Part shown: positions 1-64,000 of the stretch, piece after piece
How the letters are laid out: each line of letters begins with the position of its first letter
Numbering within the stretch: position 1 is the stretch's first letter
Assembly (NCBI RefSeq): GCF_040513375.1
Contig: NZ_JBEVTG010000001.1
Span: 952,244-1,016,243 of the forward strand
DNA from: Flagellimonas algarum
Lineage (GTDB): Bacteria; Bacteroidota; Bacteroidia; Flavobacteriales; Flavobacteriaceae
Length of the DNA: 64,000 nucleotides
Direction of reading: 5' to 3'
Translations under genes and position numbers: made by a program
Notes under the pieces: model-generated
The model's input: the letters and a program-made list of their open reading frames with translations, nothing else
Databases searched by the model: none
Told to the model about the DNA's origin: nothing

Positions 1-990
1 CCCTTGAACGACCGAATATTGATCGTAAGGATAACGGCCGATGTTCTTATTGAAAAACTCCATGGCCGCAACGGTTTTGGGCTGTAGGTTTTTCCAATTT
101 TCGAGCAAGGTGTCTTTGTTCTTATAGAAAAAATGTAAGGTAGGCCCATCTTCCATTTGAACCGAATCGTGGATATACTCAGGATCGGCACCCCACATAA
201 AATCATGTACCATAGGCGCTTTGAAATGCCAGGTCAAGGTTTTTCCTTTTCGTTTGACCTTGGTGCCCGGGCTTTCATAGCCGTGTCCGATTTCATTCGG
301 GTTTTGCAAATAGCCCGTACCCCCGACGATATAGTCTTTGTCTAAAGTGAGTTTGACATCGAAGTTGCCCCACACCCCATGAAACTCCCTGGCGATGTAA
401 GGATTCGGATGCCAACCTTCGAAGTCGTATTCGGCCATTTTAGGATACCATTGGCTCATTGAGAGCGCAACGCCTTCTTTACTGTTTCGCCCCGAACGAC
501 GGATTTGTAACGGCACCTGTCCGGTGAAGTCCATTTCGAAGGTGGTCTTTTTGCCGGGCAGGATGGGTTGGGCAAGGTCTACCACCAAAATGGTACCTTC
601 TTCACTGAATTGAACGGGCGCCCCGTCTTGGGTAAGGCTGGTGGCGTGCAAATGCCCCATTTCATCGGGCGCCAAGGAGGCGATACGACTTTGACCGTCT
701 TGCATCATCCTTCGATCACCGTCCTTGATATTTTGCAGGCGTACATCCATTTGGCTGCCTGGCTGAAACGCATTGAAATAAAGGTGGTAATAGACCCGGT
801 TTAGGGTGTCGGGCGAATGGTTGGTATAAACCAATTGCTGGGTTCCCGAATAGGTGTAGTCGGTGACATCCATGGTGACATCCATGGTGTAATCCACGTG
901 TTGTTGCCAGTATCCATTATTGTTTTGGGCGATTAAAGAGCCCAGTCCGAACAAGAGTCCGAATACCAACCTTTTGACAATTCTGATCAT
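1..990 (-). CDS. M1-family metallopeptidase, N-terminal ~330 aa only. The gene runs off the window start and is absent from the ORF track because it is truncated.
   Basis: I reverse-translated from the ATG at 990..988: MIRIVKRLVFGLLFGLGSLIAQNNNGYWQQHVDYTMDV... This is a signal peptide followed by a long open frame to coordinate 1. The end of the visible part reads ...IGRYPYDQYSVVQG, which is the segment that precedes GAMEN in M1 peptidases. No minus-strand stop-bounded ORFs are listed in 1..916, which fits one continuous frame. Confidence 0.55.
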   Translation of the reverse strand, partial: MIRIVKRLVFGLLFGLGSLIAQNNNGYWQQHVDYTMDVTMDVTDYTYSGTQQLVYTNHSPDTLNRVYYHLYFNAFQPGSQMDVRLQNIKDGDRRMMQDGQSRIASLAPDEMGHLHATSLTQDGAPVQFSEEGTILVVDLAQPILPGKKTTFEMDFTGQVPLQIRRSGRNSKEGVALSMSQWYPKMAEYDFEGWHPNPYIAREFHGVWGNFDVKLTLDKDYIVGGTGYLQNPNEIGHGYESPGTKVKRKGKTLTWHFKAPMVHDFMWGADPEYIHDSVQMEDGPTLHFFYKNKDTLLENWKNLQPKTVAAMEFFNKNIGRYPYDQYSVVQG

Positions 991-995
991 GATGG

Positions 996-2675
996 TTATT
1001 CTGCGTTAAAATCCAATGTTTTCTTTCCTTTGGCGATGCTTTCTGCCAACAACAGGGCGTTATAGGCGTTGGCCATCTTTCCTGATTTCGAGATTTCGGT
1101 GAACCGTCTCGCTTTAGAGGGATCACCGGCCAACATCACTGAAGCCTTTGAGGTCAAACCCGATTGCATGATGACTTTTTTGACCTGGACCGCCGAAAGC
1201 GAAGGGTAGTAGGAGCGGATCAATGCGGCAATTCCCGCAACGGCAGGGGCCGCCATCGAAGTACCCCCTTGAAACTCGTAACTATTATTCGGCATGGTCG
1301 AATAGATATCATCGCCAGGGGCATACACATCGACGTTTTCTTGGCCGTAATTCGAAAAAGTAGCCACCATTTTCGACCCGTAAGACGGGGCCAAGGCCCC
1401 AACGGTCAATACATTGTTCGAGAATTCGACTCCTTTGTACTTATGATCGTTCGGGAAATTCGGGTTGGCCGAATCGTCTAGGTCATTGCCGTCGTTTCCG
1501 GCCGCATGTACGATCAATACGTCATTGGCTGCGGCGTATTTGATGGCTTCATACACCCATTCGGCATTCGGGGAATACGATTTTCCGAAACTGCAATTGA
1601 TGATCTTGGCACCATTGTCGACGGCATAACGGATACCGAGGGCGATGTCTTTATCGTATTCGTCACCATTGGGCACCGCCCTGATACTCATCAATTCGAC
1701 GTTTTTGGCCACGCCGTTGATTCCTTTTCCATTGTTGCGCTCCGCGGCGATGATCCCAGCGACATGGGTGCCGTGGCTCTCTTCCTCGATACGGTTCTTT
1801 GGGTTTCCGTTGCCGTAGCCCCGACTGTTGAAGTTATAGGGCTCGTCACCGACGACACTGCGGCCGTCAAACGATTTGTTGAGGTTGTAATTGGCCCTTT
1901 CGGAATAATACAGAATACCGTCTTTGAGATCGTCGAGTACGGCATCGATGGTTTCGGCATATTGATACATTTGTGATAATACCGCCACGTGCTGTTGCAT
2001 CTGATCGGTCTTGGGCTCGATGCCCATCACGTCTTCTTTGGTGTAGCTCGATTTACCGAGCTCCTTTTTCACTGCTTCGTCGGCGCTTTTGACAACCTGA
2101 AGGATCTGTTCGTACTGCTGTTTGTTTTGAACGGCCTGCGGATACTCCTTATCCAGTTCGATCTGTGCCTTTGCCCTAGTGGCGGCATCGCCGATACCTA
2201 AACGTAGCATCCGGGCGTATTCCAATTGTTCGTTGTACGATTCCCCTAAGAAATTATACCCATGGATGTCGTCGATATAGCCATTGCCATCATCGTCCTT
2301 GCCATTGTTCGGGCGTTCGCCTTTGTTGGTCCAAAGCACATCATCAAGATCTTCATGTTCGAGATCCATCCCTGAATCCAAAACGGCCACGATTACGGTC
2401 TGCCCTTTTTTGGCGCCGATGATTTCGTTATAGGCCTTGTCGATACTCATCCCCGGAATGGTGTCCGAGACCAAATCGGCATGTCCCCAAGCTTTTTTCT
2501 CCGCGGAGGTCAGCTCGGCAATTTTTAGCGGCACCGTATCGATGTTGGCTACTGGGGTTGACACCAAGGTGGTGGCCCCACAGCCGACCAAAAACAAACT
2601 ACTGCAAATCAGGATACCTAAAGAATTCATTCGTACCATACTATCGGTATTTTTGAAAATTAACTTCGTTGTCAA
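996..2675 (-). CDS. Subtilisin-like S8 serine peptidase, lipoprotein-type signal
   Basis: Asp/His/Ser triad motifs VAVLDSGMD, HGTHVAGIIAA and GGTSMAAPAVAG. N-terminal lipobox-like LFLVGCGATT. Confidence 0.85.
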   Translation of the reverse strand: MTTKLIFKNTDSMVRMNSLGILICSSLFLVGCGATTLVSTPVANIDTVPLKIAELTSAEKKAWGHADLVSDTIPGMSIDKAYNEIIGAKKGQTVIVAVLDSGMDLEHEDLDDVLWTNKGERPNNGKDDDGNGYIDDIHGYNFLGESYNEQLEYARMLRLGIGDAATRAKAQIELDKEYPQAVQNKQQYEQILQVVKSADEAVKKELGKSSYTKEDVMGIEPKTDQMQQHVAVLSQMYQYAETIDAVLDDLKDGILYYSERANYNLNKSFDGRSVVGDEPYNFNSRGYGNGNPKNRIEEESHGTHVAGIIAAERNNGKGINGVAKNVELMSIRAVPNGDEYDKDIALGIRYAVDNGAKIINCSFGKSYSPNAEWVYEAIKYAAANDVLIVHAAGNDGNDLDDSANPNFPNDHKYKGVEFSNNVLTVGALAPSYGSKMVATFSNYGQENVDVYAPGDDIYSTMPNNSYEFQGGTSMAAPAVAGIAALIRSYYPSLSAVQVKKVIMQSGLTSKASVMLAGDPSKARRFTEISKSGKMANAYNALLLAESIAKGKKTLDFNAE

Positions 2676-3589
2676 TTGAATATTTCGTTAAATCGGAACA
2701 ATTCGTCCAAGCGCACCCCTTTTTCCGTTTTTTTCAGGCTGCAGAGCTCATTATGGGCATCGTGCTCAAAAAACAGTAAAAGGTCTTTTTCGACCGCATT
2801 TTCAAGAAATACGGCCTTTTCTTCCAAAGTTTTTAGCGGTCGGGTATCGTAACCCATGACATAGGGTAGTGGAATATGGCCCACGGTCGGCACCAAATCG
2901 GCCATAAAGACCAAGGTTTTGCCTTGATAGACGATGTGGGGCAACATTTGCTTTTCGGTATGTCCATCAACAAACAGGATGCCAAAACCCAGTTCGCTCG
3001 CTTCAATAAAGTCCGACCCCCCTCTCTCGATAAATCGCAGTTGTCCGCTTGCCTCCATCGGCTCGAGGTTTTCCTTTAAGAACGACGCCTTTTCGCGGGC
3101 GTTGGGCTGCATCGCCCATTTCCAATGCGCTTCGTTCGTCCAATAGGTGGCGTTGGCAAAGGCGGGCTCATACCCGGTTCTGTCTTTGTTCCATTGTACA
3201 CTGCCCCCACAATGGTCGAAATGCAAATGGGTCATGAAGACATCGGTAACGTCGTCGGCATGGAAACCGAGTTCACGTAATGATTTGTCCAAAGTAAAAG
3301 GACCCCAACGGTGGTAGTGGTTGAAAAACTTATCGGACTGCTTGTTGCCGAGCCCGGTATCGATCAAGATCAATCGACCCCCGTCTTCGATCAAAAGACT
3401 TCTGGCGGCGATGTCGATCATATTTTTGTCGTCGGCCGGATTGGTGCGAGACCAAAGCGATTTGGGCACCACGCCGAACATGGCCCCACCATCGAGCTTA
3501 AAATTTCCGGTTTCAACAGGGTATATGGTCATCAAAAGGAAAATGCGGCGCAAAATAAGAAAAGCACGCTGTAATCCCTTTAAACACAT
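2672..3589 (-). CDS. MBL-fold metallo-hydrolase
   Basis: Metal-binding motif THLHFDHCGG (HxHxDH). Overlaps the S8 peptidase start by 4 nt, suggesting an operon. Confidence 0.75.
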   Translation of the reverse strand: MCLKGLQRAFLILRRIFLLMTIYPVETGNFKLDGGAMFGVVPKSLWSRTNPADDKNMIDIAARSLLIEDGGRLILIDTGLGNKQSDKFFNHYHRWGPFTLDKSLRELGFHADDVTDVFMTHLHFDHCGGSVQWNKDRTGYEPAFANATYWTNEAHWKWAMQPNAREKASFLKENLEPMEASGQLRFIERGGSDFIEASELGFGILFVDGHTEKQMLPHIVYQGKTLVFMADLVPTVGHIPLPYVMGYDTRPLKTLEEKAVFLENAVEKDLLLFFEHDAHNELCSLKKTEKGVRLDELFRFNEIFN

Positions 3590-3699
3590 CGGATTATTAG
3601 CCGTATTTTAACAAAACAACTACAAAATCACTGATGCGACCGAAGCGAAAAACCGCATTTTTTTTGAAATAAAAACAGTATTTTTCCAAAAAAAGAGAG

Positions 3700-5535
3700 A
3701 TGCTCGAACTTGCTGGTATCATTATTCTCGGGATCATCGCCCAATGGATGGCTTGGCGCTTGAAATTGCCGGCGATCTTGCCGTTGATCCTTATCGGCCT
3801 GTTGGTTGGCCCGATCGCCACTTTGTATACCGAAGACGGTTCGAAACTCATCGAACCGATTTGGAACGGTACCAAGGGTCTTTTTCCCGGCGAAGGATTG
3901 TATTATTTCGTTTCCTTGGCGATCAGCATCATCCTGTTCGAAGGGGGGCTCACCTTAAAGCGGTCCGAAATCAAGAACGTCGGTCCGGTCATTACCAAAC
4001 TGATTACCCTGGGATCGACCGTCACCTTTTTCGGGGCCGGGGTTGCCGCACATTATATTTTCGGATTGAGCTGGCAGATTTCTTTTTTGTTCGCCGCCTT
4101 GATCATTGTGACCGGCCCAACGGTAATCACTCCTATTTTGCGGAACATCCCCTTGAAAAAGGATGTTTCGGCGGTTTTGAAATGGGAGGGTATCCTGATC
4201 GACCCCATCGGGGCCTTGGTCGCGGTTTTGGTCTTTGAGTTCATCAGTGTCGGAGAAGGAAGTGCTTTTACCAAAACGGCTTTGATCGAATTCGGAAAGA
4301 TCCTGCTTTTCGGCACCACCTTCGGATTCACTTTCGCCCATGCCTTGGCTTTTGCGATTCGAAAGAACCTGATCCCGCATTACCTGATGAACGTGGTATC
4401 ACTCTCCGTGGTCTTACTGGTTTTTGTGGAGTCCGACATTTTTGCCCATGAATCGGGCCTTTTGGCGGTTGTAGTCATGGGGATGGTCTTAGGGAATATG
4501 AATCTTCCGAACCTGAAGGAATTGTTGTATTTCAAGGAATCCTTGAGTGTACTGCTCATCTCGATCTTATTTATCTTATTGGCCGCCAATATCAACATCA
4601 GTGACCTCGAGTTGTTATACAACTGGAAAACGGCATTGCTCTTTGCCTCGGTGGTCTTCATCATCAGGCCGCTGGGGGTCTTCTTAAGTACCCAGGGGTC
4701 CGGTCTCAAACTCAATGAAAAGATGTTCATCGGTTGGGTAGGCCCAAGGGGTATCGTGGCTGCGGGGATCGCTTCGCTTTTTGGATCTAAATTGTTGGTC
4801 AAAGGGGAGCCTGGCGCGGAGTACATCACCCCCCTGGTCTTTATGATCGTTTTAGGTACGGTACTCTTAAATGCGACCACCGCCCGGGTTTTCGCCCGGA
4901 TCGTCGGGGTCTTCCTTTCGAAATCGGAGGGAATCCTTATCATCGGCGCCTCGAAAGTTTCGCGATTGATCGCCAGTTATTTAAAAAAGAACAACCGTCA
5001 TGTAGTACTGATCGATAACAACCAGGCCAATATCGACATGGCGTCGAAGTTGGGCATCGAGGCCATGACCGCGAACATCTATTCCGATACGCTGACCGAT
5101 AATATCGAACTCAATGACATGGGTTATTTGATGGCTTTGACGGGCAACTCGGACCTCAATAAGTTCGCGATCAACAAATTCCAGAAACAGTTCGGTGAAA
5201 ACGGCGCCTATCGCTTGGTGAACCCCGACGAAATGAACGACCCCGACAACAACCCGGAAGATGCGGTCTTTTCACATACCGATGACTTTATCAAATTGAT
5301 GGATGCAGTACGTAAGTACCCCTCGATCAACGAGATCGATATTAAAGACAAGGCGCATTTCGATCGCCTGATCGAGATGACCGAGAAAGACAATGACATC
5401 ATTCCGGTCTTCATCAAGGAGCCCAATGGCGATATCAAGATTTTACCGGCCGATAGCAAGGCGTATGTCTTGAACGGAGAAGGGTATCAATTGGCCTATT
5501 TGGGGAAGGTGTTCGATTTTGACGACGACAATTAG
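3700..5535 (+). CDS. Cation:proton (Na+/H+) antiporter, CPA1 family, with a C-terminal RCK/TrkA-like regulatory domain
   Basis: Twelve-TM-like hydrophobic N-terminal 400 aa with the LFEGGL motif region. Soluble C-terminal tail containing [26 protein letters not shown], a Rossmann-like RCK_N fold. Confidence 0.7.
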
Positions 5536-7334
5536 TCGTTCAGCTTCAACACCGCCATAAAGGCTTGTTGCGGGATTTCGACGTTACCGACCTGGCGCAT
5601 CCGTTTCTTTCCCTTTTTCTGCTTTTCCAAAAGCTTTCGTTTCCGTGAGATATCCCCACCATAACATTTGGCGGTCACATCTTTTCGTAAGGCTTTGATG
5701 GTTTCTCGGGATATGATCTTGGAACCGATAGCCGCCTGAATCGGGATATCGAACTGTTGGCGCGGAATCAACTCTTTCAGTTTTTCACACATCTTTTTGC
5801 CAATGGTGTGGGCGTTGTCAAAGTGCACCAGTGCCGACAAGGCATCAACGGGCTGGGCGTTGAGAAGGATATCGACCCGCACCAATTTCGATACCCGCAT
5901 ACCGATCGGCGCATAGTCAAAAGAGGCATATCCTTTGGATACCGTTTTTAAACGGTCGTAGAAATCGAAGACGATCTCGGCCAAGGGCATGTCAAAGGTC
6001 AGCTCGACCCGTTCGGTGGTCAAATAGGTCTGATTGGTGATCTGGCCCCGTTTGTCAATACACAACGACATCACGTTGCCCACAAAATCGGACTTGGTGA
6101 TGATCGTCGCTTTAATATACGGCTCTTCCACCCGATCTACGGTCGATGGGTCGGGCAAATCGGAGGGGTTGTTGACGATCACGATTTCGTCCGTATGCTT
6201 GGTCGTAAACGCGTGGTAACTTACGTTGGGTACCGTGGTGATCACGGTCATGTCGAATTCACGTTCCAATCGCTCCTGAATGATCTCCATATGCAACATC
6301 CCCAAGAATCCACATCGAAACCCGAATCCGAGGGCGGCACTACTCTCCGGGGTGAAGACCAAAGAGGCATCGTTCAGTTGCAGTTTTTCCATGGAAGAAC
6401 GCAATTCCTCGAAATCTTCGGTATCTACCGGATAGATGCCCGCAAAAACCATCGGCTTCACATCCTCGAAGCCCGCAATGGCACTTTCCGATGGGTTTTC
6501 GGCCAGGGTAATGGTGTCGCCCACCTTGACTTCCCGCGCATCTTTGATACCGGTGATCAAGTAACCGACATCACCCGTTGAAATTTTCGGTTTGGGCAAT
6601 TGGTTCAGCTTGAGGGTTCCGATTTCATCGGCGAAATAACTTTTACCTGTGGCCATAAAGGTGATTTTCTGACCTTTTTTCAGGGCGCCGTTCAAAATCC
6701 TAAAATAGGTTTCCACACCGCGAAACGGGTTATAAACCGAGTCAAAGACCAATGCTTGAAGTGGGGCGTCGACCGCTCCTTCGGGTGCTGGGACCCGTTC
6801 GATTATCGCATTGAGAATGGCTTCGATTCCGATTCCTGTCTTGGCACTGGCCGGAATGACCTCTTCGGGATCACAGCCCAATAGGTCGACAATATCGTCA
6901 GTGACCTCTTCCGGGTTGGCACTGGGCAAATCGACCTTGTTCAGTACGGGAATGATCTCCAAGTCGTTCTCAAGGGCCAAATAGAGGTTTGAAATCGTCT
7001 GTGCTTGAATGCTCTGAGCGGCGTCTACGACCAACAGGGCCCCTTCACAGGCCGCGATGGAGCGTGAGACCTCATAGGAGAAATCAACGTGGCCGGGGGT
7101 GTCGATCAAATTCAACACATATTCCTGGCCCTCATGCACATATTCCATTTGAATGGCGTGGCTTTTTATGGTAATGCCCCGTTCGCGTTCGAGATCCATG
7201 CTGTCGAGCAGCTGATCTTGTTTCTCACGTTCCGAAACAGCGCCGGTAAAATCAAGCAATCGATCGGCAAGGGTACTTTTACCGTGATCGATATGGGCAA
7301 TAATGCAAAAGTTTCTGATGTTCTTCATCGACAT
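5532..7334 (-). CDS. lepA: Elongation factor 4 (LepA)
   Basis: N-terminus [25 protein letters not shown] with GTPase G1-G4 motifs, 600 aa, and the LepA-specific C-terminal domain. Confidence 0.95.
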
Positions 7335-7444
7335 AGGCTCAGGGGTATGGCAATTATCCTAGGCAACTGCAAATATACCTCTTTTGCGACGCTGTCATTG
7401 GCTTTGTTGGAAGTTTAGCACGAAAGGCTCTAAATTATTTTCTT

Positions 7445-7452
7445 TAGCTTTG
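7445..7452 (+). promoter_or_regulatory. Bacteroidetes-type -7 promoter box TAGCTTTG upstream of the outer-membrane beta-barrel gene
   Basis: Matches the TAnnTTTG consensus of Bacteroidetes sigma-A promoters, 20 nt upstream of the ATG at 7472. Confidence 0.3.
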
Positions 7453-7471
7453 GGAGACAACCCAAACCTAA

Positions 7472-9886
7472 ATGAAGTACCTACCGACCGTATTGATTTC
7501 CCTCTGTTTGGGGCTGTTTCAGCTTCAAGCCCAGGATTTTTCCATTGCCGGAAAAGTGGTCGACAGCAATGACGAAATTATTCCTTTTGCGAACATCCTC
7601 CTTTTGAACGCGGCCGACAGTACGTTTGTCAAAGGCACCTCGGCAAACGACCATGGGCTTTTCGTTCTCGAAGCCATCCCGCCCAACCTTTACCTATTAC
7701 AAGCCAGCTATATCGGCCGGGGCTCCAAACCCTTGGCCTTGGATGTTAAGGCGGATATCAGATTGGGGGCCTTGGTGATTCCGAAGGCGACCGAAGACCT
7801 CGACGAGGTCGTGGTCACTGCCAGACGACCGACGGTGAAGCGCCTGACAGACCGTTTGGTTTTCGAAGTAGAGAATACCGTGGTGTCGCAGGGGACCTCT
7901 TGGGACATATTAAGGAATACACCCGGTGTTATCCTGAATCGAGATGCCTTGCAGATTAGGGGAAATACGGCGAATGTGTATTTGAACGGAAGAAGGGTAC
8001 AACTTTCTGAACAAGAAGTCAAGGATCTTTTGGAAGGCTTGACCGGAAGCGCCGTCAAAAGCGTTGAGGTTTATACCAATCCGCCGGCAAGTTTTGATGC
8101 TGAAGAAGGGGCCGTAATCAACATTTTGACCAATAAGAACGTGGCGACGGGTTATAAAGGCAGTTTGGAAGCCCGTCTCACACAAGGGGTGTTTCCGAAA
8201 TACGGTTTCGGAACAAGTCATTTTCTTAAAACGGACAAGCTCAATTTGTTCGCCAATTACAACTACAATTCCAGAAAGAACAATATTGATGTAGATAAAG
8301 GCATCAACTTTATCAACGACTCAGGTGTTTTTTCAAGATGGTCGACCGATGAAAACCAAATCAAGGAATATGACACGCATAGCTTGAATTTGAATTTGGA
8401 TATCGATGCCGATGAACGGAATGAGCTGAATTTTTCAACCAACATCCTACTGGCCCCGGATCAAATTTGGCAACGAGACCTGTTCGCTGAAATTCGGGAT
8501 CCTATGCTCCGGCTGGATTCAACATTTACCACCTCGAATTCTGGGGCAGAAGACAAACGGAATCTAGCGTTCGATCTTTCTTGGGACCATAAATTCAAAA
8601 AACCGGGAGCGAAGTTGAAATTCAATGGGCACTACACCAATTATTTCAATACCTATTCGCAAAATATCGATTCCCGTTATTTTGATCAAAACGGGGATTT
8701 TCTTCGAAATTTCGCTTTTCAAACCGAAGGGGAACAACAGATCGACATCATTACCGCACAGCTGGACTTTCAAACCCCTATAGGCAGTAGTTCTTTTGAG
8801 GCAGGCACCAAAATATCCGTAATCAATTCGGATAGTAATGTGGATTTTTCCAACTTTTCCGACACCAATGAAGTGGCCAACCCTTCTTTGTCCGATGCTT
8901 TTGTCTATGAAGAAAACGTGTATGCCGCTTACATGAGTTATGTCAAAAGTTGGGAGAAATGGTCGGTAAAGTTGGGCCTACGCGGCGAACTCACCGACGC
9001 CCAAGGTACTTCGTTAACTATGAATGAGGTCAATACCCAGGATTTTTTTGAACCTTTCCCTTCTGTTTATGTGTTGTATAACCTAAATGACGCCCACAGT
9101 TTTTCATTCGACTATGGTAGGAATGTACAACGCCCGAGATACAATGACTTAAATCCTTTTCGACTCTTCTTTAATGAGAATGATTTTTTGGAAGGAAACC
9201 CCAGGTTACAACCTAATTTTTCAAACAATTTCAACTTCAATTATACCTTAAACGGGGAGTTTTTCTTTGACATTTACTATAGGGATAACGGCAACTATAT
9301 TAGCGAATTGGTGTTTCAAGACAATACGGCATTGACGCTGAGGGAACTGAAACAGAATGTGTTGGAAAGCACTTCTTATGGCTTGGATTTTACCTTGAGC
9401 AAGAGCATTGCCGACCCTTGGTTTTTGTATTCCTATGTTTCTGTTTTCCACGAAGACGAGACCTTTTTGGCGGTCGAGAGCGAAGCGGAACAGTTTGAAA
9501 ACGCCATCGATGGATTTTACATCTATGTAGCGAACTACCTCACACTGTCAAAGGACGGGAGCTTTACGGGCGAGTTGACATTTAGCCATTTCTCGAAATA
9601 CCTATTCGGTTCTTACGTTCAAGCCCCGATAACCAATTTGACCTTAGGGCTTCGAAAAAGTCTATGGAACGACCGGGCCATTTTGTCGCTAAGTGCCGAG
9701 GATTTGTTGGGTGAAGCCAATGGAAGGTATACGTCTCGTTATCTCAACCAAGACAACAACTTCCTCTCGGTACCCGAGACCCAATTCATCCGTGTCGGGT
9801 TCACCTATAATTTCGGGAATTTCCGACTCGAGGACAACCAACGCGAAATCGATAAAAAGGAACGCGAACGGATCAATGGGGAATAA
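7472..9886 (+). CDS. Outer-membrane beta-barrel protein (TonB-dependent-receptor-like) with an N-terminal carboxypeptidase-regulatory-like domain
   Basis: Signal peptide MKYLPTVLISLCLGLFQLQAQ. CarbopepD_reg-like segment FSIAGKVVDSNDEIIPFANILL. Plug-like region and a long beta-rich C-terminus ending in an aromatic residue-rich barrel. Confidence 0.7.
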   Translation: MKYLPTVLISLCLGLFQLQAQDFSIAGKVVDSNDEIIPFANILLLNAADSTFVKGTSANDHGLFVLEAIPPNLYLLQASYIGRGSKPLALDVKADIRLGALVIPKATEDLDEVVVTARRPTVKRLTDRLVFEVENTVVSQGTSWDILRNTPGVILNRDALQIRGNTANVYLNGRRVQLSEQEVKDLLEGLTGSAVKSVEVYTNPPASFDAEEGAVINILTNKNVATGYKGSLEARLTQGVFPKYGFGTSHFLKTDKLNLFANYNYNSRKNNIDVDKGINFINDSGVFSRWSTDENQIKEYDTHSLNLNLDIDADERNELNFSTNILLAPDQIWQRDLFAEIRDPMLRLDSTFTTSNSGAEDKRNLAFDLSWDHKFKKPGAKLKFNGHYTNYFNTYSQNIDSRYFDQNGDFLRNFAFQTEGEQQIDIITAQLDFQTPIGSSSFEAGTKISVINSDSNVDFSNFSDTNEVANPSLSDAFVYEENVYAAYMSYVKSWEKWSVKLGLRGELTDAQGTSLTMNEVNTQDFFEPFPSVYVLYNLNDAHSFSFDYGRNVQRPRYNDLNPFRLFFNENDFLEGNPRLQPNFSNNFNFNYTLNGEFFFDIYYRDNGNYISELVFQDNTALTLRELKQNVLESTSYGLDFTLSKSIADPWFLYSYVSVFHEDETFLAVESEAEQFENAIDGFYIYVANYLTLSKDGSFTGELTFSHFSKYLFGSYVQAPITNLTLGLRKSLWNDRAILSLSAEDLLGEANGRYTSRYLNQDNNFLSVPETQFIRVGFTYNFGNFRLEDNQREIDKKERERINGE

Positions 9887-9965
9887 GCGATGGTCATAAT
9901 GACAACACCCTCATTTTGAGAAACTTCACTTTTTGCCGTATTTTTGCCTCCCATAAAAAAAGAAC

Positions 9966-10958
9966 GTGCCACAGATAGGTAACATAGCACTTCCCGAATT
10001 CCCCTTGCTTTTGGCCCCCATGGAGGACGTCAGCGACCCTCCATTTCGAGCCCTCTGTAAAGAGAACGGCGCCGATGTGGTGTATACCGAATTCATTTCC
10101 TCGGAAGGGTTGATCCGAGATGCCGCCAAGAGCGTCATTAAATTGGACATTTATGAAAAGGAACGGCCCGTAGGTATCCAGATTTTCGGTGCCGAGATGG
10201 ATTCGATGCTCCAGGCCATCGATATCGTTGAAAAATCCAATCCGGACATCATCGATATCAATTTCGGTTGCCCGGTCAAAAAAGTGGTCAGTAAAAATGC
10301 TGGGGCAGGGATCTTACGCGACATTCCGTTGATGGTCAAATTGACCGAGGCTATGGTGAAACGCACCAAGCTTCCCGTAACGGTGAAGACCCGATTGGGC
10401 TGGGACAGTGATTCCATTAAGATCGTGGAGGTGGCCGAACGTTTGCAGGATGTCGGTATTGAAGCGATATCGATCCATGGCCGTACCCGGGTACAGATGT
10501 ACAAGGGCCATGCCGATTGGAAGCCGATTGCCGCGGTCAAGAACAACCCGCGCATGCATATCCCTGTTTTTGGGAATGGGGATGTCGACAGTCCGGAAGC
10601 CGCAGTGCGAATGCGTGATGATTTCGGCCTTGACGGGGCTATGATCGGTCGGGCGAGTATCGGAAACCCTTGGTTCTTCAACCAGGTCAAACACTACTTC
10701 AAAACAGGGCAACACCTGCCATCCCCCAGTATGGAAGAACGGGTCACGGCCGCACGAAGGCATTTGCAAATGGCCATTGATTGGAAAGGGGAGAAGCTGG
10801 GTGTTTTCGAAACCAGAAGGCATTATACCAACTACTTCAAAGGGATACCGCATTTTAAGGAATACCGCATGAAAATGGTCACTAGTGATGAATCGGCCGA
10901 TGTTTTCGCGGCCTTTGATGAGGTGCTCGAAAAATTCGGCGACTTCCAATTCGCCTAA
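9966..10958 (+). CDS. dusB: tRNA-dihydrouridine synthase
   Basis: LLAPMEDVSDPPFR, FGCPVKKV and HGRTR motifs of the Dus family. 330 aa. Confidence 0.85.
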   Translation: MPQIGNIALPEFPLLLAPMEDVSDPPFRALCKENGADVVYTEFISSEGLIRDAAKSVIKLDIYEKERPVGIQIFGAEMDSMLQAIDIVEKSNPDIIDINFGCPVKKVVSKNAGAGILRDIPLMVKLTEAMVKRTKLPVTVKTRLGWDSDSIKIVEVAERLQDVGIEAISIHGRTRVQMYKGHADWKPIAAVKNNPRMHIPVFGNGDVDSPEAAVRMRDDFGLDGAMIGRASIGNPWFFNQVKHYFKTGQHLPSPSMEERVTAARRHLQMAIDWKGEKLGVFETRRHYTNYFKGIPHFKEYRMKMVTSDESADVFAAFDEVLEKFGDFQFA

Positions 10959-12166
10959 AGGCGCACCAACTTTTCTGAAATCCGACCGCTTGCGATTTTG
11001 GCCGAAATGAGCCCGAGTACCGCGATCGTTCCCAACACGATTAAGACGTTGACCAGCTTGAATTCTACCGGATAGGCTAATGAAGGGGTGATCATCAACC
11101 ATTCGAAAGCCAGTTGTGAACCCACCAGTGCCGCTCCAATGGCGACTCCGATCAAGCCGCCGGTAAGGGTCACCAAGATCCCTTGAATGAAGTAGATCCG
11201 ACGCAAATCTTTGACGGTGGAACCCAAGGCGAAAAGGGTTTTCGAATTCTGCTGCTTATCAAGGATCATCATGATAATGGCCCCGACCACATTGAAGAGG
11301 GCGATGATCAATACGAGGGTAAAAATAAGATAGGTGGCCAGGTTTTCGGTGTTGAGCATGCGATACAGCGTGCTGTTCAGCTCTTGTCGGGTCAGAACGA
11401 TGACCTTGTTCCCCAAAATCTCCGAAACGCTTGCCCGCAGTCTTTCCAAATCGGCGGTAGGGGCTACCTTGAAATTGATGCCTGAAACCAGGGTGCTGTC
11501 TTTTTCGAGAAAGCTCTGTACCAAAGGGAGGTCTGCAAACACGTATTGCTTGTCCAAATTCTCTTCGATGGCATAGACCCCACTTACGACGACCGGTAAT
11601 TCGTTGTAAAACGACTTGGATCGCAAGGCATCGGCGGTCAAGGACCCTTTGCCCGGCTTGAGCGTGATCACACTCAAGGGGTTGTTGTAATTGTCAATGG
11701 TCAAGGACAGCAAATTCGCGATACCGATACCGACCACGGCCTGTTGTTCGCTGACTCCCCAATTGCCGTAGTACAAAATACTATCGACCCCGGTGACCTG
11801 GCGATAGGCACTGTCGATGCCCTTGATATAGGCGATGTGGCTTTTGCCCCGGTGGCTGAGGTATACCCGTTCTTCGATCTCTTTTGAAAATCCGATAAGG
11901 CCTGTAATCGAAGCCAATCGGGATTGCTCCTCTTCTGAAAGGGTGTAGAATTTGCCGGTAGTGGCAATGGCTTTGATGTCGGGGTCAAAGGTATTGGTGA
12001 ATTGGAGGCTAAAGGTCTTTAACCCCGCAAAAGCGGAAAGCACGACGAAAAGGGCTGCCGAACCGATGACGATAACGAGAAAGGTGATGAAATTGATGAT
12101 GTTGACCGCATTCTGGCCGCTTTTCGAACGCAGGTAGCGTTTGGCGATGTAGAGCGGAAAGTTCAA
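10955..12166 (-). CDS. FtsX-family ABC transporter permease (LolC/E-like, single FtsX domain)
   Basis: 403 aa with an N-terminal TM, a periplasmic domain, and three C-terminal TMs in an FtsX arrangement. Confidence 0.7.
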   Translation of the reverse strand: MNFPLYIAKRYLRSKSGQNAVNIINFITFLVIVIGSAALFVVLSAFAGLKTFSLQFTNTFDPDIKAIATTGKFYTLSEEEQSRLASITGLIGFSKEIEERVYLSHRGKSHIAYIKGIDSAYRQVTGVDSILYYGNWGVSEQQAVVGIGIANLLSLTIDNYNNPLSVITLKPGKGSLTADALRSKSFYNELPVVVSGVYAIEENLDKQYVFADLPLVQSFLEKDSTLVSGINFKVAPTADLERLRASVSEILGNKVIVLTRQELNSTLYRMLNTENLATYLIFTLVLIIALFNVVGAIIMMILDKQQNSKTLFALGSTVKDLRRIYFIQGILVTLTGGLIGVAIGAALVGSQLAFEWLMITPSLAYPVEFKLVNVLIVLGTIAVLGLISAKIASGRISEKLVRL

Positions 12167-12168
12167 GA

Positions 12169-12564
12169 TCAGGATTTCTTGCGTTTGTCCAACAGGTCGC
12201 GGTTTTCAATAGGGTTTTCTTCCCCTTTCAAGGATTTATCGATGTTTTCGATATAGTCGAGGGAGTCGTCCAAATAAAAGGCCAATGCCGGCACGCGGCG
12301 CAATTGGTTTTTGGTGCGTTGGGCCAGTTCATGCTTGATCAGGGGCTCGTTCGATTGGATGCCTTCGATGAGTTCGCCCGCCTTGTCTGACGGAAAAATG
12401 CTCAGGTACACCTTGGCCAACGAGAGGTCAGAGGTGATATAGACCTTGGAGACCGAGATCAGGGTGCCTTTCATTCCCCCGTCGGTAGCTGCCCGTTGCA
12501 GCACCTCGGCCATGTCTTTCTGTATGATGCCGGCTATTTTTCGTTGCCGTTGTGTTTCTTCCAT
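12169..12564 (-). CDS. rbfA: Ribosome-binding factor A
   Basis: 131 aa. The RbfA fold signature region VSKVYITSDLSLAKVYLS places a KH-like helix after the basic N-terminus. Confidence 0.8.
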   Translation of the reverse strand: MEETQRQRKIAGIIQKDMAEVLQRAATDGGMKGTLISVSKVYITSDLSLAKVYLSIFPSDKAGELIEGIQSNEPLIKHELAQRTKNQLRRVPALAFYLDDSLDYIENIDKSLKGEENPIENRDLLDKRKKS

Positions 12565-12602
12565 TGGGGCAAAAATAGTGCATTAATACTATCTTCGTAA
12601 GC

Positions 12603-13010
12603 ATGATGGATAAGATAGAGCATATCGGAATCGCGGTAAAAGACCTAGAGGCCTCGAATACCCTATTCGCCAAATTGTTCGGCCAGCCCCATTACAAGAT
12701 CGAGGCAGTGCCCTCGGAAGGGGTGCGCACCTCTTTTTTCAAATCGGGCCCGAACAAGATCGAATTGCTCGAAGCAACGGACCCCGATAGTGCGATCGCC
12801 AAGTTCATCGCCAAAAAAGGGGAGGGGATCCACCATATCGCTTTTGCGGTCGAGAATTTGGAAGAAGAACTGCAACGTCTTGAAAAGGAGGGACTTATCG
12901 TCTTGCCGGGCTTTCCGAAACCCGGCGCTGACAACAAAGAGGTCGCCTTTTTGCACCCCAAGGGCACGAACGGGGTGTTAGTCGAGCTTTGCCAAGAGCG
13001 CAAGGCGTAA
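12603..13010 (+). CDS. mce: Methylmalonyl-CoA epimerase (VOC/glyoxalase family)
   Basis: IEHIGIAVKDLEASNTLF...GIHHIAFAVENLEEELQRLEKEG. Two-module VOC fold, 135 aa. Confidence 0.8.
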   Translation: MMDKIEHIGIAVKDLEASNTLFAKLFGQPHYKIEAVPSEGVRTSFFKSGPNKIELLEATDPDSAIAKFIAKKGEGIHHIAFAVENLEEELQRLEKEGLIVLPGFPKPGADNKEVAFLHPKGTNGVLVELCQERKA

Positions 13011-13060
13011 AGGATGTTGGAACATCGAAAAATAAAAGCTAATTTTGCGGTCCAATTAGC

Positions 13061-13134
13061 GGTCCTATAGCTCAGTTGGTTAGAGTAGCTGACTCATAAT
13101 CAGTTGGTCCCTGGTTCGAGCCCAGGTGGGACCA
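13061..13134 (+). tRNA. tRNA-Met (anticodon CAU; could also be the lysidine-modified tRNA-Ile2)
   Basis: Cloverleaf read by hand. Acceptor stem GGTCCTA/TGGGACC, D-arm GCTCAGTTGGTTAGAGT, anticodon stem GCTGA/TCAGT with loop CTCATAA, T-arm CCTGGTTCGAGCCCAGG. CCA is not encoded. Confidence 0.8.
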
Positions 13135-13146
13135 CATCAAGCAGAA

Positions 13147-13175
13147 GCCCAGTGTTTTAGACACTGGGCTTTTTG
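13147..13175 (+). terminator. Rho-independent terminator after the tRNA
   Basis: Stem GCCCAGTGT / ACACTGGGC, loop TTTAG, followed by TTTTTG. Confidence 0.6.
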
Positions 13176-13302
13176 TGTTGCGAAAAGTCTGGGCAAACCC
13201 AAGGCTTTGAAGCAAAACATAAGGTTGTGCTTTGCGTTCGCAAAGTGCCAGCTTCTATTTGCGGTAGGGGGACTTCTCTGGTCCAAGAGCGGAGCGATCT
13301 AA

Positions 13303-13358
13303 CCCAGGTGGGACCACATCAAGCAGAAGCCCAGTGTCTAAAACACTGGGCTTTTTGT
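13303..13358 (+). repeat. 56-bp direct repeat of the tRNA 3' end plus terminator (first copy at 13121..13176). The hairpin loop is inverted in this second copy.
   Basis: cccaggtgggaccacatcaagcagaagcccagtgtNNNNNacactgggctttttgt occurs twice. The loop is TTTAG in copy 1 and CTAAA in copy 2; the two are exact reverse complements. Confidence 0.8.
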
Positions 13359-13448
13359 TTTTCTGGATTTGCCTACCCCAGCTAGGGATTTGGAAAAAAC
13401 GACTCCTATGGACATGGATGGGCCTTCGTTGTTTATTTTTTGACCGAA

Positions 13449-16400
13449 TCACTGAACCAATAGTCGCCCGCTATTCGAATTTCCGGAGAATTCAGGGGCA
13501 TACATACTTTGTATGGTGGCCAATCCAATTGCGAAATCACCGCGATTGTTGACCCTTAAATTGTATTCAAGGACATGGGACCCTTTTGGCAGATAATCAA
13601 AGAAAAAATGTGTCGCGACATCACGTGTTGATTGATAATACCTGAGTCTGCCTTGCCTTTTATGTCCTGAAAGGACGTCAATCGGTTCCAATCCAGAGGC
13701 GCGGAGGTCTTTTAAGTGCACGAATTCAATCGACTCGTTTGAACGGATTTCCAGTCGTACTTTGATCATATCACCCGGATTGAGTTCCATGTTTTTATGG
13801 ATTGGAACGAATCGAGTTCCTTGTGTTGAGACCTCTTCGAGAAAAAGTTGCTTATGAACGGTTAGGGGTCCTTTAGGTGAGGCTGAAAGGTTATCCAGCG
13901 TTTCAAAATACTGCCAATAAAAACCTCCTAAACCGGCAACCTTGCTTTTATTCTGAATTTCGACGACAGCCATTTCGGAATTTATTTCCTTCTTATTCCA
14001 TACCAATTTCAAATAACCTGTACCTGCTTCTTTTTGGGCATGCTCCGATGTCTTGCTTTGAACCTTTTGACCACCAATAGAAATAGTAGTATTATCCGAA
14101 ATCGACAACCAATCGCTTCCTTGCAACAAAAGGGCATAAATGGCTTCCGCGGTTGATTTGGTCGTTTCCCATTGATGCGTCTTTTTGTTTTTCAATAGCC
14201 ATAGTTTCATGGCATTGATGTTCTTGACCCCAGCACCTAATTCCGCAGCGGCTTCAATGATCAAGGCCTGGGTTTCGATCGGTGCACGTGACCAACGCCA
14301 TCCGGCCTTGTTTTCCTTCCAATACATTCCATTTTCTTTGCTATCCACCGCTTGTTCCACAATAGCGGACATGATTTTTTTTGAATGCCCACCATATCCG
14401 TGACGATTTAATATCAGTGCGATCATCGCTTTGTTGAACAAGGAAGTTTGATTCCAATCTTTTTTGAACACCTCCAGATAGGTTGATTGGATCGATTCCA
14501 ATTCTTCACTTATGGGATGGCTTTCCAAAAAGAAACTTCTTGCATAGAAATAGTGGATTTCATCGGACCTCAAACGTATGGAATGAATGTTCTTCTCTAG
14601 GCGTACATTGTGGTCTTTAATAAACCCGTTGTCCAAAAAGACCAAAGCGTTATTTAATAGGGACTGGATTTCATAGCTCTTTGCATCGACCACCTTAAGA
14701 TGCTGTAAGTGTCCGAAGCCCGCGACGATGTGTCTAGTAATAAATGTGTTTGCGGCGCCACCCGAAAACCAAGGAAAGCCCCCAGACTCCAATTGAAGTT
14801 CTTCAAGTTTGTTGATGGCCAAAGCGCGCTTCTCGAGAAGTGCGTTATTCTCAAAAAGGGCCCCTAGCTTGGCAAGATTTTCACTTTCATTTACGGCCTC
14901 CATGGCCCAAGGGCTTTCTTCTACCAAGATGCTTTTCAATTCTTGGTTTTTTTGCAATGGTGACTTTGACCCGTCCATCTTTTTCCAAGCCTCAAAAACT
15001 TCAGCAATTTTCGATTCATGTTCAATAATGTACTGGGTTATCGCATTCGCATAGAATTTAGAAAAAGTTTGTTCAGCACATTCGTATGGGAATTCAATGA
15101 GATAGGGCAATGATTTTATGGCCGACCAGGCCGGGTTTGAAGTATATTCTAAGATCAGCCGGTGGTTTTCCTTTGATGTAGGCCCCGTTCTTCCCAGTTG
15201 TTCGAATTCCACTTTTTTGATACTGTTCGGCAAAGCGAGGATAGGGGTCGATTGGGTGATCAGAACCTTATCGGATAGTACAGGCAGAATCGTGCTTTCA
15301 CCGTCACTTATCTTGCCGGCTGTTGCTACTACTTTGAATTCAATCGCATCAACATCCCGGGGAATACTTAATTTCCATGAGACATTGGTATCCCCGTTTG
15401 ATGGAATAACAAAGGGTTGGCTAGTATTTTTTTCGATGATCATCGCGTTCAACGGCATTCCGGTATTGGCATTAAAAAGCTGTAAGTTGATCGAACCCAC
15501 CTGCGATACGGAGGATAGATTTATAATTTTGGACGAAAACACCAAAGTGTCCCTTACCCGTAAGAATCGGGGGTAATTTGGTATGACATTAAGCTCTTTT
15601 TGGGTAATTGCCGTTCTTTCGAATTTTCCCAATTCAACCGCCTTGGTATGGGCCAACATCATGAAGCGCCATTTCGTCAAAGCTTGGGGCGAATCGAATT
15701 CCACACTAACGAAACCGTCTGAATCGGTCTCGAGGTTGGGATGAAAAAAAGCCGTTTCCTTGAGATTGGTTCTAGGTTCTATTTTTAAAGCTCGTTCAGC
15801 TCCTTTCTTGGTGGTGATCAGCACAACGCCATTCTTGCCCAAAGAGCCATATAGTTCGGTTGCAGCCGATCCCTTAATAACAGAGATATCTTCAATATCT
15901 TCCGTTTCAAGCAAGATTTCTTCGGCATTTCCCTCTTCGAATACGAAAGGAACACCATCCACAATGAACAATGCCCGATCGTTTGCATTTATACTGTTCA
16001 ATCCACGGATAACAACGCGCTTCGCCGTTCCGGAAGCTCCAGCTGCTTGGGTTATCGCTACCCCCGCCGCTTTACCCGAAAGCCCTCTTTCAATGGAATG
16101 GGAAATCCCATTCGCAGTAGTGTAATCCACGCTATATCCTAATGGGTAGGCGTCCCTTTTGATACCTTGTGCGGTAACCACTACTTCTTCGAGAGCAGAT
16201 GCATCTTCCGTCATAAGAACGTTGATCGTTTTTGATTTGGACACTAAAACCGATACATCTTTTTGACCGATGTAAGTAAAAATGAGCACCGAATTTTTTT
16301 TGGCATCTATGGTATAAAACCCATCGAAATCCGTTTGGGTACCGATCGATGTTCCATCGATATAAATATTCACCCCCGGCAGAGGCAAACCATCGCTATC

Positions 16401-19400
16401 CGTAACGATGCCTACGATCTTTCCCTTGGTGTCCACATAAGTCTTTTTCTCTTGCAGTATGGTTTTGAGATAAGCTTTTTGTCGGAATTCCGTATTGCTA
16501 AAATTCAACCCAAACCAATTTAATCGATAATGATTCTTTAGAAAATGGGAAACGTTGCCTTTGCGGGAATCCCAAAATTTATGGGTACGGGCCAACGAAA
16601 AGAAATAATGTTCGTTGATCCTAGGCACGAAAGAGCGTTTGTAATTCAAATATCCAACGCGATAGTCCCATTGGTGTTCCTTGAAAGCATCCAAAGAGGC
16701 ATCGTACATAGTAGCGAGCACTTCAGCTCGAGCCGGTTCTGCATCAGGACCGGAAATCTTAAATCTCCAAGTCTCTTTGTTTCCAGGGTCCAAACGATTT
16801 CGAAACGTTTGGGTCTCAAAAGTCAAACGCTGTGGGACATCGGGAAGCGCGACCGAAAAATCTTCGGCAAACACGGTGTTGTATTTAACGAAATGGATTT
16901 GGAAAAAGATTTTATCATTGAAATCAGCTGCGATAGGGATTTTTACATAGGATCCTTTCTTTCCAACCTGTACCAAGGTGTCAAGAATGACCTGACCATC
17001 GTATATGGCCTTTAAAAAGCTCTGGACACTATCGGCTTTTGAACTGAACAACAACTGGACGAAACCATCGGCTTTAAAGGCGCTGTTGATTATTTTGTAT
17101 TCGAAGATGTCTTGTGTGGAACGATGGGGTGCCAAGGGGTCGAATAGGTCGAAAATACGTTCGATCATCACGGTGTCCTTATGGCCATCATGGGCTTTAG
17201 CAACCATGGAATAGGATCCTGTTTTCCAATTATTTAAGACGGGTAATGGAACGCTTCCATTGCCTTCGATTTTCAATTTTGTACGGTAAACGACCTTGCC
17301 TTTTGTCCAGTTTTCTTTTAGATCGAGACTGTCATATGGTTCATTGGGGAACAGCTTGCGATACTGGTTTTTTTCCAGTATTTGGGCCGCGGGAATTCCC
17401 CACGGCTTTTTCCTAAAAACAAATCCCGGCTCTTGAAGTTCAAAAATCGAGACTTCGATTTCCGAGGCAATGGGCTCCCCGTTCAAGTTTTTCGAACTGA
17501 ACGAAATGGTCTGGGGTTCATCTTTTGCTATGGAAGAAGCTAGCCCCGTGCTGACCTCAAGGTTATGATAGCCTAAGCGAAGCGTGGTTTCGCCGGTTCT
17601 GGTTTCGCCATTCACATCAATTACATCAGCTTTGACGTTAAACTTGAAGACTGGTTGTTGAGTGGCCGAATAGGTTGAATCCGGCACTGCTAAAAACGAA
17701 ATCTCAAAACCCCCGTTCTTGTCCGTCTTTATGACCTTGTAATCGATCGGTTGGGTTTCTTGATCATATGACTGCGTTCCTAGAAAGGACTCTATCTTCC
17801 TTGTTATCGAATATTTGACTTCGCCGTTTTTTACCGGCGCTCCGAAGAACGCGATAGCACTTCCTTTTAGCTTTATCGAATCTCCCAAAACGTTGCTCTG
17901 GTTTCGCTTTTTGAAAGAAACTTCGAATCGAGGGCGCTTGTATTCTTCGACCATGAATTCAATTTCCGCCATTTCGAAATCATCAATTTTTTCCCAATAC
18001 GGGTCTTCGTCCTCGTCATCAGTACCATAGTCTTCATCCAATTCTATGGTGAATTCCCCAGTCGGCACATTCAATGGAATGTCATAATGGCCTTGGACTG
18101 ATCCATATTCGTTGGTTTTCAATCGGAATTCCTTTAAATCTTGGTAATTCGAATCGTAGATGAATACTGTCACCCATGTGTCAGGAACGGCACGGATCCG
18201 AGTTCCTATTTTCTCTGAAAGCAGCCCTTTGAAATATAAGGTTTGGCCTGGGCGATAGATGCTACGATCCAGAAAAAGAGAGAGTTTTGCCCAATGTTCT
18301 TCTTTTTTGTTTTCAATTACTTCAATCCGGTTTTGATATAGGCGATAATCACGTATGCGTATCGTGTCGGGCCCGCGGCTAGCCACTACATCAATGTATT
18401 TGGTTTCCTCCTTTGATCTGCTGACGGAATAACTTCCATAGGTGTCCGTCTCCCCGTTCTCAACTTTATCGAGATCATCAATTGAGATTTTGGCATTGAC
18501 TACCGGATGCCCGTGCTTTCGGTCGAGGACTTGGATTTTCAATTTATCCTCATTGTTGAATGACAGCATGGCCAATTCGGTGACCTGGATTTTTTGATAA
18601 CCGAAAATTTGTTCAGGCCGAATAGGATTTTCAACACCTGAGGCAACAAGGTGGTAATGACCAATGGGTAAAGGGTCAAAATCGATTTCCGTACTGGTTT
18701 GGAAAAAATCTTCACGGGGCGGCAGGCTATAAGACCGAGTAGCAATAGGCTTATCATTACGTAAACTTGCCAATAGGATACTGTCCCTTTCGCTCTTGTT
18801 TATCGACTCGTCAAAATCCTTTTGTATACGAATGACATTGATGAACAAGGAGTCAAGATTGCGATAATCGATCCTGGCCAAGAAAGGCTGATTTGGAATT
18901 TGATAATTCTCGGTTTCGATATCAACTTGCGGATTCTCGATTTTGTTTTTCAAGACCTTGGCCAAAAAGCCTCCGTCTGATGTCGGGTGCGCATCGCAAA
19001 TAGCCTCGCATAGGCGATGGGCTTCGATTCTATTTTTTGCAATGGAAGGATTCTTGGCCGGGTCTTTGTATTGACTTAATGAATAAAGTCGTTCGGCCAT
19101 CGCATAACCAATAGCGGCCGATGCAGGATGACTTTTGAATTCGCTGTATAAGTTCTCGAGCGTTACAAAATAACGTTGCTCCGCATCTTGCAAGGGGGAA
19201 TGCTGTCGAGAAAAACGAAGGCGTTCGAATAAAACCTCGATATAAGCCGTGCTATCGGAGTTTAAATGGAAGGCTTCGAGGCCTTGGTAAATTTTAAGTA
19301 CGGGGCGATACGAAAAAACACTGTCTGCAGTGGTAAATGGCGCGTTGACAAAATCCGTGGTTTTTGCAAAGATTTTGGCATCCGTAAGCAAGAACCGTTC

Positions 19401-20033
19401 CTTAGGCCTTTTGGAAACTTGAAACTTTTTTTTGTGGAAATTCAAGGCCCTGTGCGCAAGAAAATCGTATAAAGTCGGACGGAATTTTTTAGAGAACTTG
19501 CCTTCTGAAAGAATGGATGAAAATCGATTAATAGGAATTTGCTGAAGCTTATCTGCCTCTAAAATGGATAGGTGATACTGTTCACCGGTGTATGCGACCA
19601 AGGTGGCTAGGTCCCATTTTTCGAAATCCCACGAGTTGACCTCCCCGGAAAAAGTTGCTCGCCTCCAAAGCGAATATCGATTTTGGTCGAGATATTGTTC
19701 GAATAACCCCGCATAGAGGGATCGTAGTATGGCGTTCGTTGGAAAGGGTGATTTTTCGATTTGCGCCAATAGTTCTTTTAAAACCTGAATTCGGGCATCT
19801 TCTTCTAACAACAAAGCAAATTTCGATTTGTAAATAAAGGCTTTGACCACCTGATCGCTTTGGTTGTCGCGAATGCTTTTTTTTGCAATTTTGTCCACTA
19901 CGGCAGAAGCACTTTTGTATTTGCCTTCAATTTCGTGTCGTTCTGTTTTCTGCCAAAGCCTCTTATACGTGTTTTGACTTTTGACGAATTGGAATCCCAA
20001 AAGGAGAAAAAGGAGGAGAAGCACTTTTTTCAT
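13449..20033 (-). CDS. Alpha-2-macroglobulin-family protein, 2194 aa, with thioester motif and an embedded CarbopepD_reg/plug-like segment
   Basis: Signal peptide MKKVLLLLFLLLGFQFVKSQ. Thioester-region motif EFPYECAEQTFSKFY (compare ECAM PYGCLEQT). Multiple MG-like beta domains. Internal KIVGIVTDSDGLPLPGVNIYIDGTSIGTQTDFDGFYTI and VVTAQGIKRD...RGLNSINANDRALFIVDGVPF, which resemble a TonB plug. Confidence 0.8.
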   Translation of the reverse strand: MKKVLLLLFLLLGFQFVKSQNTYKRLWQKTERHEIEGKYKSASAVVDKIAKKSIRDNQSDQVVKAFIYKSKFALLLEEDARIQVLKELLAQIEKSPFPTNAILRSLYAGLFEQYLDQNRYSLWRRATFSGEVNSWDFEKWDLATLVAYTGEQYHLSILEADKLQQIPINRFSSILSEGKFSKKFRPTLYDFLAHRALNFHKKKFQVSKRPKERFLLTDAKIFAKTTDFVNAPFTTADSVFSYRPVLKIYQGLEAFHLNSDSTAYIEVLFERLRFSRQHSPLQDAEQRYFVTLENLYSEFKSHPASAAIGYAMAERLYSLSQYKDPAKNPSIAKNRIEAHRLCEAICDAHPTSDGGFLAKVLKNKIENPQVDIETENYQIPNQPFLARIDYRNLDSLFINVIRIQKDFDESINKSERDSILLASLRNDKPIATRSYSLPPREDFFQTSTEIDFDPLPIGHYHLVASGVENPIRPEQIFGYQKIQVTELAMLSFNNEDKLKIQVLDRKHGHPVVNAKISIDDLDKVENGETDTYGSYSVSRSKEETKYIDVVASRGPDTIRIRDYRLYQNRIEVIENKKEEHWAKLSLFLDRSIYRPGQTLYFKGLLSEKIGTRIRAVPDTWVTVFIYDSNYQDLKEFRLKTNEYGSVQGHYDIPLNVPTGEFTIELDEDYGTDDEDEDPYWEKIDDFEMAEIEFMVEEYKRPRFEVSFKKRNQSNVLGDSIKLKGSAIAFFGAPVKNGEVKYSITRKIESFLGTQSYDQETQPIDYKVIKTDKNGGFEISFLAVPDSTYSATQQPVFKFNVKADVIDVNGETRTGETTLRLGYHNLEVSTGLASSIAKDEPQTISFSSKNLNGEPIASEIEVSIFELQEPGFVFRKKPWGIPAAQILEKNQYRKLFPNEPYDSLDLKENWTKGKVVYRTKLKIEGNGSVPLPVLNNWKTGSYSMVAKAHDGHKDTVMIERIFDLFDPLAPHRSTQDIFEYKIINSAFKADGFVQLLFSSKADSVQSFLKAIYDGQVILDTLVQVGKKGSYVKIPIAADFNDKIFFQIHFVKYNTVFAEDFSVALPDVPQRLTFETQTFRNRLDPGNKETWRFKISGPDAEPARAEVLATMYDASLDAFKEHQWDYRVGYLNYKRSFVPRINEHYFFSLARTHKFWDSRKGNVSHFLKNHYRLNWFGLNFSNTEFRQKAYLKTILQEKKTYVDTKGKIVGIVTDSDGLPLPGVNIYIDGTSIGTQTDFDGFYTIDAKKNSVLIFTYIGQKDVSVLVSKSKTINVLMTEDASALEEVVVTAQGIKRDAYPLGYSVDYTTANGISHSIERGLSGKAAGVAITQAAGASGTAKRVVIRGLNSINANDRALFIVDGVPFVFEEGNAEEILLETEDIEDISVIKGSAATELYGSLGKNGVVLITTKKGAERALKIEPRTNLKETAFFHPNLETDSDGFVSVEFDSPQALTKWRFMMLAHTKAVELGKFERTAITQKELNVIPNYPRFLRVRDTLVFSSKIINLSSVSQVGSINLQLFNANTGMPLNAMIIEKNTSQPFVIPSNGDTNVSWKLSIPRDVDAIEFKVVATAGKISDGESTILPVLSDKVLITQSTPILALPNSIKKVEFEQLGRTGPTSKENHRLILEYTSNPAWSAIKSLPYLIEFPYECAEQTFSKFYANAITQYIIEHESKIAEVFEAWKKMDGSKSPLQKNQELKSILVEESPWAMEAVNESENLAKLGALFENNALLEKRALAINKLEELQLESGGFPWFSGGAANTFITRHIVAGFGHLQHLKVVDAKSYEIQSLLNNALVFLDNGFIKDHNVRLEKNIHSIRLRSDEIHYFYARSFFLESHPISEELESIQSTYLEVFKKDWNQTSLFNKAMIALILNRHGYGGHSKKIMSAIVEQAVDSKENGMYWKENKAGWRWSRAPIETQALIIEAAAELGAGVKNINAMKLWLLKNKKTHQWETTKSTAEAIYALLLQGSDWLSISDNTTISIGGQKVQSKTSEHAQKEAGTGYLKLVWNKKEINSEMAVVEIQNKSKVAGLGGFYWQYFETLDNLSASPKGPLTVHKQLFLEEVSTQGTRFVPIHKNMELNPGDMIKVRLEIRSNESIEFVHLKDLRASGLEPIDVLSGHKRQGRLRYYQSTRDVATHFFFDYLPKGSHVLEYNLRVNNRGDFAIGLATIQSMYAPEFSGNSNSGRLLVQ

Positions 20034-20216
20034 GGCGGTCGGTTTTTACCTAAGTACTGAAGTTACGCACTCCTTTTCAAACACCAATGAGCCAATGGCC
20101 TGCTCTGTTGAGGGAAGCATGGGTTTAGGTGGGCCACCTCCATTTGCGTTCAAAAACCGGAAATCGGGTGTAGGATCTTTGGGCAATCGTATCAAGTCGT
20201 TCCCCAAGTGAAACCC

Positions 20217-20224
20217 TATATTTG
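20217..20224 (+). promoter_or_regulatory. -7 box TATATTTG, overlapped by a near-palindrome TGTGTATCAATAACACA (20223..20239) that is a candidate NrtR operator
   Basis: The TAnnTTTG consensus lies ~20 nt upstream of the ATG at 20246. The imperfect inverted repeat TGTGTAT-CAA-TAACACA overlaps the box. Confidence 0.35.
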
Positions 20225-20245
20225 TGTATCAATAACACATATTGC

Positions 20246-20917
20246 ATGGATGCGATTAAACTAACGGTAGACGCAGTGGTGTTCGGATATGACTCCGGAA
20301 AAATATCGGTGCTTTTAGTGAAAAGAAAATATGAGCCGTTTAAAAATGAATGGGCCATTCCAGGAGGTTTTGTATTGGAAAATGAAAACTTGGAGCAAGC
20401 TGTTGAAAGGGAACTGGCCGAAGAGACAGGGGTCAAAATAAACTACCTTGAACAATTATATACCTTCGGAGGGCTTGGGAGGGATCCTAGGGGAAGGGTC
20501 GTTTCCATCGCTTATTTTGGGTTGGTAAAGCCCAATGCATTTAGGTTGACCCCTTCTACGGATGCCAAGGAAGCCGAATGGTTCAATATCGATACGCTTC
20601 CCAAATTGGCATTTGACCATAAGCATATCTTGAAGACTGCCATTGAAAGACTTCGTGGAAAAATCACCTATGAACCGATTGGGTTTGAATTACTCGATAA
20701 GAAGTTTCCTTTCTCCGATTTGGAAAAACTGTATACCACGCTTTTGAACCGGGAAATCGACCGAAGGAATTTCAAAAAGAAAATCAATAGCTTGAAAGTC
20801 TTGGACGAGTTGGATGAAAAGGTTTCCACTGGGCGAGGAAGACCTGCAAGCCTTTTTAGCTTCAATAAAAAGCGCTATTTCCAGTTAAAAAAAGAGGGTA
20901 TTATCTTCGAAATCTGA
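20246..20917 (+). CDS. nrtR: NrtR-family regulator (N-terminal Nudix ADP-ribose-binding domain plus C-terminal winged helix). The track start at 20222 is a TTG; the likely start is the ATG at 20246.
   Basis: Nudix box GGFVLENENLEQAVERELAEETGV. C-terminal FPFSDLEKLYTTLLNREIDRRNFKKKINSLKVL matches the NrtR wHTH signature (..LyE.iL...lD.rNFrrK..). Confidence 0.7.
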   Translation: MDAIKLTVDAVVFGYDSGKISVLLVKRKYEPFKNEWAIPGGFVLENENLEQAVERELAEETGVKINYLEQLYTFGGLGRDPRGRVVSIAYFGLVKPNAFRLTPSTDAKEAEWFNIDTLPKLAFDHKHILKTAIERLRGKITYEPIGFELLDKKFPFSDLEKLYTTLLNREIDRRNFKKKINSLKVLDELDEKVSTGRGRPASLFSFNKKRYFQLKKEGIIFEI

Positions 20918-20992
20918 TGCTGGCTTATTCCACATAAAAATAATTTGCGTAAAAAAAACACAAAATATCTTGTGAGGTTCAAAAACACAATT

Positions 20993-21000
20993 TATATTTG
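20993..21000 (+). promoter_or_regulatory. -7 box TATATTTG within an imperfect ~30-bp direct repeat (ATTTGCGTAA...ACACAAAATA, twice)
   Basis: 20941..20970 versus 20995..21026 share the ATTTGCGTAA and ACACAAAATA blocks. 40 nt upstream of the SPFH gene ATG. Confidence 0.3.
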
Positions 21001-21039
21001 CGTAATAAATACACAAAATAATCTTAAAAACCAGTCGTT

Positions 21040-22056
21040 ATGTTCGGAATAAACTACATCAAATTCGATTCCATGAATTATGTCATCCATTTTAAAAATG
21101 GAAAAACTAAAAAGGAAGGGCGAGGACTTTCTTTCTTTTACTTTGCCCCGAACTCCTCCATAGTTTCCATTCCCATGGAGAGTAAAGACTTTCAATTCAT
21201 TTTTAAAGAGACCACCAAAGACTACCAAGAAGTTTCCATTCAAGGTCAGATTACTTATAAAGTAAAAGACCCAAAACAATTGGCCGAGGTTCTTGACTTC
21301 ACTGTTGACAGTAAAGGGTACTATATCAAAGATGACAATGAGAAAATCCAACAGCGCATCATCAATGAGGCCCAAACGGCAAGTGCCGGGGTTATACAAA
21401 AGTTAAGTCTTAAAGAAGCGTTACGTCAATTACAGCAGATAGAAACGCAGATCATGGAGAGTGTTCAAAACTCTAAAACCGTACATATGCTTGGTCTTGA
21501 AATATTGAGCGTAAACGTTTTGGGTGTCACCCCAAACCCTGAAATGGCCAGAGCATTGGAGGCCCAGATGCGGGAATCACTTCAAAAGGAAGCGGATCAG
21601 GCCATTTATGAGCGAAGAAATTTTGCCGTTGAACAAGAGCGCATCATCAAGGAAACGGAACTGAATACGGAAATCGCTGTCGAAGAAAAACAGAAACAAA
21701 TCGCTGAAAAGCAAATGGAAACCGAATTAGTGAAGCAAGAAAATGAGCAAAAACTCAAAGAAATGGATATGGCGTCCAACATCTCTTTGGAGGATAGCAA
21801 ACAGCAACTAATCGACCTTAGGGTCGAAAACGAAAAGAAGGAAGCAGATGCTAAAGAGTATGTATTGCATGCCAATCTTCGCCCTTATAAGGAATTGGAT
21901 TGGAAGACGCTTATGGCCATTAATTCCAAAGGTATCGACCCAAGGAATCACATTGCCCTTGCTTTTAGGGAATTGGCCGAGAATGCGGACAAAATAGGTA
22001 ATCTCAATATTTCTCCGGATTTATTGGAGGCTATCATGAGCACAAAGACCGCCTAG
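21040..22056 (+). CDS. SPFH/band-7 domain protein (soluble, no N-terminal TM) with a C-terminal coiled-coil
   Basis: The first 150 aa fit the beta-rich SPFH core (...VSIPMESKDFQFIFKETTKDYQEVSIQGQITYKV...). Residues 180-270 are a Glu/Lys/Gln-rich heptad coiled-coil. Confidence 0.55.
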   Translation: MFGINYIKFDSMNYVIHFKNGKTKKEGRGLSFFYFAPNSSIVSIPMESKDFQFIFKETTKDYQEVSIQGQITYKVKDPKQLAEVLDFTVDSKGYYIKDDNEKIQQRIINEAQTASAGVIQKLSLKEALRQLQQIETQIMESVQNSKTVHMLGLEILSVNVLGVTPNPEMARALEAQMRESLQKEADQAIYERRNFAVEQERIIKETELNTEIAVEEKQKQIAEKQMETELVKQENEQKLKEMDMASNISLEDSKQQLIDLRVENEKKEADAKEYVLHANLRPYKELDWKTLMAINSKGIDPRNHIALAFRELAENADKIGNLNISPDLLEAIMSTKTA

Positions 22057-22057
22057 T

Positions 22058-22981
22058 ATGGAATTGGAAAAGATCATCATTGTTAGGGATAAAACAAGGC
22101 TTGAGCAACTCGTAGAACGGTTTAATTCAAAGGCCCAAGCCAAGTTTTACCTCGAACGCTCCGGAGAGGATTTTGGTTTTTACGAACAAGAGCACAACAC
22201 CTTTTATGCATCACTTGAGCAGGTTCAAAAAACAATTTCCCCTTTGTTCAAGAGTAAGGTGCTGTTCCGTTCTTATTTATCGACCTACATGTTCGCTGAA
22301 GGGGATTTGATCGTGGTCCTCGGTCAAGATGGCTTGGTTGCCAATACCGCCAAATATGTAAACGGACTTCCTATAGTAGCCGTTAATCCGGACGAAGAAC
22401 GTTATGATGGTGTTCTGTTGCCCCATGGTCCGCAAACATTGTTGCCGGCTATTAAAGGCGTTCTTAATGGGACCTATGAATCAAAAAGAGTGACCATGGC
22501 CAAAGCTACCATGAACGATGGGCAAACATTATTGGCCTTCAATGATTTCTATATAGGTGCATCATCGCATGTTTCGTCCCGATATAACCTTGAATTCAAG
22601 GGAAAAAGGGAAAGTCAATCCTCTAGCGGTATTTTGGTTGCTACGGGTGCGGGCTCAACAGGGTGGATCAGCTCTGTCTTTAATATGACCAATAACATCA
22701 ACCAGCATTTTCATAAACAAAAAAACGCGTTCACGGCTGGGTTGGAATGGGAAGACGAACAATTGCTGTTCGTGGTGAGGGAACCTTTTTTAAGTAAAAT
22801 GTCCCAAATAGATTTAGGGTGCGGGATCATAACGAAAAATACACGACTAAAAATCGAATCCAAGATGCCTCAAAACGGAGTTGTTTTTAGTGATGGTATC
22901 GAAGCTGACTTTTTGAACTTTAATTCAGGAAATACACTTAGTATCGGAATCGCCGATGAAAAGGCAAATTTGATTATTTAA
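22058..22981 (+). CDS. NAD-kinase-fold protein (PpnK/diacylglycerol-kinase catalytic superfamily)
   Basis: GDLIVVLGQDGLVAN (compare the GGDGT motif), NDFYIGASSH (compare NE.....) and SGILVATGAGSTGWISSV (compare DGlivSTPTGSTAYslSAGGP). Overlaps the upstream gene by 1 nt. Confidence 0.55.
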   Translation: MELEKIIIVRDKTRLEQLVERFNSKAQAKFYLERSGEDFGFYEQEHNTFYASLEQVQKTISPLFKSKVLFRSYLSTYMFAEGDLIVVLGQDGLVANTAKYVNGLPIVAVNPDEERYDGVLLPHGPQTLLPAIKGVLNGTYESKRVTMAKATMNDGQTLLAFNDFYIGASSHVSSRYNLEFKGKRESQSSSGILVATGAGSTGWISSVFNMTNNINQHFHKQKNAFTAGLEWEDEQLLFVVREPFLSKMSQIDLGCGIITKNTRLKIESKMPQNGVVFSDGIEADFLNFNSGNTLSIGIADEKANLII

Positions 22982-22982
22982 A

Positions 22983-23936
22983 ATGGGGAGAATCAAAAAT
23001 GGTATAATTGGTTTGGCTATTGGGGATGCCCTTGGAGTCCCTGTAGAATTTATTTCCCGTGAAGAATTGAATGCTTCTCCTGTTATGGATATGATTGCCT
23101 TTGGGACACATGATCAGCCCTTGGGCACCTGGTCTGATGACACTTCATTGACGCTTTGCATGTGTGAAGCCCTATTAGAGGGCTTTGACTTGACCAGGAT
23201 TGCCAAGAATTTTATTTTTTGGAAGTACGGTATGTTTTGGACCCCCCATGGGTCTGTTTTTGACATCGGTATCCAAACAAGCAAATCAATAGACAAATTG
23301 AGCAAGGTCATCCAATCTGAACAGTTGGAAGATCTACGATTACTACGATATGAAGCGGATGAGTTCTCCAATGGGAATGGCTCATTAATGCGAATCCTTC
23401 CTTTATATTTTTATTTGAAAGGATCGTCGGTGGAGGGTGATTTTCAACTCATTTGGGAGGTCTCCGCGTTGACACATGGGCATATTCGTTCAGCACTTGC
23501 CTGTATGTTTTATTTGATGATGGTCGATGAATTGGTCCTAGGAAATACGAAAACGGAATCGTATGTAAAGGCCAAAGAACGAATGAACGTGTTTTTTGAA
23601 GTTCGTGATATTGCCGAAAGGGAAATCCGTGTTTTCGACCGAATTGTTTTAAACGATATTAGGGATTTGGAACGTAAAGAAATCCAATCCTCAGGATACG
23701 TCATACATAGTCTCGAGGCGGCTTTGTGGTGCTTTTTGAAAACCGATAGCTTCAAGGAATGTGTGTTAAAAGCAGTCAATCTTGGTGAAGACACCGATAC
23801 TGTTGGCGCTATTGCAGGCGGCCTTGCAGGGGTATACTACGGCGAGCGGAACATTCCGAAAAAATGGATGGATAATTTGGTAAAAATCGACCAGATAAAG
23901 GCATTGTGCGGGCAATTGGAAGCGTATTGGTCTTAA
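22983..23936 (+). CDS. ADP-ribosylglycohydrolase family protein
   Basis: N-terminal GIIGLAIGDALGVPVEF and C-terminal NLGEDTDTVGAIAGGLAGVYYG, the ARH Mg-binding motifs. Confidence 0.8.
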   Translation: MGRIKNGIIGLAIGDALGVPVEFISREELNASPVMDMIAFGTHDQPLGTWSDDTSLTLCMCEALLEGFDLTRIAKNFIFWKYGMFWTPHGSVFDIGIQTSKSIDKLSKVIQSEQLEDLRLLRYEADEFSNGNGSLMRILPLYFYLKGSSVEGDFQLIWEVSALTHGHIRSALACMFYLMMVDELVLGNTKTESYVKAKERMNVFFEVRDIAEREIRVFDRIVLNDIRDLERKEIQSSGYVIHSLEAALWCFLKTDSFKECVLKAVNLGEDTDTVGAIAGGLAGVYYGERNIPKKWMDNLVKIDQIKALCGQLEAYWS

Positions 23937-23979
23937 ATTGATTTCAAACGAAAAACCGCCCCTTGACCAAGGGCGGCTT

Positions 23980-24549
23980 CTATCTAGTACCTCCTTTCTT
24001 TTTATTCGTTTTGCTTTTAGAAAGCTTTTTTTTGATCCGAACGATTTCGTTCTCTGCATACGTTTGGTAATCCGAGTTGTAACTGTAGGCCTTTACTTCT
24101 TCCATGGCCCGGATCGCCATTTTGTATTGGCGCCATTTTTCGAACAACCAACTTTGTAGGTTGTAGAGCACGGCTTTGTCCATACCCTTGACGGTCAAGG
24201 CGAACTCCAGTACTTTTTGTGCTTGGGTAAGATCCTCGTTCAAGATCAAGACGGCGATATAATCCGGATAGATATAAGGCAATTCCAGATCATGCTCCAA
24301 GGCTTCCTCGAAGCAGGCCTTGGCCGCTTCGTATTCCCCCAATTGTTCGGCATATATGGTACCCATCATGCAAAGTGCTTTGACGTTTTTAGCGTCGTAT
24401 GACAAGGCATAGTTCAAGGCTTCGATGGCTTCTTCCAACTCATACGGGTAGGCATCCAAGGCTTTGAATAGGTACATATTGAAATTCGTTCTTTCCATGA
24501 TATTCATTTCTTTGGCGCAAGACTGATCCTGATACGCAGGACCGCTCAT
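23980..24549 (-). CDS. Tetratricopeptide-repeat protein
   Basis: 189 aa with repeated A..Y..AL...P......G motifs (ALNYALSYDAKNVKALCMMGTIYAEQ..). Confidence 0.6.
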   Translation of the reverse strand: MSGPAYQDQSCAKEMNIMERTNFNMYLFKALDAYPYELEEAIEALNYALSYDAKNVKALCMMGTIYAEQLGEYEAAKACFEEALEHDLELPYIYPDYIAVLILNEDLTQAQKVLEFALTVKGMDKAVLYNLQSWLFEKWRQYKMAIRAMEEVKAYSYNSDYQTYAENEIVRIKKKLSKSKTNKKKGGTR

Positions 24550-25267
24550 GCTTGTTTTGAAATCGTCTCGAAATGGCTATATCCGCCGGATATAAAAAAT
24601 CCGAAACATCCTATTGGATTGCCTCGGATCTTCTTAAGGGCTAAGACCCTACAGGAAAGAACCGAAGCAACGGTATTGATCGTTCATCGATCAATCGGCT
24701 TTTAAAACTGGTCTGATGTAAAAGCATCGCTTCGTTTTTATTTGTTTGAAATTCGTGTTGTCGTGTTTCGTTCGACGGGCAAATATGGGGGCTATTTCTG
24801 GATTATGCAAGAAAAAATCGAATTTAAATTATTGATAATCAGTGAATTAAGTTTAAAAAAGGCATAGGGGGTCCCGGTCCGCTTTTCAGCGGATTTTCAA
24901 CATGATACAATCGCCTGTCCCTCAATCGTTTTCTGTTTCAACTATCCGGTATATGTCATTTTACTTTTCTTGCATTCGTTTTAAAATTTTTCATAAAAAA
25001 AGCGCCCAATTGGTGTAGGACGCTTCGTTATGGTATCAAAATCGGTTTTAAATCAATGTATAAATCCATTTAAACCGGACACATCACGTCCTTTTCGCGA
25101 GGATAATTCGATTATCCAGCGATAGTCCACCTGACTGAACAGGTCTTTTGGGATGCTATGTACTCCAGTATTTTTCATTTGCATTGCAAAGATGCAAAAA
25201 TCCCTGGATTTCCAAGAGATTGCAAAGAATATCGCTATTCGGGATGGATGTGGCGCCGTCTAATGAC

Positions 25268-28063
25268 CTACGAGTATAAGAAGCTCCGTAGTTGTGTCAG
25301 CACACCTTCTTGGTCAAAATACCAATCGGCGAACGAGAGCGGGAAGACCTTGATCTGGGCACGGTTCAGGATGCGGATTCGCTCCACACTAAGCGCGTGG
25401 ACAAAGTCACCCGGATACCCGATCAAATCAATGGCGTAGTACCCTTTTTCGGTTTGGATCAATAGATCCAGGGTGATGTCGGCGATCCGATAGCCTTCCC
25501 AAAATTGGACCATAGCTTCTTTGGGCAAATGGTCTTGGATCTGCTTCAGGAAGAAATCCCGTTCCAGTCCTTGGGCGTGCGGTTTCGAAACGCTTTTTTC
25601 TTTTCCATACACCAAAAATTTTCGCAGCAGACTCCCAGGACGAAAATCCTTTGGATTGCCCGAATGATACACATACTGCCCATGTCTGGCCCGTGTCACC
25701 GATACATTGAAGACATCCGCCTTGTTCAAATGGCCATGGGCCGAATGATGGGTGGCCCCATCTACGACCAACGAAAGGAACATCAGGTCACGCTCTTCGC
25801 CTTGAAAGGCGTAAGGGGTGCCGACCTTGAACCGATGGCGCTCGAGGGTTTCGACCTCGAAACGATCGAATAGCGCCTCCGAAAGATGATCGACCTGACT
25901 TCTAAAAGGCGATAGGATTCCGATTGAAGTGACCAACGAAGGGTCCCACTCGGCCTCTTGGGCGACCCGCTCCCCCACATCCCGCAGCAAACGTTCGGCT
26001 TCGATGCTGTTGACGCCTTGCGCATCCCGGCTGCCATCACAAGGAATGAGGTAAAGCGACCGTTCGTCACGACCCGGCTTATGGGTCATCAAACGCAGTT
26101 CGTTGTTGTAGAATTCGCGATTGCTGAACCCGATGATCTGGGGCAGACTGCGGTAATGCTCGTCGAGCATGGCTACTTGCGATCGGCGTTGTAGGCTGTT
26201 GATGGCAAGGTCGAGAATGCTATGGTCACGGTAGTTCAACAAAAAGGGATCTACTGCTTGCAACCCCAGTTTTTGTTGCAATTGGAATTGTACGTTCTTC
26301 GATAAGAACGAGATATGGCGCAGTTGGTTCGGGTCACCGGCGAACACCACCCTTTTGGCGCGTTGTAAGGCCGGCAGACAAGAAGCGATATCGCACTGGG
26401 TCGCCTCATCGATGATCACCACATCGAACAGTCCGTTGATCAAGGGCACCTTGTCCTTCACTTCGGAAAGGTTGATCAACCATATCGGGAAGGCCTTTAA
26501 AACGCAATCGAAGTCTATTTTTTCAAAGATGGCGATGCGCTCCGTATCGCTATGGGTGTTCAGTGCCCGGTAGAATTCATTGAAATCGCCCCAATGGTCG
26601 TGCATGACCTTGAGCAGGTTCAAAATGTAGTTCCATTTTAAGAACTCCTTGGTCTTCTTGACCGAATCGCCGTCTTTGGTCCGGATTTCCGACACGATTT
26701 CATGCAGCGCTTCCTGAAAAGGCAGTTTGTTGACCAGTTGCAACCATAGCGACTTGAGGTCATCCCACAGCTTGGATTCCTTTTGGCTCAAAAAATCGCT
26801 TTTCGCTTGTTCCCCCTCCAAAACCGCCGCGTAATCTTGCTCCAATCCCTGGGTCTCCCGCTTGATTTTTTGCAATTGACGATGGAGTGATTCGATAAAA
26901 TCGCGGAGCTTACCGATATCATCGAACCCATTGTGCTCTTCGAATTCTTTATGTAAAAACCGCATGGGAGAAGCACTGACCAACATCGATTTAATGAAAC
27001 GCCGCACTTTGGTGACGTGTTTTCGTTTTCGACCGCCCCTGATGATACAGTGTTCGAAACCCAGCTGCCCGTTGATCTTTTCTGCCACGACATCGACCGC
27101 CTCATCGGTTCTCGAGACGACCAATACCGATTCGCCCCGACTCATATGTTCAAGGGCAATGGCCGAAATGGTATAGGTCTTCCCGGTTCCCGGCGGACCG
27201 ACGATCAGGGTGGTCGGATGGGTAGCTGCCGAAATCAAAAGGCTTTTCTGGGCTTTGCTCAGCACCGTGGGTACGTAGCCCATCACCGCTTCGGGTGTTG
27301 CGGGCAACGATTTTGCCGAGCGCTCGAAGAGGGTGGTATAGGGGCTTGAAAAGGTAGAGGCGGCACCCAGTTGTTTCAGTTCGTTGAGCACCCCACGGGT
27401 CTGTTTTGACTTTTCGACGATACCCATGACACTGAAGGGCAAGATCTGATAGCTATTCTCGGTCCCTTTTAGTTTTCGCAATCGATACCGTATTTGCCCA
27501 AGGCTGAGGTTGTTCGGATAGCCCAATAATTCTTGGGCCTCGATATCGGGATGGTGTTTTTCGAACAAGGCGATCAATTGGCCGACATGCTCGAAGCGAA
27601 ACGGGCCACTGGGCAACGCCTTAAGCAGGGCGTTTTGGAAATTGTCGGTTTCATCGGCACTGGCCAAGAGCTGTAACAACGGATAGTTGAGTCGGCGTGA
27701 TTGCAGGTCGATCCGGGCAAAATAAAACCCGTCGTTCTGTTCTACGCGAATATCATGGTAGAGCAAAGGGGCGCAAAGGGCCTGTGATTTTCCCCGAAAA
27801 TCGACATAGGTGCCACACACAAAGAGGGCTCCATGAACCAGTTCTTTTTCCTTTTCGAACAGTTTTGCGTTTTTCAGTAACAGCTCGCCCTGTTCGTTGG
27901 GAATGGGCACAATGGGATAGGTGCCGTTGATCAGTTCTTCTTCTTCGAAAAAGACTTTATGGGCGACCTTGGGTTTGAGAAAGTCCATGATGCTGATCGA
28001 TCGGTTGTCGGCCAGATAGCAATCATGGAAGTAGTTGGCGATGTTGGCGAGATTCCCTGTCAT
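25268..28063 (-). CDS. Superfamily-1 (Upf1/DNA2-like) helicase with a C-terminal Vsr/DUF559-like PD-(D/E)xK nuclease-fold domain
   Basis: Walker A LIVGPPGTGKTYTI. Walker B/motif II VVIIDEATQ. Motif VI VFNVSVTRAR. C-terminus YRIADITLDLLIQTEKGYYAIDLIGYPGDF...ERIRILNRAQIKVFPLSFADWY resembles DUF559 (yivDF...IEvDG..H...D..Rd..L...G..vlRf). Confidence 0.7.
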   Translation of the reverse strand: MTGNLANIANYFHDCYLADNRSISIMDFLKPKVAHKVFFEEEELINGTYPIVPIPNEQGELLLKNAKLFEKEKELVHGALFVCGTYVDFRGKSQALCAPLLYHDIRVEQNDGFYFARIDLQSRRLNYPLLQLLASADETDNFQNALLKALPSGPFRFEHVGQLIALFEKHHPDIEAQELLGYPNNLSLGQIRYRLRKLKGTENSYQILPFSVMGIVEKSKQTRGVLNELKQLGAASTFSSPYTTLFERSAKSLPATPEAVMGYVPTVLSKAQKSLLISAATHPTTLIVGPPGTGKTYTISAIALEHMSRGESVLVVSRTDEAVDVVAEKINGQLGFEHCIIRGGRKRKHVTKVRRFIKSMLVSASPMRFLHKEFEEHNGFDDIGKLRDFIESLHRQLQKIKRETQGLEQDYAAVLEGEQAKSDFLSQKESKLWDDLKSLWLQLVNKLPFQEALHEIVSEIRTKDGDSVKKTKEFLKWNYILNLLKVMHDHWGDFNEFYRALNTHSDTERIAIFEKIDFDCVLKAFPIWLINLSEVKDKVPLINGLFDVVIIDEATQCDIASCLPALQRAKRVVFAGDPNQLRHISFLSKNVQFQLQQKLGLQAVDPFLLNYRDHSILDLAINSLQRRSQVAMLDEHYRSLPQIIGFSNREFYNNELRLMTHKPGRDERSLYLIPCDGSRDAQGVNSIEAERLLRDVGERVAQEAEWDPSLVTSIGILSPFRSQVDHLSEALFDRFEVETLERHRFKVGTPYAFQGEERDLMFLSLVVDGATHHSAHGHLNKADVFNVSVTRARHGQYVYHSGNPKDFRPGSLLRKFLVYGKEKSVSKPHAQGLERDFFLKQIQDHLPKEAMVQFWEGYRIADITLDLLIQTEKGYYAIDLIGYPGDFVHALSVERIRILNRAQIKVFPLSFADWYFDQEGVLTQLRSFLYS

Positions 28064-28081
28064 GCGCTTTGGTGGGCGGTC

Positions 28082-28840
28082 TTATCGCAGCATTTCATGA
28101 AGTTTCTGCACGTCTTGGTGCACCAGGGTCAACCGTCCTTCGATCATATCCGAAAAGTCCGGGATGCGGTGACAGAACACCTGCCGAATTTCCCAGAGCT
28201 CCTTGATGGCCGAAACGGGCATTACGATATCGACGATGTTCTTATGGTCCGTTTTCAGCGTGATTTCACCCGACGAAAAGAAAAACCGCCTGAAGATGAG
28301 CGCTTCGGCAGTGACTACCACACAATACGCCCCTTTTTCCACTTTCTTGAAATCCTTTTTGGTTACAGCTTCCCCGATAATGATGTCCTTGGGGTAAAAG
28401 CCCCGGTCCAGATGGGTCATCTCAAGGTTTTGGACTTCGAAAGCCCGCGAAGAATCCGGCCGATCCACAGGCAATTGAAGTTTGGGAAGGCCTTTGAGAA
28501 AAGCCTCGTCTTCATACGAAAAAGGATAGTCCGAAATATAGGTGCCCGTGACACAACCGATTTCTGGAAAACGGTCGTTTACGATCTTGGTCGAGTCAGT
28601 GGTCAGGTCCGCTTTGAATTTCAAGAGCTCATTGACCGTAAGTTCGTTGGTCAAGAGGTCGTCGATCGTGATACTAAAATAATTAGCAATTTTGATAATC
28701 GTATCGATTTTCGGTTCACTTCGCTGCTCTTCATAGGCTCCCAGAGTCGCACGTTTCAGGTCGAAAATCTCTGAAAAGGCCTGTTGGCTCATGTTCTGGA
28801 CACTACGGATTTTCTTGATGTTCTTGCCGAAGAAAGACAT
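28082..28840 (-). CDS. XRE-family HTH regulator with a C-terminal LexA/S24-peptidase-like domain (catalytic Ser/Lys apparently not conserved)
   Basis: HTH: IKKIRSVQNMSQQAFSEIFDLKRATLGAYE. The C-terminal ~110 aa (..EVQNLEMTHLDRGFYPKDIIIGEAV...AYCVVVTAEALIFRRFFFSSGEITLKTDHKN..) follows the S24 beta-fold pattern, but has EMT where GDSM is expected and R where the general-base Lys is expected. The 18-nt gap to the helicase gene suggests co-transcription. Confidence 0.65.
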   Translation of the reverse strand: MSFFGKNIKKIRSVQNMSQQAFSEIFDLKRATLGAYEEQRSEPKIDTIIKIANYFSITIDDLLTNELTVNELLKFKADLTTDSTKIVNDRFPEIGCVTGTYISDYPFSYEDEAFLKGLPKLQLPVDRPDSSRAFEVQNLEMTHLDRGFYPKDIIIGEAVTKKDFKKVEKGAYCVVVTAEALIFRRFFFSSGEITLKTDHKNIVDIVMPVSAIKELWEIRQVFCHRIPDFSDMIEGRLTLVHQDVQKLHEMLR

Positions 28841-28852
28841 AATTTGCTAATA

Positions 28853-28866
28853 ATATTTGCAAATAT
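28853..28866. promoter_or_regulatory. Perfect 14-bp palindrome ATATTTGCAAATAT in the divergent promoter region, flanked by ATTTGC half-sites. Candidate operator for the adjacent HTH regulator.
   Basis: The sequence is self-complementary. Additional ATTTGC repeats lie at 28843..28848 and 28875..28880. Located 13 nt upstream of the regulator ATG. Confidence 0.5.
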
Positions 28867-29062
28867 GAAAATTATTTGCTATGTTTGTTAGGTAAATATA
28901 GCAATTTATGTGGTCGCGACCCGTTATTTTGCTGAAAAAAATAGACATTTTACAAATTTAGCTATGATTTTTAGCCATTTTATATGGATGGATTCATGAA
29001 AAGGCAGTAATTTATAGCTTCATTTGAGAGCGACAGTATAAACAGAAACCAGCCCAAAACGC

Positions 29063-29458
29063 ATGGAAGATAATTTTCAAAAGGTCAAAGCATATCTACA
29101 ACAATTGGATCTCGATATCGCCACTGAAAACCAGGAGGAAGGTATTTTGGTCATCAATAAGGAACAAGAAGGTATCAAAAACCTGATCTTAGGGGTATTT
29201 ACCCCCATATTGATCATCGAGCAGCACATTTTCGATATCGCCCAAGGCGATGCCAAAATCTATAAGGAGCTCCTCAAAAAGAACAGGGATATCGTGCATG
29301 GGGCTTTCGTACTCGATGAATCCGGTGAAAAAGTAATCTTTAGGGACACCCTCAGATTGCAACACTTGGATCTCGACGAACTCGAGGGATCCTTAAATTC
29401 CTTAAGCCTATTGCTAAGTGAATATGCCGATCAAATTATAAACTATTCAAAACAATAA
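29063..29458 (+). CDS. YbjN-domain-like protein (putative sensory-transduction/T3SS-chaperone-like fold)
   Basis: 131 aa, acidic, with a two-half alpha/beta pattern (..EGILVINKEQEGIKNLILGVF... / ..IVHGAFVLDESGEKVIFRDTL..). Sits immediately upstream of PspA (3-nt gap), as in yjfI-yjfJ-type operons. Confidence 0.45.
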   Translation: MEDNFQKVKAYLQQLDLDIATENQEEGILVINKEQEGIKNLILGVFTPILIIEQHIFDIAQGDAKIYKELLKKNRDIVHGAFVLDESGEKVIFRDTLRLQHLDLDELEGSLNSLSLLLSEYADQIINYSKQ

Positions 29459-29460
29459 AC

Positions 29461-30177
29461 ATGGTAAATTTTTTCAAAAGACTATTTAAGATCGGCGAAG
29501 CCGAGGCGAATGCCGTAATCGACAAGATGGAAGACCCCATCAAACTGACCGAACAAGGGATACGTGACATGAAAGGTGATTTGGAAAAAAGCCTCGAATC
29601 CTTGGCGCAAGTCAAGGCCTTGGCCATTCGTTCCAAGAACGACACCGAGGAGTTTTTGGCCAAGGCCGAAGACTATGAGCAAAAAGCCATGCTGATCCTT
29701 CAGAAAGGCCATAAGAACGAAATCGATACCACAGAGGCCGACCGTTTGGCCAAAGAGGCCCTTGTTAAAAAGGAAGCCGCGAACCAACAGGCCGCCCGTA
29801 GCAAAAGCGACACGGAAAAGTTCGAAGGCTCCGTGGCCAAACTCGAGAAGAACGTGCAAGAGATCAAGCAGAACATTTCCCGATGGGAAAATGAACTCAA
29901 GACCTTAAAAGCCAGGGTCAAGGTGTCTAAAGCCACCAAGAACCTCAACAAGCAAATGGCTGAGATCGACAGCTCGAGTACCGTCTCGATGTTAGAGCGC
30001 ATGAAAGAGAAAGTGCAGCAAGAAGAAGCGCTGGCCGAAGCCTATGGCGATATCGCCAACGCTTCCAAATCCATCGATGAGGAAATCGACAAGGCCGCCG
30101 ATGTATCGGAAGCCAATGCCGATGCCGATTTGGCGAAGCTCAAGGAACAATTGGGCCTGAATGACAAGAAATCGTAA
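29461..30177 (+). CDS. pspA: PspA/IM30 (Vipp1) family protein
   Basis: N-terminus FFKRLFKIGEAEANAVIDKMEDPIKLTEQGIRDM aligns to PspA [33 protein letters not shown]. All-helical coiled-coil over 238 aa. Confidence 0.85.
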   Translation: MVNFFKRLFKIGEAEANAVIDKMEDPIKLTEQGIRDMKGDLEKSLESLAQVKALAIRSKNDTEEFLAKAEDYEQKAMLILQKGHKNEIDTTEADRLAKEALVKKEAANQQAARSKSDTEKFEGSVAKLEKNVQEIKQNISRWENELKTLKARVKVSKATKNLNKQMAEIDSSSTVSMLERMKEKVQQEEALAEAYGDIANASKSIDEEIDKAADVSEANADADLAKLKEQLGLNDKKS

Positions 30178-30222
30178 CAACGAACACCACCGAAGTAATC
30201 ACATCATAAACACCGACCGACA

Positions 30223-30933
30223 TTGGAACAGTATTTTGACATCCTTTTTTCACAGGTAAACAGTACCCTGACCATTCTTTTGATCATCCTCATCGTTTAC
30301 TGGTTGATCACCATGGTCAGCGGTCTCGACTTCGACCTCGACGTTGATGTCGACGTTGACATCGATGCCGATGTCGACTTGGAAGTGGACACCGGAATCG
30401 AAGGGGGAAGCATGGACTTTTCCGATGTCGCGAATGCAGAGGTCGACCGTGAACACGTCGTCAACAAAAAAACACGCAAACTGAAATGGTGGCAGATCGT
30501 GTTGATTTATTTCAACTTTGTCGGATTGCCGTTTATGTTCACGTTCACGTTTTGGATCTTCCTTTGGTGGATCATCAGTGTACTGGCCACAGTACTTACC
30601 TTCAGCTATGACAATAGCTTTGGGTTCGTCATCGTACTGTTGGCCATCGTTCCCTCCCTGATACTGACCAAGATCGTCACCACGCCTTTCAAGGCCTTTT
30701 TCAAAAACCTGAACAAAGACGGTGACGAGGCGGTCGATTTTCTAGGAAGGGAGGCCATTTTGCAATCGACGGTTTCCGGTGATAAACTGGGCAATGCCGA
30801 GGTGAATGCCAACGGAAACATCATGAACATCTATGTCAAATCGCTTGATGGTTCCGAATTGCGGTTCCGCGAAAGCGTGCTCATCATCAAACAATCGGAC
30901 GACAAAAGCTTCTTTTTCGTAAGCAGATCATAA
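30223..30933 (+). CDS. YqiJ/DUF1449-like inner-membrane protein with an NfeD-type C-terminal OB-fold. The start is a TTG; the first in-frame ATG (30313) would delete TM1.
   Basis: TM helix TLTILLIILIVYWLITMVSGL. Acidic tract DFDLDVDVDVDIDADVDLEVDTG. Two further TMs. C-terminus GREAILQSTVSGDKLGNAEVNANGNIMNIYVKSLDGSELRFRESVLII, an NfeD-like beta-barrel. Confidence 0.6.
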   Translation: MEQYFDILFSQVNSTLTILLIILIVYWLITMVSGLDFDLDVDVDVDIDADVDLEVDTGIEGGSMDFSDVANAEVDREHVVNKKTRKLKWWQIVLIYFNFVGLPFMFTFTFWIFLWWIISVLATVLTFSYDNSFGFVIVLLAIVPSLILTKIVTTPFKAFFKNLNKDGDEAVDFLGREAILQSTVSGDKLGNAEVNANGNIMNIYVKSLDGSELRFRESVLIIKQSDDKSFFFVSRS

Positions 30934-30967
30934 GTCAATTTAAACAACTAAAAATCACATTATAACT

Positions 30968-33034
30968 ATGGAAGGAATCTTACCTATCATCGTAACGGCA
31001 TTGGGAGTCTTGCTGTTTCTAATCATCGTATACTTTGCGATCATCGCCCTGTTCTATAAAAAGGTGCACCAAGGGGAAGCTTTGGTACGTACCGGGTTCG
31101 GGGGTACCAAGGTCGCTACGGACAAAGGGCTCTACGTCGTACCTGTTTTTCACCGTGTCGAGGTCATGGATATCTCGGTAAAGAAGATACAGATCGAACG
31201 TATGGGTGTCGAAGGATTGATCTGTAAAGACAATATGCGTGCCGATATCAAGGTAGCCTTCTTTGTGCGCGTCAACAACGAAGTGGATTTCATCAAAAAA
31301 GTGGCACAGACCATCGGGGTCGCCAGGGCTTCCAGAAAGGAAACCTTGGAAGACCTTTTCGAGGCGAAATTCTCCGAAGCCTTGAAGACCGTTGGAAAGA
31401 AGTTCGAGTTTACCGCCCTCTATGAAGCCCGTCGCGAATTCCGCGATGAGATCGTCGATATCATCGGTACCGACCTCAATGGATATACCCTCGAAGACTG
31501 CGCCATCGATTACCTCGAGCAGACCTCGGTATCGCATTTGAAACCCGACAACATCCTTGATGCCGAAGGGATCAAAAAGATCACCGATCTGACCGCGGCG
31601 CAAAACATCAAGGCCAACCTGATCAAAAGGGATGAGGAGAAGATCATCCGCAAGCAGGATGTCGAGGCCCGGGAAGCGATTTTGGAATTGGACCGACAAT
31701 TGGCCGAGAAAGAGGAACAACAAAAACGGGAGATCGCCAATATCAAATCGCGTGAAGAGGCCGAGATCATGAAGGTGGCCGAAGAAGAGAAACTCAAATC
31801 GGAAAGTGCCCGTATCGCCACCGAAGAGAAATTACAAGTGGCCGAAGAAAACAAACTACGCCAAGTGGTGGTGGCCCAAAAGAACAAAGAGCGTACCGCC
31901 GCCGTTGAAACCGAACGTGTTGAAAAAGACCGTGCCCTAGAGGCTACCGAAAGGGAGCGCGTGGTCACCCTGGCCCAGATCGAGAAAGAAAAGGTCGTTG
32001 AGGTCGAGAAGAAAAACATCCAAGATGTGATTCGCGATCGCGTCATGCTCGAAAAAGGCGTAGTCGAAGAGCAAGAGAACATGAAGGACATTCAAGCGTT
32101 CAAAGGGGCCGATCGTGAGAAACAAGTGAAAGTGACCCTTGCCGAAGCCGCGGCCCAAGAGGATCTGATCAAGACCTTGAAAGCGGCCGAAGCCCAGAAA
32201 GAGGCAGCCAAGCAAAAGGCCGAAGAGGTCAATATCGAAGCCCAGGCCCATAAAGAAGCCAGTGAGAAAGAGGCCGAAGCCCGTAAGACATTGGCAGAGG
32301 CCAAAGCCAAAGAAGAAGCGACCATTGGTCTATCGGAAGCCGAAGTGATGCACGCGAAAGCCGATGCTTCCGAAAGGCAGGGTACGGTCGAAGCCTTGAT
32401 TATTGAGAAAAAAGCCAAGGCCGAAGCCGCAGGAATCGAAGCCAAAGCCGATGCGATCAAGAAAGAAGGCTTGGCCGAGGCCGAGGTTATCAAGGAAAAA
32501 GCCATCGCCGATGCTGCCGGTATCGAAGAAAAGGCCAATGCCATGAAGAAGCTTGACGGTGTCGGAAAAGACCATGAGGAGTTCAAACTGCGATTGGAGA
32601 AAGAACTACAGATCGATTTGGCCCATATCAATATCCAGAAGGAAATCGCCGATGCCCAGGCCCGTGTGCTTTCTGAAGGATTGAAAGCCGCGAATATCGA
32701 TATCGTCGGTGGGGAGTCCATGTTCTTTGATCAAATCGTCGGACAGATAACCCGCGCCAAAGGCTTCGATCGATTGCTTCAGCACTCCGAGCAGGCCCAA
32801 GACATCAAAGATGCGATTTTGGGAACCGAAGATGTGGCAGGCAATTTATTGGGCCGCATCAAGGAATTTGCCGTTCAGTACGATATTTCATCCGAAGATC
32901 TGAAGAACCTTTCCGTGGCCAACCTTCTGCTGCAATTGAAGTCAAGGGCAACGAGCAACGACGAGGGCAATATGTTCGAAAACTTGTTGAACCTGGCCAA
33001 TAGCCTTGGATTGGGCAACAAGAAATTGAAATAA
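30968..33034 (+). CDS. Flotillin-family (YqiK-like) SPFH protein with a long coiled-coil
   Basis: N-terminal TM, then SPFH core GEALVRTGFGGTKVATDKGLYVVPVFHRVEVMDISVKKIQIE... About 350 aa of EA/AK-rich heptads. 688 aa. Confidence 0.85.
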   Translation: MEGILPIIVTALGVLLFLIIVYFAIIALFYKKVHQGEALVRTGFGGTKVATDKGLYVVPVFHRVEVMDISVKKIQIERMGVEGLICKDNMRADIKVAFFVRVNNEVDFIKKVAQTIGVARASRKETLEDLFEAKFSEALKTVGKKFEFTALYEARREFRDEIVDIIGTDLNGYTLEDCAIDYLEQTSVSHLKPDNILDAEGIKKITDLTAAQNIKANLIKRDEEKIIRKQDVEAREAILELDRQLAEKEEQQKREIANIKSREEAEIMKVAEEEKLKSESARIATEEKLQVAEENKLRQVVVAQKNKERTAAVETERVEKDRALEATERERVVTLAQIEKEKVVEVEKKNIQDVIRDRVMLEKGVVEEQENMKDIQAFKGADREKQVKVTLAEAAAQEDLIKTLKAAEAQKEAAKQKAEEVNIEAQAHKEASEKEAEARKTLAEAKAKEEATIGLSEAEVMHAKADASERQGTVEALIIEKKAKAEAAGIEAKADAIKKEGLAEAEVIKEKAIADAAGIEEKANAMKKLDGVGKDHEEFKLRLEKELQIDLAHINIQKEIADAQARVLSEGLKAANIDIVGGESMFFDQIVGQITRAKGFDRLLQHSEQAQDIKDAILGTEDVAGNLLGRIKEFAVQYDISSEDLKNLSVANLLLQLKSRATSNDEGNMFENLLNLANSLGLGNKKLK

Positions 33035-33110
33035 GGATAGGCAGGCCCTGCCTTCTACAAGGGGTAGGGCATGCTTTCTATAGCGAACATTCACGAGAGA
33101 CACCCCTTCT

Positions 33111-33455
33111 ATGTTGAACCGTTTTATACGTTGGATAAGTGGTTTGGGAACCGCCCAAAACGCGACCCTTGAACACCAAGGGAAACGACCGCACTCCAAC
33201 GCTGGTCATGTGGTCAAAGGGCATAGTCAAGTGGTTCGGGTACCCGATTTGGGATATGGCCAAAGCTATCGCCTAACGAAATGGCACAAAGAACCTGGGG
33301 ATCACATTCGTTCGGGAGACATCGTTTGCAGTTTAGAGAATGAAACGATCCTCTTCGAATTTGAAAGTTTATACAGTGGTCGGTTGCAATATCGCATTCC
33401 GCTGAACCAAAAGATGGAAGTGGGCGAAGTGCTGTTCCATATCGAAGGGATGTAA
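33111..33455 (+). CDS. Small protein with a lipoyl/biotinyl-attachment (hybrid-motif) fold that lacks the modifiable lysine
   Basis: VVRVPDLGYGQSYRLTKWHKEPGDHIRSGDIVCSLENETILFEFESLYSGRLQYRIPLNQKMEVGEVLFHIEG matches the lipoyl-domain pattern (P.lG....g.i..W.vk.GD.V..gd.l.evETDKa..ev.sp..G.l..i.v..G..v.vG..l..i). The sequence has ENET where ETDK is expected. Confidence 0.4.
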   Translation: MLNRFIRWISGLGTAQNATLEHQGKRPHSNAGHVVKGHSQVVRVPDLGYGQSYRLTKWHKEPGDHIRSGDIVCSLENETILFEFESLYSGRLQYRIPLNQKMEVGEVLFHIEGM

Positions 33456-33525
33456 GCGCATCCCGCCGATCGGCCAACGACTGAAGAAAATAAATAGGGC
33501 AGCAAGCAACGAATCAAAAACAACA

Positions 33526-36500
33526 ATGCAGGAAGAACAAGAACATACGCCTAGCAATACCCTACTCGATGATGGCACCTATGAGATCATCCGGGCCCGC
33601 TTAAAGGAGCAGAAAAACGCCTTGCAAACACGGCTTAATCAGCTCAACGAAAGCCGAAAGCAGGTTTTTGGAAGCGTCGTGACCCAACTGATTGCCAACA
33701 ATCGAATCAACACCGAGAACAATTGCATTGCCCGTGACATCATCACCATTGGCGAACACACCATTTTGGGCTATAATGTCCATTTTGGGTTGCGTACCCA
33801 GATCAAATTGGAAGATGTGTTCGGCGTTTTTGCGTATCAAGATGGGGGGTTCGTAGCCCAAAACCTCTCCTTGATCGATGACGAGGTGTTCTTGAACGAC
33901 TTCGTCAACCTCTATAAGTACTACCGAAATACCATTTTCAGCAAGTTTGCCGTGGTGGGCAACTACCTGCACATGGTTTTTCAGCTTAGCGAAAGCACCT
34001 CCGATATCAAAACCTTCAAATGGTTGATCAAAGACGGCAGTTTGCGCTATCAAGACAACCGTAGCGACCATGAATTCAGAATGCCGGCCCAGCATGGGTT
34101 CCATTGGGTGGAGACCGACCGCGACATGCAGCGCTACGGCGATTTCCCCCATGTATCCATTCTAGACAAGGTATTCGTTGAAACCGTTGGGGGCGACCTT
34201 ACCATCAAGATCGAAGACAATACCGATGAAGGCCTGGGGATCTTCAGTGAAGCCGTCGAACATCAAGACCAAACACTCGACGACGGGCAGTTTCGCTATG
34301 CCGAGATCGGTAACCTCATCGCCATTGAAATCAAGCCGTTTCAAGAAGAACCGCGGTATTTCGTATACAACCACAAGATCCAAGAGGTCAAGAAAATACC
34401 CAGCATCAAAAATGCCTGCATCCTGCTTCCCAATGACCAAGGGGTCATTTATCCGAACGGATATTACTTACAATCCGGGGCTTTTAAGAAGTTTGAAAAC
34501 GACTTGGGCAAGGTGCGGTTTCAAGAGAAGGTCAGCTCGCCCAATGGCGAAGACTTTCTCTATGTTTTTTACGAAAGTGAAACGGGGGTCTATGTATTGA
34601 TGTCTTACAACGTCATTGAGCAAGAAGTGAAGACCCCGATCATTTGTAACGGGTTTACCTTGCTTAAAAACGGGGAGCTCTGTTATTTCAAGACCGATGG
34701 CGAGCAAACCAAGCACCATGTCATTCAAATTTGGCAGACCACCTTTATGAAAGGGACCGAGATCCCGTCCGAACATACCGACACCTTGTTGTACAAAATC
34801 GGCAATAAGGACATCGTAGCGGCCATGGCCGAATGCCAATCGTTGATCACCCTTTTAAACAAAGAAGATAGCTACAGCGGGCTCTACGACGACCTGGTTA
34901 AGTTCGCGACCGACATTCTTGATAGTTATTATTGGATCCATGAGGAAGAGGCCCATGAGCTCAACCTGCCATTGATTGCCATCAACGATACGGCCAATGC
35001 GGCGATCGATGAATTCGAAAAAGTCGTGCAACTTCGTAAAACGGCCGCTTCGACCACAAAAGCGACCCAAGAAACCGCAGCCGCACTTTTTGGGAAGATC
35101 AAAAGCAGCTCCTTCAAATCGATCGATGATTTCGTGAAGATCTTATCGAACCTCCGCTCGTTTCGGGGTGAGGTCATCGGTTTAAAGGAAGTACGCTATG
35201 TCGATGTTTCCTTTATTGAAGAATTGGAGGTCCAGATCGCTGAGCAGACCGAAAAGGTTTCGCAACGCTGCGTGCTATTCCTTATCGATGACAAAGCCCT
35301 ATTGCCTTATCAAGACCGCGTGTCCGAAAAGCAGCAGCAATTGGAAAAGGTGGTCAAGGTCGTCGACACCAAACAACTACAAGACGAGGTGAACCAGATC
35401 GCGGTCGACCTCGAAATGCTCATTGAGATCGTTTCGAACCTCAAGATCGAAGACACTTCGCAAACCACGAAGATCATCGACAACATTTCCCTGATCTTCG
35501 CGTCGATCAACCAGCTGAAGGCAGGGATCAAGAACAAGATCAATGCGCTTTCCGTCGAAGAATCGGGTGCCGAATTCGCGGCCCAATTGAAATTGGTCGA
35601 TCAGAGCGTGATCAATTACCTCGATATTTCGGGTACCCCTGAAAAGACCGATGAATTGTTGAACAAGGTGGTGCTCCAACTTGAAGACCTCGAAGGGCGC
35701 TTCGCCGATTTCGAGGACTTTATCGCACAGATCATCGAAAAGCGCGAAGAAGTATACAATGCCTTTGAAGCCCGTAAAATGGCTTTGGTAGAGGCCCGTA
35801 ACAAACGCACCGTGGCCTTGGAAAATTCGGCCAACCGCATTTTGAAAGGGGTGCTTAAAAAATCGCTGACCTTCGACAACCTGAACGACATCAACGGATA
35901 TTTCGCCGGAGACCTTATGGTGAGCAAGATCCGCGATATCGTGCAGCAGCTGTTGGAATTGGAAGATTCCGGCAAGGCCGAAGCCATAGAGACTGCGGTC
36001 AAAGTGGCCAAGGAAGATGCGATTCGAAAGCTGAAAGACAAGCAAGACCTGTATGAAGATGGAGAGAACATCATCAAATTGGGCAAGCACAAATTCGGCG
36101 TGAACAAACAGGTATTGGACCTCACCATCGTCTATAAGGATGACCGTCTTTTTTACCATTTGACGGGGACGGATTTTTACCAAGAAATCGAAAACGAGAC
36201 CTTGACCAAATCCCAAGCCTATTGGAACCAAGAGCTGGTTTCCGAAAACCAGCAGGTATACCGTGCGGCCTATTTGGCCTATAAGATCTTCAAGGCGAAC
36301 GATGCAACCGAGTTGCATGCCATGTCGAAATCGGCCTTGAAGCAACTCGTGGTCGATGCCACGAGCAAAAACTATGCGGAAGGCTATGTGAAAGGGGTGC
36401 ATGATGAGGATGCCCATAAGATCCTAATGGCACTGGTGGCGAAACATCACGACTTGGGAGTGCTGACCTACGCCCCTAACATCAGGGCCTACGCCCAATA

Positions 36501-38403
36501 TTTTTGGCAGACCCTAGACGCCGATGCGGTCAGCCATTGGAACGATTTGCTGAAAAATGCAGGACAGGTTGTAAAGACGTTTCCGAACAGTACCGCCCAT
36601 GATAAGGTCGTGGGCCAATTGGCTGAGGCCATTTCGGAATTCGCGGAGGCACAACAGTTGTTCGATGCCGGACAAAGTCACGAAGTGGCCCGATATCTTT
36701 TTAAGGAAATCAAGGAGCACTACGATTTCTCGGTCAGCCATACCGCCTTGGAACGCTACGGGCAATTCGCCAAAGCGCTTAAGGGCAAAAAGCTGTATTC
36801 GAAAGTAAAGGAGAAGGTGGCCATCGACCCCCATCAGCAGATCGACGACCTTCAAGAACGGATCACCTTGGCTTGGCAATGGGTCAAGGCCTATTTAAGC
36901 GATGGCGCTGATGAACACTATTTGCATGAGGTGTGCTGCCTGTTTTTATTTCCCCATGGACCGAGGGTCATCAGTGCGAGCCCCAAAGTGGATATCGCTA
37001 AAATGAAGGGCAGTCATGAGCGTTTGAACGAGGGGGTCTTCGCCTTTGATTATCATGGGTTCATTGCCGCATTAGCGCATTTCAGCAAGCATGAGGTCGT
37101 TGCTTTCAATGCGTTCGCCAAAGCAAAACACGAGCTGACCGAGCAAGTGAAAGACGACTTGAAATTGGAAGGCTTCAAGCCCAGGGTCTTATCATCTTTT
37201 GTACGCAACAAGTTGATCGATCAGGTCTATTTCCCGTTGATAGGCGACAATTTGGCCAAGCAACTGGGCAGCGCCGGTGAAAACAAGCGCACCGATAGAA
37301 TGGGGATGCTGCTTTTGATATCCCCGCCCGGGTACGGAAAGACCACCTTGATGGAATACATGGCGAACCGTTTGGGGTTGATCTTTATGAAGATCAATGG
37401 CCCTGCGATAGGTCATGAGGTCACTTCGGTCGATCCGAATACCGCATCGAATTCAGCGGCGAAAGCCGAATTGGAAAAATTGAACCTGGCCTTTGAAATG
37501 GGGAACAATGTCATGCTGTATTTGGATGATATCCAACATTGCAATCCGGAGTTCCTCCAAAAGTTCATTTCCTTGGCCGACGGTACCCGAAAAATAGAAG
37601 GTATTTATAACGGCGTGGCAAAAACCTACGACCTGCGGGCCAAAAAGTTCTGTGTTATCATGGCCGGAAACCCCTATACCGAAAGCGGGGATAAGTTTCA
37701 GATACCCGACATGCTGGCGAATCGGGCCGACATCTACAATTTGGGGGATATCATAGGCGATACCGCCGATCTGTTCGAACTCAGTTTGATCGAGAACGCC
37801 CTGACGTCGAATCCGATCCTGCAACAGTTGAGCAGCAAATCGTTCGAAGATGTATACGAACTGATCCATATGGTGACCAGCAATACCGAAGACACCGCTG
37901 CCCTCAAAGGCAACCATACCCGGCAAGAGGTGCAAGACTATCTGTCCGTTTTGGCCAAGGTAATCGAGGTGCGCAATACGGTTTTGCAAGTGAACGCGAC
38001 CTATATCAAATCGGCGGCGATGGAAGATGCCTATCGAACCGAACCGTCTTTCAAGTTGCAAGGATCTTACCGCGACATGAACAAATTGGTAGCGAAGATC
38101 GTACCGATCATGAACGATTCGGAACTCGATACGCTCTTGTTGTCGCATTACGAAAGCGAGTCACAGACCTTGACAAGCGCTGCAGAGGCCAATCTTTTGA
38201 AATACAAAGAGCTGACCCAATCGTTGACCAAGGAAGAACAGGCACGATGGAAAAGCATCAAAGCCACCTTTGTCGAGCAGAACAAAGCGAAAGGGCTTGG
38301 GGATCAGGCAGCCATGTTCCAGTTGTTGCAGCAGGTTTCGGAGTTCAACAAGCATCTTGGGGGCATTCAAAAGACGCTGCAGCAACAGTTGAACGGCAAA
38401 TAA
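33526..38403 (+). CDS. Giant (1625-aa) uncharacterised protein with a single MoxR/AAA_5-like AAA+ ATPase domain in its C-terminal third
   Basis: Walker A LLLISPPGYGKTTLMEY, Walker B VMLYLDDIQHC, sensor region CVIMAGNPYTESGDKFQIPDMLANRADIYNL. N-terminal ~480 aa is beta-rich and ~800 aa in the middle are helical. No TM or signal peptide. A strong terminator follows. Confidence 0.6.
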   Translation: MQEEQEHTPSNTLLDDGTYEIIRARLKEQKNALQTRLNQLNESRKQVFGSVVTQLIANNRINTENNCIARDIITIGEHTILGYNVHFGLRTQIKLEDVFGVFAYQDGGFVAQNLSLIDDEVFLNDFVNLYKYYRNTIFSKFAVVGNYLHMVFQLSESTSDIKTFKWLIKDGSLRYQDNRSDHEFRMPAQHGFHWVETDRDMQRYGDFPHVSILDKVFVETVGGDLTIKIEDNTDEGLGIFSEAVEHQDQTLDDGQFRYAEIGNLIAIEIKPFQEEPRYFVYNHKIQEVKKIPSIKNACILLPNDQGVIYPNGYYLQSGAFKKFENDLGKVRFQEKVSSPNGEDFLYVFYESETGVYVLMSYNVIEQEVKTPIICNGFTLLKNGELCYFKTDGEQTKHHVIQIWQTTFMKGTEIPSEHTDTLLYKIGNKDIVAAMAECQSLITLLNKEDSYSGLYDDLVKFATDILDSYYWIHEEEAHELNLPLIAINDTANAAIDEFEKVVQLRKTAASTTKATQETAAALFGKIKSSSFKSIDDFVKILSNLRSFRGEVIGLKEVRYVDVSFIEELEVQIAEQTEKVSQRCVLFLIDDKALLPYQDRVSEKQQQLEKVVKVVDTKQLQDEVNQIAVDLEMLIEIVSNLKIEDTSQTTKIIDNISLIFASINQLKAGIKNKINALSVEESGAEFAAQLKLVDQSVINYLDISGTPEKTDELLNKVVLQLEDLEGRFADFEDFIAQIIEKREEVYNAFEARKMALVEARNKRTVALENSANRILKGVLKKSLTFDNLNDINGYFAGDLMVSKIRDIVQQLLELEDSGKAEAIETAVKVAKEDAIRKLKDKQDLYEDGENIIKLGKHKFGVNKQVLDLTIVYKDDRLFYHLTGTDFYQEIENETLTKSQAYWNQELVSENQQVYRAAYLAYKIFKANDATELHAMSKSALKQLVVDATSKNYAEGYVKGVHDEDAHKILMALVAKHHDLGVLTYAPNIRAYAQYFWQTLDADAVSHWNDLLKNAGQVVKTFPNSTAHDKVVGQLAEAISEFAEAQQLFDAGQSHEVARYLFKEIKEHYDFSVSHTALERYGQFAKALKGKKLYSKVKEKVAIDPHQQIDDLQERITLAWQWVKAYLSDGADEHYLHEVCCLFLFPHGPRVISASPKVDIAKMKGSHERLNEGVFAFDYHGFIAALAHFSKHEVVAFNAFAKAKHELTEQVKDDLKLEGFKPRVLSSFVRNKLIDQVYFPLIGDNLAKQLGSAGENKRTDRMGMLLLISPPGYGKTTLMEYMANRLGLIFMKINGPAIGHEVTSVDPNTASNSAAKAELEKLNLAFEMGNNVMLYLDDIQHCNPEFLQKFISLADGTRKIEGIYNGVAKTYDLRAKKFCVIMAGNPYTESGDKFQIPDMLANRADIYNLGDIIGDTADLFELSLIENALTSNPILQQLSSKSFEDVYELIHMVTSNTEDTAALKGNHTRQEVQDYLSVLAKVIEVRNTVLQVNATYIKSAAMEDAYRTEPSFKLQGSYRDMNKLVAKIVPIMNDSELDTLLLSHYESESQTLTSAAEANLLKYKELTQSLTKEEQARWKSIKATFVEQNKAKGLGDQAAMFQLLQQVSEFNKHLGGIQKTLQQQLNGK

Positions 38404-38414
38404 AGGGGAAAAAA

Positions 38415-38440
38415 AAGCTTGGGATATTCCCAAGCTTTTT
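38415..38440 (+). terminator. Rho-independent terminator
   Basis: AAGCTTGGGA TATT CCCAAGCTT followed by TTTTT. Confidence 0.7.
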
Positions 38441-38692
38441 ACGCCGACCAACTTCAATTCCAGAACCCATACCATTTTTTAGGGTATTGAGACCCTAGCT
38501 ACGCTTTGGATTGGTAGTAGTAAGGAGGTATGACGCTTAGTGCCAGCCCACTTCTCTAAAACTCCCGTTTTCGATGAAAGCATGCATCCCAACTCACCCA
38601 AATGGGGGACTTACCTACAAAATCATAAAGGTTGCGCGATGGTCTTTGTCAGGTTACCTCATAACCTTTAGTTTTCAAGAAATGCACAACCC

Positions 38693-39286
38693 ATGAAAAC
38701 CCTATTCATAATTGCACATTTCATTTATTTTTTCCCAAACATCAACGATATCCCTTTTTTCATTGAGAAAATTAATAAGGATGGTCCTGAGTTTTTATGC
38801 AAAGTTCCAACGACTATCGAGGAACTAAGTGATGGTGTGGTTATCGACGCCTATGATTTTGCCGATGGTGACGAAAAGAGTTTGGGTCTATTGGGTTTTT
38901 TCAATGTCAACATAAAAAAACACGAACGGGTCACCGTGGTTGAATACCTACAACGAGGTTCGATGCATTGTAACGGGAAAGTATCAAAATTCGGTATAGG
39001 TGCCCGCATGATGATGCGGGTGACCAGTCATAATAAAAAGGCCCGCCTCGACACACCACAGCAGATTACAGCCAGCGTCATTTTTGGCCATGCGACCGTT
39101 AAATTCAGCATGCACACCTTTGGGATTACAGGTCCGGGAATCGCCGACCTCAACCAAATCGGATCAATCAATGAGAACACCTATGCCAGTTTTATATCCG
39201 GCATTTCGGAATTGCTTGCCAAGGCCTATGACGGTGACGGGCGATACATCATCAAACCACAGCGGCTGAGGGCCGAAGGCCTATAA
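38693..39286 (+). CDS. Hypothetical protein, 197 aa, no recognisable motif
   Basis: Isolated ORF in a locally AT-rich stretch. No signal peptide or TM. Coding status unverified. Confidence 0.3.
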   Translation: MKTLFIIAHFIYFFPNINDIPFFIEKINKDGPEFLCKVPTTIEELSDGVVIDAYDFADGDEKSLGLLGFFNVNIKKHERVTVVEYLQRGSMHCNGKVSKFGIGARMMMRVTSHNKKARLDTPQQITASVIFGHATVKFSMHTFGITGPGIADLNQIGSINENTYASFISGISELLAKAYDGDGRYIIKPQRLRAEGL

Positions 39287-39292
39287 TGGAAC

Positions 39293-40048
39293 TCAACGGA
39301 ACAAGATCGCCACGGCGCCAACTGCCGTAACGGCCAAAATGAAATAGCGATAGCTTTGCTCCCCGATTTTCTTGACCAAAAATACCCCGGTGACCAAGCC
39401 GACCAATATAGCCGGCAGCAGTTTGAGATTGATTTCTAGGGTTTCTGTTGAAATGGTCTCCCAGACGAAAAGGTGAAAGGGCAATTTGAAGGCATTGGTG
39501 ATCAAAAACAACCAGGCCGCAGTACCCACAAAGGCATTTTTGGGCAATTTGAGAGCTAGAAAAAAGATGTTGGTAAAGGCCCCCGCCAAATTACCGATCA
39601 TGGTGCAAATGCCGGCCAAGATGCCAATGCCCCCTGCGAATCCCCAATGTTCGGGCACGGCTTTGGTCTTCATCCGATCCCAGTACACCAAAACGCCCAA
39701 GCTGAGGTAGATGATGACGACCATGCCGATCTTGAATTCGGTCTCCGGCAGATCCTTCCCCAAAAAGGTGCCCAGTAAGATACCCGCGAGCATCCAAGGC
39801 AAGAATCGCAGCAAATACTTCCATTGGGTATGCCGATTGTAATAGAGTACTGCGAACACATCGCCGACCAATAATAGGGGAATGATGAGTCCCGTCGATT
39901 GCCGGGCACCAAAGGCCAATGCCATTAAGGTGACATTGAAGATCGACATGCCTTTCAAGCCGGCTTTCGAAACCCCCATTAAAAAGGACGCGGTAAAGGC
40001 CAATACCCAAGAGGAGGTTGAAAGGTCGATGGTCGAAAGTGTTTGCAT
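39293..40048 (-). CDS. TSUP-family (TauE/SafE) membrane transporter
   Basis: 251 aa with about eight TM segments. GVSKAGLKGMSIFNVTLMALAF and repeated G-rich helices are typical of TauE/SafE. Confidence 0.7.
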   Translation of the reverse strand: MQTLSTIDLSTSSWVLAFTASFLMGVSKAGLKGMSIFNVTLMALAFGARQSTGLIIPLLLVGDVFAVLYYNRHTQWKYLLRFLPWMLAGILLGTFLGKDLPETEFKIGMVVIIYLSLGVLVYWDRMKTKAVPEHWGFAGGIGILAGICTMIGNLAGAFTNIFFLALKLPKNAFVGTAAWLFLITNAFKLPFHLFVWETISTETLEINLKLLPAILVGLVTGVFLVKKIGEQSYRYFILAVTAVGAVAILFR

Positions 40049-40213
40049 ACAGGCTAGCTACCGCAAAAATACCCATTCTCCGCTCAAGGGCGAACCGTCT
40101 TTTGCCGTTGATAGCATTTTGTCATTCTTTGCTAGGAATGTTGCAAAAACAAGGGGGCGTTCAAGGCCGTGCCAAAAAAGTAATATCTTTAGAAATCAAC
40201 CAATTAATAAACT

Positions 40214-42025
40214 ATGCAACTCAGTACCCTCGACTATGTGCTGATTTTCGGCTTTTTTGCCATCGTGCTCTCTATTGGGATCTACGTATCGAAAAAATCA
40301 GGCAAAGACTCCTCTGAATACTTTCTTTCAGGCCGAACCATGCCCTGGTGGCTGCTGGGCCTTTCGATGGTCGCCACGACCTTTTCGACCGACACCCCCA
40401 ATTTGGTGACCGATTTGGTTCGCTCGAGCGGAGTCTCCGCCAACTGGGGCTGGTGGTGTTTTTTGTTGACGGGCATGCTGACGGTTTTCGTCTATGCCAA
40501 ACTCTGGCGTAAGTCGAATGTCAAGACCGATCTGGAATTCTATGAACTGCGCTATGGGGGAAAGCCCGCAAGCTTTCTTCGCAAGTTCCGCGCCGTGTAT
40601 TTGGGCATCCTGTTCAATGTGATTACCATGTCGGCCGTAACCTTGGCGGCGATCAAGATCGGCGGCGTCATGTTGGGCTTGGAACCTTGGGTCACCGTGG
40701 TGGCCGCAGGCCTGATCACTGTCGTTTTTAGTGCCTTAGGCGGATTCAAAGGGGTGGTCTACAGTGATTTTCTCTTGTTTTTCGTGGCCATGGCCGGGGC
40801 TATAGGCGCTGCGGTCTATTTGGTCAACCTCCCTGAAGTTGGGGGTATCGAAGCCATTTTACAGAACGAAAACGTCAAGGATAAACTGAGCATCCTTCCA
40901 GATTTCAGCGATAAAAAAGCCTTGATTACCATGCTGATCATTCCCCTTGCGGTACAATGGTGGAGTTCATGGTACCCTGGCGGTGAGCCCGGAGGCGGGG
41001 GGTATATCGCCCAGCGCATGCTGGCAGCGAAAAATGAGAACCACGCCATTGGGGCGACCTTCTTTTTCAACATCATGCACTATGCTTTGCGGCCTTGGCC
41101 TTGGATTTTGGTCGCTTTGGCCTCTTTGGTCATCTATCCGGATGTGGCGAGTATACATGAGGCCTTTCCGAACGTAGCGGCTGACAAATTGGGCCATGAC
41201 CTGGCCTATTCGGCCATGTTGACCAAATTACCCAGCGGCTTATTGGGCATCGTTTTGGCCTCTTTGGTCGCAGCCTATATGAGCACGATTTCTACGCAGC
41301 TCAATTGGGGGTCGAGTTATATGGTGTTCGATTTTTACAAACAACAGATCAATCCGAACGCCACTGAAAAGCAGATGGTCGCCGTTGGGCGGTTGTCAAC
41401 GGTGATTTTGATGGTTTTGAGCGCCTTTTTGGCCTTGGCCATGCAGAACGCAATGGGCATCTTCAACTTGCTGCTGTCTTTTGGAGCGGGCACGGGACTC
41501 ATCTTTATCCTGCGCTGGTTCTGGTGGCGGATCAATGCGTGGAGTGAGATAACGGCCATGTTCTCATCGGGCATTTTGGCCATTCTGTTGGAGACCACCT
41601 CCTTGAGAGGCTTTTTGTTCGGCGCCGAAAATGGCTTGTTGCCCGACTGGGGCGAACTGCCCTTTATCATGGTCATCACCACTATCATTTGGTTGACGGC
41701 CACCTTTGTGACCCAACCCGAGTCTAAAGAAGTCTTGCAACAGTTCTATAAGAAAATCCAACCTGGAGGTCCAGGCTGGTCTAAAGTCATCGCGGAAGCC
41801 GAAGAGGAATCGGTCGATATCGTCGAGGAGGGTGCTAAATGGAGTGTGCCCTCGGGGATTACCGCTATGTTATTGGGGGTATTGCTAATCTACACCATCA
41901 TGTTCGCCACCGGATACTGGATCTATGGAGAAACGACCTTGGCGATGGTACTGACCGCTGTGGCGGCCGTAGCGGGGTACCTGCTTACCCGGGTTTGGAA
42001 TACTATGAAAGACAACATCCTTTGA
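40214..42025 (+). CDS. Sodium:solute symporter (SSS family)
   Basis: 603 aa with 13-14 TM segments. N-terminal SEYFLSGRTMPWWLLGLSMVATTFSTDT is the SSS signature region. Confidence 0.8.
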   Translation: MQLSTLDYVLIFGFFAIVLSIGIYVSKKSGKDSSEYFLSGRTMPWWLLGLSMVATTFSTDTPNLVTDLVRSSGVSANWGWWCFLLTGMLTVFVYAKLWRKSNVKTDLEFYELRYGGKPASFLRKFRAVYLGILFNVITMSAVTLAAIKIGGVMLGLEPWVTVVAAGLITVVFSALGGFKGVVYSDFLLFFVAMAGAIGAAVYLVNLPEVGGIEAILQNENVKDKLSILPDFSDKKALITMLIIPLAVQWWSSWYPGGEPGGGGYIAQRMLAAKNENHAIGATFFFNIMHYALRPWPWILVALASLVIYPDVASIHEAFPNVAADKLGHDLAYSAMLTKLPSGLLGIVLASLVAAYMSTISTQLNWGSSYMVFDFYKQQINPNATEKQMVAVGRLSTVILMVLSAFLALAMQNAMGIFNLLLSFGAGTGLIFILRWFWWRINAWSEITAMFSSGILAILLETTSLRGFLFGAENGLLPDWGELPFIMVITTIIWLTATFVTQPESKEVLQQFYKKIQPGGPGWSKVIAEAEEESVDIVEEGAKWSVPSGITAMLLGVLLIYTIMFATGYWIYGETTLAMVLTAVAAVAGYLLTRVWNTMKDNIL

Positions 42026-42026
42026 T

Positions 42027-43115
42027 ATGAAAAATAGAATCCTTTCGGTCGATATCTTTCGGGGCATGACCATCGTGTTGATGATCTTGGTGAACACACC
42101 CGGCACCTGGTCGAATGTCTACGCCCCTCTTTTACATGCGAAATGGCATGGGTACACCCCAACAGATCTGGTTTTTCCGTTTTTTCTGTTCATCGTGGGC
42201 ACCTCGATTGTCTTCGCCTATCAAAACAAGCAAGCTTCCCCCGTGATTTATAAGAAAATCACCATACGAAGCCTAAAACTGATTGGCTTAGGATTGTTCC
42301 TCGGGGCCTTCACCATCAGTTTTCCCTTCATTAAAGAGTTCGCCGACATCCGTTTCCCGGGGGTATTGCAACGTATCGGCGTCGTCTTTTTCTTTGCGGC
42401 CTTGTTGTTCTTGAACCTGCATTGGAAAAAGTTGATCTGGGTGGCGGTTGCCTTGTTGGTGGGGTATTATTTGTTGATGGCCTTCGTACCCGTTGAGGGG
42501 GTGGCCTCGACCTTTGAGCGCGCTCCGAACAACCTGGCCAACTATATCGACGTACAGTTGTTCGGCACCCACAACTACAAGCCCGATTACGATCCAGAGG
42601 GATTGTTGAGTACGATTCCTTCGGTGGTGAGTTCCCTGTTGGGAATCTTCACCGGATTGATCTTGGTATCGAAACAGCAAAAGAAAGCCACCCTACTCTT
42701 TGGCATCGGTGGCGGCCTTTTGCTTTTAGGACACCTCTGGGATTTTATCTTTCCGATCAATAAAGCCCTTTGGACCAGCAGCTTCGTGTTGGTGACCGCA
42801 GGCTGGGCCAACATTGTTTTGGCGCTGATCTATTACTTGACCGATATCAAGGACATCCGATTCGGAAGTATCTTTCGCTACGCCGGGGCCAATGCGATCG
42901 TGGTCTACTTCCTATCGAGCTTTATTAGCAAGTTGTTTTACCTGATCAAGGTGGATGGGGAGACCTCCCTCCATGGCTGGTTGTTCCAAACGATTTACGT
43001 ACATGACGGCCTATCGATGGAACTTTCTTCCTTGCTCTACGGATTGACGGTAGTGGGTTTTTATTGCCTGCTGGCCTATGTGCTTTACAAGCGGAAGATC
43101 TTCATCAAGGTTTAG
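42027..43115 (+). CDS. DUF1624/HGSNAT-like transmembrane acyltransferase-family protein
   Basis: RILSVDIFRGMTIVLMILVNTPGTW. About 10 TM segments. Adjacent to the SSS gene (2-nt intergenic gap, same strand). Confidence 0.55.
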   Translation: MKNRILSVDIFRGMTIVLMILVNTPGTWSNVYAPLLHAKWHGYTPTDLVFPFFLFIVGTSIVFAYQNKQASPVIYKKITIRSLKLIGLGLFLGAFTISFPFIKEFADIRFPGVLQRIGVVFFFAALLFLNLHWKKLIWVAVALLVGYYLLMAFVPVEGVASTFERAPNNLANYIDVQLFGTHNYKPDYDPEGLLSTIPSVVSSLLGIFTGLILVSKQQKKATLLFGIGGGLLLLGHLWDFIFPINKALWTSSFVLVTAGWANIVLALIYYLTDIKDIRFGSIFRYAGANAIVVYFLSSFISKLFYLIKVDGETSLHGWLFQTIYVHDGLSMELSSLLYGLTVVGFYCLLAYVLYKRKIFIKV

Positions 43116-43702
43116 TCACGCAAGGTAATCAAGCGGGCCACATACTTTCCGATCACATCGAATTCAAGGTTGACCGTATCGCCTACCTTATAGCTATGGA
43201 ATCGCGTATGCTCGTAGGTATACGGAATAATGGCCACACTGAAGGCATCACGTTTGGAGTCGACAACGGTCAGGCTTACGCCGTCAACGGTAATCGAACC
43301 TTTTTCAATGGTGATATTCCCTAAATCGGGATCGTATCGGAAGCTGAAGAACCAGCTGCCGTCCTTTTCCTCAATGGCGGTGCAGGTCGCCGTCTGGTCG
43401 ACATGGCCTTGTACGATATGCCCGTCGAGCCGTGCACCCATTTTCATCGCCCGTTCGAGGTTGACCACGGATCCCTCGCTAAGACCTCCTAGGCTCGATT
43501 TTTCCAAGGTTTCGGCAATGGCCGTTACCGTATACCCCGTATCGTTCAAGGCAATGACGGTCAAGCAAACGCCATTGTGCGCCAGGCTCTGATCGATCTG
43601 CAGTTCGGGAGCGAGTTCTGAATCGATCGTGAGGTGTAAATTCGAACCTTCGGCCTCCAATTTCGCCACGGTTCCCAGGGTTTCAATAATGCCCGTAAAC
43701 AT
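43112..43702 (-). CDS. ribE: Riboflavin synthase alpha subunit
   Basis: MFTGIIETLGTV...GHIVQGHVDQTATC, a duplicated lumazine-binding fold. 196 aa. Confidence 0.85.
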   Translation of the reverse strand: MFTGIIETLGTVAKLEAEGSNLHLTIDSELAPELQIDQSLAHNGVCLTVIALNDTGYTVTAIAETLEKSSLGGLSEGSVVNLERAMKMGARLDGHIVQGHVDQTATCTAIEEKDGSWFFSFRYDPDLGNITIEKGSITVDGVSLTVVDSKRDAFSVAIIPYTYEHTRFHSYKVGDTVNLEFDVIGKYVARLITLRD

Positions 43703-43757
43703 AATCGTATAATTAAGTAGCTTTGCGTGGTAAAATTAGGCAATGCGTTTTTGATTT

Positions 43758-44834
43758 ATGGGCGAACAGCGAAAAATACGGTTGGGAATTTCAGTGGGTG
43801 ATTTGAACGGCATCGGCTGCGAGGTCGCACTTCGTTCCTTCGAAGATGCCCGAATGCTCGATTTCTGTACACCGGTCCTATTCGCTTCGAACAAAGCGAT
43901 ATCACACCAAAAACAGACCCTGGGCATCCCGATCAGCTTCAATGGTATCCGAGAGGCATCAAAGGCGGTTGACGGCAAGTTGAACGTGGTCAACGTTTGG
44001 AGAGAGCCCTTTGAGACCGAATTCGGCCAAGCTACCGGATTAGGGGGTGAATTTGCGATCAAGTCCTTGCGAGCGGCAGTGGCGAGTTTAAAGAAAAACG
44101 AAATCGACGTTTTGGTGACCGCCCCGATCAACAAGAACAACATCCAATCGGAAGCTTTTAATTTTCCGGGGCATACTGATTTTTTAGCCCAGGAACTCGA
44201 TGGCGAAAGCCTGATGTTCATGGTGGCAGGTTCGCTCCGCGTCGGTTTGTTGACCGATCATATTGCGGTGAAGGAGGTAGCGGCGAGCATCAGTTCGAAG
44301 GTGGTGCGCAATAAGGTGCTGACCATGCTGAAATCGCTGAGAATGGATTTCGGCATCCGAAAACCTAAAATCGCCCTGTTAGGCATCAACCCGCATAGTG
44401 GGGATAACGGCACGATCGGCGAAGAAGACGAAAAAGTCATGAAACCCACCATTGAAGGCCTATTCAATGAAGGGCATTTGGTTTATGGGCCCTATTCCGC
44501 AGATAGTTTTTTCGGTTCAAACGGCCATCATAAGTTCGATGCCATCTTGGCAGCCTATCACGACCAAGGCCTGATACCTTTCAAAACCCTGTCGTTCGGG
44601 CAAGGGGTGAACTTCACCGCCGGACTTTCAAAAGTACGTACTTCACCAGACCACGGAACGGCCTATGAAATCGCCGGTCAAGGCAAGGCCGATGCCAGCT
44701 CGTTCAAAGAGGCGGTATTCACGGCCCTCAAGGTATTCAAGAACCGAATGGAGTTCGCCGAACTCACCCAAAATCCGCTAAAAAAGCAAAACCCCAAGAA
44801 CCATAACAAAAAAGGGAAGGGGGCAACGGCATAA
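43758..44834 (+). CDS. pdxA: 4-hydroxythreonine-4-phosphate dehydrogenase
   Basis: GISVGDLNGIGCEV, FPGHTDFLA and GDNGTIGEED motifs. 358 aa. Confidence 0.8.
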   Translation: MGEQRKIRLGISVGDLNGIGCEVALRSFEDARMLDFCTPVLFASNKAISHQKQTLGIPISFNGIREASKAVDGKLNVVNVWREPFETEFGQATGLGGEFAIKSLRAAVASLKKNEIDVLVTAPINKNNIQSEAFNFPGHTDFLAQELDGESLMFMVAGSLRVGLLTDHIAVKEVAASISSKVVRNKVLTMLKSLRMDFGIRKPKIALLGINPHSGDNGTIGEEDEKVMKPTIEGLFNEGHLVYGPYSADSFFGSNGHHKFDAILAAYHDQGLIPFKTLSFGQGVNFTAGLSKVRTSPDHGTAYEIAGQGKADASSFKEAVFTALKVFKNRMEFAELTQNPLKKQNPKNHNKKGKGATA

Positions 44835-44934
44835 AACCCTATTTTTATTTGGTTTAGGAATTGTGCTTTTGCAAATAAATGGTATCTTTGCCCCCGCCTT
44901 ATCAGGCTGATGCACAAATGATAAGTGTAGGAAC

Positions 44935-45465
44935 ATGAAGTTGAGAGCGTTTTATATTCCATTTTCGGGACTAAAACAGGGAAAACACGAATTTGCGTAT
45001 TCAATTGACAATGCGTTCTTTGAATCTTTTGATTACCAAGAGTTTAACGACTCAGCGATAGAAGTCGTGGCCGTTTTGAACAAAATGAGCACCATGATGG
45101 AACTCGAGATAACGGCCAGCGGAACGGTCAACGTCAATTGCGATGTAACCAATGAACCGTTCGACCTGCCCCTTAGCGCGAGTTTGCCGTTGGTCATTAA
45201 ATTCGGGGAGGAATTCAACGATGAGGATGATGAAATCCTGATCCTTCCGCATGGCGAACACCAGTTCAGCATCGCACAGTACATGTACGAAATGCTTGTG
45301 TTGGCCGTTCCCCAGAAACGGGTGCATCCAGGAGTTGCCGATGGAAGTTTGCAATCGGAAGCCCTCGATAAACTCGAAACCCTTGGTTTGAAAGAAGAGA
45401 ACGAGACATCAGAACAGACCGACCCGCGATGGGACGATTTAAAAAAATTATTAAACGATAAATAG
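44935..45465 (+). CDS. YceD/DUF177 family protein (precedes rpmF)
   Basis: 176 aa and acidic. Lies immediately upstream of L32, the conserved position. Confidence 0.7.
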   Translation: MKLRAFYIPFSGLKQGKHEFAYSIDNAFFESFDYQEFNDSAIEVVAVLNKMSTMMELEITASGTVNVNCDVTNEPFDLPLSASLPLVIKFGEEFNDEDDEILILPHGEHQFSIAQYMYEMLVLAVPQKRVHPGVADGSLQSEALDKLETLGLKEENETSEQTDPRWDDLKKLLNDK

Positions 45466-45471
45466 GTAACG

Positions 45472-45672
45472 ATGGCACATCCTAAAAGAAAAATATCAAA
45501 AACCAGAAGGGACAAAAGACGTACCCATTACAAGGCCACTATGCCAACCATCGCCAAAGATCCTTCAACTGGCGAGATGCATTTGTTCCACAGGGCGCAC
45601 TGGCATGAGGGCAAATTGTATTATAGAGGTCAGGTTTTGATCGACAAAGCCGAAGAGGAAAACGCTGCCTAA
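45472..45672 (+). CDS. rpmF: 50S ribosomal protein L32
   Basis: [21 protein letters not shown]. Confidence 0.9.
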
Positions 45673-45699
45673 GCGACTTCGGATACCGAAAAAATGGAA

Positions 45700-45731
45700 C
45701 TCCCGACGTGAAGAATGTCGGGAGTTTTTTT
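45700..45731 (+). terminator. Rho-independent terminator after rpmF
   Basis: CTCCCGAC GTGAAGAAT GTCGGGAG followed by TTTTTTT. Confidence 0.7.
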
Positions 45732-45834
45732 ATGGGGCGAATTTTTCGAAAACAAACAATTTTGGCACAAAAAGTCATGGAAAATCACTATTTTTCACCG
45801 CTTTTGGGTCAAAAACACAACTTTTTGACCAAAA

Positions 45835-46842
45835 ATGAAGGGCAATATGACTAAACTAAAAGCAGCAATTACCGCTGTTGGGGCCTATCTCCCAGAATTC
45901 GTTTTGACCAATAAATTGTTGGAGGGCATGGTCGATACCAATGATGAATGGATCACTAGTAGAACCGGAATCAAAGAACGAAGGATCTTGAAGGAAGAAG
46001 GCAAAGGCACCTCCTTCATGGCCATCAAAGCCGCAGAAGACCTTATGGCCAAGACGGGTTTGGATCCAAAAGACATCGACATGATCATCATGGCTACGGC
46101 CACTCCAGATCTTCCGGTCGCAGCGACCGGTGCCTACGTGGCCTCCGAGATCGGAGCAACGAACGCCTTTTCATATGACCTTCAAGCCGCATGCAGTAGC
46201 TTTCTTTACGGCATGTCTACCGCCGCTTCGTATGTGGAGTCGGGCCGTTACAAAAAAGTGTTGTTGATCGGGGCCGATAAGATGTCTTCGATCATTGATT
46301 ATACCGACCGTACCACCTGTATCATTTTCGGTGATGGGGCCGGGGCCGTTCTATTCGAACCCAACGAAGAAGGTATGGGCTTGCAAGATGAGTATCTACG
46401 ATCCGATGGGATCGGACGACAGTTCTTGAAAATCGATGCCGGCGGATCGATCTTACCCGCAAGTACCGAAACGGTGAACAACAAACAACACTATGTGTTT
46501 CAAGACGGGAAATCGGTGTTCAAATTCGCGGTTTCGAATATGGCCGATGTTTCCGCCAAGATCATGGAGCGCAACGCATTGACCCATGAAGACGTGCATT
46601 GGTTGGTACCGCACCAAGCCAACAAACGGATCATTGATGCCACTGCAAGGCGTATGGGCCTAGATGATGCGAAGGTGATGATGAACATCCACCGATACGG
46701 CAATACGACTTCGGCCACCTTGCCGTTGCTTTTGCACGATTATGAAAAACAACTGAAAAAAGGGGATAATCTGGTATTCGCGGCCTTCGGGGGCGGATTC
46801 ACATGGGGTTCCGTTTACCTGAAATGGGCCTACAATTCATAA
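45835..46842 (+). CDS. fabH: 3-oxoacyl-ACP synthase III (start could be the ATG at 45847)
   Basis: AITAVGAYLPE, active-site Cys region AACSSFLYG, and C-terminal HQANKRI and GNTTSATLP motifs. Confidence 0.9.
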   Translation: MKGNMTKLKAAITAVGAYLPEFVLTNKLLEGMVDTNDEWITSRTGIKERRILKEEGKGTSFMAIKAAEDLMAKTGLDPKDIDMIIMATATPDLPVAATGAYVASEIGATNAFSYDLQAACSSFLYGMSTAASYVESGRYKKVLLIGADKMSSIIDYTDRTTCIIFGDGAGAVLFEPNEEGMGLQDEYLRSDGIGRQFLKIDAGGSILPASTETVNNKQHYVFQDGKSVFKFAVSNMADVSAKIMERNALTHEDVHWLVPHQANKRIIDATARRMGLDDAKVMMNIHRYGNTTSATLPLLLHDYEKQLKKGDNLVFAAFGGGFTWGSVYLKWAYNS

Positions 46843-46866
46843 CATCAACTAACTAAATCAAATTCA

Positions 46867-47361
46867 ATGGATATTAAGGAAATTCAAAGTCTAATCAAGT
46901 TCGTGGCCAAATCCGGTGCCAGCGAAGTGAAATTAGAAATGGAAGACGTCAAGATTACCATTCGAACCGGTAGTGCCTCGTCTACACCTGAAACGACCAT
47001 CGTTCAGCAAATTCCAATGGCGCAGGCCCCCGTGGCTGCCGCTCCGGCGCCCGTCGCCGCTGAGACCCCAGCCGCACCTGCAGCTCCCGCTGCTCCCGCC
47101 CCTGCGGATGATGAATCGAAATACATCACCATCAAATCACCGATCATCGGTACCTTCTATCGCAAACCTTCTCCAGACAAACCTGCTTTCGTCGAAGTGG
47201 GATCTGATATCAAGAAGGGCGACGTGCTTTGCGTCATCGAAGCGATGAAGCTATTCAACGACATCGAATCGGAGGTCGCCGGTAAGATCGTCAAAGTTTT
47301 GGTCGACGATTCTTCACCAGTAGAGTTCGATCAACCCTTGTTCTTGGTCGACCCGAGTTAA
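46867..47361 (+). CDS. accB: Biotin carboxyl carrier protein of acetyl-CoA carboxylase
   Basis: Pro/Ala-rich linker, then a biotinyl domain with the EAMKLFNDIESE motif. Confidence 0.9.
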   Translation: MDIKEIQSLIKFVAKSGASEVKLEMEDVKITIRTGSASSTPETTIVQQIPMAQAPVAAAPAPVAAETPAAPAAPAAPAPADDESKYITIKSPIIGTFYRKPSPDKPAFVEVGSDIKKGDVLCVIEAMKLFNDIESEVAGKIVKVLVDDSSPVEFDQPLFLVDPS

Positions 47362-47438
47362 GCCGTACCCTTCCAAACCCTAATCCGATCTGTTCGGGAA
47401 ACCAGGGTTGTGAAATCAAAGCGTTCAAAACTTAAGCT

Positions 47439-48791
47439 ATGTTCAAAAAAATATTGATAGCCAATAGGGGGGAAATCGCACTTCGCGTCATCCGTACCTG
47501 TAAAGAAATGGGGATTAAGACGGTCGCGGTATATTCCAAAGCCGACGAGGAAAGCCTTCACGTCCGTTTCGCCGATGAGGCGGTATGTATCGGACCCGCT
47601 CCGAGTAAGGAATCCTATTTGAAGATCCCGAACATCATCGCCGCTGCCGAGATTACCAATGCGGATGCCATCCATCCAGGATATGGATTCTTGTCCGAGA
47701 ATTCGAAATTCTCAAAAATCTGTGCAGAGCACGATATCAAGTTCATTGGGGCCTCTGGGGAACAGATCGATAAAATGGGAGACAAGGCCACGGCCAAAGA
47801 AACCATGAAGAAGGCGGGCGTGCCTACCATTCCTGGTTCCGAGGGCTTGTTGAAAGACGCTGCCGACGCCAAGAAGGTCGCCAAGAAAATGGGATATCCC
47901 GTTATGATCAAAGCTACCGCCGGTGGTGGTGGTAAAGGGATGCGGGCCATTTGGAGCGAAGACGAATTGGAGAGCAATTTTGAAAGCGCCGTGCAAGAAG
48001 CGACTGCCGCTTTTGGAAACGGGGGCATGTATATGGAAAAATTGATCGAAGAACCGCGCCATATCGAAATCCAAGTGGTCGGAGATCAATACGGGAAAGC
48101 CTGTCACCTTTCTGAGCGGGATTGTTCTGTACAGCGTAGGCACCAGAAATTGACCGAAGAGACACCATCACCCTTTATGACCGATAAATTGCGGGAAGAA
48201 ATGGGTGCTGCCGCGGTCAAAGCCGCTGAATACATTAAGTACGAAGGTGCGGGTACCGTCGAATTTTTGGTCGATAAACACCGGAACTTCTACTTTATGG
48301 AGATGAACACCCGGATCCAGGTCGAGCATCCGATTACCGAACAGGTCATCGATTACGATTTGATCCGCGAGCAAATTTTGGTTGCCGGAGGGGTACCGAT
48401 TTCTGGAAAGAACTACGTTCCGAAATTGCATTCGATCGAATGCCGTATCAACGCGGAAGACCCTTACAACGACTTTAGGCCGTCTCCCGGAAGGATTACG
48501 ACCTTGCACACTCCTGGAGGTCATGGTATCCGATTGGATACGCACGTTTACGGCGGGTATATCATTCCCCCGAACTACGATTCGATGATCGCCAAGTTGA
48601 TAACCACGGCCCAAACCAGGGAAGAGGCGATCAACAAAATGCGCAGGGCGCTGGACGAGTTCGTAATCGAAGGGGTGAAGACGACCATTCCATTCCATCG
48701 CCAGTTGATGGACCATCCTGATTATTTGGCCGGGAATTACACCACCAAGTTCATGGAAGATTTCGAAATGGACGATAAATACCAATATTAA
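47439..48791 (+). CDS. accC: Biotin carboxylase
   Basis: [26 protein letters not shown], an ATP-grasp. 450 aa. Confidence 0.95.
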
Positions 48792-48796
48792 GAGAC

Positions 48797-48821
48797 GCCC
48801 CGACCTTGGTCGGGGTTTTTT
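48797..48821 (+). terminator. Rho-independent terminator after accC
   Basis: GCCCCGACC..GGTCGGGG followed by TTTTTT. Confidence 0.6.
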
Positions 48822-48825
48822 GTAT

Positions 48826-49947
48826 ATGGAATTAAGCTATTGGGAACATAAAACCTGGTTTTCGAACGTCGATTTTACCGTTGTAGGCAGCGGTATCGTT
48901 GGCTTGAATTGTGCGATTGCCTTGAAGGATCGGTACCCTAAGGCCAAAGTCTTGGTCTTGGAGCGCGGCTCGCTACCTCAAGGGGCCAGCACCAAGAATG
49001 CGGGTTTTGCCTGTTTCGGGAGCATATCCGAAATCGTTGCCGATTTGAAACACCATAGCGAACAGGAAGTGTACGATTTGGTCGAACAACGCTGGCAGGG
49101 CATCCGTTCGCTGCGTTCCTTATTGGGTGATGAAGCGCTTTCTTATCAAAACCTGGGGGGACACGAACTGTTTTTAAAGAAAGATACCGCCTTGTTCGAA
49201 TCGTGTAGTGACCAATTGGATCGAGTCAATGGGCTTTTGGAACCTATTTTCGGCCAAGACCCGTTTCGTAAGCAGCCGAACCGCTTTTCGTTCGAAGGCG
49301 TGTTAGACCATTATATTTCGCATCACTATGAAGGCCAAATCGACACCGGTCACATGATGCAACAGTTGCTGCTTATGGCTCAAGGCAAGGGCATATTGCT
49401 CCTCAATCGAATCGAGGTGACCGCTTTTGAGGATTTAGGTGCTAAGGTAGCGGTACAAACCGATGGTTTTGATTTTGAGACCGGCACCTTGTGCGTGGCC
49501 ACCAATGGATTCGCCCAACGGTTATTGAATGAAACCGTTGATCCGGCCAGGGCCCAGGTCTTGATCACCGAACCCATTGCAAACCTTCATATCAAGGGTA
49601 CTTTCCATTTCGATGAGGGCTATTATTATTTTAGGAACATTGATGACCGAATCCTGTTCGGAGGAGGCCGCAATCTCGATTTCGAAGGCGAAACGACCGA
49701 TCATTTTGGCCAGACCGAAGTCATCCAAGCCCAGCTCGAACGGTTGTTGAGAGACATCATCCTTCCGAATAACAAGATAGCCATCGATCAAAGATGGAGT
49801 GGGATCATGGGTGTGGGAACACAGAAAAAACCCATCATCAAAGCCCTTTCGAACAGGGTGTTCTGCGGGGTCAGGTTAGGAGGTATGGGCGTCGCCATCG
49901 GAAGCCATGTCGGGCAGCAGTTGGCCCAATTGGCGAACAAGGCTTAG
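48826..49947 (+). CDS. FAD-dependent oxidoreductase (DAO family). The track start at 48820 is a TTG.
   Basis: Dinucleotide-binding motif VVGSGIVGLNCAIAL...VLVLER. 373 aa from the ATG at 48826. Confidence 0.7.
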   Translation: MELSYWEHKTWFSNVDFTVVGSGIVGLNCAIALKDRYPKAKVLVLERGSLPQGASTKNAGFACFGSISEIVADLKHHSEQEVYDLVEQRWQGIRSLRSLLGDEALSYQNLGGHELFLKKDTALFESCSDQLDRVNGLLEPIFGQDPFRKQPNRFSFEGVLDHYISHHYEGQIDTGHMMQQLLLMAQGKGILLLNRIEVTAFEDLGAKVAVQTDGFDFETGTLCVATNGFAQRLLNETVDPARAQVLITEPIANLHIKGTFHFDEGYYYFRNIDDRILFGGGRNLDFEGETTDHFGQTEVIQAQLERLLRDIILPNNKIAIDQRWSGIMGVGTQKKPIIKALSNRVFCGVRLGGMGVAIGSHVGQQLAQLANKA

Positions 49948-50606
49948 ACCATACGACCGTCCAACAAATTGATCGTTCGCGAACCGTAAGCGGCGTTCTT
50001 TTCCGAATGGGTCACTTGAATGATGGTCACCCCATCTTGGTTCAATTGTTTGAACAATTCCATGATTTCTTCCCCTTGTTTCGAATTCAGGTTTCCCGTG
50101 GGCTCGTCGGCCAGTAAAAGCTTGGGTTTTGAGATAAGGGCCCGGGCGACACCCACCAATTGTTGTTGACCACCGCTCAACTGGGCCGGAAACAGGTCTT
50201 TCTTGCCGACGATATTGAATCGATCCAACATATCGGCAACCATGGCCTTGCGCTCTGAACCTTTGTATTTTTTATACAATAAGGGCATTTCAAGGTTTTC
50301 TTGCACAGTAAGGTCATCAAGAAGGTGATACGCCTGGAAAACGAAACCGATGTACTCTTTATAGAGGTTCGAACGGTGCTTTTCCTTTAGGGTGTGTACC
50401 GATTCATCAAGGAAGTTATACTCCCCTTCGTCGAATTGGTCCAACATTCCGATCACGTTGAGCAAGGTCGATTTTCCCGACCCCGAAGGACCCATCACCG
50501 AGATGAACTCCCCTTCCTCGACGGAAAAGTTGATGTCTTTCAATAAAAAGATACGTTGGCCACCGGAGTTGACCCATTTGAAGATGTTATTTAGTTCTAA
50601 TAGCAT
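49944..50606 (-). CDS. ABC transporter ATP-binding protein (MacB/LolD-type) for the upstream FtsX permease array
   Basis: Walker A GPSGSGKSTLLN, signature LSGGQQQ, Walker B LLLADEPTGNLD. 220 aa. Confidence 0.9.
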   Translation of the reverse strand: MLLELNNIFKWVNSGGQRIFLLKDINFSVEEGEFISVMGPSGSGKSTLLNVIGMLDQFDEGEYNFLDESVHTLKEKHRSNLYKEYIGFVFQAYHLLDDLTVQENLEMPLLYKKYKGSERKAMVADMLDRFNIVGKKDLFPAQLSGGQQQLVGVARALISKPKLLLADEPTGNLNSKQGEEIMELFKQLNQDGVTIIQVTHSEKNAAYGSRTINLLDGRMV

Positions 50607-50652
50607 GGTCTAAACTTATTTATTCTTTTCGTAATTCGGGCGAAAAACCCGT

Positions 50653-53028
50653 TTATTCATTATGCAGGATTTCGGCCGGGTTCGTTCTAGCAGCCCGTAT
50701 CGCTTGGCTGCTAACGGTCAAGATGGCAATGGCCAAGGCTATGGTTCCGGAAAGAACGAAATACCAGACGTTCAATGGAATATGGAAGGCGAATTGCGAC
50801 AACCAGTCTTTGGCCAGAAGATACGCAACGGGTAAGGCGATGCACATGGCGATCAAAACGAGTTTCACGAATTCGCTCGATAACATCAGGGTGACCTGCT
50901 GTGCGGTTTGGCCCAATACCTTGCGAATACCGATTTCCTTTTGTCGTCGTTCGGCCGAAAAGGTCGCCAGACCGAAAAGACCCAGACAAGAAATCAAAAT
51001 GGCCATGATGGCGAAATACTTCGATAGGGTCGATACCCGTTGTTCAGAGCGATATAAAGCTTCGTACTGGCTATCCAAGAAGCGGAAATCGAATTCGAGA
51101 CCGGGGTTGAACTCCGCATATAGTTTTGTCAGGGCAGTGATGGTGGCTTGTTCTTGACCGGCTTTGATCTTCACGACCAAATTACTCACCCATTCAGTGC
51201 GACACAATAAAGCCATAGGGGCGATGTCGTTATAGAGCGATTGGATGTTGAAGTCTTTCACAACACCAATGATCTCACGGTTAGGACCCCGCATGTCGAT
51301 TACGGTACCAATCGGGTTCTCAAGCCCCATGACCTTAACGGCGGTTTCGTTAAGAATGATCTTGTTTTCATTATCGGGACGCTCATTGATATAGCTACGC
51401 CCTTCTTTGAGTTCGATACCCATGGTTTCGATGAATTCAGGCCCCACATGCGCATGCCGGAAGGTGATGTCCTTAGAAGCTTCGGATTGACCGGGCCAGG
51501 TATGCCCGCTGGAGGCGTTGCTGAAATTGGTCATTCCCCCTTGCATATAAGTAGCATTGACGACACCTGGCAGTTCTTTGGCCTCGGTCAAGAAGGCATC
51601 CATATTGTTGATCAGGGCATCTTGTCGTTCGAAAACAATCACATTATCGGTATCATAGCCCAGGTTTTTGGATTGGATGTAATTCAACTGGTTGTAAATC
51701 ACACTGACCGCAACGATCAATAGGATCGACACGCTAAATTGAAAAACGACCAGTCCCTTGCGTACCATCAACTCGGTAAAAGAACTACTGGTGGTACCTT
51801 TGATGATCTTAACAGGGTCGAATTTGGTCAGGTACAAGGCCGGGTAACTTCCAGAGAACAGTCCGGTGATCAATGTGATTAGAACGAGCACCGTCAAGGC
51901 TGACCCCTCAATCCCAAATTCGAGCTCCTTACCGGTGACTGAATTGAACCAGGGTAATAAAAGGGTAGCCAGGAGTATGGCGACCCCCAAGGAAAAGAAT
52001 GCAAGCAAGATGGATTCGGATAGGAATTGAACGATCAAGGTCCTTCGTTTGGCCCCAATGGCTTTTTTGACCCCAACTTCTTTCAATCGTCTCGAAGCCC
52101 TTGCTGTCGAAAGGTTCATAAAGTTGATGCACGCAATACAAAGGACGAATAGGGCCACGATGGAGAAGAGGATGACATAGTTGATACGGCCACCGGCTTG
52201 TTGGCCATTGACGAACCTACTGTATAGGTAATTGTCGCTGAACTTGGTAAAGAGCACTTCGTCTTTCACATATTCACTGCGCTCAGCGATAAAGCTTTTC
52301 ATTTTTTCATTGAACTGGTCGATATCCGTTTCAGGACGCAGCAAGGCGTAGACACTTGAACTATTGCTGTACCATGCGATATCATTGGGGTCACGGTATT
52401 TTAAAAAGGTCCTAAATGGCAATATGAAATCGAAGCGCTCCGAAGAATGCTTCGGTACTTCAAAGACCCCGGAAACCGTGAAAACTTCATCGATACCTTC
52501 TTCACCTTCCTTAATCGAGAGGCTTTTTCCCACTACTTCGACCCCGGCACCGAAGAAGTTCTCTGCCAAGGCTTTTGAGATCAACACCGAGTTCACATCC
52601 GTTAGTACCGTATTGGCATCGCCGGTTAAGAGCGGATAGGAAAACACCTTGAAGAAATCGTCGCTGGCCATGATGCCGAAAGCGCTTAGTTTCTTGTTAT
52701 CGGATTCCAATCGCGCATTATTATCAAATTCATAGATCGCTGTGGCCAACTCAACTTCGGGTACTTCCTCTTGCAGGGCGGTCAACATCAGACTCGAATT
52801 GGCGGAGGAGGTAAACACACCTTGTGCACCTACAGGAAAGGTGCGGCGTACCTGATACAAACGTTCATCGTTCTCATGGAATTTATCAGTGGCCATTTCA
52901 TCGGATACCCATAGGAAAACCAACAGTACACAGACCAGACCGGATGAAAGTCCGACCAAATTGATCGTAAACGTACTTTTGTGCCTTTTAATGTTCCGGA
53001 TAAAGAACAGGAGATTGTGTTTCAACAT
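50653..53028 (-). CDS. MacB-like ABC transporter permease (two FtsX domains), paralogue 1
   Basis: 791 aa. N-terminal TM plus large periplasmic domain plus 3 TM, duplicated. C-terminal ...RAARTNPAEILHNE tail shared by the array. Confidence 0.8.
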   Translation of the reverse strand: MLKHNLLFFIRNIKRHKSTFTINLVGLSSGLVCVLLVFLWVSDEMATDKFHENDERLYQVRRTFPVGAQGVFTSSANSSLMLTALQEEVPEVELATAIYEFDNNARLESDNKKLSAFGIMASDDFFKVFSYPLLTGDANTVLTDVNSVLISKALAENFFGAGVEVVGKSLSIKEGEEGIDEVFTVSGVFEVPKHSSERFDFILPFRTFLKYRDPNDIAWYSNSSSVYALLRPETDIDQFNEKMKSFIAERSEYVKDEVLFTKFSDNYLYSRFVNGQQAGGRINYVILFSIVALFVLCIACINFMNLSTARASRRLKEVGVKKAIGAKRRTLIVQFLSESILLAFFSLGVAILLATLLLPWFNSVTGKELEFGIEGSALTVLVLITLITGLFSGSYPALYLTKFDPVKIIKGTTSSSFTELMVRKGLVVFQFSVSILLIVAVSVIYNQLNYIQSKNLGYDTDNVIVFERQDALINNMDAFLTEAKELPGVVNATYMQGGMTNFSNASSGHTWPGQSEASKDITFRHAHVGPEFIETMGIELKEGRSYINERPDNENKIILNETAVKVMGLENPIGTVIDMRGPNREIIGVVKDFNIQSLYNDIAPMALLCRTEWVSNLVVKIKAGQEQATITALTKLYAEFNPGLEFDFRFLDSQYEALYRSEQRVSTLSKYFAIMAILISCLGLFGLATFSAERRQKEIGIRKVLGQTAQQVTLMLSSEFVKLVLIAMCIALPVAYLLAKDWLSQFAFHIPLNVWYFVLSGTIALAIAILTVSSQAIRAARTNPAEILHNE

Positions 53029-53067
53029 GTGCTGTGTTTTAAGTGATGGCTCAAAAAGTGGACGATA

Positions 53068-55482
53068 TCATTCATTTCGCAAAGCGTCTAAGGGATTGGA
53101 CACCGCAGCTTTGATCGTTCGGGTGCTAATGGTCAACAGGGCAATGATCAAGGCGAACAAGCCGGCCAAGGCAAAGAAAGACCAGTCCAAATCAATGCGA
53201 TAGGTATATTGTTGCAGCCAACTTTGGGCAAACCACCAGGCCGCAGGGGACGCGATCAAGAAGGCCAGAAAGACCAATCGCAAAAAGTCCTTGGTCAAAA
53301 TATAGGTGATCGAACCGACACTGGCGCCGATGACCTTGCGAATACCGATTTCCTTGGTACGTTCGTTGACGATGAGCAATGACATGGCGAACAAACCGAT
53401 ACAGCTCAACACGATCGCAATGATCGACCCACTTGTGATCAAGGAAGCGATGTTCCTTTCTTTTCGGAAGGTGCGATCGACATTTTCATCGAGGAACGAC
53501 CCCAGAAAAAGGGCATTGGGTTCGATTTTCTTGTATGCCGCTTCAACAGCTTCGACCCCCTGCATCAAAAGGTTAGGGGCGACACGAACGTAGGCGTATT
53601 GAAGGGCTTCTTCCCGATCTAAGAAGAGGGTCAATGGCTCAATGCTTTTTGAAAGATCTTGGAAGTTATAGTCTTTCAATACCCCGATCACCTGGTAGTT
53701 CAAGCTGTCGGTCACCGGAATAAAAGCGGTCAACGGTTGGTCTTCACCCATTTCTTGTGCCATGCGCTCATTGATCAAAACGGCATGCTTATCATTCTCT
53801 CGGGTCGTATCGAAATCCCTGCCTTCGACCAATTCGAGGCCTAGGGTCTTTACATAGTCGTAATCGACGGTAAGGGTATTGGTCTTGATACCTTTTCCTT
53901 TATAGCCGAAGCCCCAAACACTGGTATAGCGGCTTCCGTCCTTACCCCTGCCCAGATTGTTGTCAGCCGCGGTAATATCGACGATTTCGGGCCTTCCGCG
54001 TAGTTCTTCACGCAACAATTTAACCGCATCATAGCTGTTTCTTTTACCCTCCAACGGAAAGGAAAGTACCTGGGCCTTGTCGAAGCCAAGATCTTTGTTG
54101 CGCATAAAATCGACCTGCCCCCAAAGGATGAGGGTTCCGCTGATCAATAGAATGGCAATACTGAATTGCAATACGATCAAGGCATCGCGCACCCGGTTTT
54201 TACCGGTTAACTCCAGCTTGCCTTTCAAAGACTGTATGGTGCCCAATCGGCTCAATAAGGTGGCCGGGTAGCCCCCCACTATCAGGGTTATCAACAATAC
54301 GATTCCCAAGGTGGCCAAGATGATCTTGGCCGAAAGCAATACTTCAAAAGTAGCGGAGGTACGGAACAGGGTCTGGAATTCATCCAGGGCGAGACCACTT
54401 AAGGCCAAGCCAAGCGCCAATGCCATTCCGAAAACGAATAAGCTTTCCCCCCAAAACTGGAAGAACAGTTGTTTTTTGTCGGCCCCCAAGGTTTTTCGCA
54501 TCCCGATTTCACGCAGCCTATGGGCGCTTTTGGCGAGACTCATATTGATGAAATTGACCGAGGCGATGAACAAGATGACGAAGGCGATGCCTAAAATCAG
54601 GTAGACGTTCGAACGACTGGTTTCGGCACGCCCCTGGGCATAGGTGGTAAAGGCGATGTCTTTAATCGGGAGCAATCCCAATTGCAGGTAATTTCCGAAT
54701 TCATTTGGGTTGGCCCCGTCACGCTTTAGCCCTTCAATGGAGTTGCTGTAATGCAGGTTGGTAAACGCATGGCTGTTGCGTTCGACTTGATCTGCGGCAA
54801 CGCCGTCTTGCAATTGCACATAGACTTCATGGTATTGCGCCCCCCATCGTTCTTTGGTTGCTTCATAGGAAGGGTTTTTTTCAAAAGGCAACACCATTTG
54901 AAAATCCATAGTACTTTGATCGGGGCAGTCGATAATCACATCGCGCACCGTAAACGGCACGTCGGCCCCATTGATTTGGACGTTGACGGTCTTGCCGATC
55001 GCCTCTTCTTCACCGAACAGCGCTTGGGCGCCTTCTTCGGTCAAGACCACCGAAGAAATATCACGGAGCGTTTTCGTATCCTTGCCTTTGATACTCGGAA
55101 AACTGAACATTTCGAGAAAGGAGGCATCCGTCCAAAGAATATCCATATTCAGTTCCTTGTCTTGGTAATTGGCCACCACATCGTCTTCCAAAACCCTTGC
55201 TGTACGGGCTATTCCAGGCACCTCATCGTGCAGGGCCCGCGCAAAAGGGGTAGGTTGGCTGGTGCCTACTTCTGTGCCGTTGGGAATTTGCCAGGTGATG
55301 TAGGTAAGGAACAGCGAGTCGCCGTTCTCATGAAACCCATCGGTAGCCAGATCGTGTACCGAATTCATGGTCAATAGCGTCGCTACACCAAAAGCGACCG
55401 AAAGCCCGATAAGGTTAATCGCGGTGAAAACCCGATTTTTCCAAAGGTTGCGAAGGGCGATTTTCATATAGTTCTTGAACAT
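53068..55482 (-). CDS. MacB-like ABC transporter permease, paralogue 2
   Basis: 804 aa. MFKNYMKIALRNLWKNRVFTAINLIGLS... C-terminal KAAVSNPLDALRNE. Confidence 0.8.
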   Translation of the reverse strand: MFKNYMKIALRNLWKNRVFTAINLIGLSVAFGVATLLTMNSVHDLATDGFHENGDSLFLTYITWQIPNGTEVGTSQPTPFARALHDEVPGIARTARVLEDDVVANYQDKELNMDILWTDASFLEMFSFPSIKGKDTKTLRDISSVVLTEEGAQALFGEEEAIGKTVNVQINGADVPFTVRDVIIDCPDQSTMDFQMVLPFEKNPSYEATKERWGAQYHEVYVQLQDGVAADQVERNSHAFTNLHYSNSIEGLKRDGANPNEFGNYLQLGLLPIKDIAFTTYAQGRAETSRSNVYLILGIAFVILFIASVNFINMSLAKSAHRLREIGMRKTLGADKKQLFFQFWGESLFVFGMALALGLALSGLALDEFQTLFRTSATFEVLLSAKIILATLGIVLLITLIVGGYPATLLSRLGTIQSLKGKLELTGKNRVRDALIVLQFSIAILLISGTLILWGQVDFMRNKDLGFDKAQVLSFPLEGKRNSYDAVKLLREELRGRPEIVDITAADNNLGRGKDGSRYTSVWGFGYKGKGIKTNTLTVDYDYVKTLGLELVEGRDFDTTRENDKHAVLINERMAQEMGEDQPLTAFIPVTDSLNYQVIGVLKDYNFQDLSKSIEPLTLFLDREEALQYAYVRVAPNLLMQGVEAVEAAYKKIEPNALFLGSFLDENVDRTFRKERNIASLITSGSIIAIVLSCIGLFAMSLLIVNERTKEIGIRKVIGASVGSITYILTKDFLRLVFLAFLIASPAAWWFAQSWLQQYTYRIDLDWSFFALAGLFALIIALLTISTRTIKAAVSNPLDALRNE

Positions 55483-55500
55483 GTGCTTTCGTTTTTTTGC

Positions 55501-57861
55501 TTATTCGGTTCGAAGGCTTCGTGCCGGATTGGTTCGTGCCGCTTTGATGGCCTGATAACTTACGGTGACGAATGCAATGGCCAAAGCCAGCAATCCGGCC
55601 AGGGCGAAAATCCACCATGAGAGATCGATTTTGTATGCGAAATCCTGCAACCAACGGTTCATGGTAAACCATGACACGGGAATGGCAATGACCAAAGAAA
55701 TGGCCACCAGTTTCAAAAAGTCTTGTGACAACAGCGCGGTAATGCCGCTTACCGAAGCCCCCAATACTTTACGGACCCCGATTTCCTTGATGCGGTTTTG
55801 GGCCATATAACTCGCCAAACCGAACAAGCCTAAACAAGAGATAAGGATGGTCAACAAGGTGAATAGGCTGGCCAACTTCTCGATGCGCTGTTCACTGATG
55901 AACTTTCTAGCGTAATCTTGATCGACGAATTCATACTCGAATGGATAGTTCGGATTGTATTTTTTAAAAATGGTTTCAGCGGCAGCGAGGTTATCGGCGG
56001 TCTTTCTATTGGCATCGAGTTTGATATGCACCATGGTGAACCAGGCCTTGGCCCCTTCGATGACCATGGGCTCGATTTTTTGAAAAGGGGAATTGAATAC
56101 GAAATCCTCGACCACACCGATAACGTGCCAATCGATGCCGTTATCCCTGATGGTCTGCCCCAAGGGCTCCTCGAAGCCCATAAGGCGTACTGCCGATTCG
56201 TTCAATAGCATGGCCGTTGAATCGGTGGGGTACTTTTTTAGATTGAGATCGCGACCTGAGACCAGACGCAACCCCATCGTTTTGGTAATGGCTTCATCGG
56301 CCACCATACGATGCACCAAAGTTTTGTTGTCTTCAGGTTTGCCTTGCCATCCGATGTCCCAACTATTGCTCCAACTTTCGGTAATCGGCGAGTTGGTTTT
56401 GGTCACTGACGAAGCGATGCCTCCTTCCAAAAGTTCAGACTTGATGCTGGTATAATGTTTTTCGACATCACCCTCCATTTGCACGTATACGAGATGCTCT
56501 TTGGTAAAGCCCAATTTTCGATTTTGTACCGAGTCGATTTGTTGTTTTACGACAATGGTCGCGGTGATCAAGATGATGGCGACTGCGAATTGAATGACCA
56601 CCAAGACCTTTCTTGGGGTGATCAGTGCACTCATTTTACTGAAGGTACCCTTCAAGACCGCAGAAGGTTTGAAGGCCGACAAGTAGAGCGCAGGATAGCT
56701 GCCCGCCAGAATTCCGGTCAACAAGATGATGACCGCTGAAATTCCCCAGAACCATGGGTTTTTCCACTCGATCGACAACGGGGTATTGATCAATTCGGAA
56801 AATGCGGGCAGGGTCAAGACCACGATGACCATGGCCACGGTAGCGGCGAGGGAGGCAATCAATACGGACTCACCGAGAAACTGCCAGACCAAGGCTTTTT
56901 TTCGCGCACCGACCACTTTTCGGATACCGACCTCTTTGGCCCTTTTTTCGCTGCGGGCGGTACTTAGGTTCATAAAATTGATACAGGCGATGACCAATAC
57001 CAATAGTGCGATGACCCCGAACAATTTGATGATGTCGATGAGCCCTCCGACTTCCACCCCGTTTTCGAATTCATCGTAGAGATGGGTCCTCGAATAAGGG
57101 TATAGAAAGGTGACCATATCCGGGGCTTCTTTGTCGTGGTTCTTCCGCAAGGTTTTGATTTTGTCGGAGAAGGACGCATAATCTGTGCCTTCTTTCAAAA
57201 GCAGGTAGGTGGCAATCGAATTGTTGCTCCAATTGACGTCGTCGTACCCTTTTTGTTTGAGGTAAGCCCAAGGCATGAGGTATTCGAACCTGAACTCGCT
57301 ATTGACCGGCGGATCTTCGAGGATGCCGGTAATCTTGAAGGTGTCGGCATTGTCTACTTTGACGATTCGCCCAACCGCGGCTGTGTTACCGAAGAGCTTC
57401 TTGGCAAAGGTTTCGGTGACCACCAGCGAATTCACATCCTCCAAGACGGTCGCTGCGTCCCCTTCGATCAATGGAAAGCTGAAGATGTTCAGAAATGAAG
57501 GGTCGACGATGGTTCCATTTGATTTGATGTTCTTATCCCCATGGCTGAACAAAAAGGTGTTTTCGTAAAAGTAACGCGTGGCCTCTTCAACTTCAGGATA
57601 GTCTTTTTTAATCGTGGTGGCCATGACCTTTGGTGTCGAATTCCAGGTCCAGATTTCACCATCGACTTTGTACTTATTGTAAACCTGATAGATGCGGTCT
57701 TTTTTGGTATGGAATTGGTTGAAACCCATTTCGAAACCCACCCACATCAAGATCAACGCGGTGACCGCCAAACCAATGGAAAGGCCGAAAATGTTCAAGA
57801 ATGAAAAGCTCTTGTTTCTTAATAGGTTTCTCCAGGCGATTTTCAAATAGTTCTTAAACAT
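55501..57861 (-). CDS. MacB-like ABC transporter permease, paralogue 3
   Basis: 786 aa. MFKNYLKIAWRNLLRNKSFSFLNIFGLS... C-terminal KAARTNPARSLRTE. Confidence 0.8.
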   Translation of the reverse strand: MFKNYLKIAWRNLLRNKSFSFLNIFGLSIGLAVTALILMWVGFEMGFNQFHTKKDRIYQVYNKYKVDGEIWTWNSTPKVMATTIKKDYPEVEEATRYFYENTFLFSHGDKNIKSNGTIVDPSFLNIFSFPLIEGDAATVLEDVNSLVVTETFAKKLFGNTAAVGRIVKVDNADTFKITGILEDPPVNSEFRFEYLMPWAYLKQKGYDDVNWSNNSIATYLLLKEGTDYASFSDKIKTLRKNHDKEAPDMVTFLYPYSRTHLYDEFENGVEVGGLIDIIKLFGVIALLVLVIACINFMNLSTARSEKRAKEVGIRKVVGARKKALVWQFLGESVLIASLAATVAMVIVVLTLPAFSELINTPLSIEWKNPWFWGISAVIILLTGILAGSYPALYLSAFKPSAVLKGTFSKMSALITPRKVLVVIQFAVAIILITATIVVKQQIDSVQNRKLGFTKEHLVYVQMEGDVEKHYTSIKSELLEGGIASSVTKTNSPITESWSNSWDIGWQGKPEDNKTLVHRMVADEAITKTMGLRLVSGRDLNLKKYPTDSTAMLLNESAVRLMGFEEPLGQTIRDNGIDWHVIGVVEDFVFNSPFQKIEPMVIEGAKAWFTMVHIKLDANRKTADNLAAAETIFKKYNPNYPFEYEFVDQDYARKFISEQRIEKLASLFTLLTILISCLGLFGLASYMAQNRIKEIGVRKVLGASVSGITALLSQDFLKLVAISLVIAIPVSWFTMNRWLQDFAYKIDLSWWIFALAGLLALAIAFVTVSYQAIKAARTNPARSLRTE

Positions 57862-57882
57862 GGTCTTTCGTTTTTTGATGGT

Positions 57883-60267
57883 TTATTCGGTGCGCAGGCT
57901 TTTTGTCGGATTGGCCATGGCGGCTTTTATGGTCTGTAAACCAAGGGTCAATGCAGTGATCAACAGGGCGATCAAACCGGCCAAAACGAACATCCACCAT
58001 TGGATGCTTATGCTATAGGCGAAACTATCGAGCCAAGCCCCCATCAAGTAACCTGCGGCAGGAAAGGCGATCAAGGCGGCGATACCGACCAACAGGATGT
58101 AATCACGCGATAAGAGCATTACGATGCGTACGACACTTGCCCCCAATACTTTTCGAATCCCGATTTCCTTGATTTTCCGTTTGGTCAAAAAAGAGATCAA
58201 CCCGAACAGCCCTAGACAGGAGATGAAAATGGCCAGAAGTGCGATGATGTTCACCGTCTTCAACATGCCCTCGATCAATTGGTATTGGGCACTGACCATT
58301 TCGGTCAATGGTGATTGTTCATACCCCCTGCGTGAAGCGATGTTCTCAAAGGCAGTGGCCACTTGGGCTCCGACCGAAGCTTCTTGTCCTTCGACCACTC
58401 GAATGCTGAGGTAGCGATGGTAGGCCAAAGCGTCTTTGTCTCGATAGATGTGGACCAAGGGCTCGACCGCATTCTGCATGTCTTCATAATGGAAATCCTT
58501 GACGACACCTACGATTTGATGGCCTGGCCCATCATCGCCCTTGTATTTCAAACGCCTACCTTCGATGCTTTTCCATCCGAAGGCCCGCATGGCGGCCTCA
58601 TTGATGATAACAGGTTGTTCATCGGCCTCGTCTAACTGCATGTCAAAGTCACGGCCCATCCGGATCGGGATGTCAAGGGTCTTGAAATAGGCGTCATCGG
58701 CATAAGATCGCCGTAGACGCACATCTTTTTCGGTCGCCGGGTCGTAATAGTTGGTGTAGTTGAAATAATAATCTGAAGGCACCCCCTGACTGGTCGCAAC
58801 GTTCGTAACGTACGGATTGGCCTCCAGCTCATCGATGAGCCCCCTGAAACTCGAAAGGGCAGCATCTTGATTTTCAAATTCCAAATCGATTTTCCCGACC
58901 AAAACCCGATGGCGCTCAAACCCAAGATCAGCACTTTTCATAAAGCCGATCTGGTCGTTCAAGATGATCGCAACGCAAATGAACAGGATCGCGATTACGA
59001 ATTGCATGATGATAAAGGAATTGCGCAAAATGAAGTTGTTCTTCATCTGAACGGCTTTTCCTTTGATGCCCAGCGAAACCGGGACTTTGATAAAGCGCAA
59101 TGCCGGAAAGATTCCAACGGAAAGGGTGGCAAGAAGCCCGATCAAGGCAATTGCCAGGAGAACAGGGTAGTCGTTGACGAAATCGAAAGAGATGCTCCCG
59201 AACTCCGCACCGAAAACCGCATTCATTCTGGGGAGGTTCACAAAGAGAAAAAGCACTGTTGAAATAATGATGGATATAAAGACCAAAATCCCATTTTCAA
59301 TACAGAATTGGGTCAGCACATTGCTATTGTTGCCCCCGAGCACTTTGCGTACGGCGATGTTCTTGGTTCTCCGGAACATGGTCGAAGCGTTCAGGTTTAA
59401 AAGATTGACCAAAATGATGAGCAACACGAAGAACGAAGCCGCTATGGCCCCACCGATAATGGTTTCGACCACGGGGATCGCATCCATCCGGAATTCGTTA
59501 TAGGGTTTGACCTCGATCCGGGCAATGGGATCGGGATCGGCATAGTGCGCTTGGGCCAATTGACCGATACGCTGTTCGAAAGCCGCGATATCACTACCGG
59601 GCCGCAGCTTGAAGAACACCGGAGAAAAACTATTGCCCCAATCGGTCTGGCTTTTGAACGTCGGATTGTCTTTCAGCAAAGTGTTGGGTAGCAATACCCC
59701 CAAACGAAAAGAGCTATACGGACTGATAGGTTCCAGAACACCGGTTACGGTGATGTTAAGCGTGTCGGCAGCGATCAAGGTTTGGCCAACCGGATTCGCA
59801 TCACCGAATATCTGTTTGCTCACCTTATCGGTCAAAACGATCGAATACTTGTTTTGCAAGGCCGTTTGTTGGTCGCCGTATTTCAGCGGAAGGCTGAATA
59901 CCTCAAAGAAATCGGGATCGCAATAGTCGGTGCGGTTTTGAAACTCCTTTTCCCCATATTCCAACCAAATATTTCCCCAGCCGTGTAGCGGCGTGCCGGC
60001 CAATACTTCGGGAGAAGTGCTGACCACCTTTTCCAACATCGGATAGGGCACGCTGCGATAGTCGTCACCGTCTTTTAGATAGGTTTTGAGGTAATGGATG
60101 TTTTCGATATCCTGTATCGGGGCTTCAGCGGTATAGTAGGCATAGACCGAAAACAGTAAGGTCAAGACACTTGAAATACCGATGCTCAAACCAACAAGGT
60201 TCAATACCGACAAGGTTTTGTTCTTCCAAAGATTCCGTAACGAGATCTTGATATGGTTCTTAAGCAT
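57883..60267 (-). CDS. MacB-like ABC transporter permease, paralogue 4
   Basis: 794 aa. MLKNHIKISLRNLWKNKTLSVLNLVGLS... C-terminal KAAMANPTKSLRTE. Confidence 0.8.
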   Translation of the reverse strand: MLKNHIKISLRNLWKNKTLSVLNLVGLSIGISSVLTLLFSVYAYYTAEAPIQDIENIHYLKTYLKDGDDYRSVPYPMLEKVVSTSPEVLAGTPLHGWGNIWLEYGEKEFQNRTDYCDPDFFEVFSLPLKYGDQQTALQNKYSIVLTDKVSKQIFGDANPVGQTLIAADTLNITVTGVLEPISPYSSFRLGVLLPNTLLKDNPTFKSQTDWGNSFSPVFFKLRPGSDIAAFEQRIGQLAQAHYADPDPIARIEVKPYNEFRMDAIPVVETIIGGAIAASFFVLLIILVNLLNLNASTMFRRTKNIAVRKVLGGNNSNVLTQFCIENGILVFISIIISTVLFLFVNLPRMNAVFGAEFGSISFDFVNDYPVLLAIALIGLLATLSVGIFPALRFIKVPVSLGIKGKAVQMKNNFILRNSFIIMQFVIAILFICVAIILNDQIGFMKSADLGFERHRVLVGKIDLEFENQDAALSSFRGLIDELEANPYVTNVATSQGVPSDYYFNYTNYYDPATEKDVRLRRSYADDAYFKTLDIPIRMGRDFDMQLDEADEQPVIINEAAMRAFGWKSIEGRRLKYKGDDGPGHQIVGVVKDFHYEDMQNAVEPLVHIYRDKDALAYHRYLSIRVVEGQEASVGAQVATAFENIASRRGYEQSPLTEMVSAQYQLIEGMLKTVNIIALLAIFISCLGLFGLISFLTKRKIKEIGIRKVLGASVVRIVMLLSRDYILLVGIAALIAFPAAGYLMGAWLDSFAYSISIQWWMFVLAGLIALLITALTLGLQTIKAAMANPTKSLRTE

Positions 60268-60425
60268 GACTGCTCGTTTTTTGAGTGATACTTAAGGACT
60301 ATAAATTATTGTGCCAAAACACAACTGTTTGAAAATGAGCTGATTACTAACAACAGGTATTTAAAAAGCGTAAAATAATTTGACACATTCCGTCTAAATA
60401 ATTTACACCTTAGGAGGTGGTGGTA

Positions 60426-62810
60426 TCATTCGGAATGCAGGCTATCTACCGGATTCGATGTAGCGGCCTGAAAACTTTGGAACGCGATCGACAAAAAGGC
60501 CACGGCCATGGCCAAGAAAGCAACGCTACCTAGGGTCACTATGTTTAGGTCGGTTCGGTACACGTAGCTTTGCAACCATTGTTCGATGAAATAGTACGCG
60601 ATCGGTGCCGCGATGAAAAAGGCGATCAAAATTTGACGGAATACACCGGTGGCAAGGAGTTTTAAGATTCCGGAGACCGAACTTCCCATTACTTTTCGAA
60701 TGCTGATTTCCTTGGCCCGCTGCGCGATTTGGAACGAGACCATACCGAATAGACCCATAGCGGCAATGAACAGGGCCAATGCGGTAAAGATATTGAATGC
60801 CTTACCCAGTCGCTGTTCTTCTTCATAGAACCGCATATAGCTTTCTTCGACCATACGTACTTCATAAGGTACGATCGGAACGATTCCCTTCATGGTTTCG
60901 ACAATGTATTCTGAAGTATTCGCGTAATCTTCCATGTCGATATTCAAAATCACATGACCGAAGTTTCTGGTGAAATCGGGAGTTCTCAATGCCATGAAAA
61001 GCGGTTCGATGGCTTGATCGAAGGTTTTGAGGTGAAAATCCTTGAGAACCCCGATGACCTTCCCATTGGCAAATGATTTTCCTACGGGTTCCTTCCAGCC
61101 TAATTTCTTGACCGCGGCCTCATTCAACAAATAGGCGGTGGAGTCTGATGGGACTTCCTTTGAAAAACTGCGCCCTTGAACGATTTCCATACCGAAAATC
61201 CCCAAGAAGTCATGGTCGACATACGACCTAAAGACATAAAGAGGGGCGTTGTCAACATTCCCTTCCCATTCCGTAATAGGGCCTTGACTATTTACGTCAA
61301 AGGGGAGTTGAGACGTCAGTGAAACGTTTTTGATCGATGGATGTTCCAACAATTTCTGTTTTAGCACCTCTTGTTTTTCAGTGATTTCCGATTCAAAGTA
61401 GCGCACATGAACCAGTTGTTCGTTGGAATACCCCAGGTCTTTGTTCTGAATGTAATGCAATTGTTGGTAGACCACCACACTTGCTATGGCCAAGGCGATC
61501 GCCACTGTGAATTGACCGACAACAAGCACGTTTTTTAAACCAATCCCTTTTTTACGTCCTTTAAGAAAGTTGCCCTTCAAGGCTTTCACAGGGCCGATTC
61601 CTGACAAGAACAAAGCAGGGTAGATACCCGCAAGCAACCCGGTCAAAACCGTAGCAAGCAAAAGCGGTACCAGGGTCGGCAGCTGGGTGACAAGACCAAA
61701 ATCGATATCGCGGTTCAAGATCGCATTGAAATAGGGCAGTAAAAAATAAGCCAGTACCAAGGCACAGGCCAAGCCGGCAAAGACCATGAAGAACGATTCA
61801 CCGAGGTATTGAACGATTAGACTGGAACGTTTTGCCCCTAAGACTTTGCTCACCCCGACCTCCTTGGCCCTTTTTGCCGATTTGGAGGTGGCTAAGTTGG
61901 TATAATTGACTGCCGCAAGAACCAGAATGAACACTGCAATGAGAGCGAAGAGGTTGATGACCTTCAGATTGCCATTTACTGCTAGCTCCTTATTCATTTT
62001 TGACTTCAAATGGATGTCGACCACGGGTTGTAGTTTGTATTCGGGATAGAATTCAAACCCTTGATTGGCATAGGCAGGTTTGGCAATGGCTTCGTACACC
62101 TTCATTTTTTGTTCCAAGGTCTTATAGGCCTCGGGGGCATTGGTGGTCAAGTAGGTATGGTAGTTGTTACTTACCCAGAACCCAACGTCGTTGGGGTAGT
62201 AGGCCTGACTTTTATACGAAACGATGAATTCGTAAGTAAAATGTTGGTTTTTCGGAGGGTCCGCTACGATGCCTTTAACCGTAAAGGCGCGGCCGTCGCC
62301 AAAGGTCAACACCTCGTCTATGGGCGAGCCGGCCCCAAAGTACTTTTTGGCCAAAGACGCGGTCAATAGGATGTTGCCGGGGTCTTCCAAGGCTTTTTGG
62401 GCGTTCCCTTCTTGAACTTCGGTGGTAAAGACATTGAAAAAGGAACTATCGGTAAACAGTCCGCGATGGACGGAAGAGAACTCGTCTTTGATCAACAAAG
62501 CCATACCGGTGTTCAGGTTGGTGACATGTTCGACTTCGGGAAAATCTTCCAAAAGTGCCTCCCCCAGGGGCAAGGGTGCCAAGGCGAAGAAATCGGTACC
62601 TTGATAGCTGTTGCCTTTTTGCTGCTGAACGATCCGAAAGATGCTATCCGATTTTTCATGGTGGCGGTCGTAGCTTCGCTCGAAGTTCACGTACATCGTC
62701 AACAACACGAAACAGGTCATGGCGATGGTAATGCCGGTAAGATTGATCGCCAGATAGGACTTGTTCTTCAACAGGTTTCTCCAGGCAAGCTTGAGTTGGT
62801 TTTTGAACAT
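60426..62810 (-). CDS. MacB-like ABC transporter permease, paralogue 5
   Basis: 794 aa. MFKNQLKLAWRNLLKNKSYLAINLTGIT... C-terminal QAATSNPVDSLHSE. A 158-bp AT-rich gap lies upstream (60268..60425). Confidence 0.8.
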   Translation of the reverse strand: MFKNQLKLAWRNLLKNKSYLAINLTGITIAMTCFVLLTMYVNFERSYDRHHEKSDSIFRIVQQQKGNSYQGTDFFALAPLPLGEALLEDFPEVEHVTNLNTGMALLIKDEFSSVHRGLFTDSSFFNVFTTEVQEGNAQKALEDPGNILLTASLAKKYFGAGSPIDEVLTFGDGRAFTVKGIVADPPKNQHFTYEFIVSYKSQAYYPNDVGFWVSNNYHTYLTTNAPEAYKTLEQKMKVYEAIAKPAYANQGFEFYPEYKLQPVVDIHLKSKMNKELAVNGNLKVINLFALIAVFILVLAAVNYTNLATSKSAKRAKEVGVSKVLGAKRSSLIVQYLGESFFMVFAGLACALVLAYFLLPYFNAILNRDIDFGLVTQLPTLVPLLLATVLTGLLAGIYPALFLSGIGPVKALKGNFLKGRKKGIGLKNVLVVGQFTVAIALAIASVVVYQQLHYIQNKDLGYSNEQLVHVRYFESEITEKQEVLKQKLLEHPSIKNVSLTSQLPFDVNSQGPITEWEGNVDNAPLYVFRSYVDHDFLGIFGMEIVQGRSFSKEVPSDSTAYLLNEAAVKKLGWKEPVGKSFANGKVIGVLKDFHLKTFDQAIEPLFMALRTPDFTRNFGHVILNIDMEDYANTSEYIVETMKGIVPIVPYEVRMVEESYMRFYEEEQRLGKAFNIFTALALFIAAMGLFGMVSFQIAQRAKEISIRKVMGSSVSGILKLLATGVFRQILIAFFIAAPIAYYFIEQWLQSYVYRTDLNIVTLGSVAFLAMAVAFLSIAFQSFQAATSNPVDSLHSE

Positions 62811-62831
62811 GATAGTCTGTATTTGCGTTGT

Positions 62832-64000
62832 TTATTCGGCCCTTAAACTCTTTACGGGATTGACGATGGCGGCTTTGATGCTTTGATAGCCGACGGTAAC
62901 CACGGCGATCGAAGTGGCTAAAAGGGCGGCCATAAGCAACATCCACCATTGGATTTCGATTCGGTATGAAAAGTCTTCGAGCCATTTGTTCATGGCAAAC
63001 CACCCTATGGGCAGCGCGATGAGAATGGCGATACCGACCATCTTCAGAAAGTCGGTGGTCAGTCGGTAGGAAATCTGGCCAACGCTCGCCCCTAAGACTT
63101 TCCGAATCCCGATTTCCTTGGTCCGTTTTTGTGCGTTGAAGGTGGCCAGGCCGAAAAGACCCAGACAAGCGATCAGGATCGAAAGAACGGTAAATATCGA
63201 AAAGATACTACCGAGCCGTTGTTCCGATTCGAAACTTCGGTTGAAGGAATCGTCCATAAAATAGTAATTGAACGGTTGACCAGGGGCAATGCTATTCCAG
63301 ACCGATTGGATATCGGTAACCGCCGCGGCGATATCTTGGGCTTCGATCTTTATGGCCATGGATGCTGGAAACCGGCCAATACTAAGGAAAAGGGCTTCGA
63401 TATTATGGCGCATCGAACTGTAATGGAAATCCTTGATGACCCCGATGATGGTCTGGTAGCTGATGCTTTCGTCATCGGCCCCCAAATCGGAAGAGATGCG
63501 CAAGCCCAAGGCTTGCTCAGCGCTGACGTTCAAGGTGCGCAGTGCGGCTTCATTGATGATAACAGCGGTCGAATCGGTCGAAATGGACGAATCGAAATCA
63601 CGACCGGCAACCAGTTCCAAACCTAAGGTGGCGATATAATCGTGATCCACACTCCAGTTTTCGACATTGATGGCATCTTCCTGGTCGCGAGACCCTTCTT
63701 TGAAAAATGTCTGCCCGGTGCGTGCCGATGGGGTCGGCAGAAAACTGCTCAAAGTCGCGTTTTTCACCTGTGACAATCGCTTTAGCTCCCGCTTTAAGAC
63801 TAATTCTTGGCCATTGGCATTGTTCACATCATCCAAAACCAAAATTTGGTCTTTGTCGTACCCTAGCTCCTTGCTTTGGATAAAGCCCAATTGTTGGTAG
63901 ACCACCACGGTGGCTACGATCAACAGTATGGAAACCGCGAACTGGAAAACGACCAAAGATTTTCTAATGTTGTTTCCACCGACGTTGGTAAGCCCGCTAC
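62832..64000 (-). CDS. MacB-like ABC transporter permease, paralogue 6 (C-terminal part; N-terminus lies beyond the window end)
   Basis: The frame is open to the window edge. Second FtsX domain and C-terminal KAAIVNPVKSLRAE. Confidence 0.75.
   Translation of the reverse strand, partial: SGLTNVGGNNIRKSLVVFQFAVSILLIVATVVVYQQLGFIQSKELGYDKDQILVLDDVNNANGQELVLKRELKRLSQVKNATLSSFLPTPSARTGQTFFKEGSRDQEDAINVENWSVDHDYIATLGLELVAGRDFDSSISTDSTAVIINEAALRTLNVSAEQALGLRISSDLGADDESISYQTIIGVIKDFHYSSMRHNIEALFLSIGRFPASMAIKIEAQDIAAAVTDIQSVWNSIAPGQPFNYYFMDDSFNRSFESEQRLGSIFSIFTVLSILIACLGLFGLATFNAQKRTKEIGIRKVLGASVGQISYRLTTDFLKMVGIAILIALPIGWFAMNKWLEDFSYRIEIQWWMLLMAALLATSIAVVTVGYQSIKAAIVNPVKSLRAE

Follow-up and report, generated by a model that had tools for sequence, protein, structure and literature searches.

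An NrtR-headed locus in Flagellimonas with conserved operators and an SPFH and NAD-kinase-like gene pair

A four-gene locus at 20.2-23.9 kb in the 64-kb stretch of Flagellimonas algarum (Flavobacteriaceae) chromosome analyzed here (the window) encodes an NrtR-family regulator, an SPFH protein, an NAD-kinase-like (NADK-like) protein and an ADP-ribosylglycohydrolase (ARH), and all four identities given in a preliminary description of this DNA hold. NrtR, the SPFH protein and the NADK-like protein form a conserved core; the ARH is a lineage-variable accessory outside it. We favor, with reasonable though incomplete confidence, the reading that this is a two-promoter regulon under an NrtR repressor that answers NAD+ consumption and ADP-ribosylation stress, for which we infer the effector, the repression and the substrates of the enzymes.

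Table 1. Features of the nrtR locus, in window coordinates
Feature	Position	Strand	Basis or remark
nrtR -7 element TAtaTTTG, Bacteroidetes-type	20217..20224	+	read from sequence; overlaps left arm of O_R
Operator O_R TTTGTGTATCAATAACACATA, predicted autoregulatory NrtR site	20221..20241	.	one mismatch to TTTGYGT-N7-ACRCAAA
nrtR, NrtR-family regulator, 223 aa	20246..20917	+	Nudix domain and NrtR winged helix
Predicted operator O1 TTTGCGTAAAAAAAACACAAA	20944..20964	.	exact match; just 5' of SPFH-promoter -33/-35 region
Predicted SPFH-operon promoter	20970..21000	+	consensus scan and sequence; consensus match only
Predicted operator O2 TTTGCGTAATAAATACACAAA	20997..21017	.	exact match; overlaps -7 box and likely start of transcription
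SPFH/Band 7 protein, 338 aa, probable nrtX	21040..22056	+	Pfam Band_7 8e-20
NAD-kinase-family protein, NADK2-like branch, 307 aa, probable nrtY	22058..22981	+	profile and structure matches
ADP-ribosylglycohydrolase, 317 aa, DraG/Tri1/Lmo0067-like	22983..23936	+	Pfam ADP_ribosyl_GH PF03747 1e-71
GC-rich hairpin, probable bidirectional terminator	23956..23976	.	sequence; terminator scan call on minus strand

The operator is a 21-bp palindrome, TTTGYGT-N7-ACRCAAA, present in three copies in the window; at one mismatch or fewer, 0.08 copies would be expected in 64 kb, and none of 100 shuffles gave three. One copy, O_R, is the near-palindrome noted earlier over the nrtR -7 box, and the overlap is real. 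The best nrtR start is the ATG at 20246; a TTG at 20222 falls within the operator. The nrtR -7 element fits TAnnTTTG, which we take to be the consensus of Bacteroidetes promoters. O1 and O2, two further copies absent from the preliminary description, bracket the SPFH promoter 53 bp apart. Since the 122 nt between nrtR and the SPFH gene hold this predicted promoter, consisting of TTGTGA (20970-20975), a 17-nt spacer and a TATATT / TAtaTTTG -7 box (20993-21000), two transcription units are probable. The three downstream genes are packed as tightly as described, with gaps of 1 nt at both the SPFH/NADK-like and NADK-like/ARH junctions, and the hairpin lies where the ARH and TPR genes converge.

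Our comparison covered 80 related loci, 35 with nrtR adjacent and 45 without. Tandem operators 5' of the SPFH gene are kept in every one of the 35, spaced 52-56 bp apart (nearly all 53-54 bp), and sites occur in only 5 of ~43 loci that lack an adjacent nrtR. Most related loci have an O_R equivalent ahead of whichever gene opens the transcription unit of nrtR, and the third site is also found 5' of Macro(-NADAR)-ARH-nrtR operons. The SPFH and NADK-like genes adjoin in 78 of 78 testable loci, separated by -11 to +8 nt in 74, and are probably translationally coupled. Since 45 of the 80 loci (Chitinophagales, Methylococcales and others) have the NADK-like gene without an adjacent nrtR, the function of the pair does not strictly need this regulator. 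ADP-ribose accessory genes flank the core in 18 of the 35 nrtR loci versus 3 of the other 45; they vary among nrtR loci (Macro, NADAR, ARH, Tpt1, DUF4291, NAMPT), and the genes under the same operator in relatives overwhelmingly encode ADP-ribose/NAD enzymes. At locus L081, whose genome also holds L028, tandem operators precede a remote 11-gene ADP-ribose operon, in which a 421-aa gene with no significant Pfam domain is followed by Macro-PARG-DUF4291-ARH-MBL-ARH-Tpt1-2OG-SIR2-Metallophos. The ADP-ribose-responsive regulon suggested previously therefore stands in part: it is NrtR-headed, operator-linked throughout the nrtR loci and has recruited ADP-ribose/NAD genes, but ARH is optional and the NADK-like gene often occurs apart from nrtR.

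The AF2 model of the SPFH protein has an SPFH domain followed by a helix of ~80 residues, and its Foldseek matches are erlin, stomatin, HflK/C, prohibitin, flotillin and MVP. Long coiled-coil helices after the SPFH domain are typical of SPFH proteins that form rings or cages and are likewise found in SPFH-NfeD operons (E. coli QmcA-YbbJ, HflK/C), which are also tight two-gene operons. However, the window protein is soluble and has no membrane anchor (no transmembrane segment; Kyte-Doolittle maximum 1.24), and instead of NfeD or a protease it is paired with a nucleotide-kinase-like enzyme.

The ARH matches Lmo0067 (8za7, 2.5e-73), Tri1 (6dre, 1.7e-39) and DraG in the PDB, and its SDDT and DTDT stretches are presumably the metal-binding motifs of the ADP-ribosylglycohydrolase family. 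Its closest homologs (60-64% identity) are ARHs in the same regulon of relatives; an ARH is present in only 10 of the 35 related nrtR loci, and its position varies.

The AT-richness seen by eye was borne out, as GC3 across the operon is 0.438-0.464, compared with 35 other ORFs averaging 0.606 (sd 0.048; z = -3.0 to -3.5). The low-GC block is not specific to the operon, however, since it also spans a 6.6-kb A2M-like gene (13449-20033, GC3 0.456). Acquisition, which the AT-richness could have indicated, is for this reason unproven, and core GC3 follows the host in most relatives. The locus does differ in GC3 from the other ORFs compared, and linkage of the NADK-like gene to nrtR fails in 45 of the 80 loci.

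Could the locus instead be an immune or counter-toxin system? In the template of Iyer, Burroughs and Aravind (2022), a Nudix-HTH repressor silences an operon centered on an ADP-ribosylglycohydrolase (ARG), is released by ADP-ribose generated by phage or toxin ADP-ribosyltransferases or by NADases, and so allows foreign ADP-ribosylation to be erased. Nudix-HTH regulators beside ARG genes are discussed there (Iyer et al., 2022; PMC9503650, section 3.8) for actinobacteria, planctomycetes and proteobacteria, with Nudix-HTH or WYL regulators, although the words SPFH, NAD kinase and NADK are not found in the main text. The window resembles these systems and Streptomyces nrtR1-draG-SCO1765 in coupling a Nudix-HTH regulator to an ADP-ribosylglycohydrolase, and ADP-ribose has been proposed as inducer for both (PMC2330246, PMC9503650). 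A Nudix-HTH repressor with an ARH and no ART in the window suits the template, as do an accessory set that is different in every one of L001-L004, the four closest relatives, defense-type genes directly 3' of the core (Piwi and SIR2_2 in L017, a STAND NTPase in L002, a CHAT protein in L020) and an SF1 helicase with MkoA/MkoC-like matches 1.3 kb away in the window. We nevertheless consider this explanation rather unlikely. The described systems are ARG-centered with phosphatase and chaperone partners, whereas the window has neither partner, its core is SPFH plus NADK-like, and 25 of the 35 nrtR loci have no ARG. The core is strongly conserved rather than fast-evolving (SPFH identity is 60-100% across orders, and GC3 follows the host), and predicted writers (Tpt1, DUF4291, SIR2), which the template excludes, lie under the same operator in relatives. 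The previously suggested link to phage defense stays speculative, as PADLOC gave no matches for SPFH, NADK-like or ARH and NADK-like homologs were not found in phage collections.

The NADK-like protein is of NAD-kinase type: the Foldseek top 50 are NAD(H) kinases only (best TM 0.68, NADK2), which rules out a DAGK or sphingosine kinase, the candidates raised before. A PDB profile search gave human mitochondrial NADK2 at 3e-8; Pfam gave no match, and NCBIfam NAD-kinase matches are weak (6e-6, far under cutoff). The family (229 clusters at 50% identity, E<1e-30) shares with NADK2 (PDB 7r4j/7n29) and bacterial NadK/PpnK the two-domain fold, the catalytic Asp of G-x-D-G and the N-[DE] motif, and its conserved SSSG...TGxGS.xW loop resembles NADK2. 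It is set apart by having G(Q/P)DG instead of GGDG throughout, by its sub-cutoff scores and by its constant pairing with SPFH; identity to solved NAD kinases is 17-23% (Foldseek ranks 1-25) and 10-11% to the lower-ranked Listeria NADK1. Since the canonical GGDG is missing and the Pfam and NCBIfam thresholds are not reached, NAD+ may not be the substrate. The altered GGDG also speaks against a housekeeping NAD(P)-homeostasis regulon, in which ADP-ribose would gauge NAD turnover, a second NAD kinase would tune NAD-to-NADP flux, and ARH and SPFH would be incidental passengers. The clear NAD-kinase fold, the NAD synthesis and salvage targets of classical NrtR regulons and an operon with NAMPT and a PRS-like gene (L011) fit such a role. 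Yet NAD biosynthesis and salvage genes are absent from the window and from 34 of the 35 nrtR loci, and the strict, probably coupled SPFH pairing across phyla is left unexplained, making this alternative quite improbable.

Units of related content have been listed before. Rodionov et al. (2008; NAR 36:2047; PMC2330246) described nrtR-draG and "nrtR<>nrtX-nrtY", with nrtX and nrtY of unknown function, and predicted the latter in Proteus mirabilis, Hahella, Streptomyces (nrtR2), Kineococcus and Frankia. For the P. mirabilis unit ("nrtR<#>nrtX-nrtY") they predicted an NrtR site of the same motif group as that of the ADPR-responsive Shewanella NrtR. The P. mirabilis locus reads NrtR <> SPFH - NADK-like; its three proteins are 36%, 39% and 44% identical to those of the window, and from the same species and architecture nrtX is probably SPFH and nrtY probably NADK-like. 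Among Proteobacteria, Providencia, Moraxella, Rhizobium, Ralstonia and Proteus carry the three genes as a divergon. In these units and in the window alike, an NrtR-family regulator and a predicted operator control an nrtX-nrtY-type pair. Unlike the divergent units, nrtR in the window runs in the same direction as the pair and has a predicted autoregulated promoter of its own, its Nudix box is intact rather than degenerate as in proteobacterial orthologs, and tandem operators and an appended ARH are added. The regulon content, earlier set apart from the usual NAD-biosynthesis regulons, is not wholly undescribed.

The Nudix box and NrtR-type winged-helix tail recognized earlier are both secure: NUDIX (1e-21) and NrtR_WHD (7e-22) exceed the Pfam gathering score, and the box, GX5EX7REUXEEXGU, is complete and intact in 36 of 36 NrtR orthologs. 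The NCBIfam "ADPR responsive repressor" model matches at 7e-44, under its cutoff. Since the closest solved relative is the arabinose-responsive BtAraR (5bs6, 1e-49), followed by Shewanella NrtR (3gz5, 3e-33), the ligand could differ from ADPR. A sugar- or pentose-phosphate-responsive AraR/XylR-type regulator of the Bacteroidetes NrtR branch, with an operon unrelated to ADP-ribose sensing, would fit this match and the control of pentose use by the Bacteroidetes members described so far, but it is very improbable given the intact Nudix box (degenerate in AraR), the absence of sugar-utilization genes under the operator, the NAD/ADP-ribose enzymes among the targets and the same pair in Proteobacteria under NrtRs of the Shewanella motif group.

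For characterized NrtRs the effector is ADPR (PMC2330246). The regulators of Shewanella oneidensis (PDB 3gz5) and Synechocystis share the two-domain architecture of the window protein and also use 21-bp palindromic operators, often in tandem, from which ADP-ribose relieves repression in vitro. Their targets are prs-nadV, nadM, nadE and similar genes rather than SPFH, NADK-like and ARH, and their Nudix signature is perturbed, with no ADPR pyrophosphatase activity found, whereas that of the window is intact.

Returning to an NrtR repressor that answers NAD+ consumption and ADP-ribosylation stress, operator conservation suggests that NrtR dimers bind the three palindromes. On O_R, over the nrtR -7 box, NrtR would repress its own gene; O1 and O2, on the same helix face, would repress the SPFH promoter by occlusion, probably cooperatively, with O2, the proximal site, lying over both the -7 box and the start of transcription. 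NAD+ cleavage or removal of ADP-ribosyl marks would raise the level of free ADP-ribose, or that of a closely related derivative, and this ligand, by analogy to Shewanella and Synechocystis, would bind the Nudix domain and release NrtR from DNA. As the clade keeps a wholly intact Nudix box, the regulator probably also hydrolyzes its inducer, in which case induction would limit itself. The predicted output is the SPFH/NADK2-like pair plus ARH. ARH would take ADP-ribose off the proteins that carry it, probably at arginine, so that more ADP-ribose reaches the sensor. The most likely substrate for 2'-phosphorylation by the NADK-like enzyme would be NAD(H) or a nucleotide of the ADP-ribose type, and an SPFH oligomer would serve as scaffold or regulator of the enzyme. 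Conversion of NAD+ to NADP+ during NAD+ depletion would not be obviously adaptive, a point against the explanation that we prefer.

Finally, we propose that nrtR-nrtX-nrtY constitutes an ancient module that crosses phyla.

An SPFH gene accompanies the NADK-like gene throughout its near relatives. Across 80 loci from a scan of one genome per species, each coding for a protein 52–90% identical to the NADK-like protein, an SPFH gene lies directly 5′ of the NADK-like gene in all 78 where the contig permits the test, with a gap of −11 to +8 nt in 74 of these. In the window, the tight packing seen in the preliminary description is confirmed, since single nucleotides separate the SPFH, NADK-like and ARH genes; nrtR and the SPFH gene are 122 nt apart. 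Upstream, 35 of the 80 loci have an nrtR orthologue; these come from marine Flavobacteriaceae, Cytophagales and a small number of unclassified Bacteroidia MAGs. The 45 others, from Chitinophagales, Sphingobacteriales, Methylococcales, a Blastocatellia MAG and further groups, lack it. Linkage of the NADK-like gene to nrtR, which that description had proposed, holds in the first set of loci but not in the second.

Coordinates of the features discussed, in the window and in loci compared from other genomes
Locus	Feature	Position	Strand	Remarks
Window	tRNA-Met	13061-13135		adjoins left edge of low-GC block
Window	tRNA-Met 3′ repeat	13116-13179, 13298-13361		last 20 nt and downstream terminator hairpin; 91%, 182 bp on
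Window	A2M-like	13449-20033	-	2194 aa, secreted; MG2, A2M, bMG10
Window	O_R, predicted operator	20221-20241		overlaps TAnnTTTG -7 box 5′ of nrtR
Window	nrtR	20246-20917	+	223 aa from ATG 20246; Nudix domain and NrtR winged helix
Window	O1, predicted operator	20944-20964		just upstream of SPFH promoter -33/-35 element
Window	O2, predicted operator	20997-21017		overlaps TAnnTTTG-type box 5′ of SPFH; 53 bp from O1
Window	SPFH/Band 7	21040-22056	+	338 aa; Pfam Band_7 8e-20, 72 bits vs cutoff 23.6
Window	NADK-like	22058-22981	+	307 aa; weak NCBIfam NAD-kinase matches
Window	ARH	22983-23936	+	317 aa; Pfam PF03747 1e-71, 242 bits, profile positions 2-286 of 287
Window	interval between TPR and helicase genes	24550-25267		718 nt
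Window	ORF	25158-25439		93 aa; mostly antisense within helicase gene
Window	helicase cluster	25268-30177		begins with 931-aa SF1 helicase
Window	HTH_19	28082-28840
Window	CesT_Tir_1	29063-29458
Window	PspA/IM30	29461-30177
Window	five successive ORFs	50653-62810	-	786-804 aa, same strand
L081	11-gene operon	3623-12372		421-aa gene without significant Pfam domain, Macro, microbial PARG, DUF4291, ARH, MBL-fold, second ARH, Tpt1, 2OG-Fe(II) oxygenase, SIR2, Metallophos
L011	NAMPT and PRS-like phosphoribosyltransferase	4935-8180		in operon 3′ of NADK-like, ARH between them
L001	138-aa protein	8459-8875		cluster C6
L001	second SPFH/Band 7	8910-10016	-	cluster C8, about 367 aa
L017	short pAgo (Piwi) and SIR2_2 pair	8022-11001
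L002	STAND/NACHT NTPase	8317-12138		1273 aa
L020	CHAT protein	8758-12108		1116 aa

The identities of the four operon genes are clear. The NADK-like and ARH products match proteins of Flagellimonas sp. DF-77 / F. algarum (Flavobacteriaceae) at 100% identity. In the regulator, the Nudix box and NrtR-type winged-helix tail first recognized by eye were recovered by profile searches: the N-terminal Nudix fold matches Pfam NUDIX over the gathering score (1e-21) with the box GX5EX7REUXEEXGU complete, the C-terminal winged helix matches Pfam NrtR_WHD (7e-22) and AraR_C (1e-15), and the protein aligns over its full length to the BtAraR and SoNrtR structures. As it scores 150 bits against the NF050029 equivalog ("ADPR responsive transcriptional repressor NtrR"), below the cutoff of 400, it is a member of the NrtR family outside that equivalog. 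The Nudix box is intact in 36 of 36 regulators, which is not so in BtAraR or the proteobacterial orthologues.

A 21-bp palindrome, TTTGYGT-N7-ACRCAAA, occurs at O_R, O1 and O2 in two intergenic regions. Allowing up to one mismatch, these are the only sites in the 64 kb (0.08 expected; three reached in 0 of 100 shuffles), and the near-palindrome reported earlier over the −7 box of nrtR proves to be one of them. NrtR and AraR typically have 21-bp operators, frequently tandem ones, and the geometry of the predicted sites is as expected for autorepression and cooperative promoter occlusion. Operator positions co-evolve with nrtR. Tandem operators lie 5′ of the SPFH gene in all 35 nrtR-bearing loci, a third precedes the first gene of the nrtR unit in most of them and, where Macro(-NADAR)-ARH genes stand ahead of nrtR, the operator is shifted in front of those genes. 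Only five loci lacking an adjacent nrtR carry the operator. A search for another operator type in the 35 loci from L040 onwards, most of them without adjacent nrtR (L042 has one), found ordinary Bacteroidetes promoters alone.

The NADK-like protein was identified by searching the PDB with a profile and by comparing folds. A Pfam search returned nothing at E<0.01, and its best NCBIfam score against NAD-kinase equivalogs was 25.6 bits versus a cutoff of 316. With a profile of ten homologues, human mitochondrial NADK2 was the best PDB match (3e-8), followed by bacterial NAD kinases. The best 50 Foldseek matches to the AF2 model (pLDDT 70) are NAD(H) kinases only, with E down to 2e-16 and best coverage for NADK2 (TM 0.68); DAGK and sphingosine kinase are absent among the 50 matches listed. 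At the GGDG(T/N) motif the window protein reads GQDGL. Across 97 full-length family members, position 2 of GGDG is mostly Q or P, with G not among the commonest residues, the Asp of G-x-D-G is kept in 90, and an N-[DE] motif and an E-x-Q-SSSG...T-G-x-G-S-T-G-W loop are also conserved. Of the kinase types weighed in the preliminary description (NAD kinase, DAGK and sphingosine kinase), profile, fold and motifs thus point to the first. Although it shares the two-domain fold of canonical NAD kinases, the protein misses both their GGDG and the curated profile thresholds. Since an NADK2-matching fold is combined with conserved motifs and an altered GGDG, it represents a distinct NADK2-like branch, which is large (229 clusters at 50% identity, E<1e-30).

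The model of the SPFH protein comprises an SPFH domain (residues 13–165) and a helix of about 80 residues (167–245), and its Foldseek matches are erlin, stomatin, HflK/C, prohibitin, flotillin and major vault protein. A search for an N-terminal membrane anchor found none; as the maximum Kyte-Doolittle(19) score is 1.24, the protein has no transmembrane segment. Bacterial members of the family are typically anchored in the membrane by their N terminus and partnered by NfeD or a protease; here the partner gene is NADK-like, in 78 of 78 loci.

The ARH translation contains WSDDTS and GEDTDTVG stretches, in which we take SDDT and DTDT to be the family's di-metal-binding motifs. The nearest solved structure is Listeria Lmo0067 (2.5e-73), on which a literature search found no publication, followed by Serratia Tri1 and DraG. 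With scores below the equivalog cutoffs (169 bits vs 490 for Tri1, 134 vs 337 for DraG), the protein is related to these arginine-specific enzymes, its substrate not being assignable by homology. Its closest homologues (60–64% identity) are the regulon ARHs of relatives. As described earlier, ARH belongs to the operon in the window, but it is a lineage-variable accessory: of the 35 nrtR loci, 10 have it, 5′ of nrtR or several genes downstream, and in the window alone does it come straight after the kinase gene.

Same-strand accessory genes in shuffled order surround the core in 18 of the 35 nrtR loci, whereas just 3 of the 45 loci that lack nrtR have any gene of this set. They encode Macro proteins of the YmdB/MacroD and ALC1/SCO6735 types, NADAR, ARH, Tpt1/KptA, DUF4291 (recently predicted to be ART-like; PMC12522546), a 2OG-Fe(II) oxygenase, a calcineurin-like phosphoesterase, in one locus NAMPT and a PRS-like protein, and a conserved 138-aa protein of no recognized family. 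A Winogradskyella MAG provides direct evidence for an ADP-ribose-themed regulon. Its nrtR-SPFH-kinase locus (L028) has no accessory genes, and 1.8 Mb away in the same genome an 11-gene operon (L081) lies behind tandem operators 52 bp apart. The content of the regulon is ADP-ribose-related.

Several other features of these loci deserve mention. The NAMPT and PRS-like pairing of L011 resembles the classical NrtR prs-nadV units and the NAD-reconstitution pair of phage NARP1. The 138-aa protein (L001 and seven other loci) shares the invariant pattern LYRP.GLKEL...FPPRL.WQPIFYPV.NE.YA.EIA.KWNT and has no match in Pfam, NCBIfam or the PDB. In relatives from Maribacter, Croceivirga and Flagellimonas (L001–L010), the variable accessory region is closed by a second, unrelated SPFH/Band 7 gene on the opposite strand, which the window lacks. 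L017, L002 and L020 carry same-strand insertions of defence-type genes directly 3′ of the NADK-like gene.

The pair extends to other phyla. NADK-like homologues (41–47% identity) are found on large proteobacterial replicons, and a divergently transcribed NUDIX and NrtR_WHD regulator is followed by the SPFH and then the NADK-like gene in Providencia, Moraxella, Rhizobium, Ralstonia and Proteus mirabilis; in Kitasatospora, the pair adjoins a different, unclassified divergent gene. A published table lists "Proteus mirabilis nrtR<#>nrtX-nrtY" and groups the Proteus regulator by motif with the Shewanella NrtR, which responds to ADP-ribose (Rodionov et al., 2008; PMC2330246). We infer that the SPFH gene corresponds to nrtX and the NADK-like gene to nrtY. 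In the literature searched, nrtX-nrtY has been assigned no function since 2008, and searches combining NrtR with SPFH, or SPFH with NAD kinase and operon, found nothing, nor did we find a relevant nrtX paper. NrtR regulons, including nrtX-nrtY and nrtR-draG, are already known; new are the identity of the conserved pair as SPFH and NADK-like, the Bacteroidota architecture of co-directional nrtR, intact Nudix box and tandem operators, and the accretion of ADP-ribosylation enzymes, the window ARH included.

In Moraxella and Proteus (L085, L088 and L091), a tetR-tet(H)/tet(J) module lies immediately 3′ of the NADK-like gene. Only 3′ fragments of the gene are present on small plasmids of Pasteurellaceae and Psychrobacter (plasmid hits H37–H40), and pAST2 and the Moraxella plasmid have it in full length directly beside tetR(H). 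These arrangements suggest that the tetracycline-resistance module was mobilized from such a chromosomal context.

Was the operon acquired by the window's genome? The four genes have GC3 values of 0.438–0.464, versus a mean of 0.606 (sd 0.048) for the 35 other window ORFs (z −3.0 to −3.5). The AT-richness that had suggested acquisition is therefore real, but the low block includes the adjacent 6.6-kb A2M-like gene, which is equally low (0.456), and acquisition is no more than a possibility; of 40 ORFs, the five with the lowest GC3 are these neighbouring genes, which form one contiguous run. Elsewhere, core GC3 equals that of its neighbours in most genomes, and the window is the strongest outlier. 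Its closest relatives are lower-GC genomes, and recombination may plausibly have brought in a replacement from such a lower-GC relative. The SPFH DNA is 91% identical to that of lower-GC relatives, which is not decisive for recent transfer because SPFH is extremely conserved everywhere. No att-bounded island could be recognized, as the only repeat of the tRNA-Met 3′ end is 182 bp away and none lies at the right edge of the block. This repeat may be what is left of an att-like duplication, or a second copy of the tRNA that has decayed; an Rfam search of 12.9–25.4 kb found the tRNA alone.

The neighbours have features of their own. The A2M-like protein, with CarboxypepD_reg and TonB Plug domains inserted mid-protein, is just 49% identical to the protein that relatives from Croceivirga and Flagellimonas encode at the syntenic position. 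The interval preceding the helicase gene has no Rfam match and, apart from the 93-aa ORF, no ORF longer than 43 aa. The SF1 helicase matches PADLOC MkoA/MkoC (Mokosh-like, 2e-37) and NCBIfam PLuB/ProA, and its cluster may be a defence or stress cluster beside the operon. Further on, the five successive ORFs have the appearance of a tandem paralogue array.

How might the regulon work? In the reading that we favour, NrtR would repress its targets, and ADP-ribose or a derivative would relieve repression; the intact Nudix box and the ADP-ribose-related targets are indirect pointers to such relief of DNA binding. The regulator's own Nudix site would probably hydrolyse the inducer, ARH would free ADP-ribose from modified proteins as a feed-forward step, and the SPFH-scaffolded kinase would probably act on NAD(H) or an ADP-ribose-type nucleotide. 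One possibility, which we consider decidedly unlikely, is that NrtR-controlled nrtX-nrtY is an unrecognized cross-phylum response to NAD+ cleavage. ADP-ribose would switch it on, and a kinase on or inside a soluble SPFH assembly would 2′-phosphorylate NAD+, ADP-ribose or an ADP-ribose-derived signal, sheltering the pyridine-nucleotide pool from NADase toxins or immune effectors, or quenching their products. Around this module, marine Flavobacteriia would have gathered a changing toolbox of enzymes that write and erase ADP-ribosylation.

It is also possible, if unlikely, that the operon is a conflict system of the ARG-centric kind, in which ARG is combined with a Nudix-HTH/WYL regulator (Iyer et al., 2022). 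Both types occur in the window, accessory genes turn over rapidly among the four closest relatives, and Piwi and SIR2_2, a STAND NTPase and a CHAT protein are inserted right after the core. However, the core is strongly conserved and ARG is optional; since it is missing from 25 of the 35 orthologous nrtR loci, ARG is not the centre here. The published systems couple a phosphatase, of the rhodanese-phosphatase, calcineurin-like, HD or HAD type, and a peptide-binding chaperone (Iyer et al., 2022), neither of which is in the window; Metallophos occurs in L005 and L081 only among the compared loci. They lack a coupled ART or sirtuin, as does the window, but in its relatives predicted writers sit under the operator, which covers Tpt1, DUF4291 and SIR2. 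In a PADLOC-DB 2.0 scan of the four proteins, SPFH, NADK-like and ARH had no match and the regulator matched the generic Nudix model alone (PDC-S07, 6e-10). A phage-borne counter-defence gene was rejected as well, as no NADK-like homologue was found in IMG/VR (pattern scan) or INPHARED (tblastn), and the absence of phage homologues also speaks against a conflict system.

A regulon devoted purely to NAD(P) homeostasis is very unlikely, as it would leave both SPFH and the accessory set unexplained. That the regulator responds to a sugar, like AraR, is contradicted by the intact Nudix box and by the target genes and is extremely improbable.

The textbook connection of ADP-ribose with NAD synthesis runs through NrtR regulons. 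The nrtX-nrtY pair, as we identify it, joins a soluble SPFH protein to an NADK2-like kinase from Bacteroidota to Alpha-, Beta- and Gammaproteobacteria, and in Flavobacteriia and Cytophagales genes for ARH, Macro, PARG, NADAR, Tpt1, DUF4291, SIR2 and NAMPT have also collected under the operator. With a defined predicted operator, a probable inducer and tractable hosts such as Proteus mirabilis and Rhizobium, the module offers a testable way into bacterial ADP-ribose signalling. It also presents a rare pairing of an SPFH scaffold with a metabolic enzyme, and an uncharacterized NAD-kinase branch related to the mitochondrial enzyme. If the kinase uses ADP-ribose-type nucleotides, it would catalyse a new NAD/ADPR reaction relevant to NAD-depleting immunity.

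Follow-up and report, generated by a model that had tools for sequence, protein, structure and literature searches.

Two adjacent minus-strand genes of Flagellimonas sp. DF-77 raise the question of whether a transcriptional regulator and the helicase encoded behind it form a dedicated functional pair, an arrangement that the initial annotation linked to SOS-controlled or anti-MGE functions. In the 64,000-nucleotide stretch of DNA analyzed here (the window), the regulator (28082–28840; 252 aa; exact protein match WP_353876354.1) lies upstream of the helicase (25268–28063; 931 aa; WP_353876353.1), whose full-length homologs are about 930 aa long and whose AF2 model has a pLDDT of 85.7. The gap reported from regulator stop to helicase ATG is exactly 18 nt (28064–28081, minus strand), and no terminator or hairpin was found in it. 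The three closest genomes (L081–L083) share its length, not its sequence. In one more distant genome (a single contig) the spacer is 9 nt. The proposed co-transcription of the genes is likely from this sequence evidence, since the spacing is kept, no terminator separates the genes, and a terminator-like hairpin with a T-run follows about 50 nt past the helicase stop (25202–25217, minus strand); the hairpin is a consensus match only, and such sites are not above shuffle expectation. Sigma-70 promoter and terminator counts in the window were no higher than in shuffles and the Bacteroidetes -7 motif count was at chance level, so these scans are uninformative on an internal helicase promoter, and a separate one may lie inside the regulator 3′ end. 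An Rfam search of positions 20000–34000 gave no matches. Based on the comparisons described below, the pair probably represents two unrelated units joined in a small flavobacterial clade, in which the transcription unit of a PSP-operon regulator has taken in a helicase-nuclease gene that otherwise stands alone.

The regulator and the divergent PSP-type operon

The regulator was initially described as a HTH-S24 protein, and this description is correct. The Cro/C1-type HTH domain (aa 5–66; 28643–28828) is recognized by HTH_19 (39.3 bits, cut-off 30.2) and HTH_3 (36.6 bits, cut-off 23), with an E-value of 6e-10; it is nearly invariant in 14 orthologs and has PDB profile matches to XRE repressors such as CylR2 and PezA. 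The C-terminal S24/LexA-like domain (aa 125–207; 28220–28468) matches Peptidase_S24 (PF00717) at E 0.013 and 15.6 bits, below the gathering score of 23.3. The same weak match recurs in 14/14 family members tested (best E 2e-4). An alignment of the 14 orthologs has no invariant Ser in aa 120–210, and the column of LexA K156 is occupied by an invariant R184; in an alignment made by hand, the "GDSM" position corresponds to an invariant NLEM. Lacking the Ser/Lys dyad, the regulator is unlikely to undergo LexA-style SOS self-cleavage, and RecA-stimulated autocleavage is not expected, which makes the suggested SOS control unlikely as well. The domain may instead act as a dimerization or signal-sensing module.

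Divergent from the regulator, a PSP-type operon occupies 29063–38403 of the plus strand. It encodes, in order, CesT_Tir_1 (29063–29458), PspA (29461–30177), a TM protein (30223–30933), a Band7/flotillin-like protein of 688 aa (30968–33034), a small biotin-lipoyl-like ORF, and a DUF3686/DUF7902/AAA protein of 1625 aa (33526–38403), all assigned by Pfam. The 222 bp between regulator and operon (28841–29062) form a candidate divergent promoter/operator region common to both. A 19-bp near-palindrome, TTGCTAATAATATTTGCAA, is located at 28844–28862, directly upstream of the regulator ATG, and its core, TTGCAAATAnnATTAGCAA, is invariant in seven genera. The region also contains clustered TTTGC(A/T)A boxes, as well as TAnnTTTG boxes at 28953–28960 (minus strand) and 28880–28887 (plus strand). 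The near-palindrome and the TTTGC(A/T)A boxes make up a putative operator, which the regulator HTH most likely binds.

The divergent CesT-PspA-TM-flotillin-AAA cluster was found by tblastn beside every regulator locus examined (7 to 8 loci; 8/8 by our count); these comprise the window, L081–L083 and L088–L090, from seven genomes of at least six genera. In Aquimarina, Dokdonia and Croceivirga (L088–L090) the same regulator is divergent from the same operon without the helicase. A hairpin terminator follows the regulator in two of these three loci (L089 and L090), and no helicase relic was found 3′ of the regulator in any of them. Helicase loss was considered for these genera; the region downstream of the regulator is without a relic. 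Judged by synteny, the regulator belongs with the PspA/flotillin membrane-stress cluster, an association conserved across Flavobacteriaceae, and we propose that it is the XRE-type transcription factor of this envelope-stress operon. A dedicated regulator-effector module is not supported, as the regulator accompanies the operon across the family without a helicase.

Domains of the helicase

The helicase contains an Upf1-like SF1B core (aa 268–800; 25664–27262), with AAA_11 and AAA_12 scoring 85.6 and 74.9 bits, both above the gathering score of 27. Motifs I (GPPGTGKT), II (DEATQ) and VI (VTRAR), previously noted as intact, are invariant in 32 homologs, as are motifs III (GDPNQL) and V (FQGEERD). 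A long helical insertion was predicted from secondary structure at aa 383–525 (26489–26917). The best Foldseek matches of the motor were Senataxin, Upf1, IGHMBP2, Aquarius and DNA2, with E-values down to 2.5e-24 (2.5e-24 to 1e-19 for Senataxin, Upf1 and IGHMBP2). By analogy with such enzymes, the motor would be ATP-driven and would move 5′ to 3′ on single-stranded DNA or RNA.

The N-terminal region was initially left unassigned over about 250 aa, and Pfam likewise gives no significant match over the first ~260 aa of the window protein. A profile search with this family-specific domain (aa 1–262; 27278–28063) across 1.84 billion proteins returned only 652 clusters; of the 150 matches listed, nearly all that are complete proteins have about 900–940 aa. 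An identification with DUF4011 was not adopted: only 2/32 family members have a weak match, and hhalign against the N-terminus of a Hhe-like DUF3320 protein was insignificant (0.5% probability). Of the profiles proposed in the initial annotation (DUF4011/DUF3320/DUF559), DUF4011 was limited to these two weak matches and DUF3320 was absent; PF18741, of the Vsr/DUF559/MTES_1575 group, was matched by 19/32 members.

The Vsr/DUF559 fold assigned to the C-terminal domain (aa 836–931; 25271–25558; MTES_1575-type) is confirmed by its alpha-beta-beta-beta-alpha-beta topology, which matches solved Vsr/DUF559/MTES_1575 members, and by hhalign to a bona fide REase domain (93%); the window protein itself has no PF18741 or PF04480 match at E < 0.1. 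The acidic catalytic positions were said to be partly substituted, and they are so throughout the family. Of the canonical D...E-x-D-G-x-x-(Y)H signature, D866 is kept, E is replaced by D879, D by I881 and H by P884. The invariance of D866 and D879 in the family suggests a retained metal site. With two invariant aspartates kept, and the second acidic residue and histidine gone, the domain could cut through such a minimal site or only grip nucleic acid.

Linkage of the two genes and possible roles

The regulator-helicase pair was found in five sequenced loci (the window, L081–L083 and L171) of one clade of marine flavobacteria, which includes Flagellimonas sp. DF-77, Croceitalea, Ulvibacterium and two further assemblies. 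Helicase homologs in about 40 other loci have neither an HTH partner nor a conserved neighbor. Among the matches listed in tblastn scans (80 genome and 80 metagenome loci, mostly distant helicases) no regulator was found near the helicase; the closest relatives were recovered by exact-protein look-up. BLAST clustering of 38 loci detected no conserved neighbor cluster, and Pfam searches of the upstream and of the downstream genes detected no conserved partner. A Pfam census of 146 neighbors at 33 loci recovered 164 families, of which none is present in more than four proteins, and no defense-island signature. The contexts in four complete Bacteroidota genomes are unrelated. The family of the 931-aa protein thus appears to be rare and widely scattered, and elsewhere its genes stand alone. 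In the Flagellimonas DF-77/Croceitalea/Ulvibacterium lineage it would be expressed from the regulator's putatively autoregulated promoter, given its position directly behind the regulator with no terminator between.

Recent horizontal insertion of the helicase was considered and rejected, because its GC3 (0.62) is close to that of the regulator (0.60) and of the PspA, TM, flotillin and AAA genes (0.61–0.65; CesT, 0.49). Against its three nearest genomes the window has a helicase identity of 63–73%, compared with 93–95% for PspA and flotillin. The linkage holds with helicase identity down to 55% and regulator identity down to 60%. Linkage kept through such divergence could reflect selection for co-expression, not mere inheritance.

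A functional role of the pairing is the first alternative to capture. The helicase-nuclease could be an add-on of the envelope-stress system, serving as an envelope-triggered arm of nucleic-acid defense or repair: a disturbed membrane, as on phage entry, would derepress the regulator promoter, and the motor would be made alongside PspA, flotillin and AAA+. The adjacency, stable through considerable divergence and with tight conserved spacing, is consistent with this, and so are envelope-stress genes found independently near other homologs. In Pseudomonas sp. HS-2, 1.2 kb upstream of the helicase homolog, there is a DUF3686-AAA homolog (40% identity). TelA lies directly upstream in Oleispira and Pseudothauera and occurs nearby in three loci of two lineages in all, and ECF sigma/anti-sigma/CpxP-like genes flank the helicase in two Bacteroidota loci (L084 and L086). 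These proximities hint that a connection to envelope stress recurs, which would not be expected if the helicase were purely a hitch-hiker. A relic of the 3′ end of the AAA gene just past the helicase in Ulvibacterium also speaks for the add-on. However, most PSP operons of the same type are without a helicase, most helicase loci are without envelope-stress genes (only 2/33 non-redundant loci each for TelA, ECF sigma and the PSP regulator), and the ECF sigma adjacency is plausibly due to chance since such genes are very common in Bacteroidota. We therefore consider the add-on unlikely. A broader version, in which the helicase is wired into the PspA/flotillin/AAA+ regulon, with phage entry and similar events switching on the motor, and in which the TelA, DUF3686-AAA and ECF proximities reflect a wider unrecognized link between the helicase and envelope stress, is quite doubtful. 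If such coupling is functional, membrane sensing would be linked to nucleic-acid processing; the present evidence is thin.

Still less probably, the helicase serves at low abundance in housekeeping or as an accessory enzyme of DNA/RNA metabolism (repair, R-loops or quality control of RNA), with a REase-like domain that binds nucleic acid without catalysis and a position without regulatory meaning. The neighbors of its homologs are mostly ordinary metabolic or transport genes, its GC3 is host-like, and the family is chromosomal, with one full-length match among 72,556 plasmids and no full-length member found in phage or viral collections. Two of the four canonical catalytic residues are lost family-wide, and RNA-binding RAP domains are among the best structural matches. 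Against such a role stand the invariant D866 and D879, the faster divergence of the helicase than of its neighbors, and the patchy distribution (about 650 clusters at 50% identity, and only six clusters at 55% identity or more to the window protein). The counter-case named in the initial annotation, a conserved housekeeping helicase lying elsewhere in all relatives without the regulator, holds by half: most homologs do lie elsewhere without it, yet the gene occurs sporadically instead of universally.

A dedicated two-gene anti-MGE system, in which the HTH protein governs transcription of a toxic helicase-nuclease effector, is improbable: the operon-like arrangement, the sporadic distribution, an Avs-like STAND protein adjoining the Labilibaculum homolog, a nearby integrase or transposase at L083 and L171, and partial PADLOC matches (helicase core to MkoA/MkoC, PDC-S37 and Hhe; HTH to control proteins and CapH) are outweighed by the conserved partnership of the regulator with a PSP operon that occurs without the helicase, by the occurrence of the helicase without the regulator nearly everywhere, and by defense-model matches that cover only the generic helicase core or HTH. 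To our knowledge, no defense phenotype is known for the helicase family.

Capture of the helicase gene, the reading that we prefer, corrects a call made by guilt-by-association: annotation should place the regulator with the PSP-type envelope-stress operon and not make it the governor of a defense gene. It also leaves a compact, rare helicase-REase family of about 650 clusters, marked by an N-terminal domain of its own and a Vsr-type active site that is systematically reduced, as a clean target for asking whether such reduced sites still cut.

Comparison with known systems

Defense-model searches (PADLOC, NCBIfam) gave matches to the helicase core, all partial and far below family cut-offs. 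In PADLOC, MkoC (1.8e-37) and PDC-S37 (8.8e-33) match over about 300 of 1,100–1,550 profile positions. For Mokosh only profile positions 665–975 of 1136 (MkoA) and 787–1068 of 1112 (MkoC) are covered, and neither a PLD domain (type II) nor the partner gene MkoB (type I) is present at the locus. Nhi, MkoC and PDC-S37 share with the window protein the concept of an SF1 motor and a nuclease in one polypeptide; the nuclease types differ (PLD in MkoC), and Nhi gives a P-loop match only (E 6e-4). For Hhe, NCBIfam NF042953 scored 69.8 bits against a cut-off of 2000, over helicase-core positions only and without DUF3320.

In Hhe/DUF4011-SF1-MTES_1575-DUF3320 proteins, too, an Upf1-like AAA_11/AAA_12 core leads straight into a REase domain of the Vsr/DUF559 fold; the MTES_1575 REase was defined by Anantharaman et al. 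(2013; PMC3710099). Residues 524–931 align with plasmid-borne "DUF3320 domain-containing proteins" (tblastn, hhalign). The window helicase is half the size of the Hhe-type proteins (about 1,800–1,900 aa), has no DUF3320/wHTH tail and has a family-specific N-terminus, and its motif is D..DxIG..YPG instead of D..ExDG..YHG.

Among eukaryotic proteins, Upf1, Senataxin/Sen1, IGHMBP2, Aquarius, DNA2 and ZNFX1 match the motor best in structure (Foldseek E 1e-24 to 1e-17) and have the same motif set. Identity is only 12–20%, the accessory domains differ, and the domain 1A insertion is all-helical in the window helicase. DNA2 carries an N-terminal PD-(D/E)XK nuclease, whereas the nuclease-like domain here is C-terminal and Vsr-like. 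The regulator resembles LexA, lambda CI and UmuD, weakly but consistently, in combining an N-terminal DNA-binding domain with a C-terminal S24-like beta domain, and differs from them in having no Ser nucleophile and an invariant Arg at the Lys156 position.

The divergent cluster has the same composition and order as an operon type described by Ravi et al. (2024; PMC11237479), which combines CesT/Tir-PspA with a TM-band-7-flotillin protein, a coiled-coil/beta-propeller AAA+ protein and a YqiJ/YuaF-like TM protein. An XRE/S24-like regulator goes unmentioned with this operon in the paper's text, and so does a helicase. The link between regulator and operon and the clade-specific helicase, both seen here, are additions to that description, and the PSP operon gains a candidate transcription factor and a candidate operator.

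Regulator and adjoining helicase gene

The two co-directional minus-strand open reading frames and the 18-nt gap between them were reproduced at the coordinates of the initial annotation. They encode a regulator of 252 aa (28082-28840; WP_353876354.1, 'helix-turn-helix transcriptional regulator') and a helicase of 931 aa (25268-28063; WP_353876353.1, 'AAA domain-containing protein'), both present in the public protein collection under Flagellimonas sp. DF-77 / F. algarum. A terminator and hairpin scan found no hairpin in the spacer (28064-28081, GACCGCCCACCAAAGCGC); a terminator-like hairpin lies 3' of the helicase (25202-25217), and none ahead of it.

Pfam placed HTH_19/HTH_3 at regulator residues 5-66 (E 6e-10). 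The match of Peptidase_S24 to residues 125-207 was weak (E 0.013, under the Pfam cut-off). An S24-like fold is nevertheless plausible, because the weak signal recurred in 14 of 14 orthologues tested (best E 2e-4) and the family profile touched LexA in a PDB profile search. In a manual alignment, the S24 'GDSM' segment corresponded to the invariant N138-L-E-M141, and no invariant serine was found in the domain across the 14 orthologues. Lys156 of E. coli LexA aligned by hhalign with the invariant Arg184. As judged from these alignments, the catalytic Ser/Lys dyad is absent, and LexA-type self-cleavage, hence SOS control, would therefore not be expected. Of the earlier proposal, the HTH and S24 domains stand, the latter as an S24-like domain with a weak match, and the suggested SOS control becomes unlikely.

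Association of the regulator with the PSP operon

The regulator family is abundant across Flavobacteriaceae (51-62% identity in Aquimarina, Dokdonia, Croceivirga, Salinimicrobium, and others). In Aquimarina, Dokdonia, and Croceivirga, the regulator is divergent from a PSP operon encoding CesT_Tir_1 (131 aa), PspA (237 aa), a membrane protein of about 235 aa, a 688-aa Band-7/flotillin-like protein, and then a DUF3686/DUF7902/AAA protein of 1,621-1,641 aa. No helicase was found downstream of the regulator, and no helicase relic at any of these three loci; Dokdonia and Croceivirga also have a strong hairpin after the stop codon of the regulator. The PSP operon of the window, identified by Pfam, is likewise divergent from the regulator (29063-38403, plus strand). 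This operon type has been described (Ravi et al., 2024; PMC11237479), in a text that makes no mention of an accompanying XRE regulator or helicase. In the window, the 1,625-aa AAA+ protein of the operon (33526-38403, plus strand) matched DUF3686 with E 9e-174, a family whose Pfam label, 'ATPase involved in DNA repair', fits oddly with a membrane-stress operon.

The regulator and the operon share a 222-bp intergenic, divergent promoter region (28841-29062). Directly upstream of the regulator ATG, the core TTGCAAATAnnATTAGCAA is invariant in seven flavobacterial genera and forms a 19-bp near-palindrome, TTGCTAATAATATTTGCAA (28844-28862). Three TTTGC(A/T)A boxes are clustered within a stretch of about 40 nt in the same region. 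The near-palindrome and boxes are likely to represent an operator for the PSP-operon regulator.

Architecture of the helicase

AAA_11 and AAA_12 were detected by Pfam, and motifs I, II, III, V, and VI are invariant among homologues. An AF2 model built from 32 homologues (mean pLDDT 85.7) gave Senataxin, Upf1, IGHMBP2, Aquarius, Sen1, ZNFX1, and DNA2 as best PDB matches, which makes it a Upf1-like SF1B motor. Where Upf1 carries its accessory domains, the model shows a long insertion that is helical throughout (aa 383-525).

The C-terminal 106 residues were modelled separately (pLDDT 86.6). Pfam MTES_1575, first characterised as a new REase of the Vsr family that occurs in fusion with SF-I helicases (PMC3710099), matched 19 of the 32 family members, and the family C-terminal profile aligned with the MTES_1575/DUF559 domain of a Sphingobium plasmid 'DUF3320 protein' at 93% probability (hhalign). 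In this alignment D866, D879, and I881 correspond to D, E, and D of the canonical domain, and Y-P-G to Y-H-G. Residues D866, D879, G882, R901, and W914 are invariant, and the reduced REase motif is a family-wide change. The earlier domain calls (intact SF1 motifs I, II, and VI, and a C-terminal Vsr/DUF559 fold) were largely right; partial substitution of the acidic positions (IDLIG instead of IEVDG) was borne out by the residue correspondence and extends to the whole family.

No Pfam family was assigned to the N-terminal 262 residues. Their profile retrieved 652 clusters at 50% identity among 1.84 billion proteins, and among the best 150 nearly all complete proteins were about 900-940 aa long; so few clusters of such uniform length point to a domain private to this architecture. 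A link to DUF4011 was not adopted, as it matched weakly in 2 of 32 members and was insignificant by hhalign. The window helicase was missing from the homologue list because its 90% cluster is represented by P0379, a 171-aa 'hypothetical protein' from a Flavobacteriaceae MAG (contigs up to 157 kb) with 96% identity to residues 761-931; it could be a close relative's copy of the gene, truncated or frameshifted.

Linkage, distribution, and interpretation

Five loci were found to carry the pair: the window, Croceitalea sp. P059, GCA_947503285, Ulvibacterium, and a metagenome contig; two further contigs probably carry it, as contigs of the same length turned up among both the helicase and the regulator matches. 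The spacing is 9 nt in the metagenome contig and 18 nt in the others, with identities down to 55% (helicase) and 60% (regulator). Compared with the three closest genomes, the window showed 93-95% identity in PspA and flotillin, 74-80% in the regulator, and 63-73% in the helicase. Recent import of the helicase gene was ruled out, since its GC3 (0.62) matches that of the regulator (0.60) and the PSP genes (0.61-0.65), the CesT gene (0.49) excepted. In Ulvibacterium, a pseudogene remnant covering the last ~52 codons of the DUF3686-AAA gene (9016-9183, minus strand; 57% identity, internal stop) is located about 220 nt past the stop of the helicase, followed by a PAP2 gene and an integrase; it may be a sign that the PSP unit was once duplicated or rearranged. 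The window has no counterpart of this remnant.

Elsewhere in the window, a low-GC3 block (20222-23936, plus strand; 0.44-0.46 vs 0.60-0.65 nearby) encodes an NrtR-like Nudix/wHTH regulator, a 338-aa Band-7/SPFH protein, an ADP-ribosylglycohydrolase, and a 307-aa protein without a Pfam match, and may be an NAD/ADP-ribose-related island. A giant 2,194-aa open reading frame (13449-20033, minus strand; low GC3, 0.456) adjoins tRNA-Met (13061-13135), the sole tRNA within the window.

Full-length helicase homologues occur, among the matches listed, in Bacteroidota, Planctomycetota, Verrucomicrobiota, Gammaproteobacteria, Betaproteobacteria, and Gastranaerophilales. A tblastn search detected the regulator in none of the 160 helicase loci fetched from genomes and metagenomes. 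BLAST clustering of flanking genes in 38 loci revealed no common neighbour beyond local synteny, and contexts in four complete Bacteroidota genomes were unrelated. When 146 neighbours taken from 33 non-redundant loci were surveyed with Pfam, 164 families emerged, and no family occurred in more than four proteins. Full-length hits numbered one among 72,556 plasmids (a Persicobacter megaplasmid) and none in phages or IMG/VR. In Labilibaculum antarcticum, the homologue is followed downstream by a 946-aa Cap4_nuclease/NB-ARC/TPR (Avs-like STAND) protein (L084, 10259-13099) and a ResIII/DEAD helicase, the only clearly defence-like context among loci seen. The grouping of regulator and helicase as one functional unit was not upheld: the regulator goes with the PSP operon and the helicase has no fixed partner. 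We consider it fairly probable that, in one flavobacterial lineage, a stand-alone helicase/REase-like gene came to be transcribed together with the PSP-operon regulator as part of its transcription unit, the primary task of the regulator being, presumably, the divergent envelope-stress operon.

Functional coupling of the helicase to envelope stress appears unlikely. The persistent regulator-helicase linkage speaks for it, as do ECF-sigma clusters beside two Bacteroidota homologues, a DUF3686-AAA homologue (3-4733) located 1.2 kb upstream of a family member (5977-8691) in Pseudomonas sp. HS-2, and TelA directly upstream of the helicase in Oleispira and Pseudothauera; however, each such context accounts for about 2 of the 33 non-redundant loci. 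The Pseudomonas protein, from a distant phylum, shares 40% identity over 1,483 aa with the 1,625-aa protein of the window. TelA (toxic anion resistance, PF05816; L011 4770-5945, L014 4826-5989, and L019 4871-5971, from two Oleispira loci and Pseudothauera) precedes members of a longer helicase subfamily (1,055-1,102 aa) by 6-20 nt in the same orientation, and the two look like a gene pair in that subfamily.

A purely housekeeping, non-catalytic role of the helicase is distinctly unlikely. A dedicated regulator-effector defence pair is more improbable still: restriction, defence, and integrase domains were not enriched among the 146 neighbours of the 33 loci, and partial PADLOC and NCBIfam matches (MkoA/C, PDC-S37, Hhe, ProA, PLuB, IGHMBP2) spanned the generic helicase core alone, far under curated cut-offs.

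Compared with known systems, the regulator belongs to a known PSP-type operon of which it had not been recognised as a part, and the helicase is a new compact form of the known type that combines a helicase with a Vsr-like REase.

Follow-up and report, generated by a model that had tools for sequence, protein, structure and literature searches.

The closest described counterpart of the locus studied here is an operon reported by Ravi et al. (2024, mSystems; PMC11237479), with the order CesT/Tir-PspA-YqiJ/YuaF-flotillin-AAA+ and exemplified by Dokdonia donghaensis (ANH61663.1). In that work, which was based on comparative genomics only, the AAA+ clade was left unassigned and the linkage was not quantified. 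The MoxR proteins, such as CbbQ, NorQ and RavA, are stand-alone ATPases of ~300 aa with a separate VWA/MIDAS partner (CbbO, NorD and ViaA, respectively). The Vps4 ATPase of archaea and eukaryotes is of the classical AAA clade and carries an MIT domain at its N-terminus; its gene is linked to one of the ESCRT-III superfamily. A 2025 review (PMC7619361) notes that bacteria appear to lack a Vps4-like ATPase, which leaves this role vacant. Finally, the HflK/C-FtsH system brings together an SPFH scaffold, an AAA+ machine and an NfeD-like neighbor; FtsH is membrane-anchored, bears a protease domain and is of the classical AAA clade.

The window, that is, the whole stretch of 64,000 nucleotides of Flagellimonas algarum DNA analyzed, contains an operon of the first kind (Table 1). 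No substantive difference was found from the operon of Ravi et al. (2024), whose example also comes from the Flavobacteriaceae: the CesT/Tir-PspA pair, the flotillin gene, and the propeller and long helices of the ATPase are all present, and the window has in addition a lipoyl-like ORF of 114 aa between the flotillin and ATPase genes. The genes flanking the operon are housekeeping genes.

Table 1. Genes of the operon and domains of the ATPase, with their positions in the window.
Feature	Position (nt)	Strand	Description and evidence
Xre-type HTH regulator gene	28082..28840	-	252 aa; HTH_19/HTH_3
CesT/Tir-like chaperone gene	29063..29458	+	131 aa; CesT_Tir_1 E 9e-54, full length
PspA/IM30 gene (bacterial ESCRT-III superfamily)	29461..30177	+	238 aa; PspA_IM30 E 2.8e-43
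YqiJ-like gene	30223..30933	+	236 aa; three TM segments, acidic loop, beta-rich C-terminus
Flotillin gene	30968..33034	+	688 aa; Band_7 E 7e-13
114-aa ORF	33111..33455	+	lipoyl/biotinyl-like barrel; Biotin_lipoyl E 2.8e-8
ATPase gene	33526..38403	+	1625-aa DUF3686-DUF7902-AAA+ protein; ORF and Pfam domains
Beta-propeller, core of DUF3686	33685..34737	+	residues 54-404; AlphaFold2 model
Helical bundles/coiled-coil stalk	34786..36051	+	residues 421-842, ~420 aa; model
Middle domain	36070..36948	+	residues 849-1141; small beta-meander and helical domain; model
AAA+ alpha/beta core	37210..37740	+	residues 1229-1405; model
AAA+ lid, then C-terminal helical hairpin	37741..38397	+	lid 1406-1563, hairpin 1569-1624; model

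The ATPase gene was confirmed as a single ATG-to-TAA reading frame with one AAA+ module. Its product is 100% identical to an NCBI protein of Flagellimonas sp. DF-77 and has more than 4,800 homologues at E <= 1e-5 (search limited to 8,000 candidates), and the protein is thus real, far beyond chance. A maximum hydropathy of only 1.1 indicates that it is soluble and has no TM segment. The sequence-only reading had seen no recognizable partner domains, which proved wrong, since Pfam identifies both DUF3686 (PF12458; residues 33-469, E 8.8e-174; 578.6 bits, with the cutoff at 25; the match extends over profile positions 2-448 of 448) and, within the stalk, DUF7902 (PF25472; residues 590-672, nt 35293-35541, E 5.8e-25). 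Its description of a beta-rich N-terminus followed by ~800 mostly helical residues was borne out by the AlphaFold2 models (pLDDT 86 for residues 1-1150 and 91 for the AAA+ region). A helix at residues 18-48 precedes the propeller (pLDDT mostly 88-95), whose ~27 strands therefore correspond to 6-7 blades, and the stalk consists of ten helices according to DSSP, the longest of 58 residues.

The Foldseek search that had been proposed identified the N-terminal propeller and left the middle domain without a match: with the 1-1150 model, generic propellers alone were found for the propeller (7-11% identity), and beyond these the matches were spurious long-helix ones (dynein, IFT-A). Besides DUF7902, nothing in Pfam matched the stalk, middle domain or C-terminal tail when the threshold was relaxed to E <= 10; the stalk has a profile match to the Habc bundle of syntaxin, at a sub-threshold E of 0.02. 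No family for the whole protein was found in NCBIfam or PADLOC. The middle domain contains a family-invariant motif, EGYxxGVHDxDA (G957, H959 and D962; nt 36394-36414; 71 diverse sequences), and could carry a separate activity.

The Walker A, Walker B and sensor motifs were found where the sequence-only reading had placed them; the module itself, set there at ~1280-1450, has instead a core at ~1229-1405 and a lid reaching ~1563. The Walker A motif is SPPGYGKTT (GYGKTT at residues 1269-1274, with K1272), and the Walker B motif is LYLDDIQH (1331-1338), with an hhhhDD pattern (D1334-D1335). Sensor 1 is N1382, in CVIMAGNPY (1376-1384), the candidate arginine finger is R1400, in ANRADIYNL (1398-1406), and QGSYR of the lid (1512-1516), invariant in the 71 sequences, is a candidate sensor 2. 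Because the nucleotide-site residues K1272, D1334/D1335, N1382, R1400 and R1516 are invariant in this alignment, with identities down to 29%, the protein is likely to be an active ATPase. The second Walker B position is Asp in this family, whereas MoxR proteins have DE; the usual catalytic Glu is replaced in all 71 aligned members, and for that reason the enzyme could act as a slow switch and not as a processive motor.

The AAA+ core is structurally closest to MoxR, midasin and dynein. The earlier MoxR/AAA_5 assignment is supported by a pre-sensor-1 beta-hairpin in the model (residues 1356-1369) and by an AAA_5 score of 28.7 bits (cutoff 22); the generic PF00004 (AAA) profile also exceeds its cutoff, at 31.7 bits, so that the sequence profiles do not clearly favor AAA_5. 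The hairpin tip bears a conserved aromatic residue (EGIYNG here, consensus EGVWxG). Helix 2 of the core is interrupted by a conserved irregular insert of 14 residues, NGPAIGHEVTSVDP (1291-1304), in which the model has no hairpin. PDB searches with the single sequence and with the 71-sequence profile matched ~40 residues at the P-loop only (RuvB, p97, Rix7), and these matches were uninformative on the AAA+ clade or on the other domains. In contrast to the MoxR proteins, the module here forms the C-terminal end of a much longer protein (1625 aa), whose gene is linked to flotillin and to no VWA gene. The classical-clade AAA and the MIT domain of Vps4 are lacking. The link between an AAA+ gene and an ESCRT-III-superfamily gene, here PspA, is common to both systems. 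Likewise, the SPFH scaffold, AAA+ machine and NfeD-like neighbor are shared with HflK/C-FtsH, but the ATPase is soluble, without protease domain and MoxR-like.

The protein is a member of a widespread and already catalogued DUF3686-DUF7902-AAA+ family. Both DUFs were present in 27 of 27 diverse members, and the architecture is completed by AAA (26 matches) and AAA_5 (24 matches). The ATPase can be aligned end to end with 70 homologues. It shares 86% and 79% identity with its counterparts in sister genera, ~50% with those in other Bacteroidota and 44-49% with those in other phyla, and this fall with taxonomic distance suggests that descent has been mainly vertical. Streptomyces, Flavobacterium, Bacteroides and Sphingobacterium are among the hosts. 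The NCBI name of the family is "DNA repair ATPase", and it is systematically mislabelled in this way. A literature search on DUF3686/PF12458 and flotillin-linked MoxR ATPases returned no study of the family besides Ravi et al. (2024) and no experiment on any member; the family is catalogued, and no defined function was found for it.

The conservation of the neighborhood was then quantified in 64 loci, and recurrent families and VWA genes were surveyed in 81 related loci. Flotillin, directly upstream of the ATPase gene in 61/64 loci (an adjacent flotillin gene is missing in 3), and the YqiJ/NfeD-like gene, upstream of flotillin in 60/64, emerged as the constant partners. The ATPase gene is indeed the last of the co-directional CesT-PspA-YqiJ-like-flotillin string, as first proposed, but the stress then laid on PspA was too narrow: the PspA gene, an extension of the module specific to Bacteroidota, occurs in half of the loci (32/64), every one of them from that phylum. 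The CesT/Tir-like gene (31/64) is always paired with it, at a distance of 2 nt in the window. No further gene family recurs near the ATPase. The absence of VWA, on which the sequence-only reading had remarked, was corroborated, with no such gene in the operon and none conserved across the 81 loci.

The flotillin linkage was observed in Bacteroidota, Planctomycetota, Verrucomicrobiota, Desulfobacterota and Clostridia, as well as in Streptomyces and a betaproteobacterium, and at least eight phyla have the family tied to a single flotillin orthologue. This flotillin comprises an N-terminal TM helix (residues 1-34), SPFH/Band_7, a long charged coiled-coil/repeat region and a flotillin-type C-terminus. 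Judged by its full-length identity of 46% in Streptomyces and 44% in Aquincola, it is unusually conserved across phyla. The Streptomyces stomatin-like protein StlP was set aside as a different SPFH protein, located in a cellulose-synthesis cluster. A C-terminal docking peptide shared by flotillin and PspA (LGLxNKK and LGLNDKK in Flavobacteriaceae) was also considered and is a weak lead; the flotillin tail is weakly conserved, with only a Gly and some hydrophobic residues kept in 63 flotillins. The 236-aa YqiJ-like protein has three hydrophobic segments and no Pfam or NCBIfam match, and its label rests on the assignment of such proteins to YqiJ/YuaF (NfeD-like) by Ravi et al. (PMC11237479).

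The HTH gene is adjacent and divergent in 31/64 loci, and its product, called "cHTH+Protease" by Ravi et al., probably regulates the operon. An operator-like sequence, TTTGCTA-N6-TTTGCAA, lies beside the start of this gene; it is seen again in many loci of Flavobacteriaceae and in one of Bacteroides. The 114-aa ORF, which the sequence-only reading had left out, was rejected as a conserved partner, as its homologues are confined to Ulvibacterium and Croceivirga, making three closest genera in all. It is a lineage-specific insert without a modifiable lysine, having ENET where DKA or MKM would be expected; in Tenacibaculum, a GIY-YIG ORF occupies its place. A hairpin is located at 33045-33070, between the flotillin gene and this ORF.

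The observed domain anatomy, AAA+ clade, family size and gene linkage are best explained, as a whole, if the ATPase, the flotillin and the YqiJ-like protein are functional partners and the motor remodels membrane-stress scaffolds, a reading to which a probability of about 0.5 is given. Points that speak against it are the weakly conserved flotillin tail, the Asp at the catalytic Walker B position, the 3 loci lacking an adjacent flotillin gene and the invariant middle domain, with its possible separate activity. A widespread, catalogued family that lies nearly always beside flotillin is for this reason a good candidate scaffold remodeller and not a new architecture. The initial proposal of a new architecture of membrane-remodelling ATPase thus retains its role, which fits the neighborhood, and loses its novelty, the combination being already in Pfam, NCBI and Ravi et al. 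(2024), where the same qualitative prediction was reached (PMC11237479).

Regarding oligomerization, substrate and direction of action, we infer that the AAA+ modules would form a ring, like those of MoxR, NorQ and CbbQ, and that the fused propeller and stalk would replace the separate VWA adaptor normal for MoxR proteins and dock the motor onto the cytoplasmic flotillin assembly. ATP hydrolysis would pull, open or disassemble flotillin cages, together with PspA/ESCRT-III-like polymers where these are present, and membrane-stress scaffolds would be recycled or remodelled in a way comparable to the action of Vps4 on ESCRT-III. In Bacteroidota, the window included, the module is enlarged by the CesT-like and PspA genes, probably under the divergent HTH regulator. 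The linkage of an AAA+ gene to an ESCRT-III-superfamily gene points to a membrane-remodelling polymer that is recycled at the expense of ATP. More tentatively, the family may be the missing ATP-driven recycler of bacterial membrane scaffolds, a MoxR/midasin-like ring motor with fused arms in place of the VWA adaptor, which opens flotillin cages and, in Bacteroidota, PspA polymers, as a functional analogue of Vps4 from a different AAA+ clade; on this view, the invariant GVHDxDA motif might mark a middle domain with another activity.

The neighborhood data fit equally well a reading in which flotillin cages serve as scaffold or regulator, as HflK/C does for the AAA+ protease FtsH, and not as the substrate; the cage would localize an ATPase that unfolds or extracts other clients, e.g., damaged or unassembled membrane proteins in flotillin microdomains. 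SPFH cages around AAA+ machines are an established theme, as in HflK/C-FtsH, the flotillin-ATPase linkage is tight, the propeller and long stalk could reach clients, and the pre-sensor-1 hairpin has an aromatic tip that would allow substrate threading. This reading is considered unlikely, since the ATPase has neither a protease domain nor a TM anchor and no conserved client gene was found nearby in the 81 loci. More improbable is a PspA-specific analogue of Vps4, which would disassemble PspA polymers with flotillin merely recruiting it: the ATPase gene ends a PspA-containing operon here, PspA accompanies it in the 32 loci mentioned, and PspA-AAA+ associations have been likened to ESCRT-III/Vps4 (PMC11237479).

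An anti-phage or conflict system is very improbable. MoxR-type ATPases have been described in NTP-dependent conflict systems (PMC7159879), and an SF1 helicase encoded just upstream (25268-28063, minus strand) matches the Mokosh MkoA/MkoC models of PADLOC (E 2e-37). However, synteny of this helicase is limited to the two genera closest to the window, and it was rejected as a part of the system. Moreover, the six operon proteins gave no meaningful PADLOC match (none for the ATPase, CesT, YqiJ-like, flotillin and 114-aa proteins, and weak coiled-coil matches of PspA to JetC, E 1e-3), the identity pattern suggests mainly vertical descent, and the flanking genes are housekeeping. A role in DNA repair, after the NCBI and Pfam names, is hardly credible: apart from the name, which has no support in the literature, it is favored by a sub-threshold likeness of the P-loop segment to RuvB chains and to RuvB_N (22 bits, where the cutoff is 27), but this likeness is limited to ~40 residues around Walker A, below family cutoffs, no DNA-binding, nuclease or repair domain was found in the ATPase by Pfam or NCBIfam, and its neighbors are membrane proteins in every phylum. 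The Pfam entry text itself reportedly concedes that this annotation lacks supporting literature.

Returning to scaffold remodelling by the ATPase, its linkage to one flotillin orthologue in so many phyla makes the family the obvious candidate for dismantling flotillin cages and PspA/ESCRT-III-like polymers in bacteria. Since the candidate had already been flagged in the literature, the window refines this picture and does not discover it. What it adds is the assignment to a MoxR-like clade, the recognition of flotillin in place of PspA as the constant partner, the lack of a VWA adaptor, the invariant DD of Walker B and the invariant middle-domain motif. The four host genera named above are tractable.

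The ATPase gene was found to be a single uninterrupted ORF of 1625 codons, running from ATG to TAA. NCBI has the same protein, at 100% identity, from Flagellimonas sp. DF-77 under the annotation 'DNA repair ATPase'. As the sequence-only reading had it, the gene is the last of the PspA/flotillin operon, closing a co-directional string with short gaps (2, 45, 34, 76 and 70 nt) from which an Xre-type HTH gene diverges.

Positions of the features discussed, in the window (nt) and in the ATPase (residues)
Feature	Window (nt)	Strand	Residues	Remark
Alpha-2-macroglobulin-like gene	13449-20033	-		2194 aa
Nudix-to-glycohydrolase string	20222-23936	+
Second SPFH/Band_7 gene	21040-22056			338 aa
SF1 helicase gene	25268-28063	-		931 aa
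Xre-type HTH gene	28082-28840	divergent
ATTTGCWA cluster	28842-28881
ATTTGCWA/TTTGCTA-N6-TTTGCAA sites				HTH-CesT intergenic regions of related loci L001, L004-L008, L012, L015, L034, L057
CesT_Tir_1 gene	29063-29458	+
PspA gene	29461-30177	+
PspA tail	30140-30174
3-TM (YqiJ-like, NfeD-like) protein gene	30223-30933	+
Flotillin gene	30968-33034	+		TM-SPFH-coiled coil
Flotillin tail	33000-33031
Hairpin	33045-33070	+
114-aa ORF	33111-33455	+
ATPase gene	33526-38403	+
DUF3686 (PF12458)			33-469	Pfam
DUF7902 (PF25472)			590-672	Pfam
N-terminal helix			18-48	AlphaFold2
Beta-propeller			54-404	AlphaFold2
Long helices (~420 residues)			421-842	AlphaFold2
Small beta-meander			849-887	AlphaFold2
Helical middle domain			891-1141	AlphaFold2
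EGYxxGVHDxDA motif	36394-36414		957-963
AAA+ alpha/beta core			~1229-1405	AlphaFold2
GYGKTT			1269-1274	Walker A
LYLDDIQH			1331-1338	Walker B
Walker B Asp-Asp	37525-37530		1334-1335
Beta-hairpin			1356-1369
CVIMAGNPY			1376-1384	sensor 1
ANRADIYNL			1398-1406
Q-GSYR			1512-1516	candidate sensor 2
AAA+ helical lid			to ~1563	AlphaFold2
197-aa ORF	38693-39286	+

Six-frame ORFs of 81 related loci were compared with the operon proteins of the window, and counts were taken from the 64 loci whose upstream sequence reached 6.3 kb or more. A long flotillin gene on the same strand was observed directly upstream of the ATPase gene in 61/64 loci and the YqiJ-like TM protein gene in 60/64; therefore, flotillin and its NfeD-like neighbour are the constant functional partners of the ATPase. 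The PspA, CesT-like and divergent HTH genes were detected in 32, 31 and 31 of the 64 loci, respectively. Loci with PspA belonged without exception to Bacteroidota, and PspA, CesT and the HTH regulator are a Bacteroidota add-on. Unrelated genes preceded the ATPase gene in the three loci lacking flotillin, and all-against-all ORF clustering revealed no further recurrent neighbour families, the other large clusters being shadow ORFs overlapping operon genes. The order small TM protein, flotillin (678 or 715 aa) and ATPase was shared by Streptomyces scabiei and Aquincola, whose flotillins share 46% and 44% identity, respectively, with that of the window over their full length. The ATPase gene of Aquincola is directly followed by a gene for a PLDc_2 protein (HKD phospholipase D; L083 13148-13855), which overlaps its stop codon. 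At 4 kb downstream of its ATPase gene, S. scabiei has a second Band_7/Flot gene, which is shorter (L082 16890-18323).

Several smaller features accompany the operon. The flotillin tail (...SLGLGNKKLK) resembles the tail of PspA (...QLGLNDKKS) from the same operon in Flavobacteriaceae; across phyla (L001-L081), column conservation is low and flotillin keeps only a hydrophobic-x-x-A-x-x-hydrophobic-G-hydrophobic core, also seen in ...AGELGLADASL of Streptomyces. A docking peptide shared by both proteins is a weak lead. The 114-aa ORF between the flotillin and ATPase genes encodes a lipoyl/biotinyl-like barrel (Pfam Biotin_lipoyl, E 2.8e-8) without the modifiable lysine, ENET replacing the expected DKA or MKM; its conservation is limited to Ulvibacterium and Croceivirga (L002, L003), and in Tenacibaculum a GIY-YIG ORF occupies this gap instead. 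A GC-rich 10-bp hairpin (GCCCTGCCTT...AGGGGTAGGGC) with a weak T-tract, 11 nt past the flotillin stop, could be an attenuator or terminator partly uncoupling the ATPase gene from the genes upstream. The motif ATTTGCWA has eight matches in the window, four of them inside 40 bp beside the start of the HTH gene, and the pair TTTGCTA-N6-TTTGCAA, with its 13-bp register unchanged, was also found in many loci of Flavobacteriaceae and in one of Bacteroides. This pair is a candidate operator of the HTH regulator, and Bacteroidota promoter elements also look similar.

Regarding the other genes nearby, the SF1 helicase (AAA_11/AAA_12), matched by the PADLOC Mokosh MkoA/MkoC models (E 2e-37), adjoins the HTH regulator, and it probably has nothing to do with the operon, since its synteny is limited to the two nearest genera. 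The second SPFH/Band_7 gene, 7 kb upstream, belongs to a string with an NrtR-like Nudix regulator, a 307-aa gene and an ADP-ribosylglycohydrolase; GC is lower here (0.41-0.42) than elsewhere in the window. CarboxypepD_reg and TonB-Plug-like segments are embedded in the alpha-2-macroglobulin-like protein, which has MG2, A2M and bMG10 domains and is encoded in a low-GC stretch (0.43-0.44). The 197-aa ORF, 290 nt past the end of the ATPase gene, had no Pfam, NCBIfam or PADLOC match and homologues in 0/81 related loci; it does not belong to the conserved module.

The domain layout was analyzed with two AlphaFold2 models from a 71-sequence alignment (residues 1-1150, pLDDT 86.3; residues 1100-1625, pLDDT 91.3). 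Both agree with the beta-rich N-terminus, helical middle and single C-terminal AAA+ module read from the sequence, and the AAA+ motifs were located exactly. The claim that nothing else could be assigned did not hold, as Pfam gives DUF3686 (E 8.8e-174) and DUF7902 (E 5.8e-25). In the models, the propeller has ~27 strands and therefore 6-7 blades, and Foldseek returned only generic propellers for it (7-11% identity). In a profile search, the long helices, which contain DUF7902, resembled the syntaxin Habc three-helix bundle only below threshold. The middle domain had no Pfam match even at E <= 10 and received no structural assignment; its EGYxxGVHDxDA motif (G957, H959, D962) does not vary among 71 sequences that go down to 29% identity, and it may be a second functional site. 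The AAA+ lid is followed by a C-terminal helical hairpin. The protein is soluble, because it has no hydrophobic segment (highest 19-residue hydropathy, 1.1).

In the same 71 family sequences, Walker A (S-PPGYGKT), the Walker B pair D1334-D1335, sensor 1 (N1382-P1383), R1400 (candidate arginine finger) and the candidate sensor 2 are all invariant, and the conservation of this nucleotide site points to an active ATPase. The usual catalytic Glu of Walker B is always replaced by Asp, which suggests unusual kinetics, possibly slow or switch-like. Pfam did not separate the AAA+ clades, since AAA (PF00004, 31.7 bits) and AAA_5 (28.7 bits) both exceeded their cutoffs and matched 26/27 and 24/27 diverse members. 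In the clade comparison, the highest scores corresponded to CbbQ2, a MoxR Rubisco activase (17.1), and NorQ (16.4), followed by midasin (14.7), dynein (ranks 4-6, 13.1-13.7), NVL (13.0), ClpB (12.9) and, lower, Vps4 (10.8-11.5). CbbQ2 and NorQ also obtained the top target-normalised Foldseek TM-scores (0.52-0.58). This likeness, together with the beta-hairpin inserted ahead of the sensor-1 strand, whose conserved aromatic tip is flanked by Gly, supports the MoxR/AAA_5-like assignment first made from the sequence. A helix-2 beta-hairpin was not seen in the AlphaFold2 model, a conserved irregular insert being placed there instead. Canonical MoxR proteins are stand-alone enzymes of ~300 aa with a VWA/MIDAS partner, whereas the ATPase has no such context; thus, its AAA+ module probably works like a MoxR motor, in a protein that is not itself a canonical member of that family.

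The family is widespread. A word-indexed search limited to 8,000 candidates gave more than 4,830 homologues (E <= 1e-5), and exhaustive HMMER with residues 1-1200 against 50%-identity representatives gave 1,325 clusters (E <= 1e-3), or 403 with the threshold set to E <= 1e-30, with full-length alignments down to ~27% identity. At least 589 species, scanned as one genome per species, carry a member; those listed include Bacteroidota, Planctomycetota, Verrucomicrobiota, Desulfobacterota and Clostridia, and a search from a distant member extended the family to Streptomyces, Nonomuraea, a betaproteobacterium and Myxococcota, nearly all of its matches being labelled 'DNA repair ATPase'.

Exactly this operon and architecture were described by Ravi et al. 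(2024; mSystems, PMC11237479), including a Dokdonia donghaensis row with identical gene order and the divergent 'cHTH+Protease', a PLD gene in some Proteobacteria operons and a wider distribution of shortened flotillin-YqiJ(-AAA+) operons. These authors drew an analogy with ESCRT-III/Vps4 and proposed that membranes or complexes are remodelled in an ATP-dependent manner. No experimental paper on the family was found in the literature on its DUF3686 domain, its database name, the pairing of MoxR proteins with flotillin or the flotillins of Streptomyces; therefore, the architecture and context of the ATPase are already known, as computational prediction.

According to PDB entry titles, the MoxR-type motors CbbQ and NorQ are hexamers acting on their targets via a VWA adaptor; flotillins and other SPFH proteins are described as building large membrane-attached cages. 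PspA is a member of the ESCRT-III superfamily, and a Vps4-like ATPase is not known from bacteria (PMC7619361). The mechanism proposed here, with a probability of about 0.5, is based on the following: the protein is soluble and has one conserved MoxR-type AAA+ module, a large propeller-stalk-middle region is fused to that module, and the gene is almost always linked to that of a TM-anchored flotillin, itself highly conserved. The fused N-terminal arms would take the place of the VWA adaptor and dock the AAA+ ring on flotillin assemblies and, in Bacteroidota, also on PspA polymers, which ATP turnover would then open, disassemble or reorganise.

The main rival, in which flotillin is a platform and not the substrate, as HflK/C for FtsH, seems rather unlikely. 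A Vps4 analogue devoted to PspA alone is improbable, as PspA is missing from half of the loci and the AAA+ clade differs from that of Vps4. Anti-phage defence is very improbable and not supported: PADLOC did not match the ATPase, its identity follows taxonomy and the flanking genes are housekeeping. The DNA repair function in the database name is without support and hardly credible, given that the ATPase has no DNA-related domain, its RuvB similarity is confined to the P-loop and under family thresholds, and the gene context is membrane-related throughout.

The sequence-only reading thus described something real, with partial accuracy, and its interpretation is supported in part: the MoxR-like assignment holds, a membrane-remodelling role is plausible, and the architecture is not new. 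The ATPase is catalogued in Pfam and NCBI, and its operon is already in the literature. Five refinements are added; they concern the AAA+ clade, the constant presence of flotillin as partner, the missing VWA adaptor, Walker B with its DD pair, and the GVHDxDA domain, which is invariant. How bacteria turn over their flotillin and PspA scaffolds with ATP is a long-standing gap that the ATPase is a candidate to fill.
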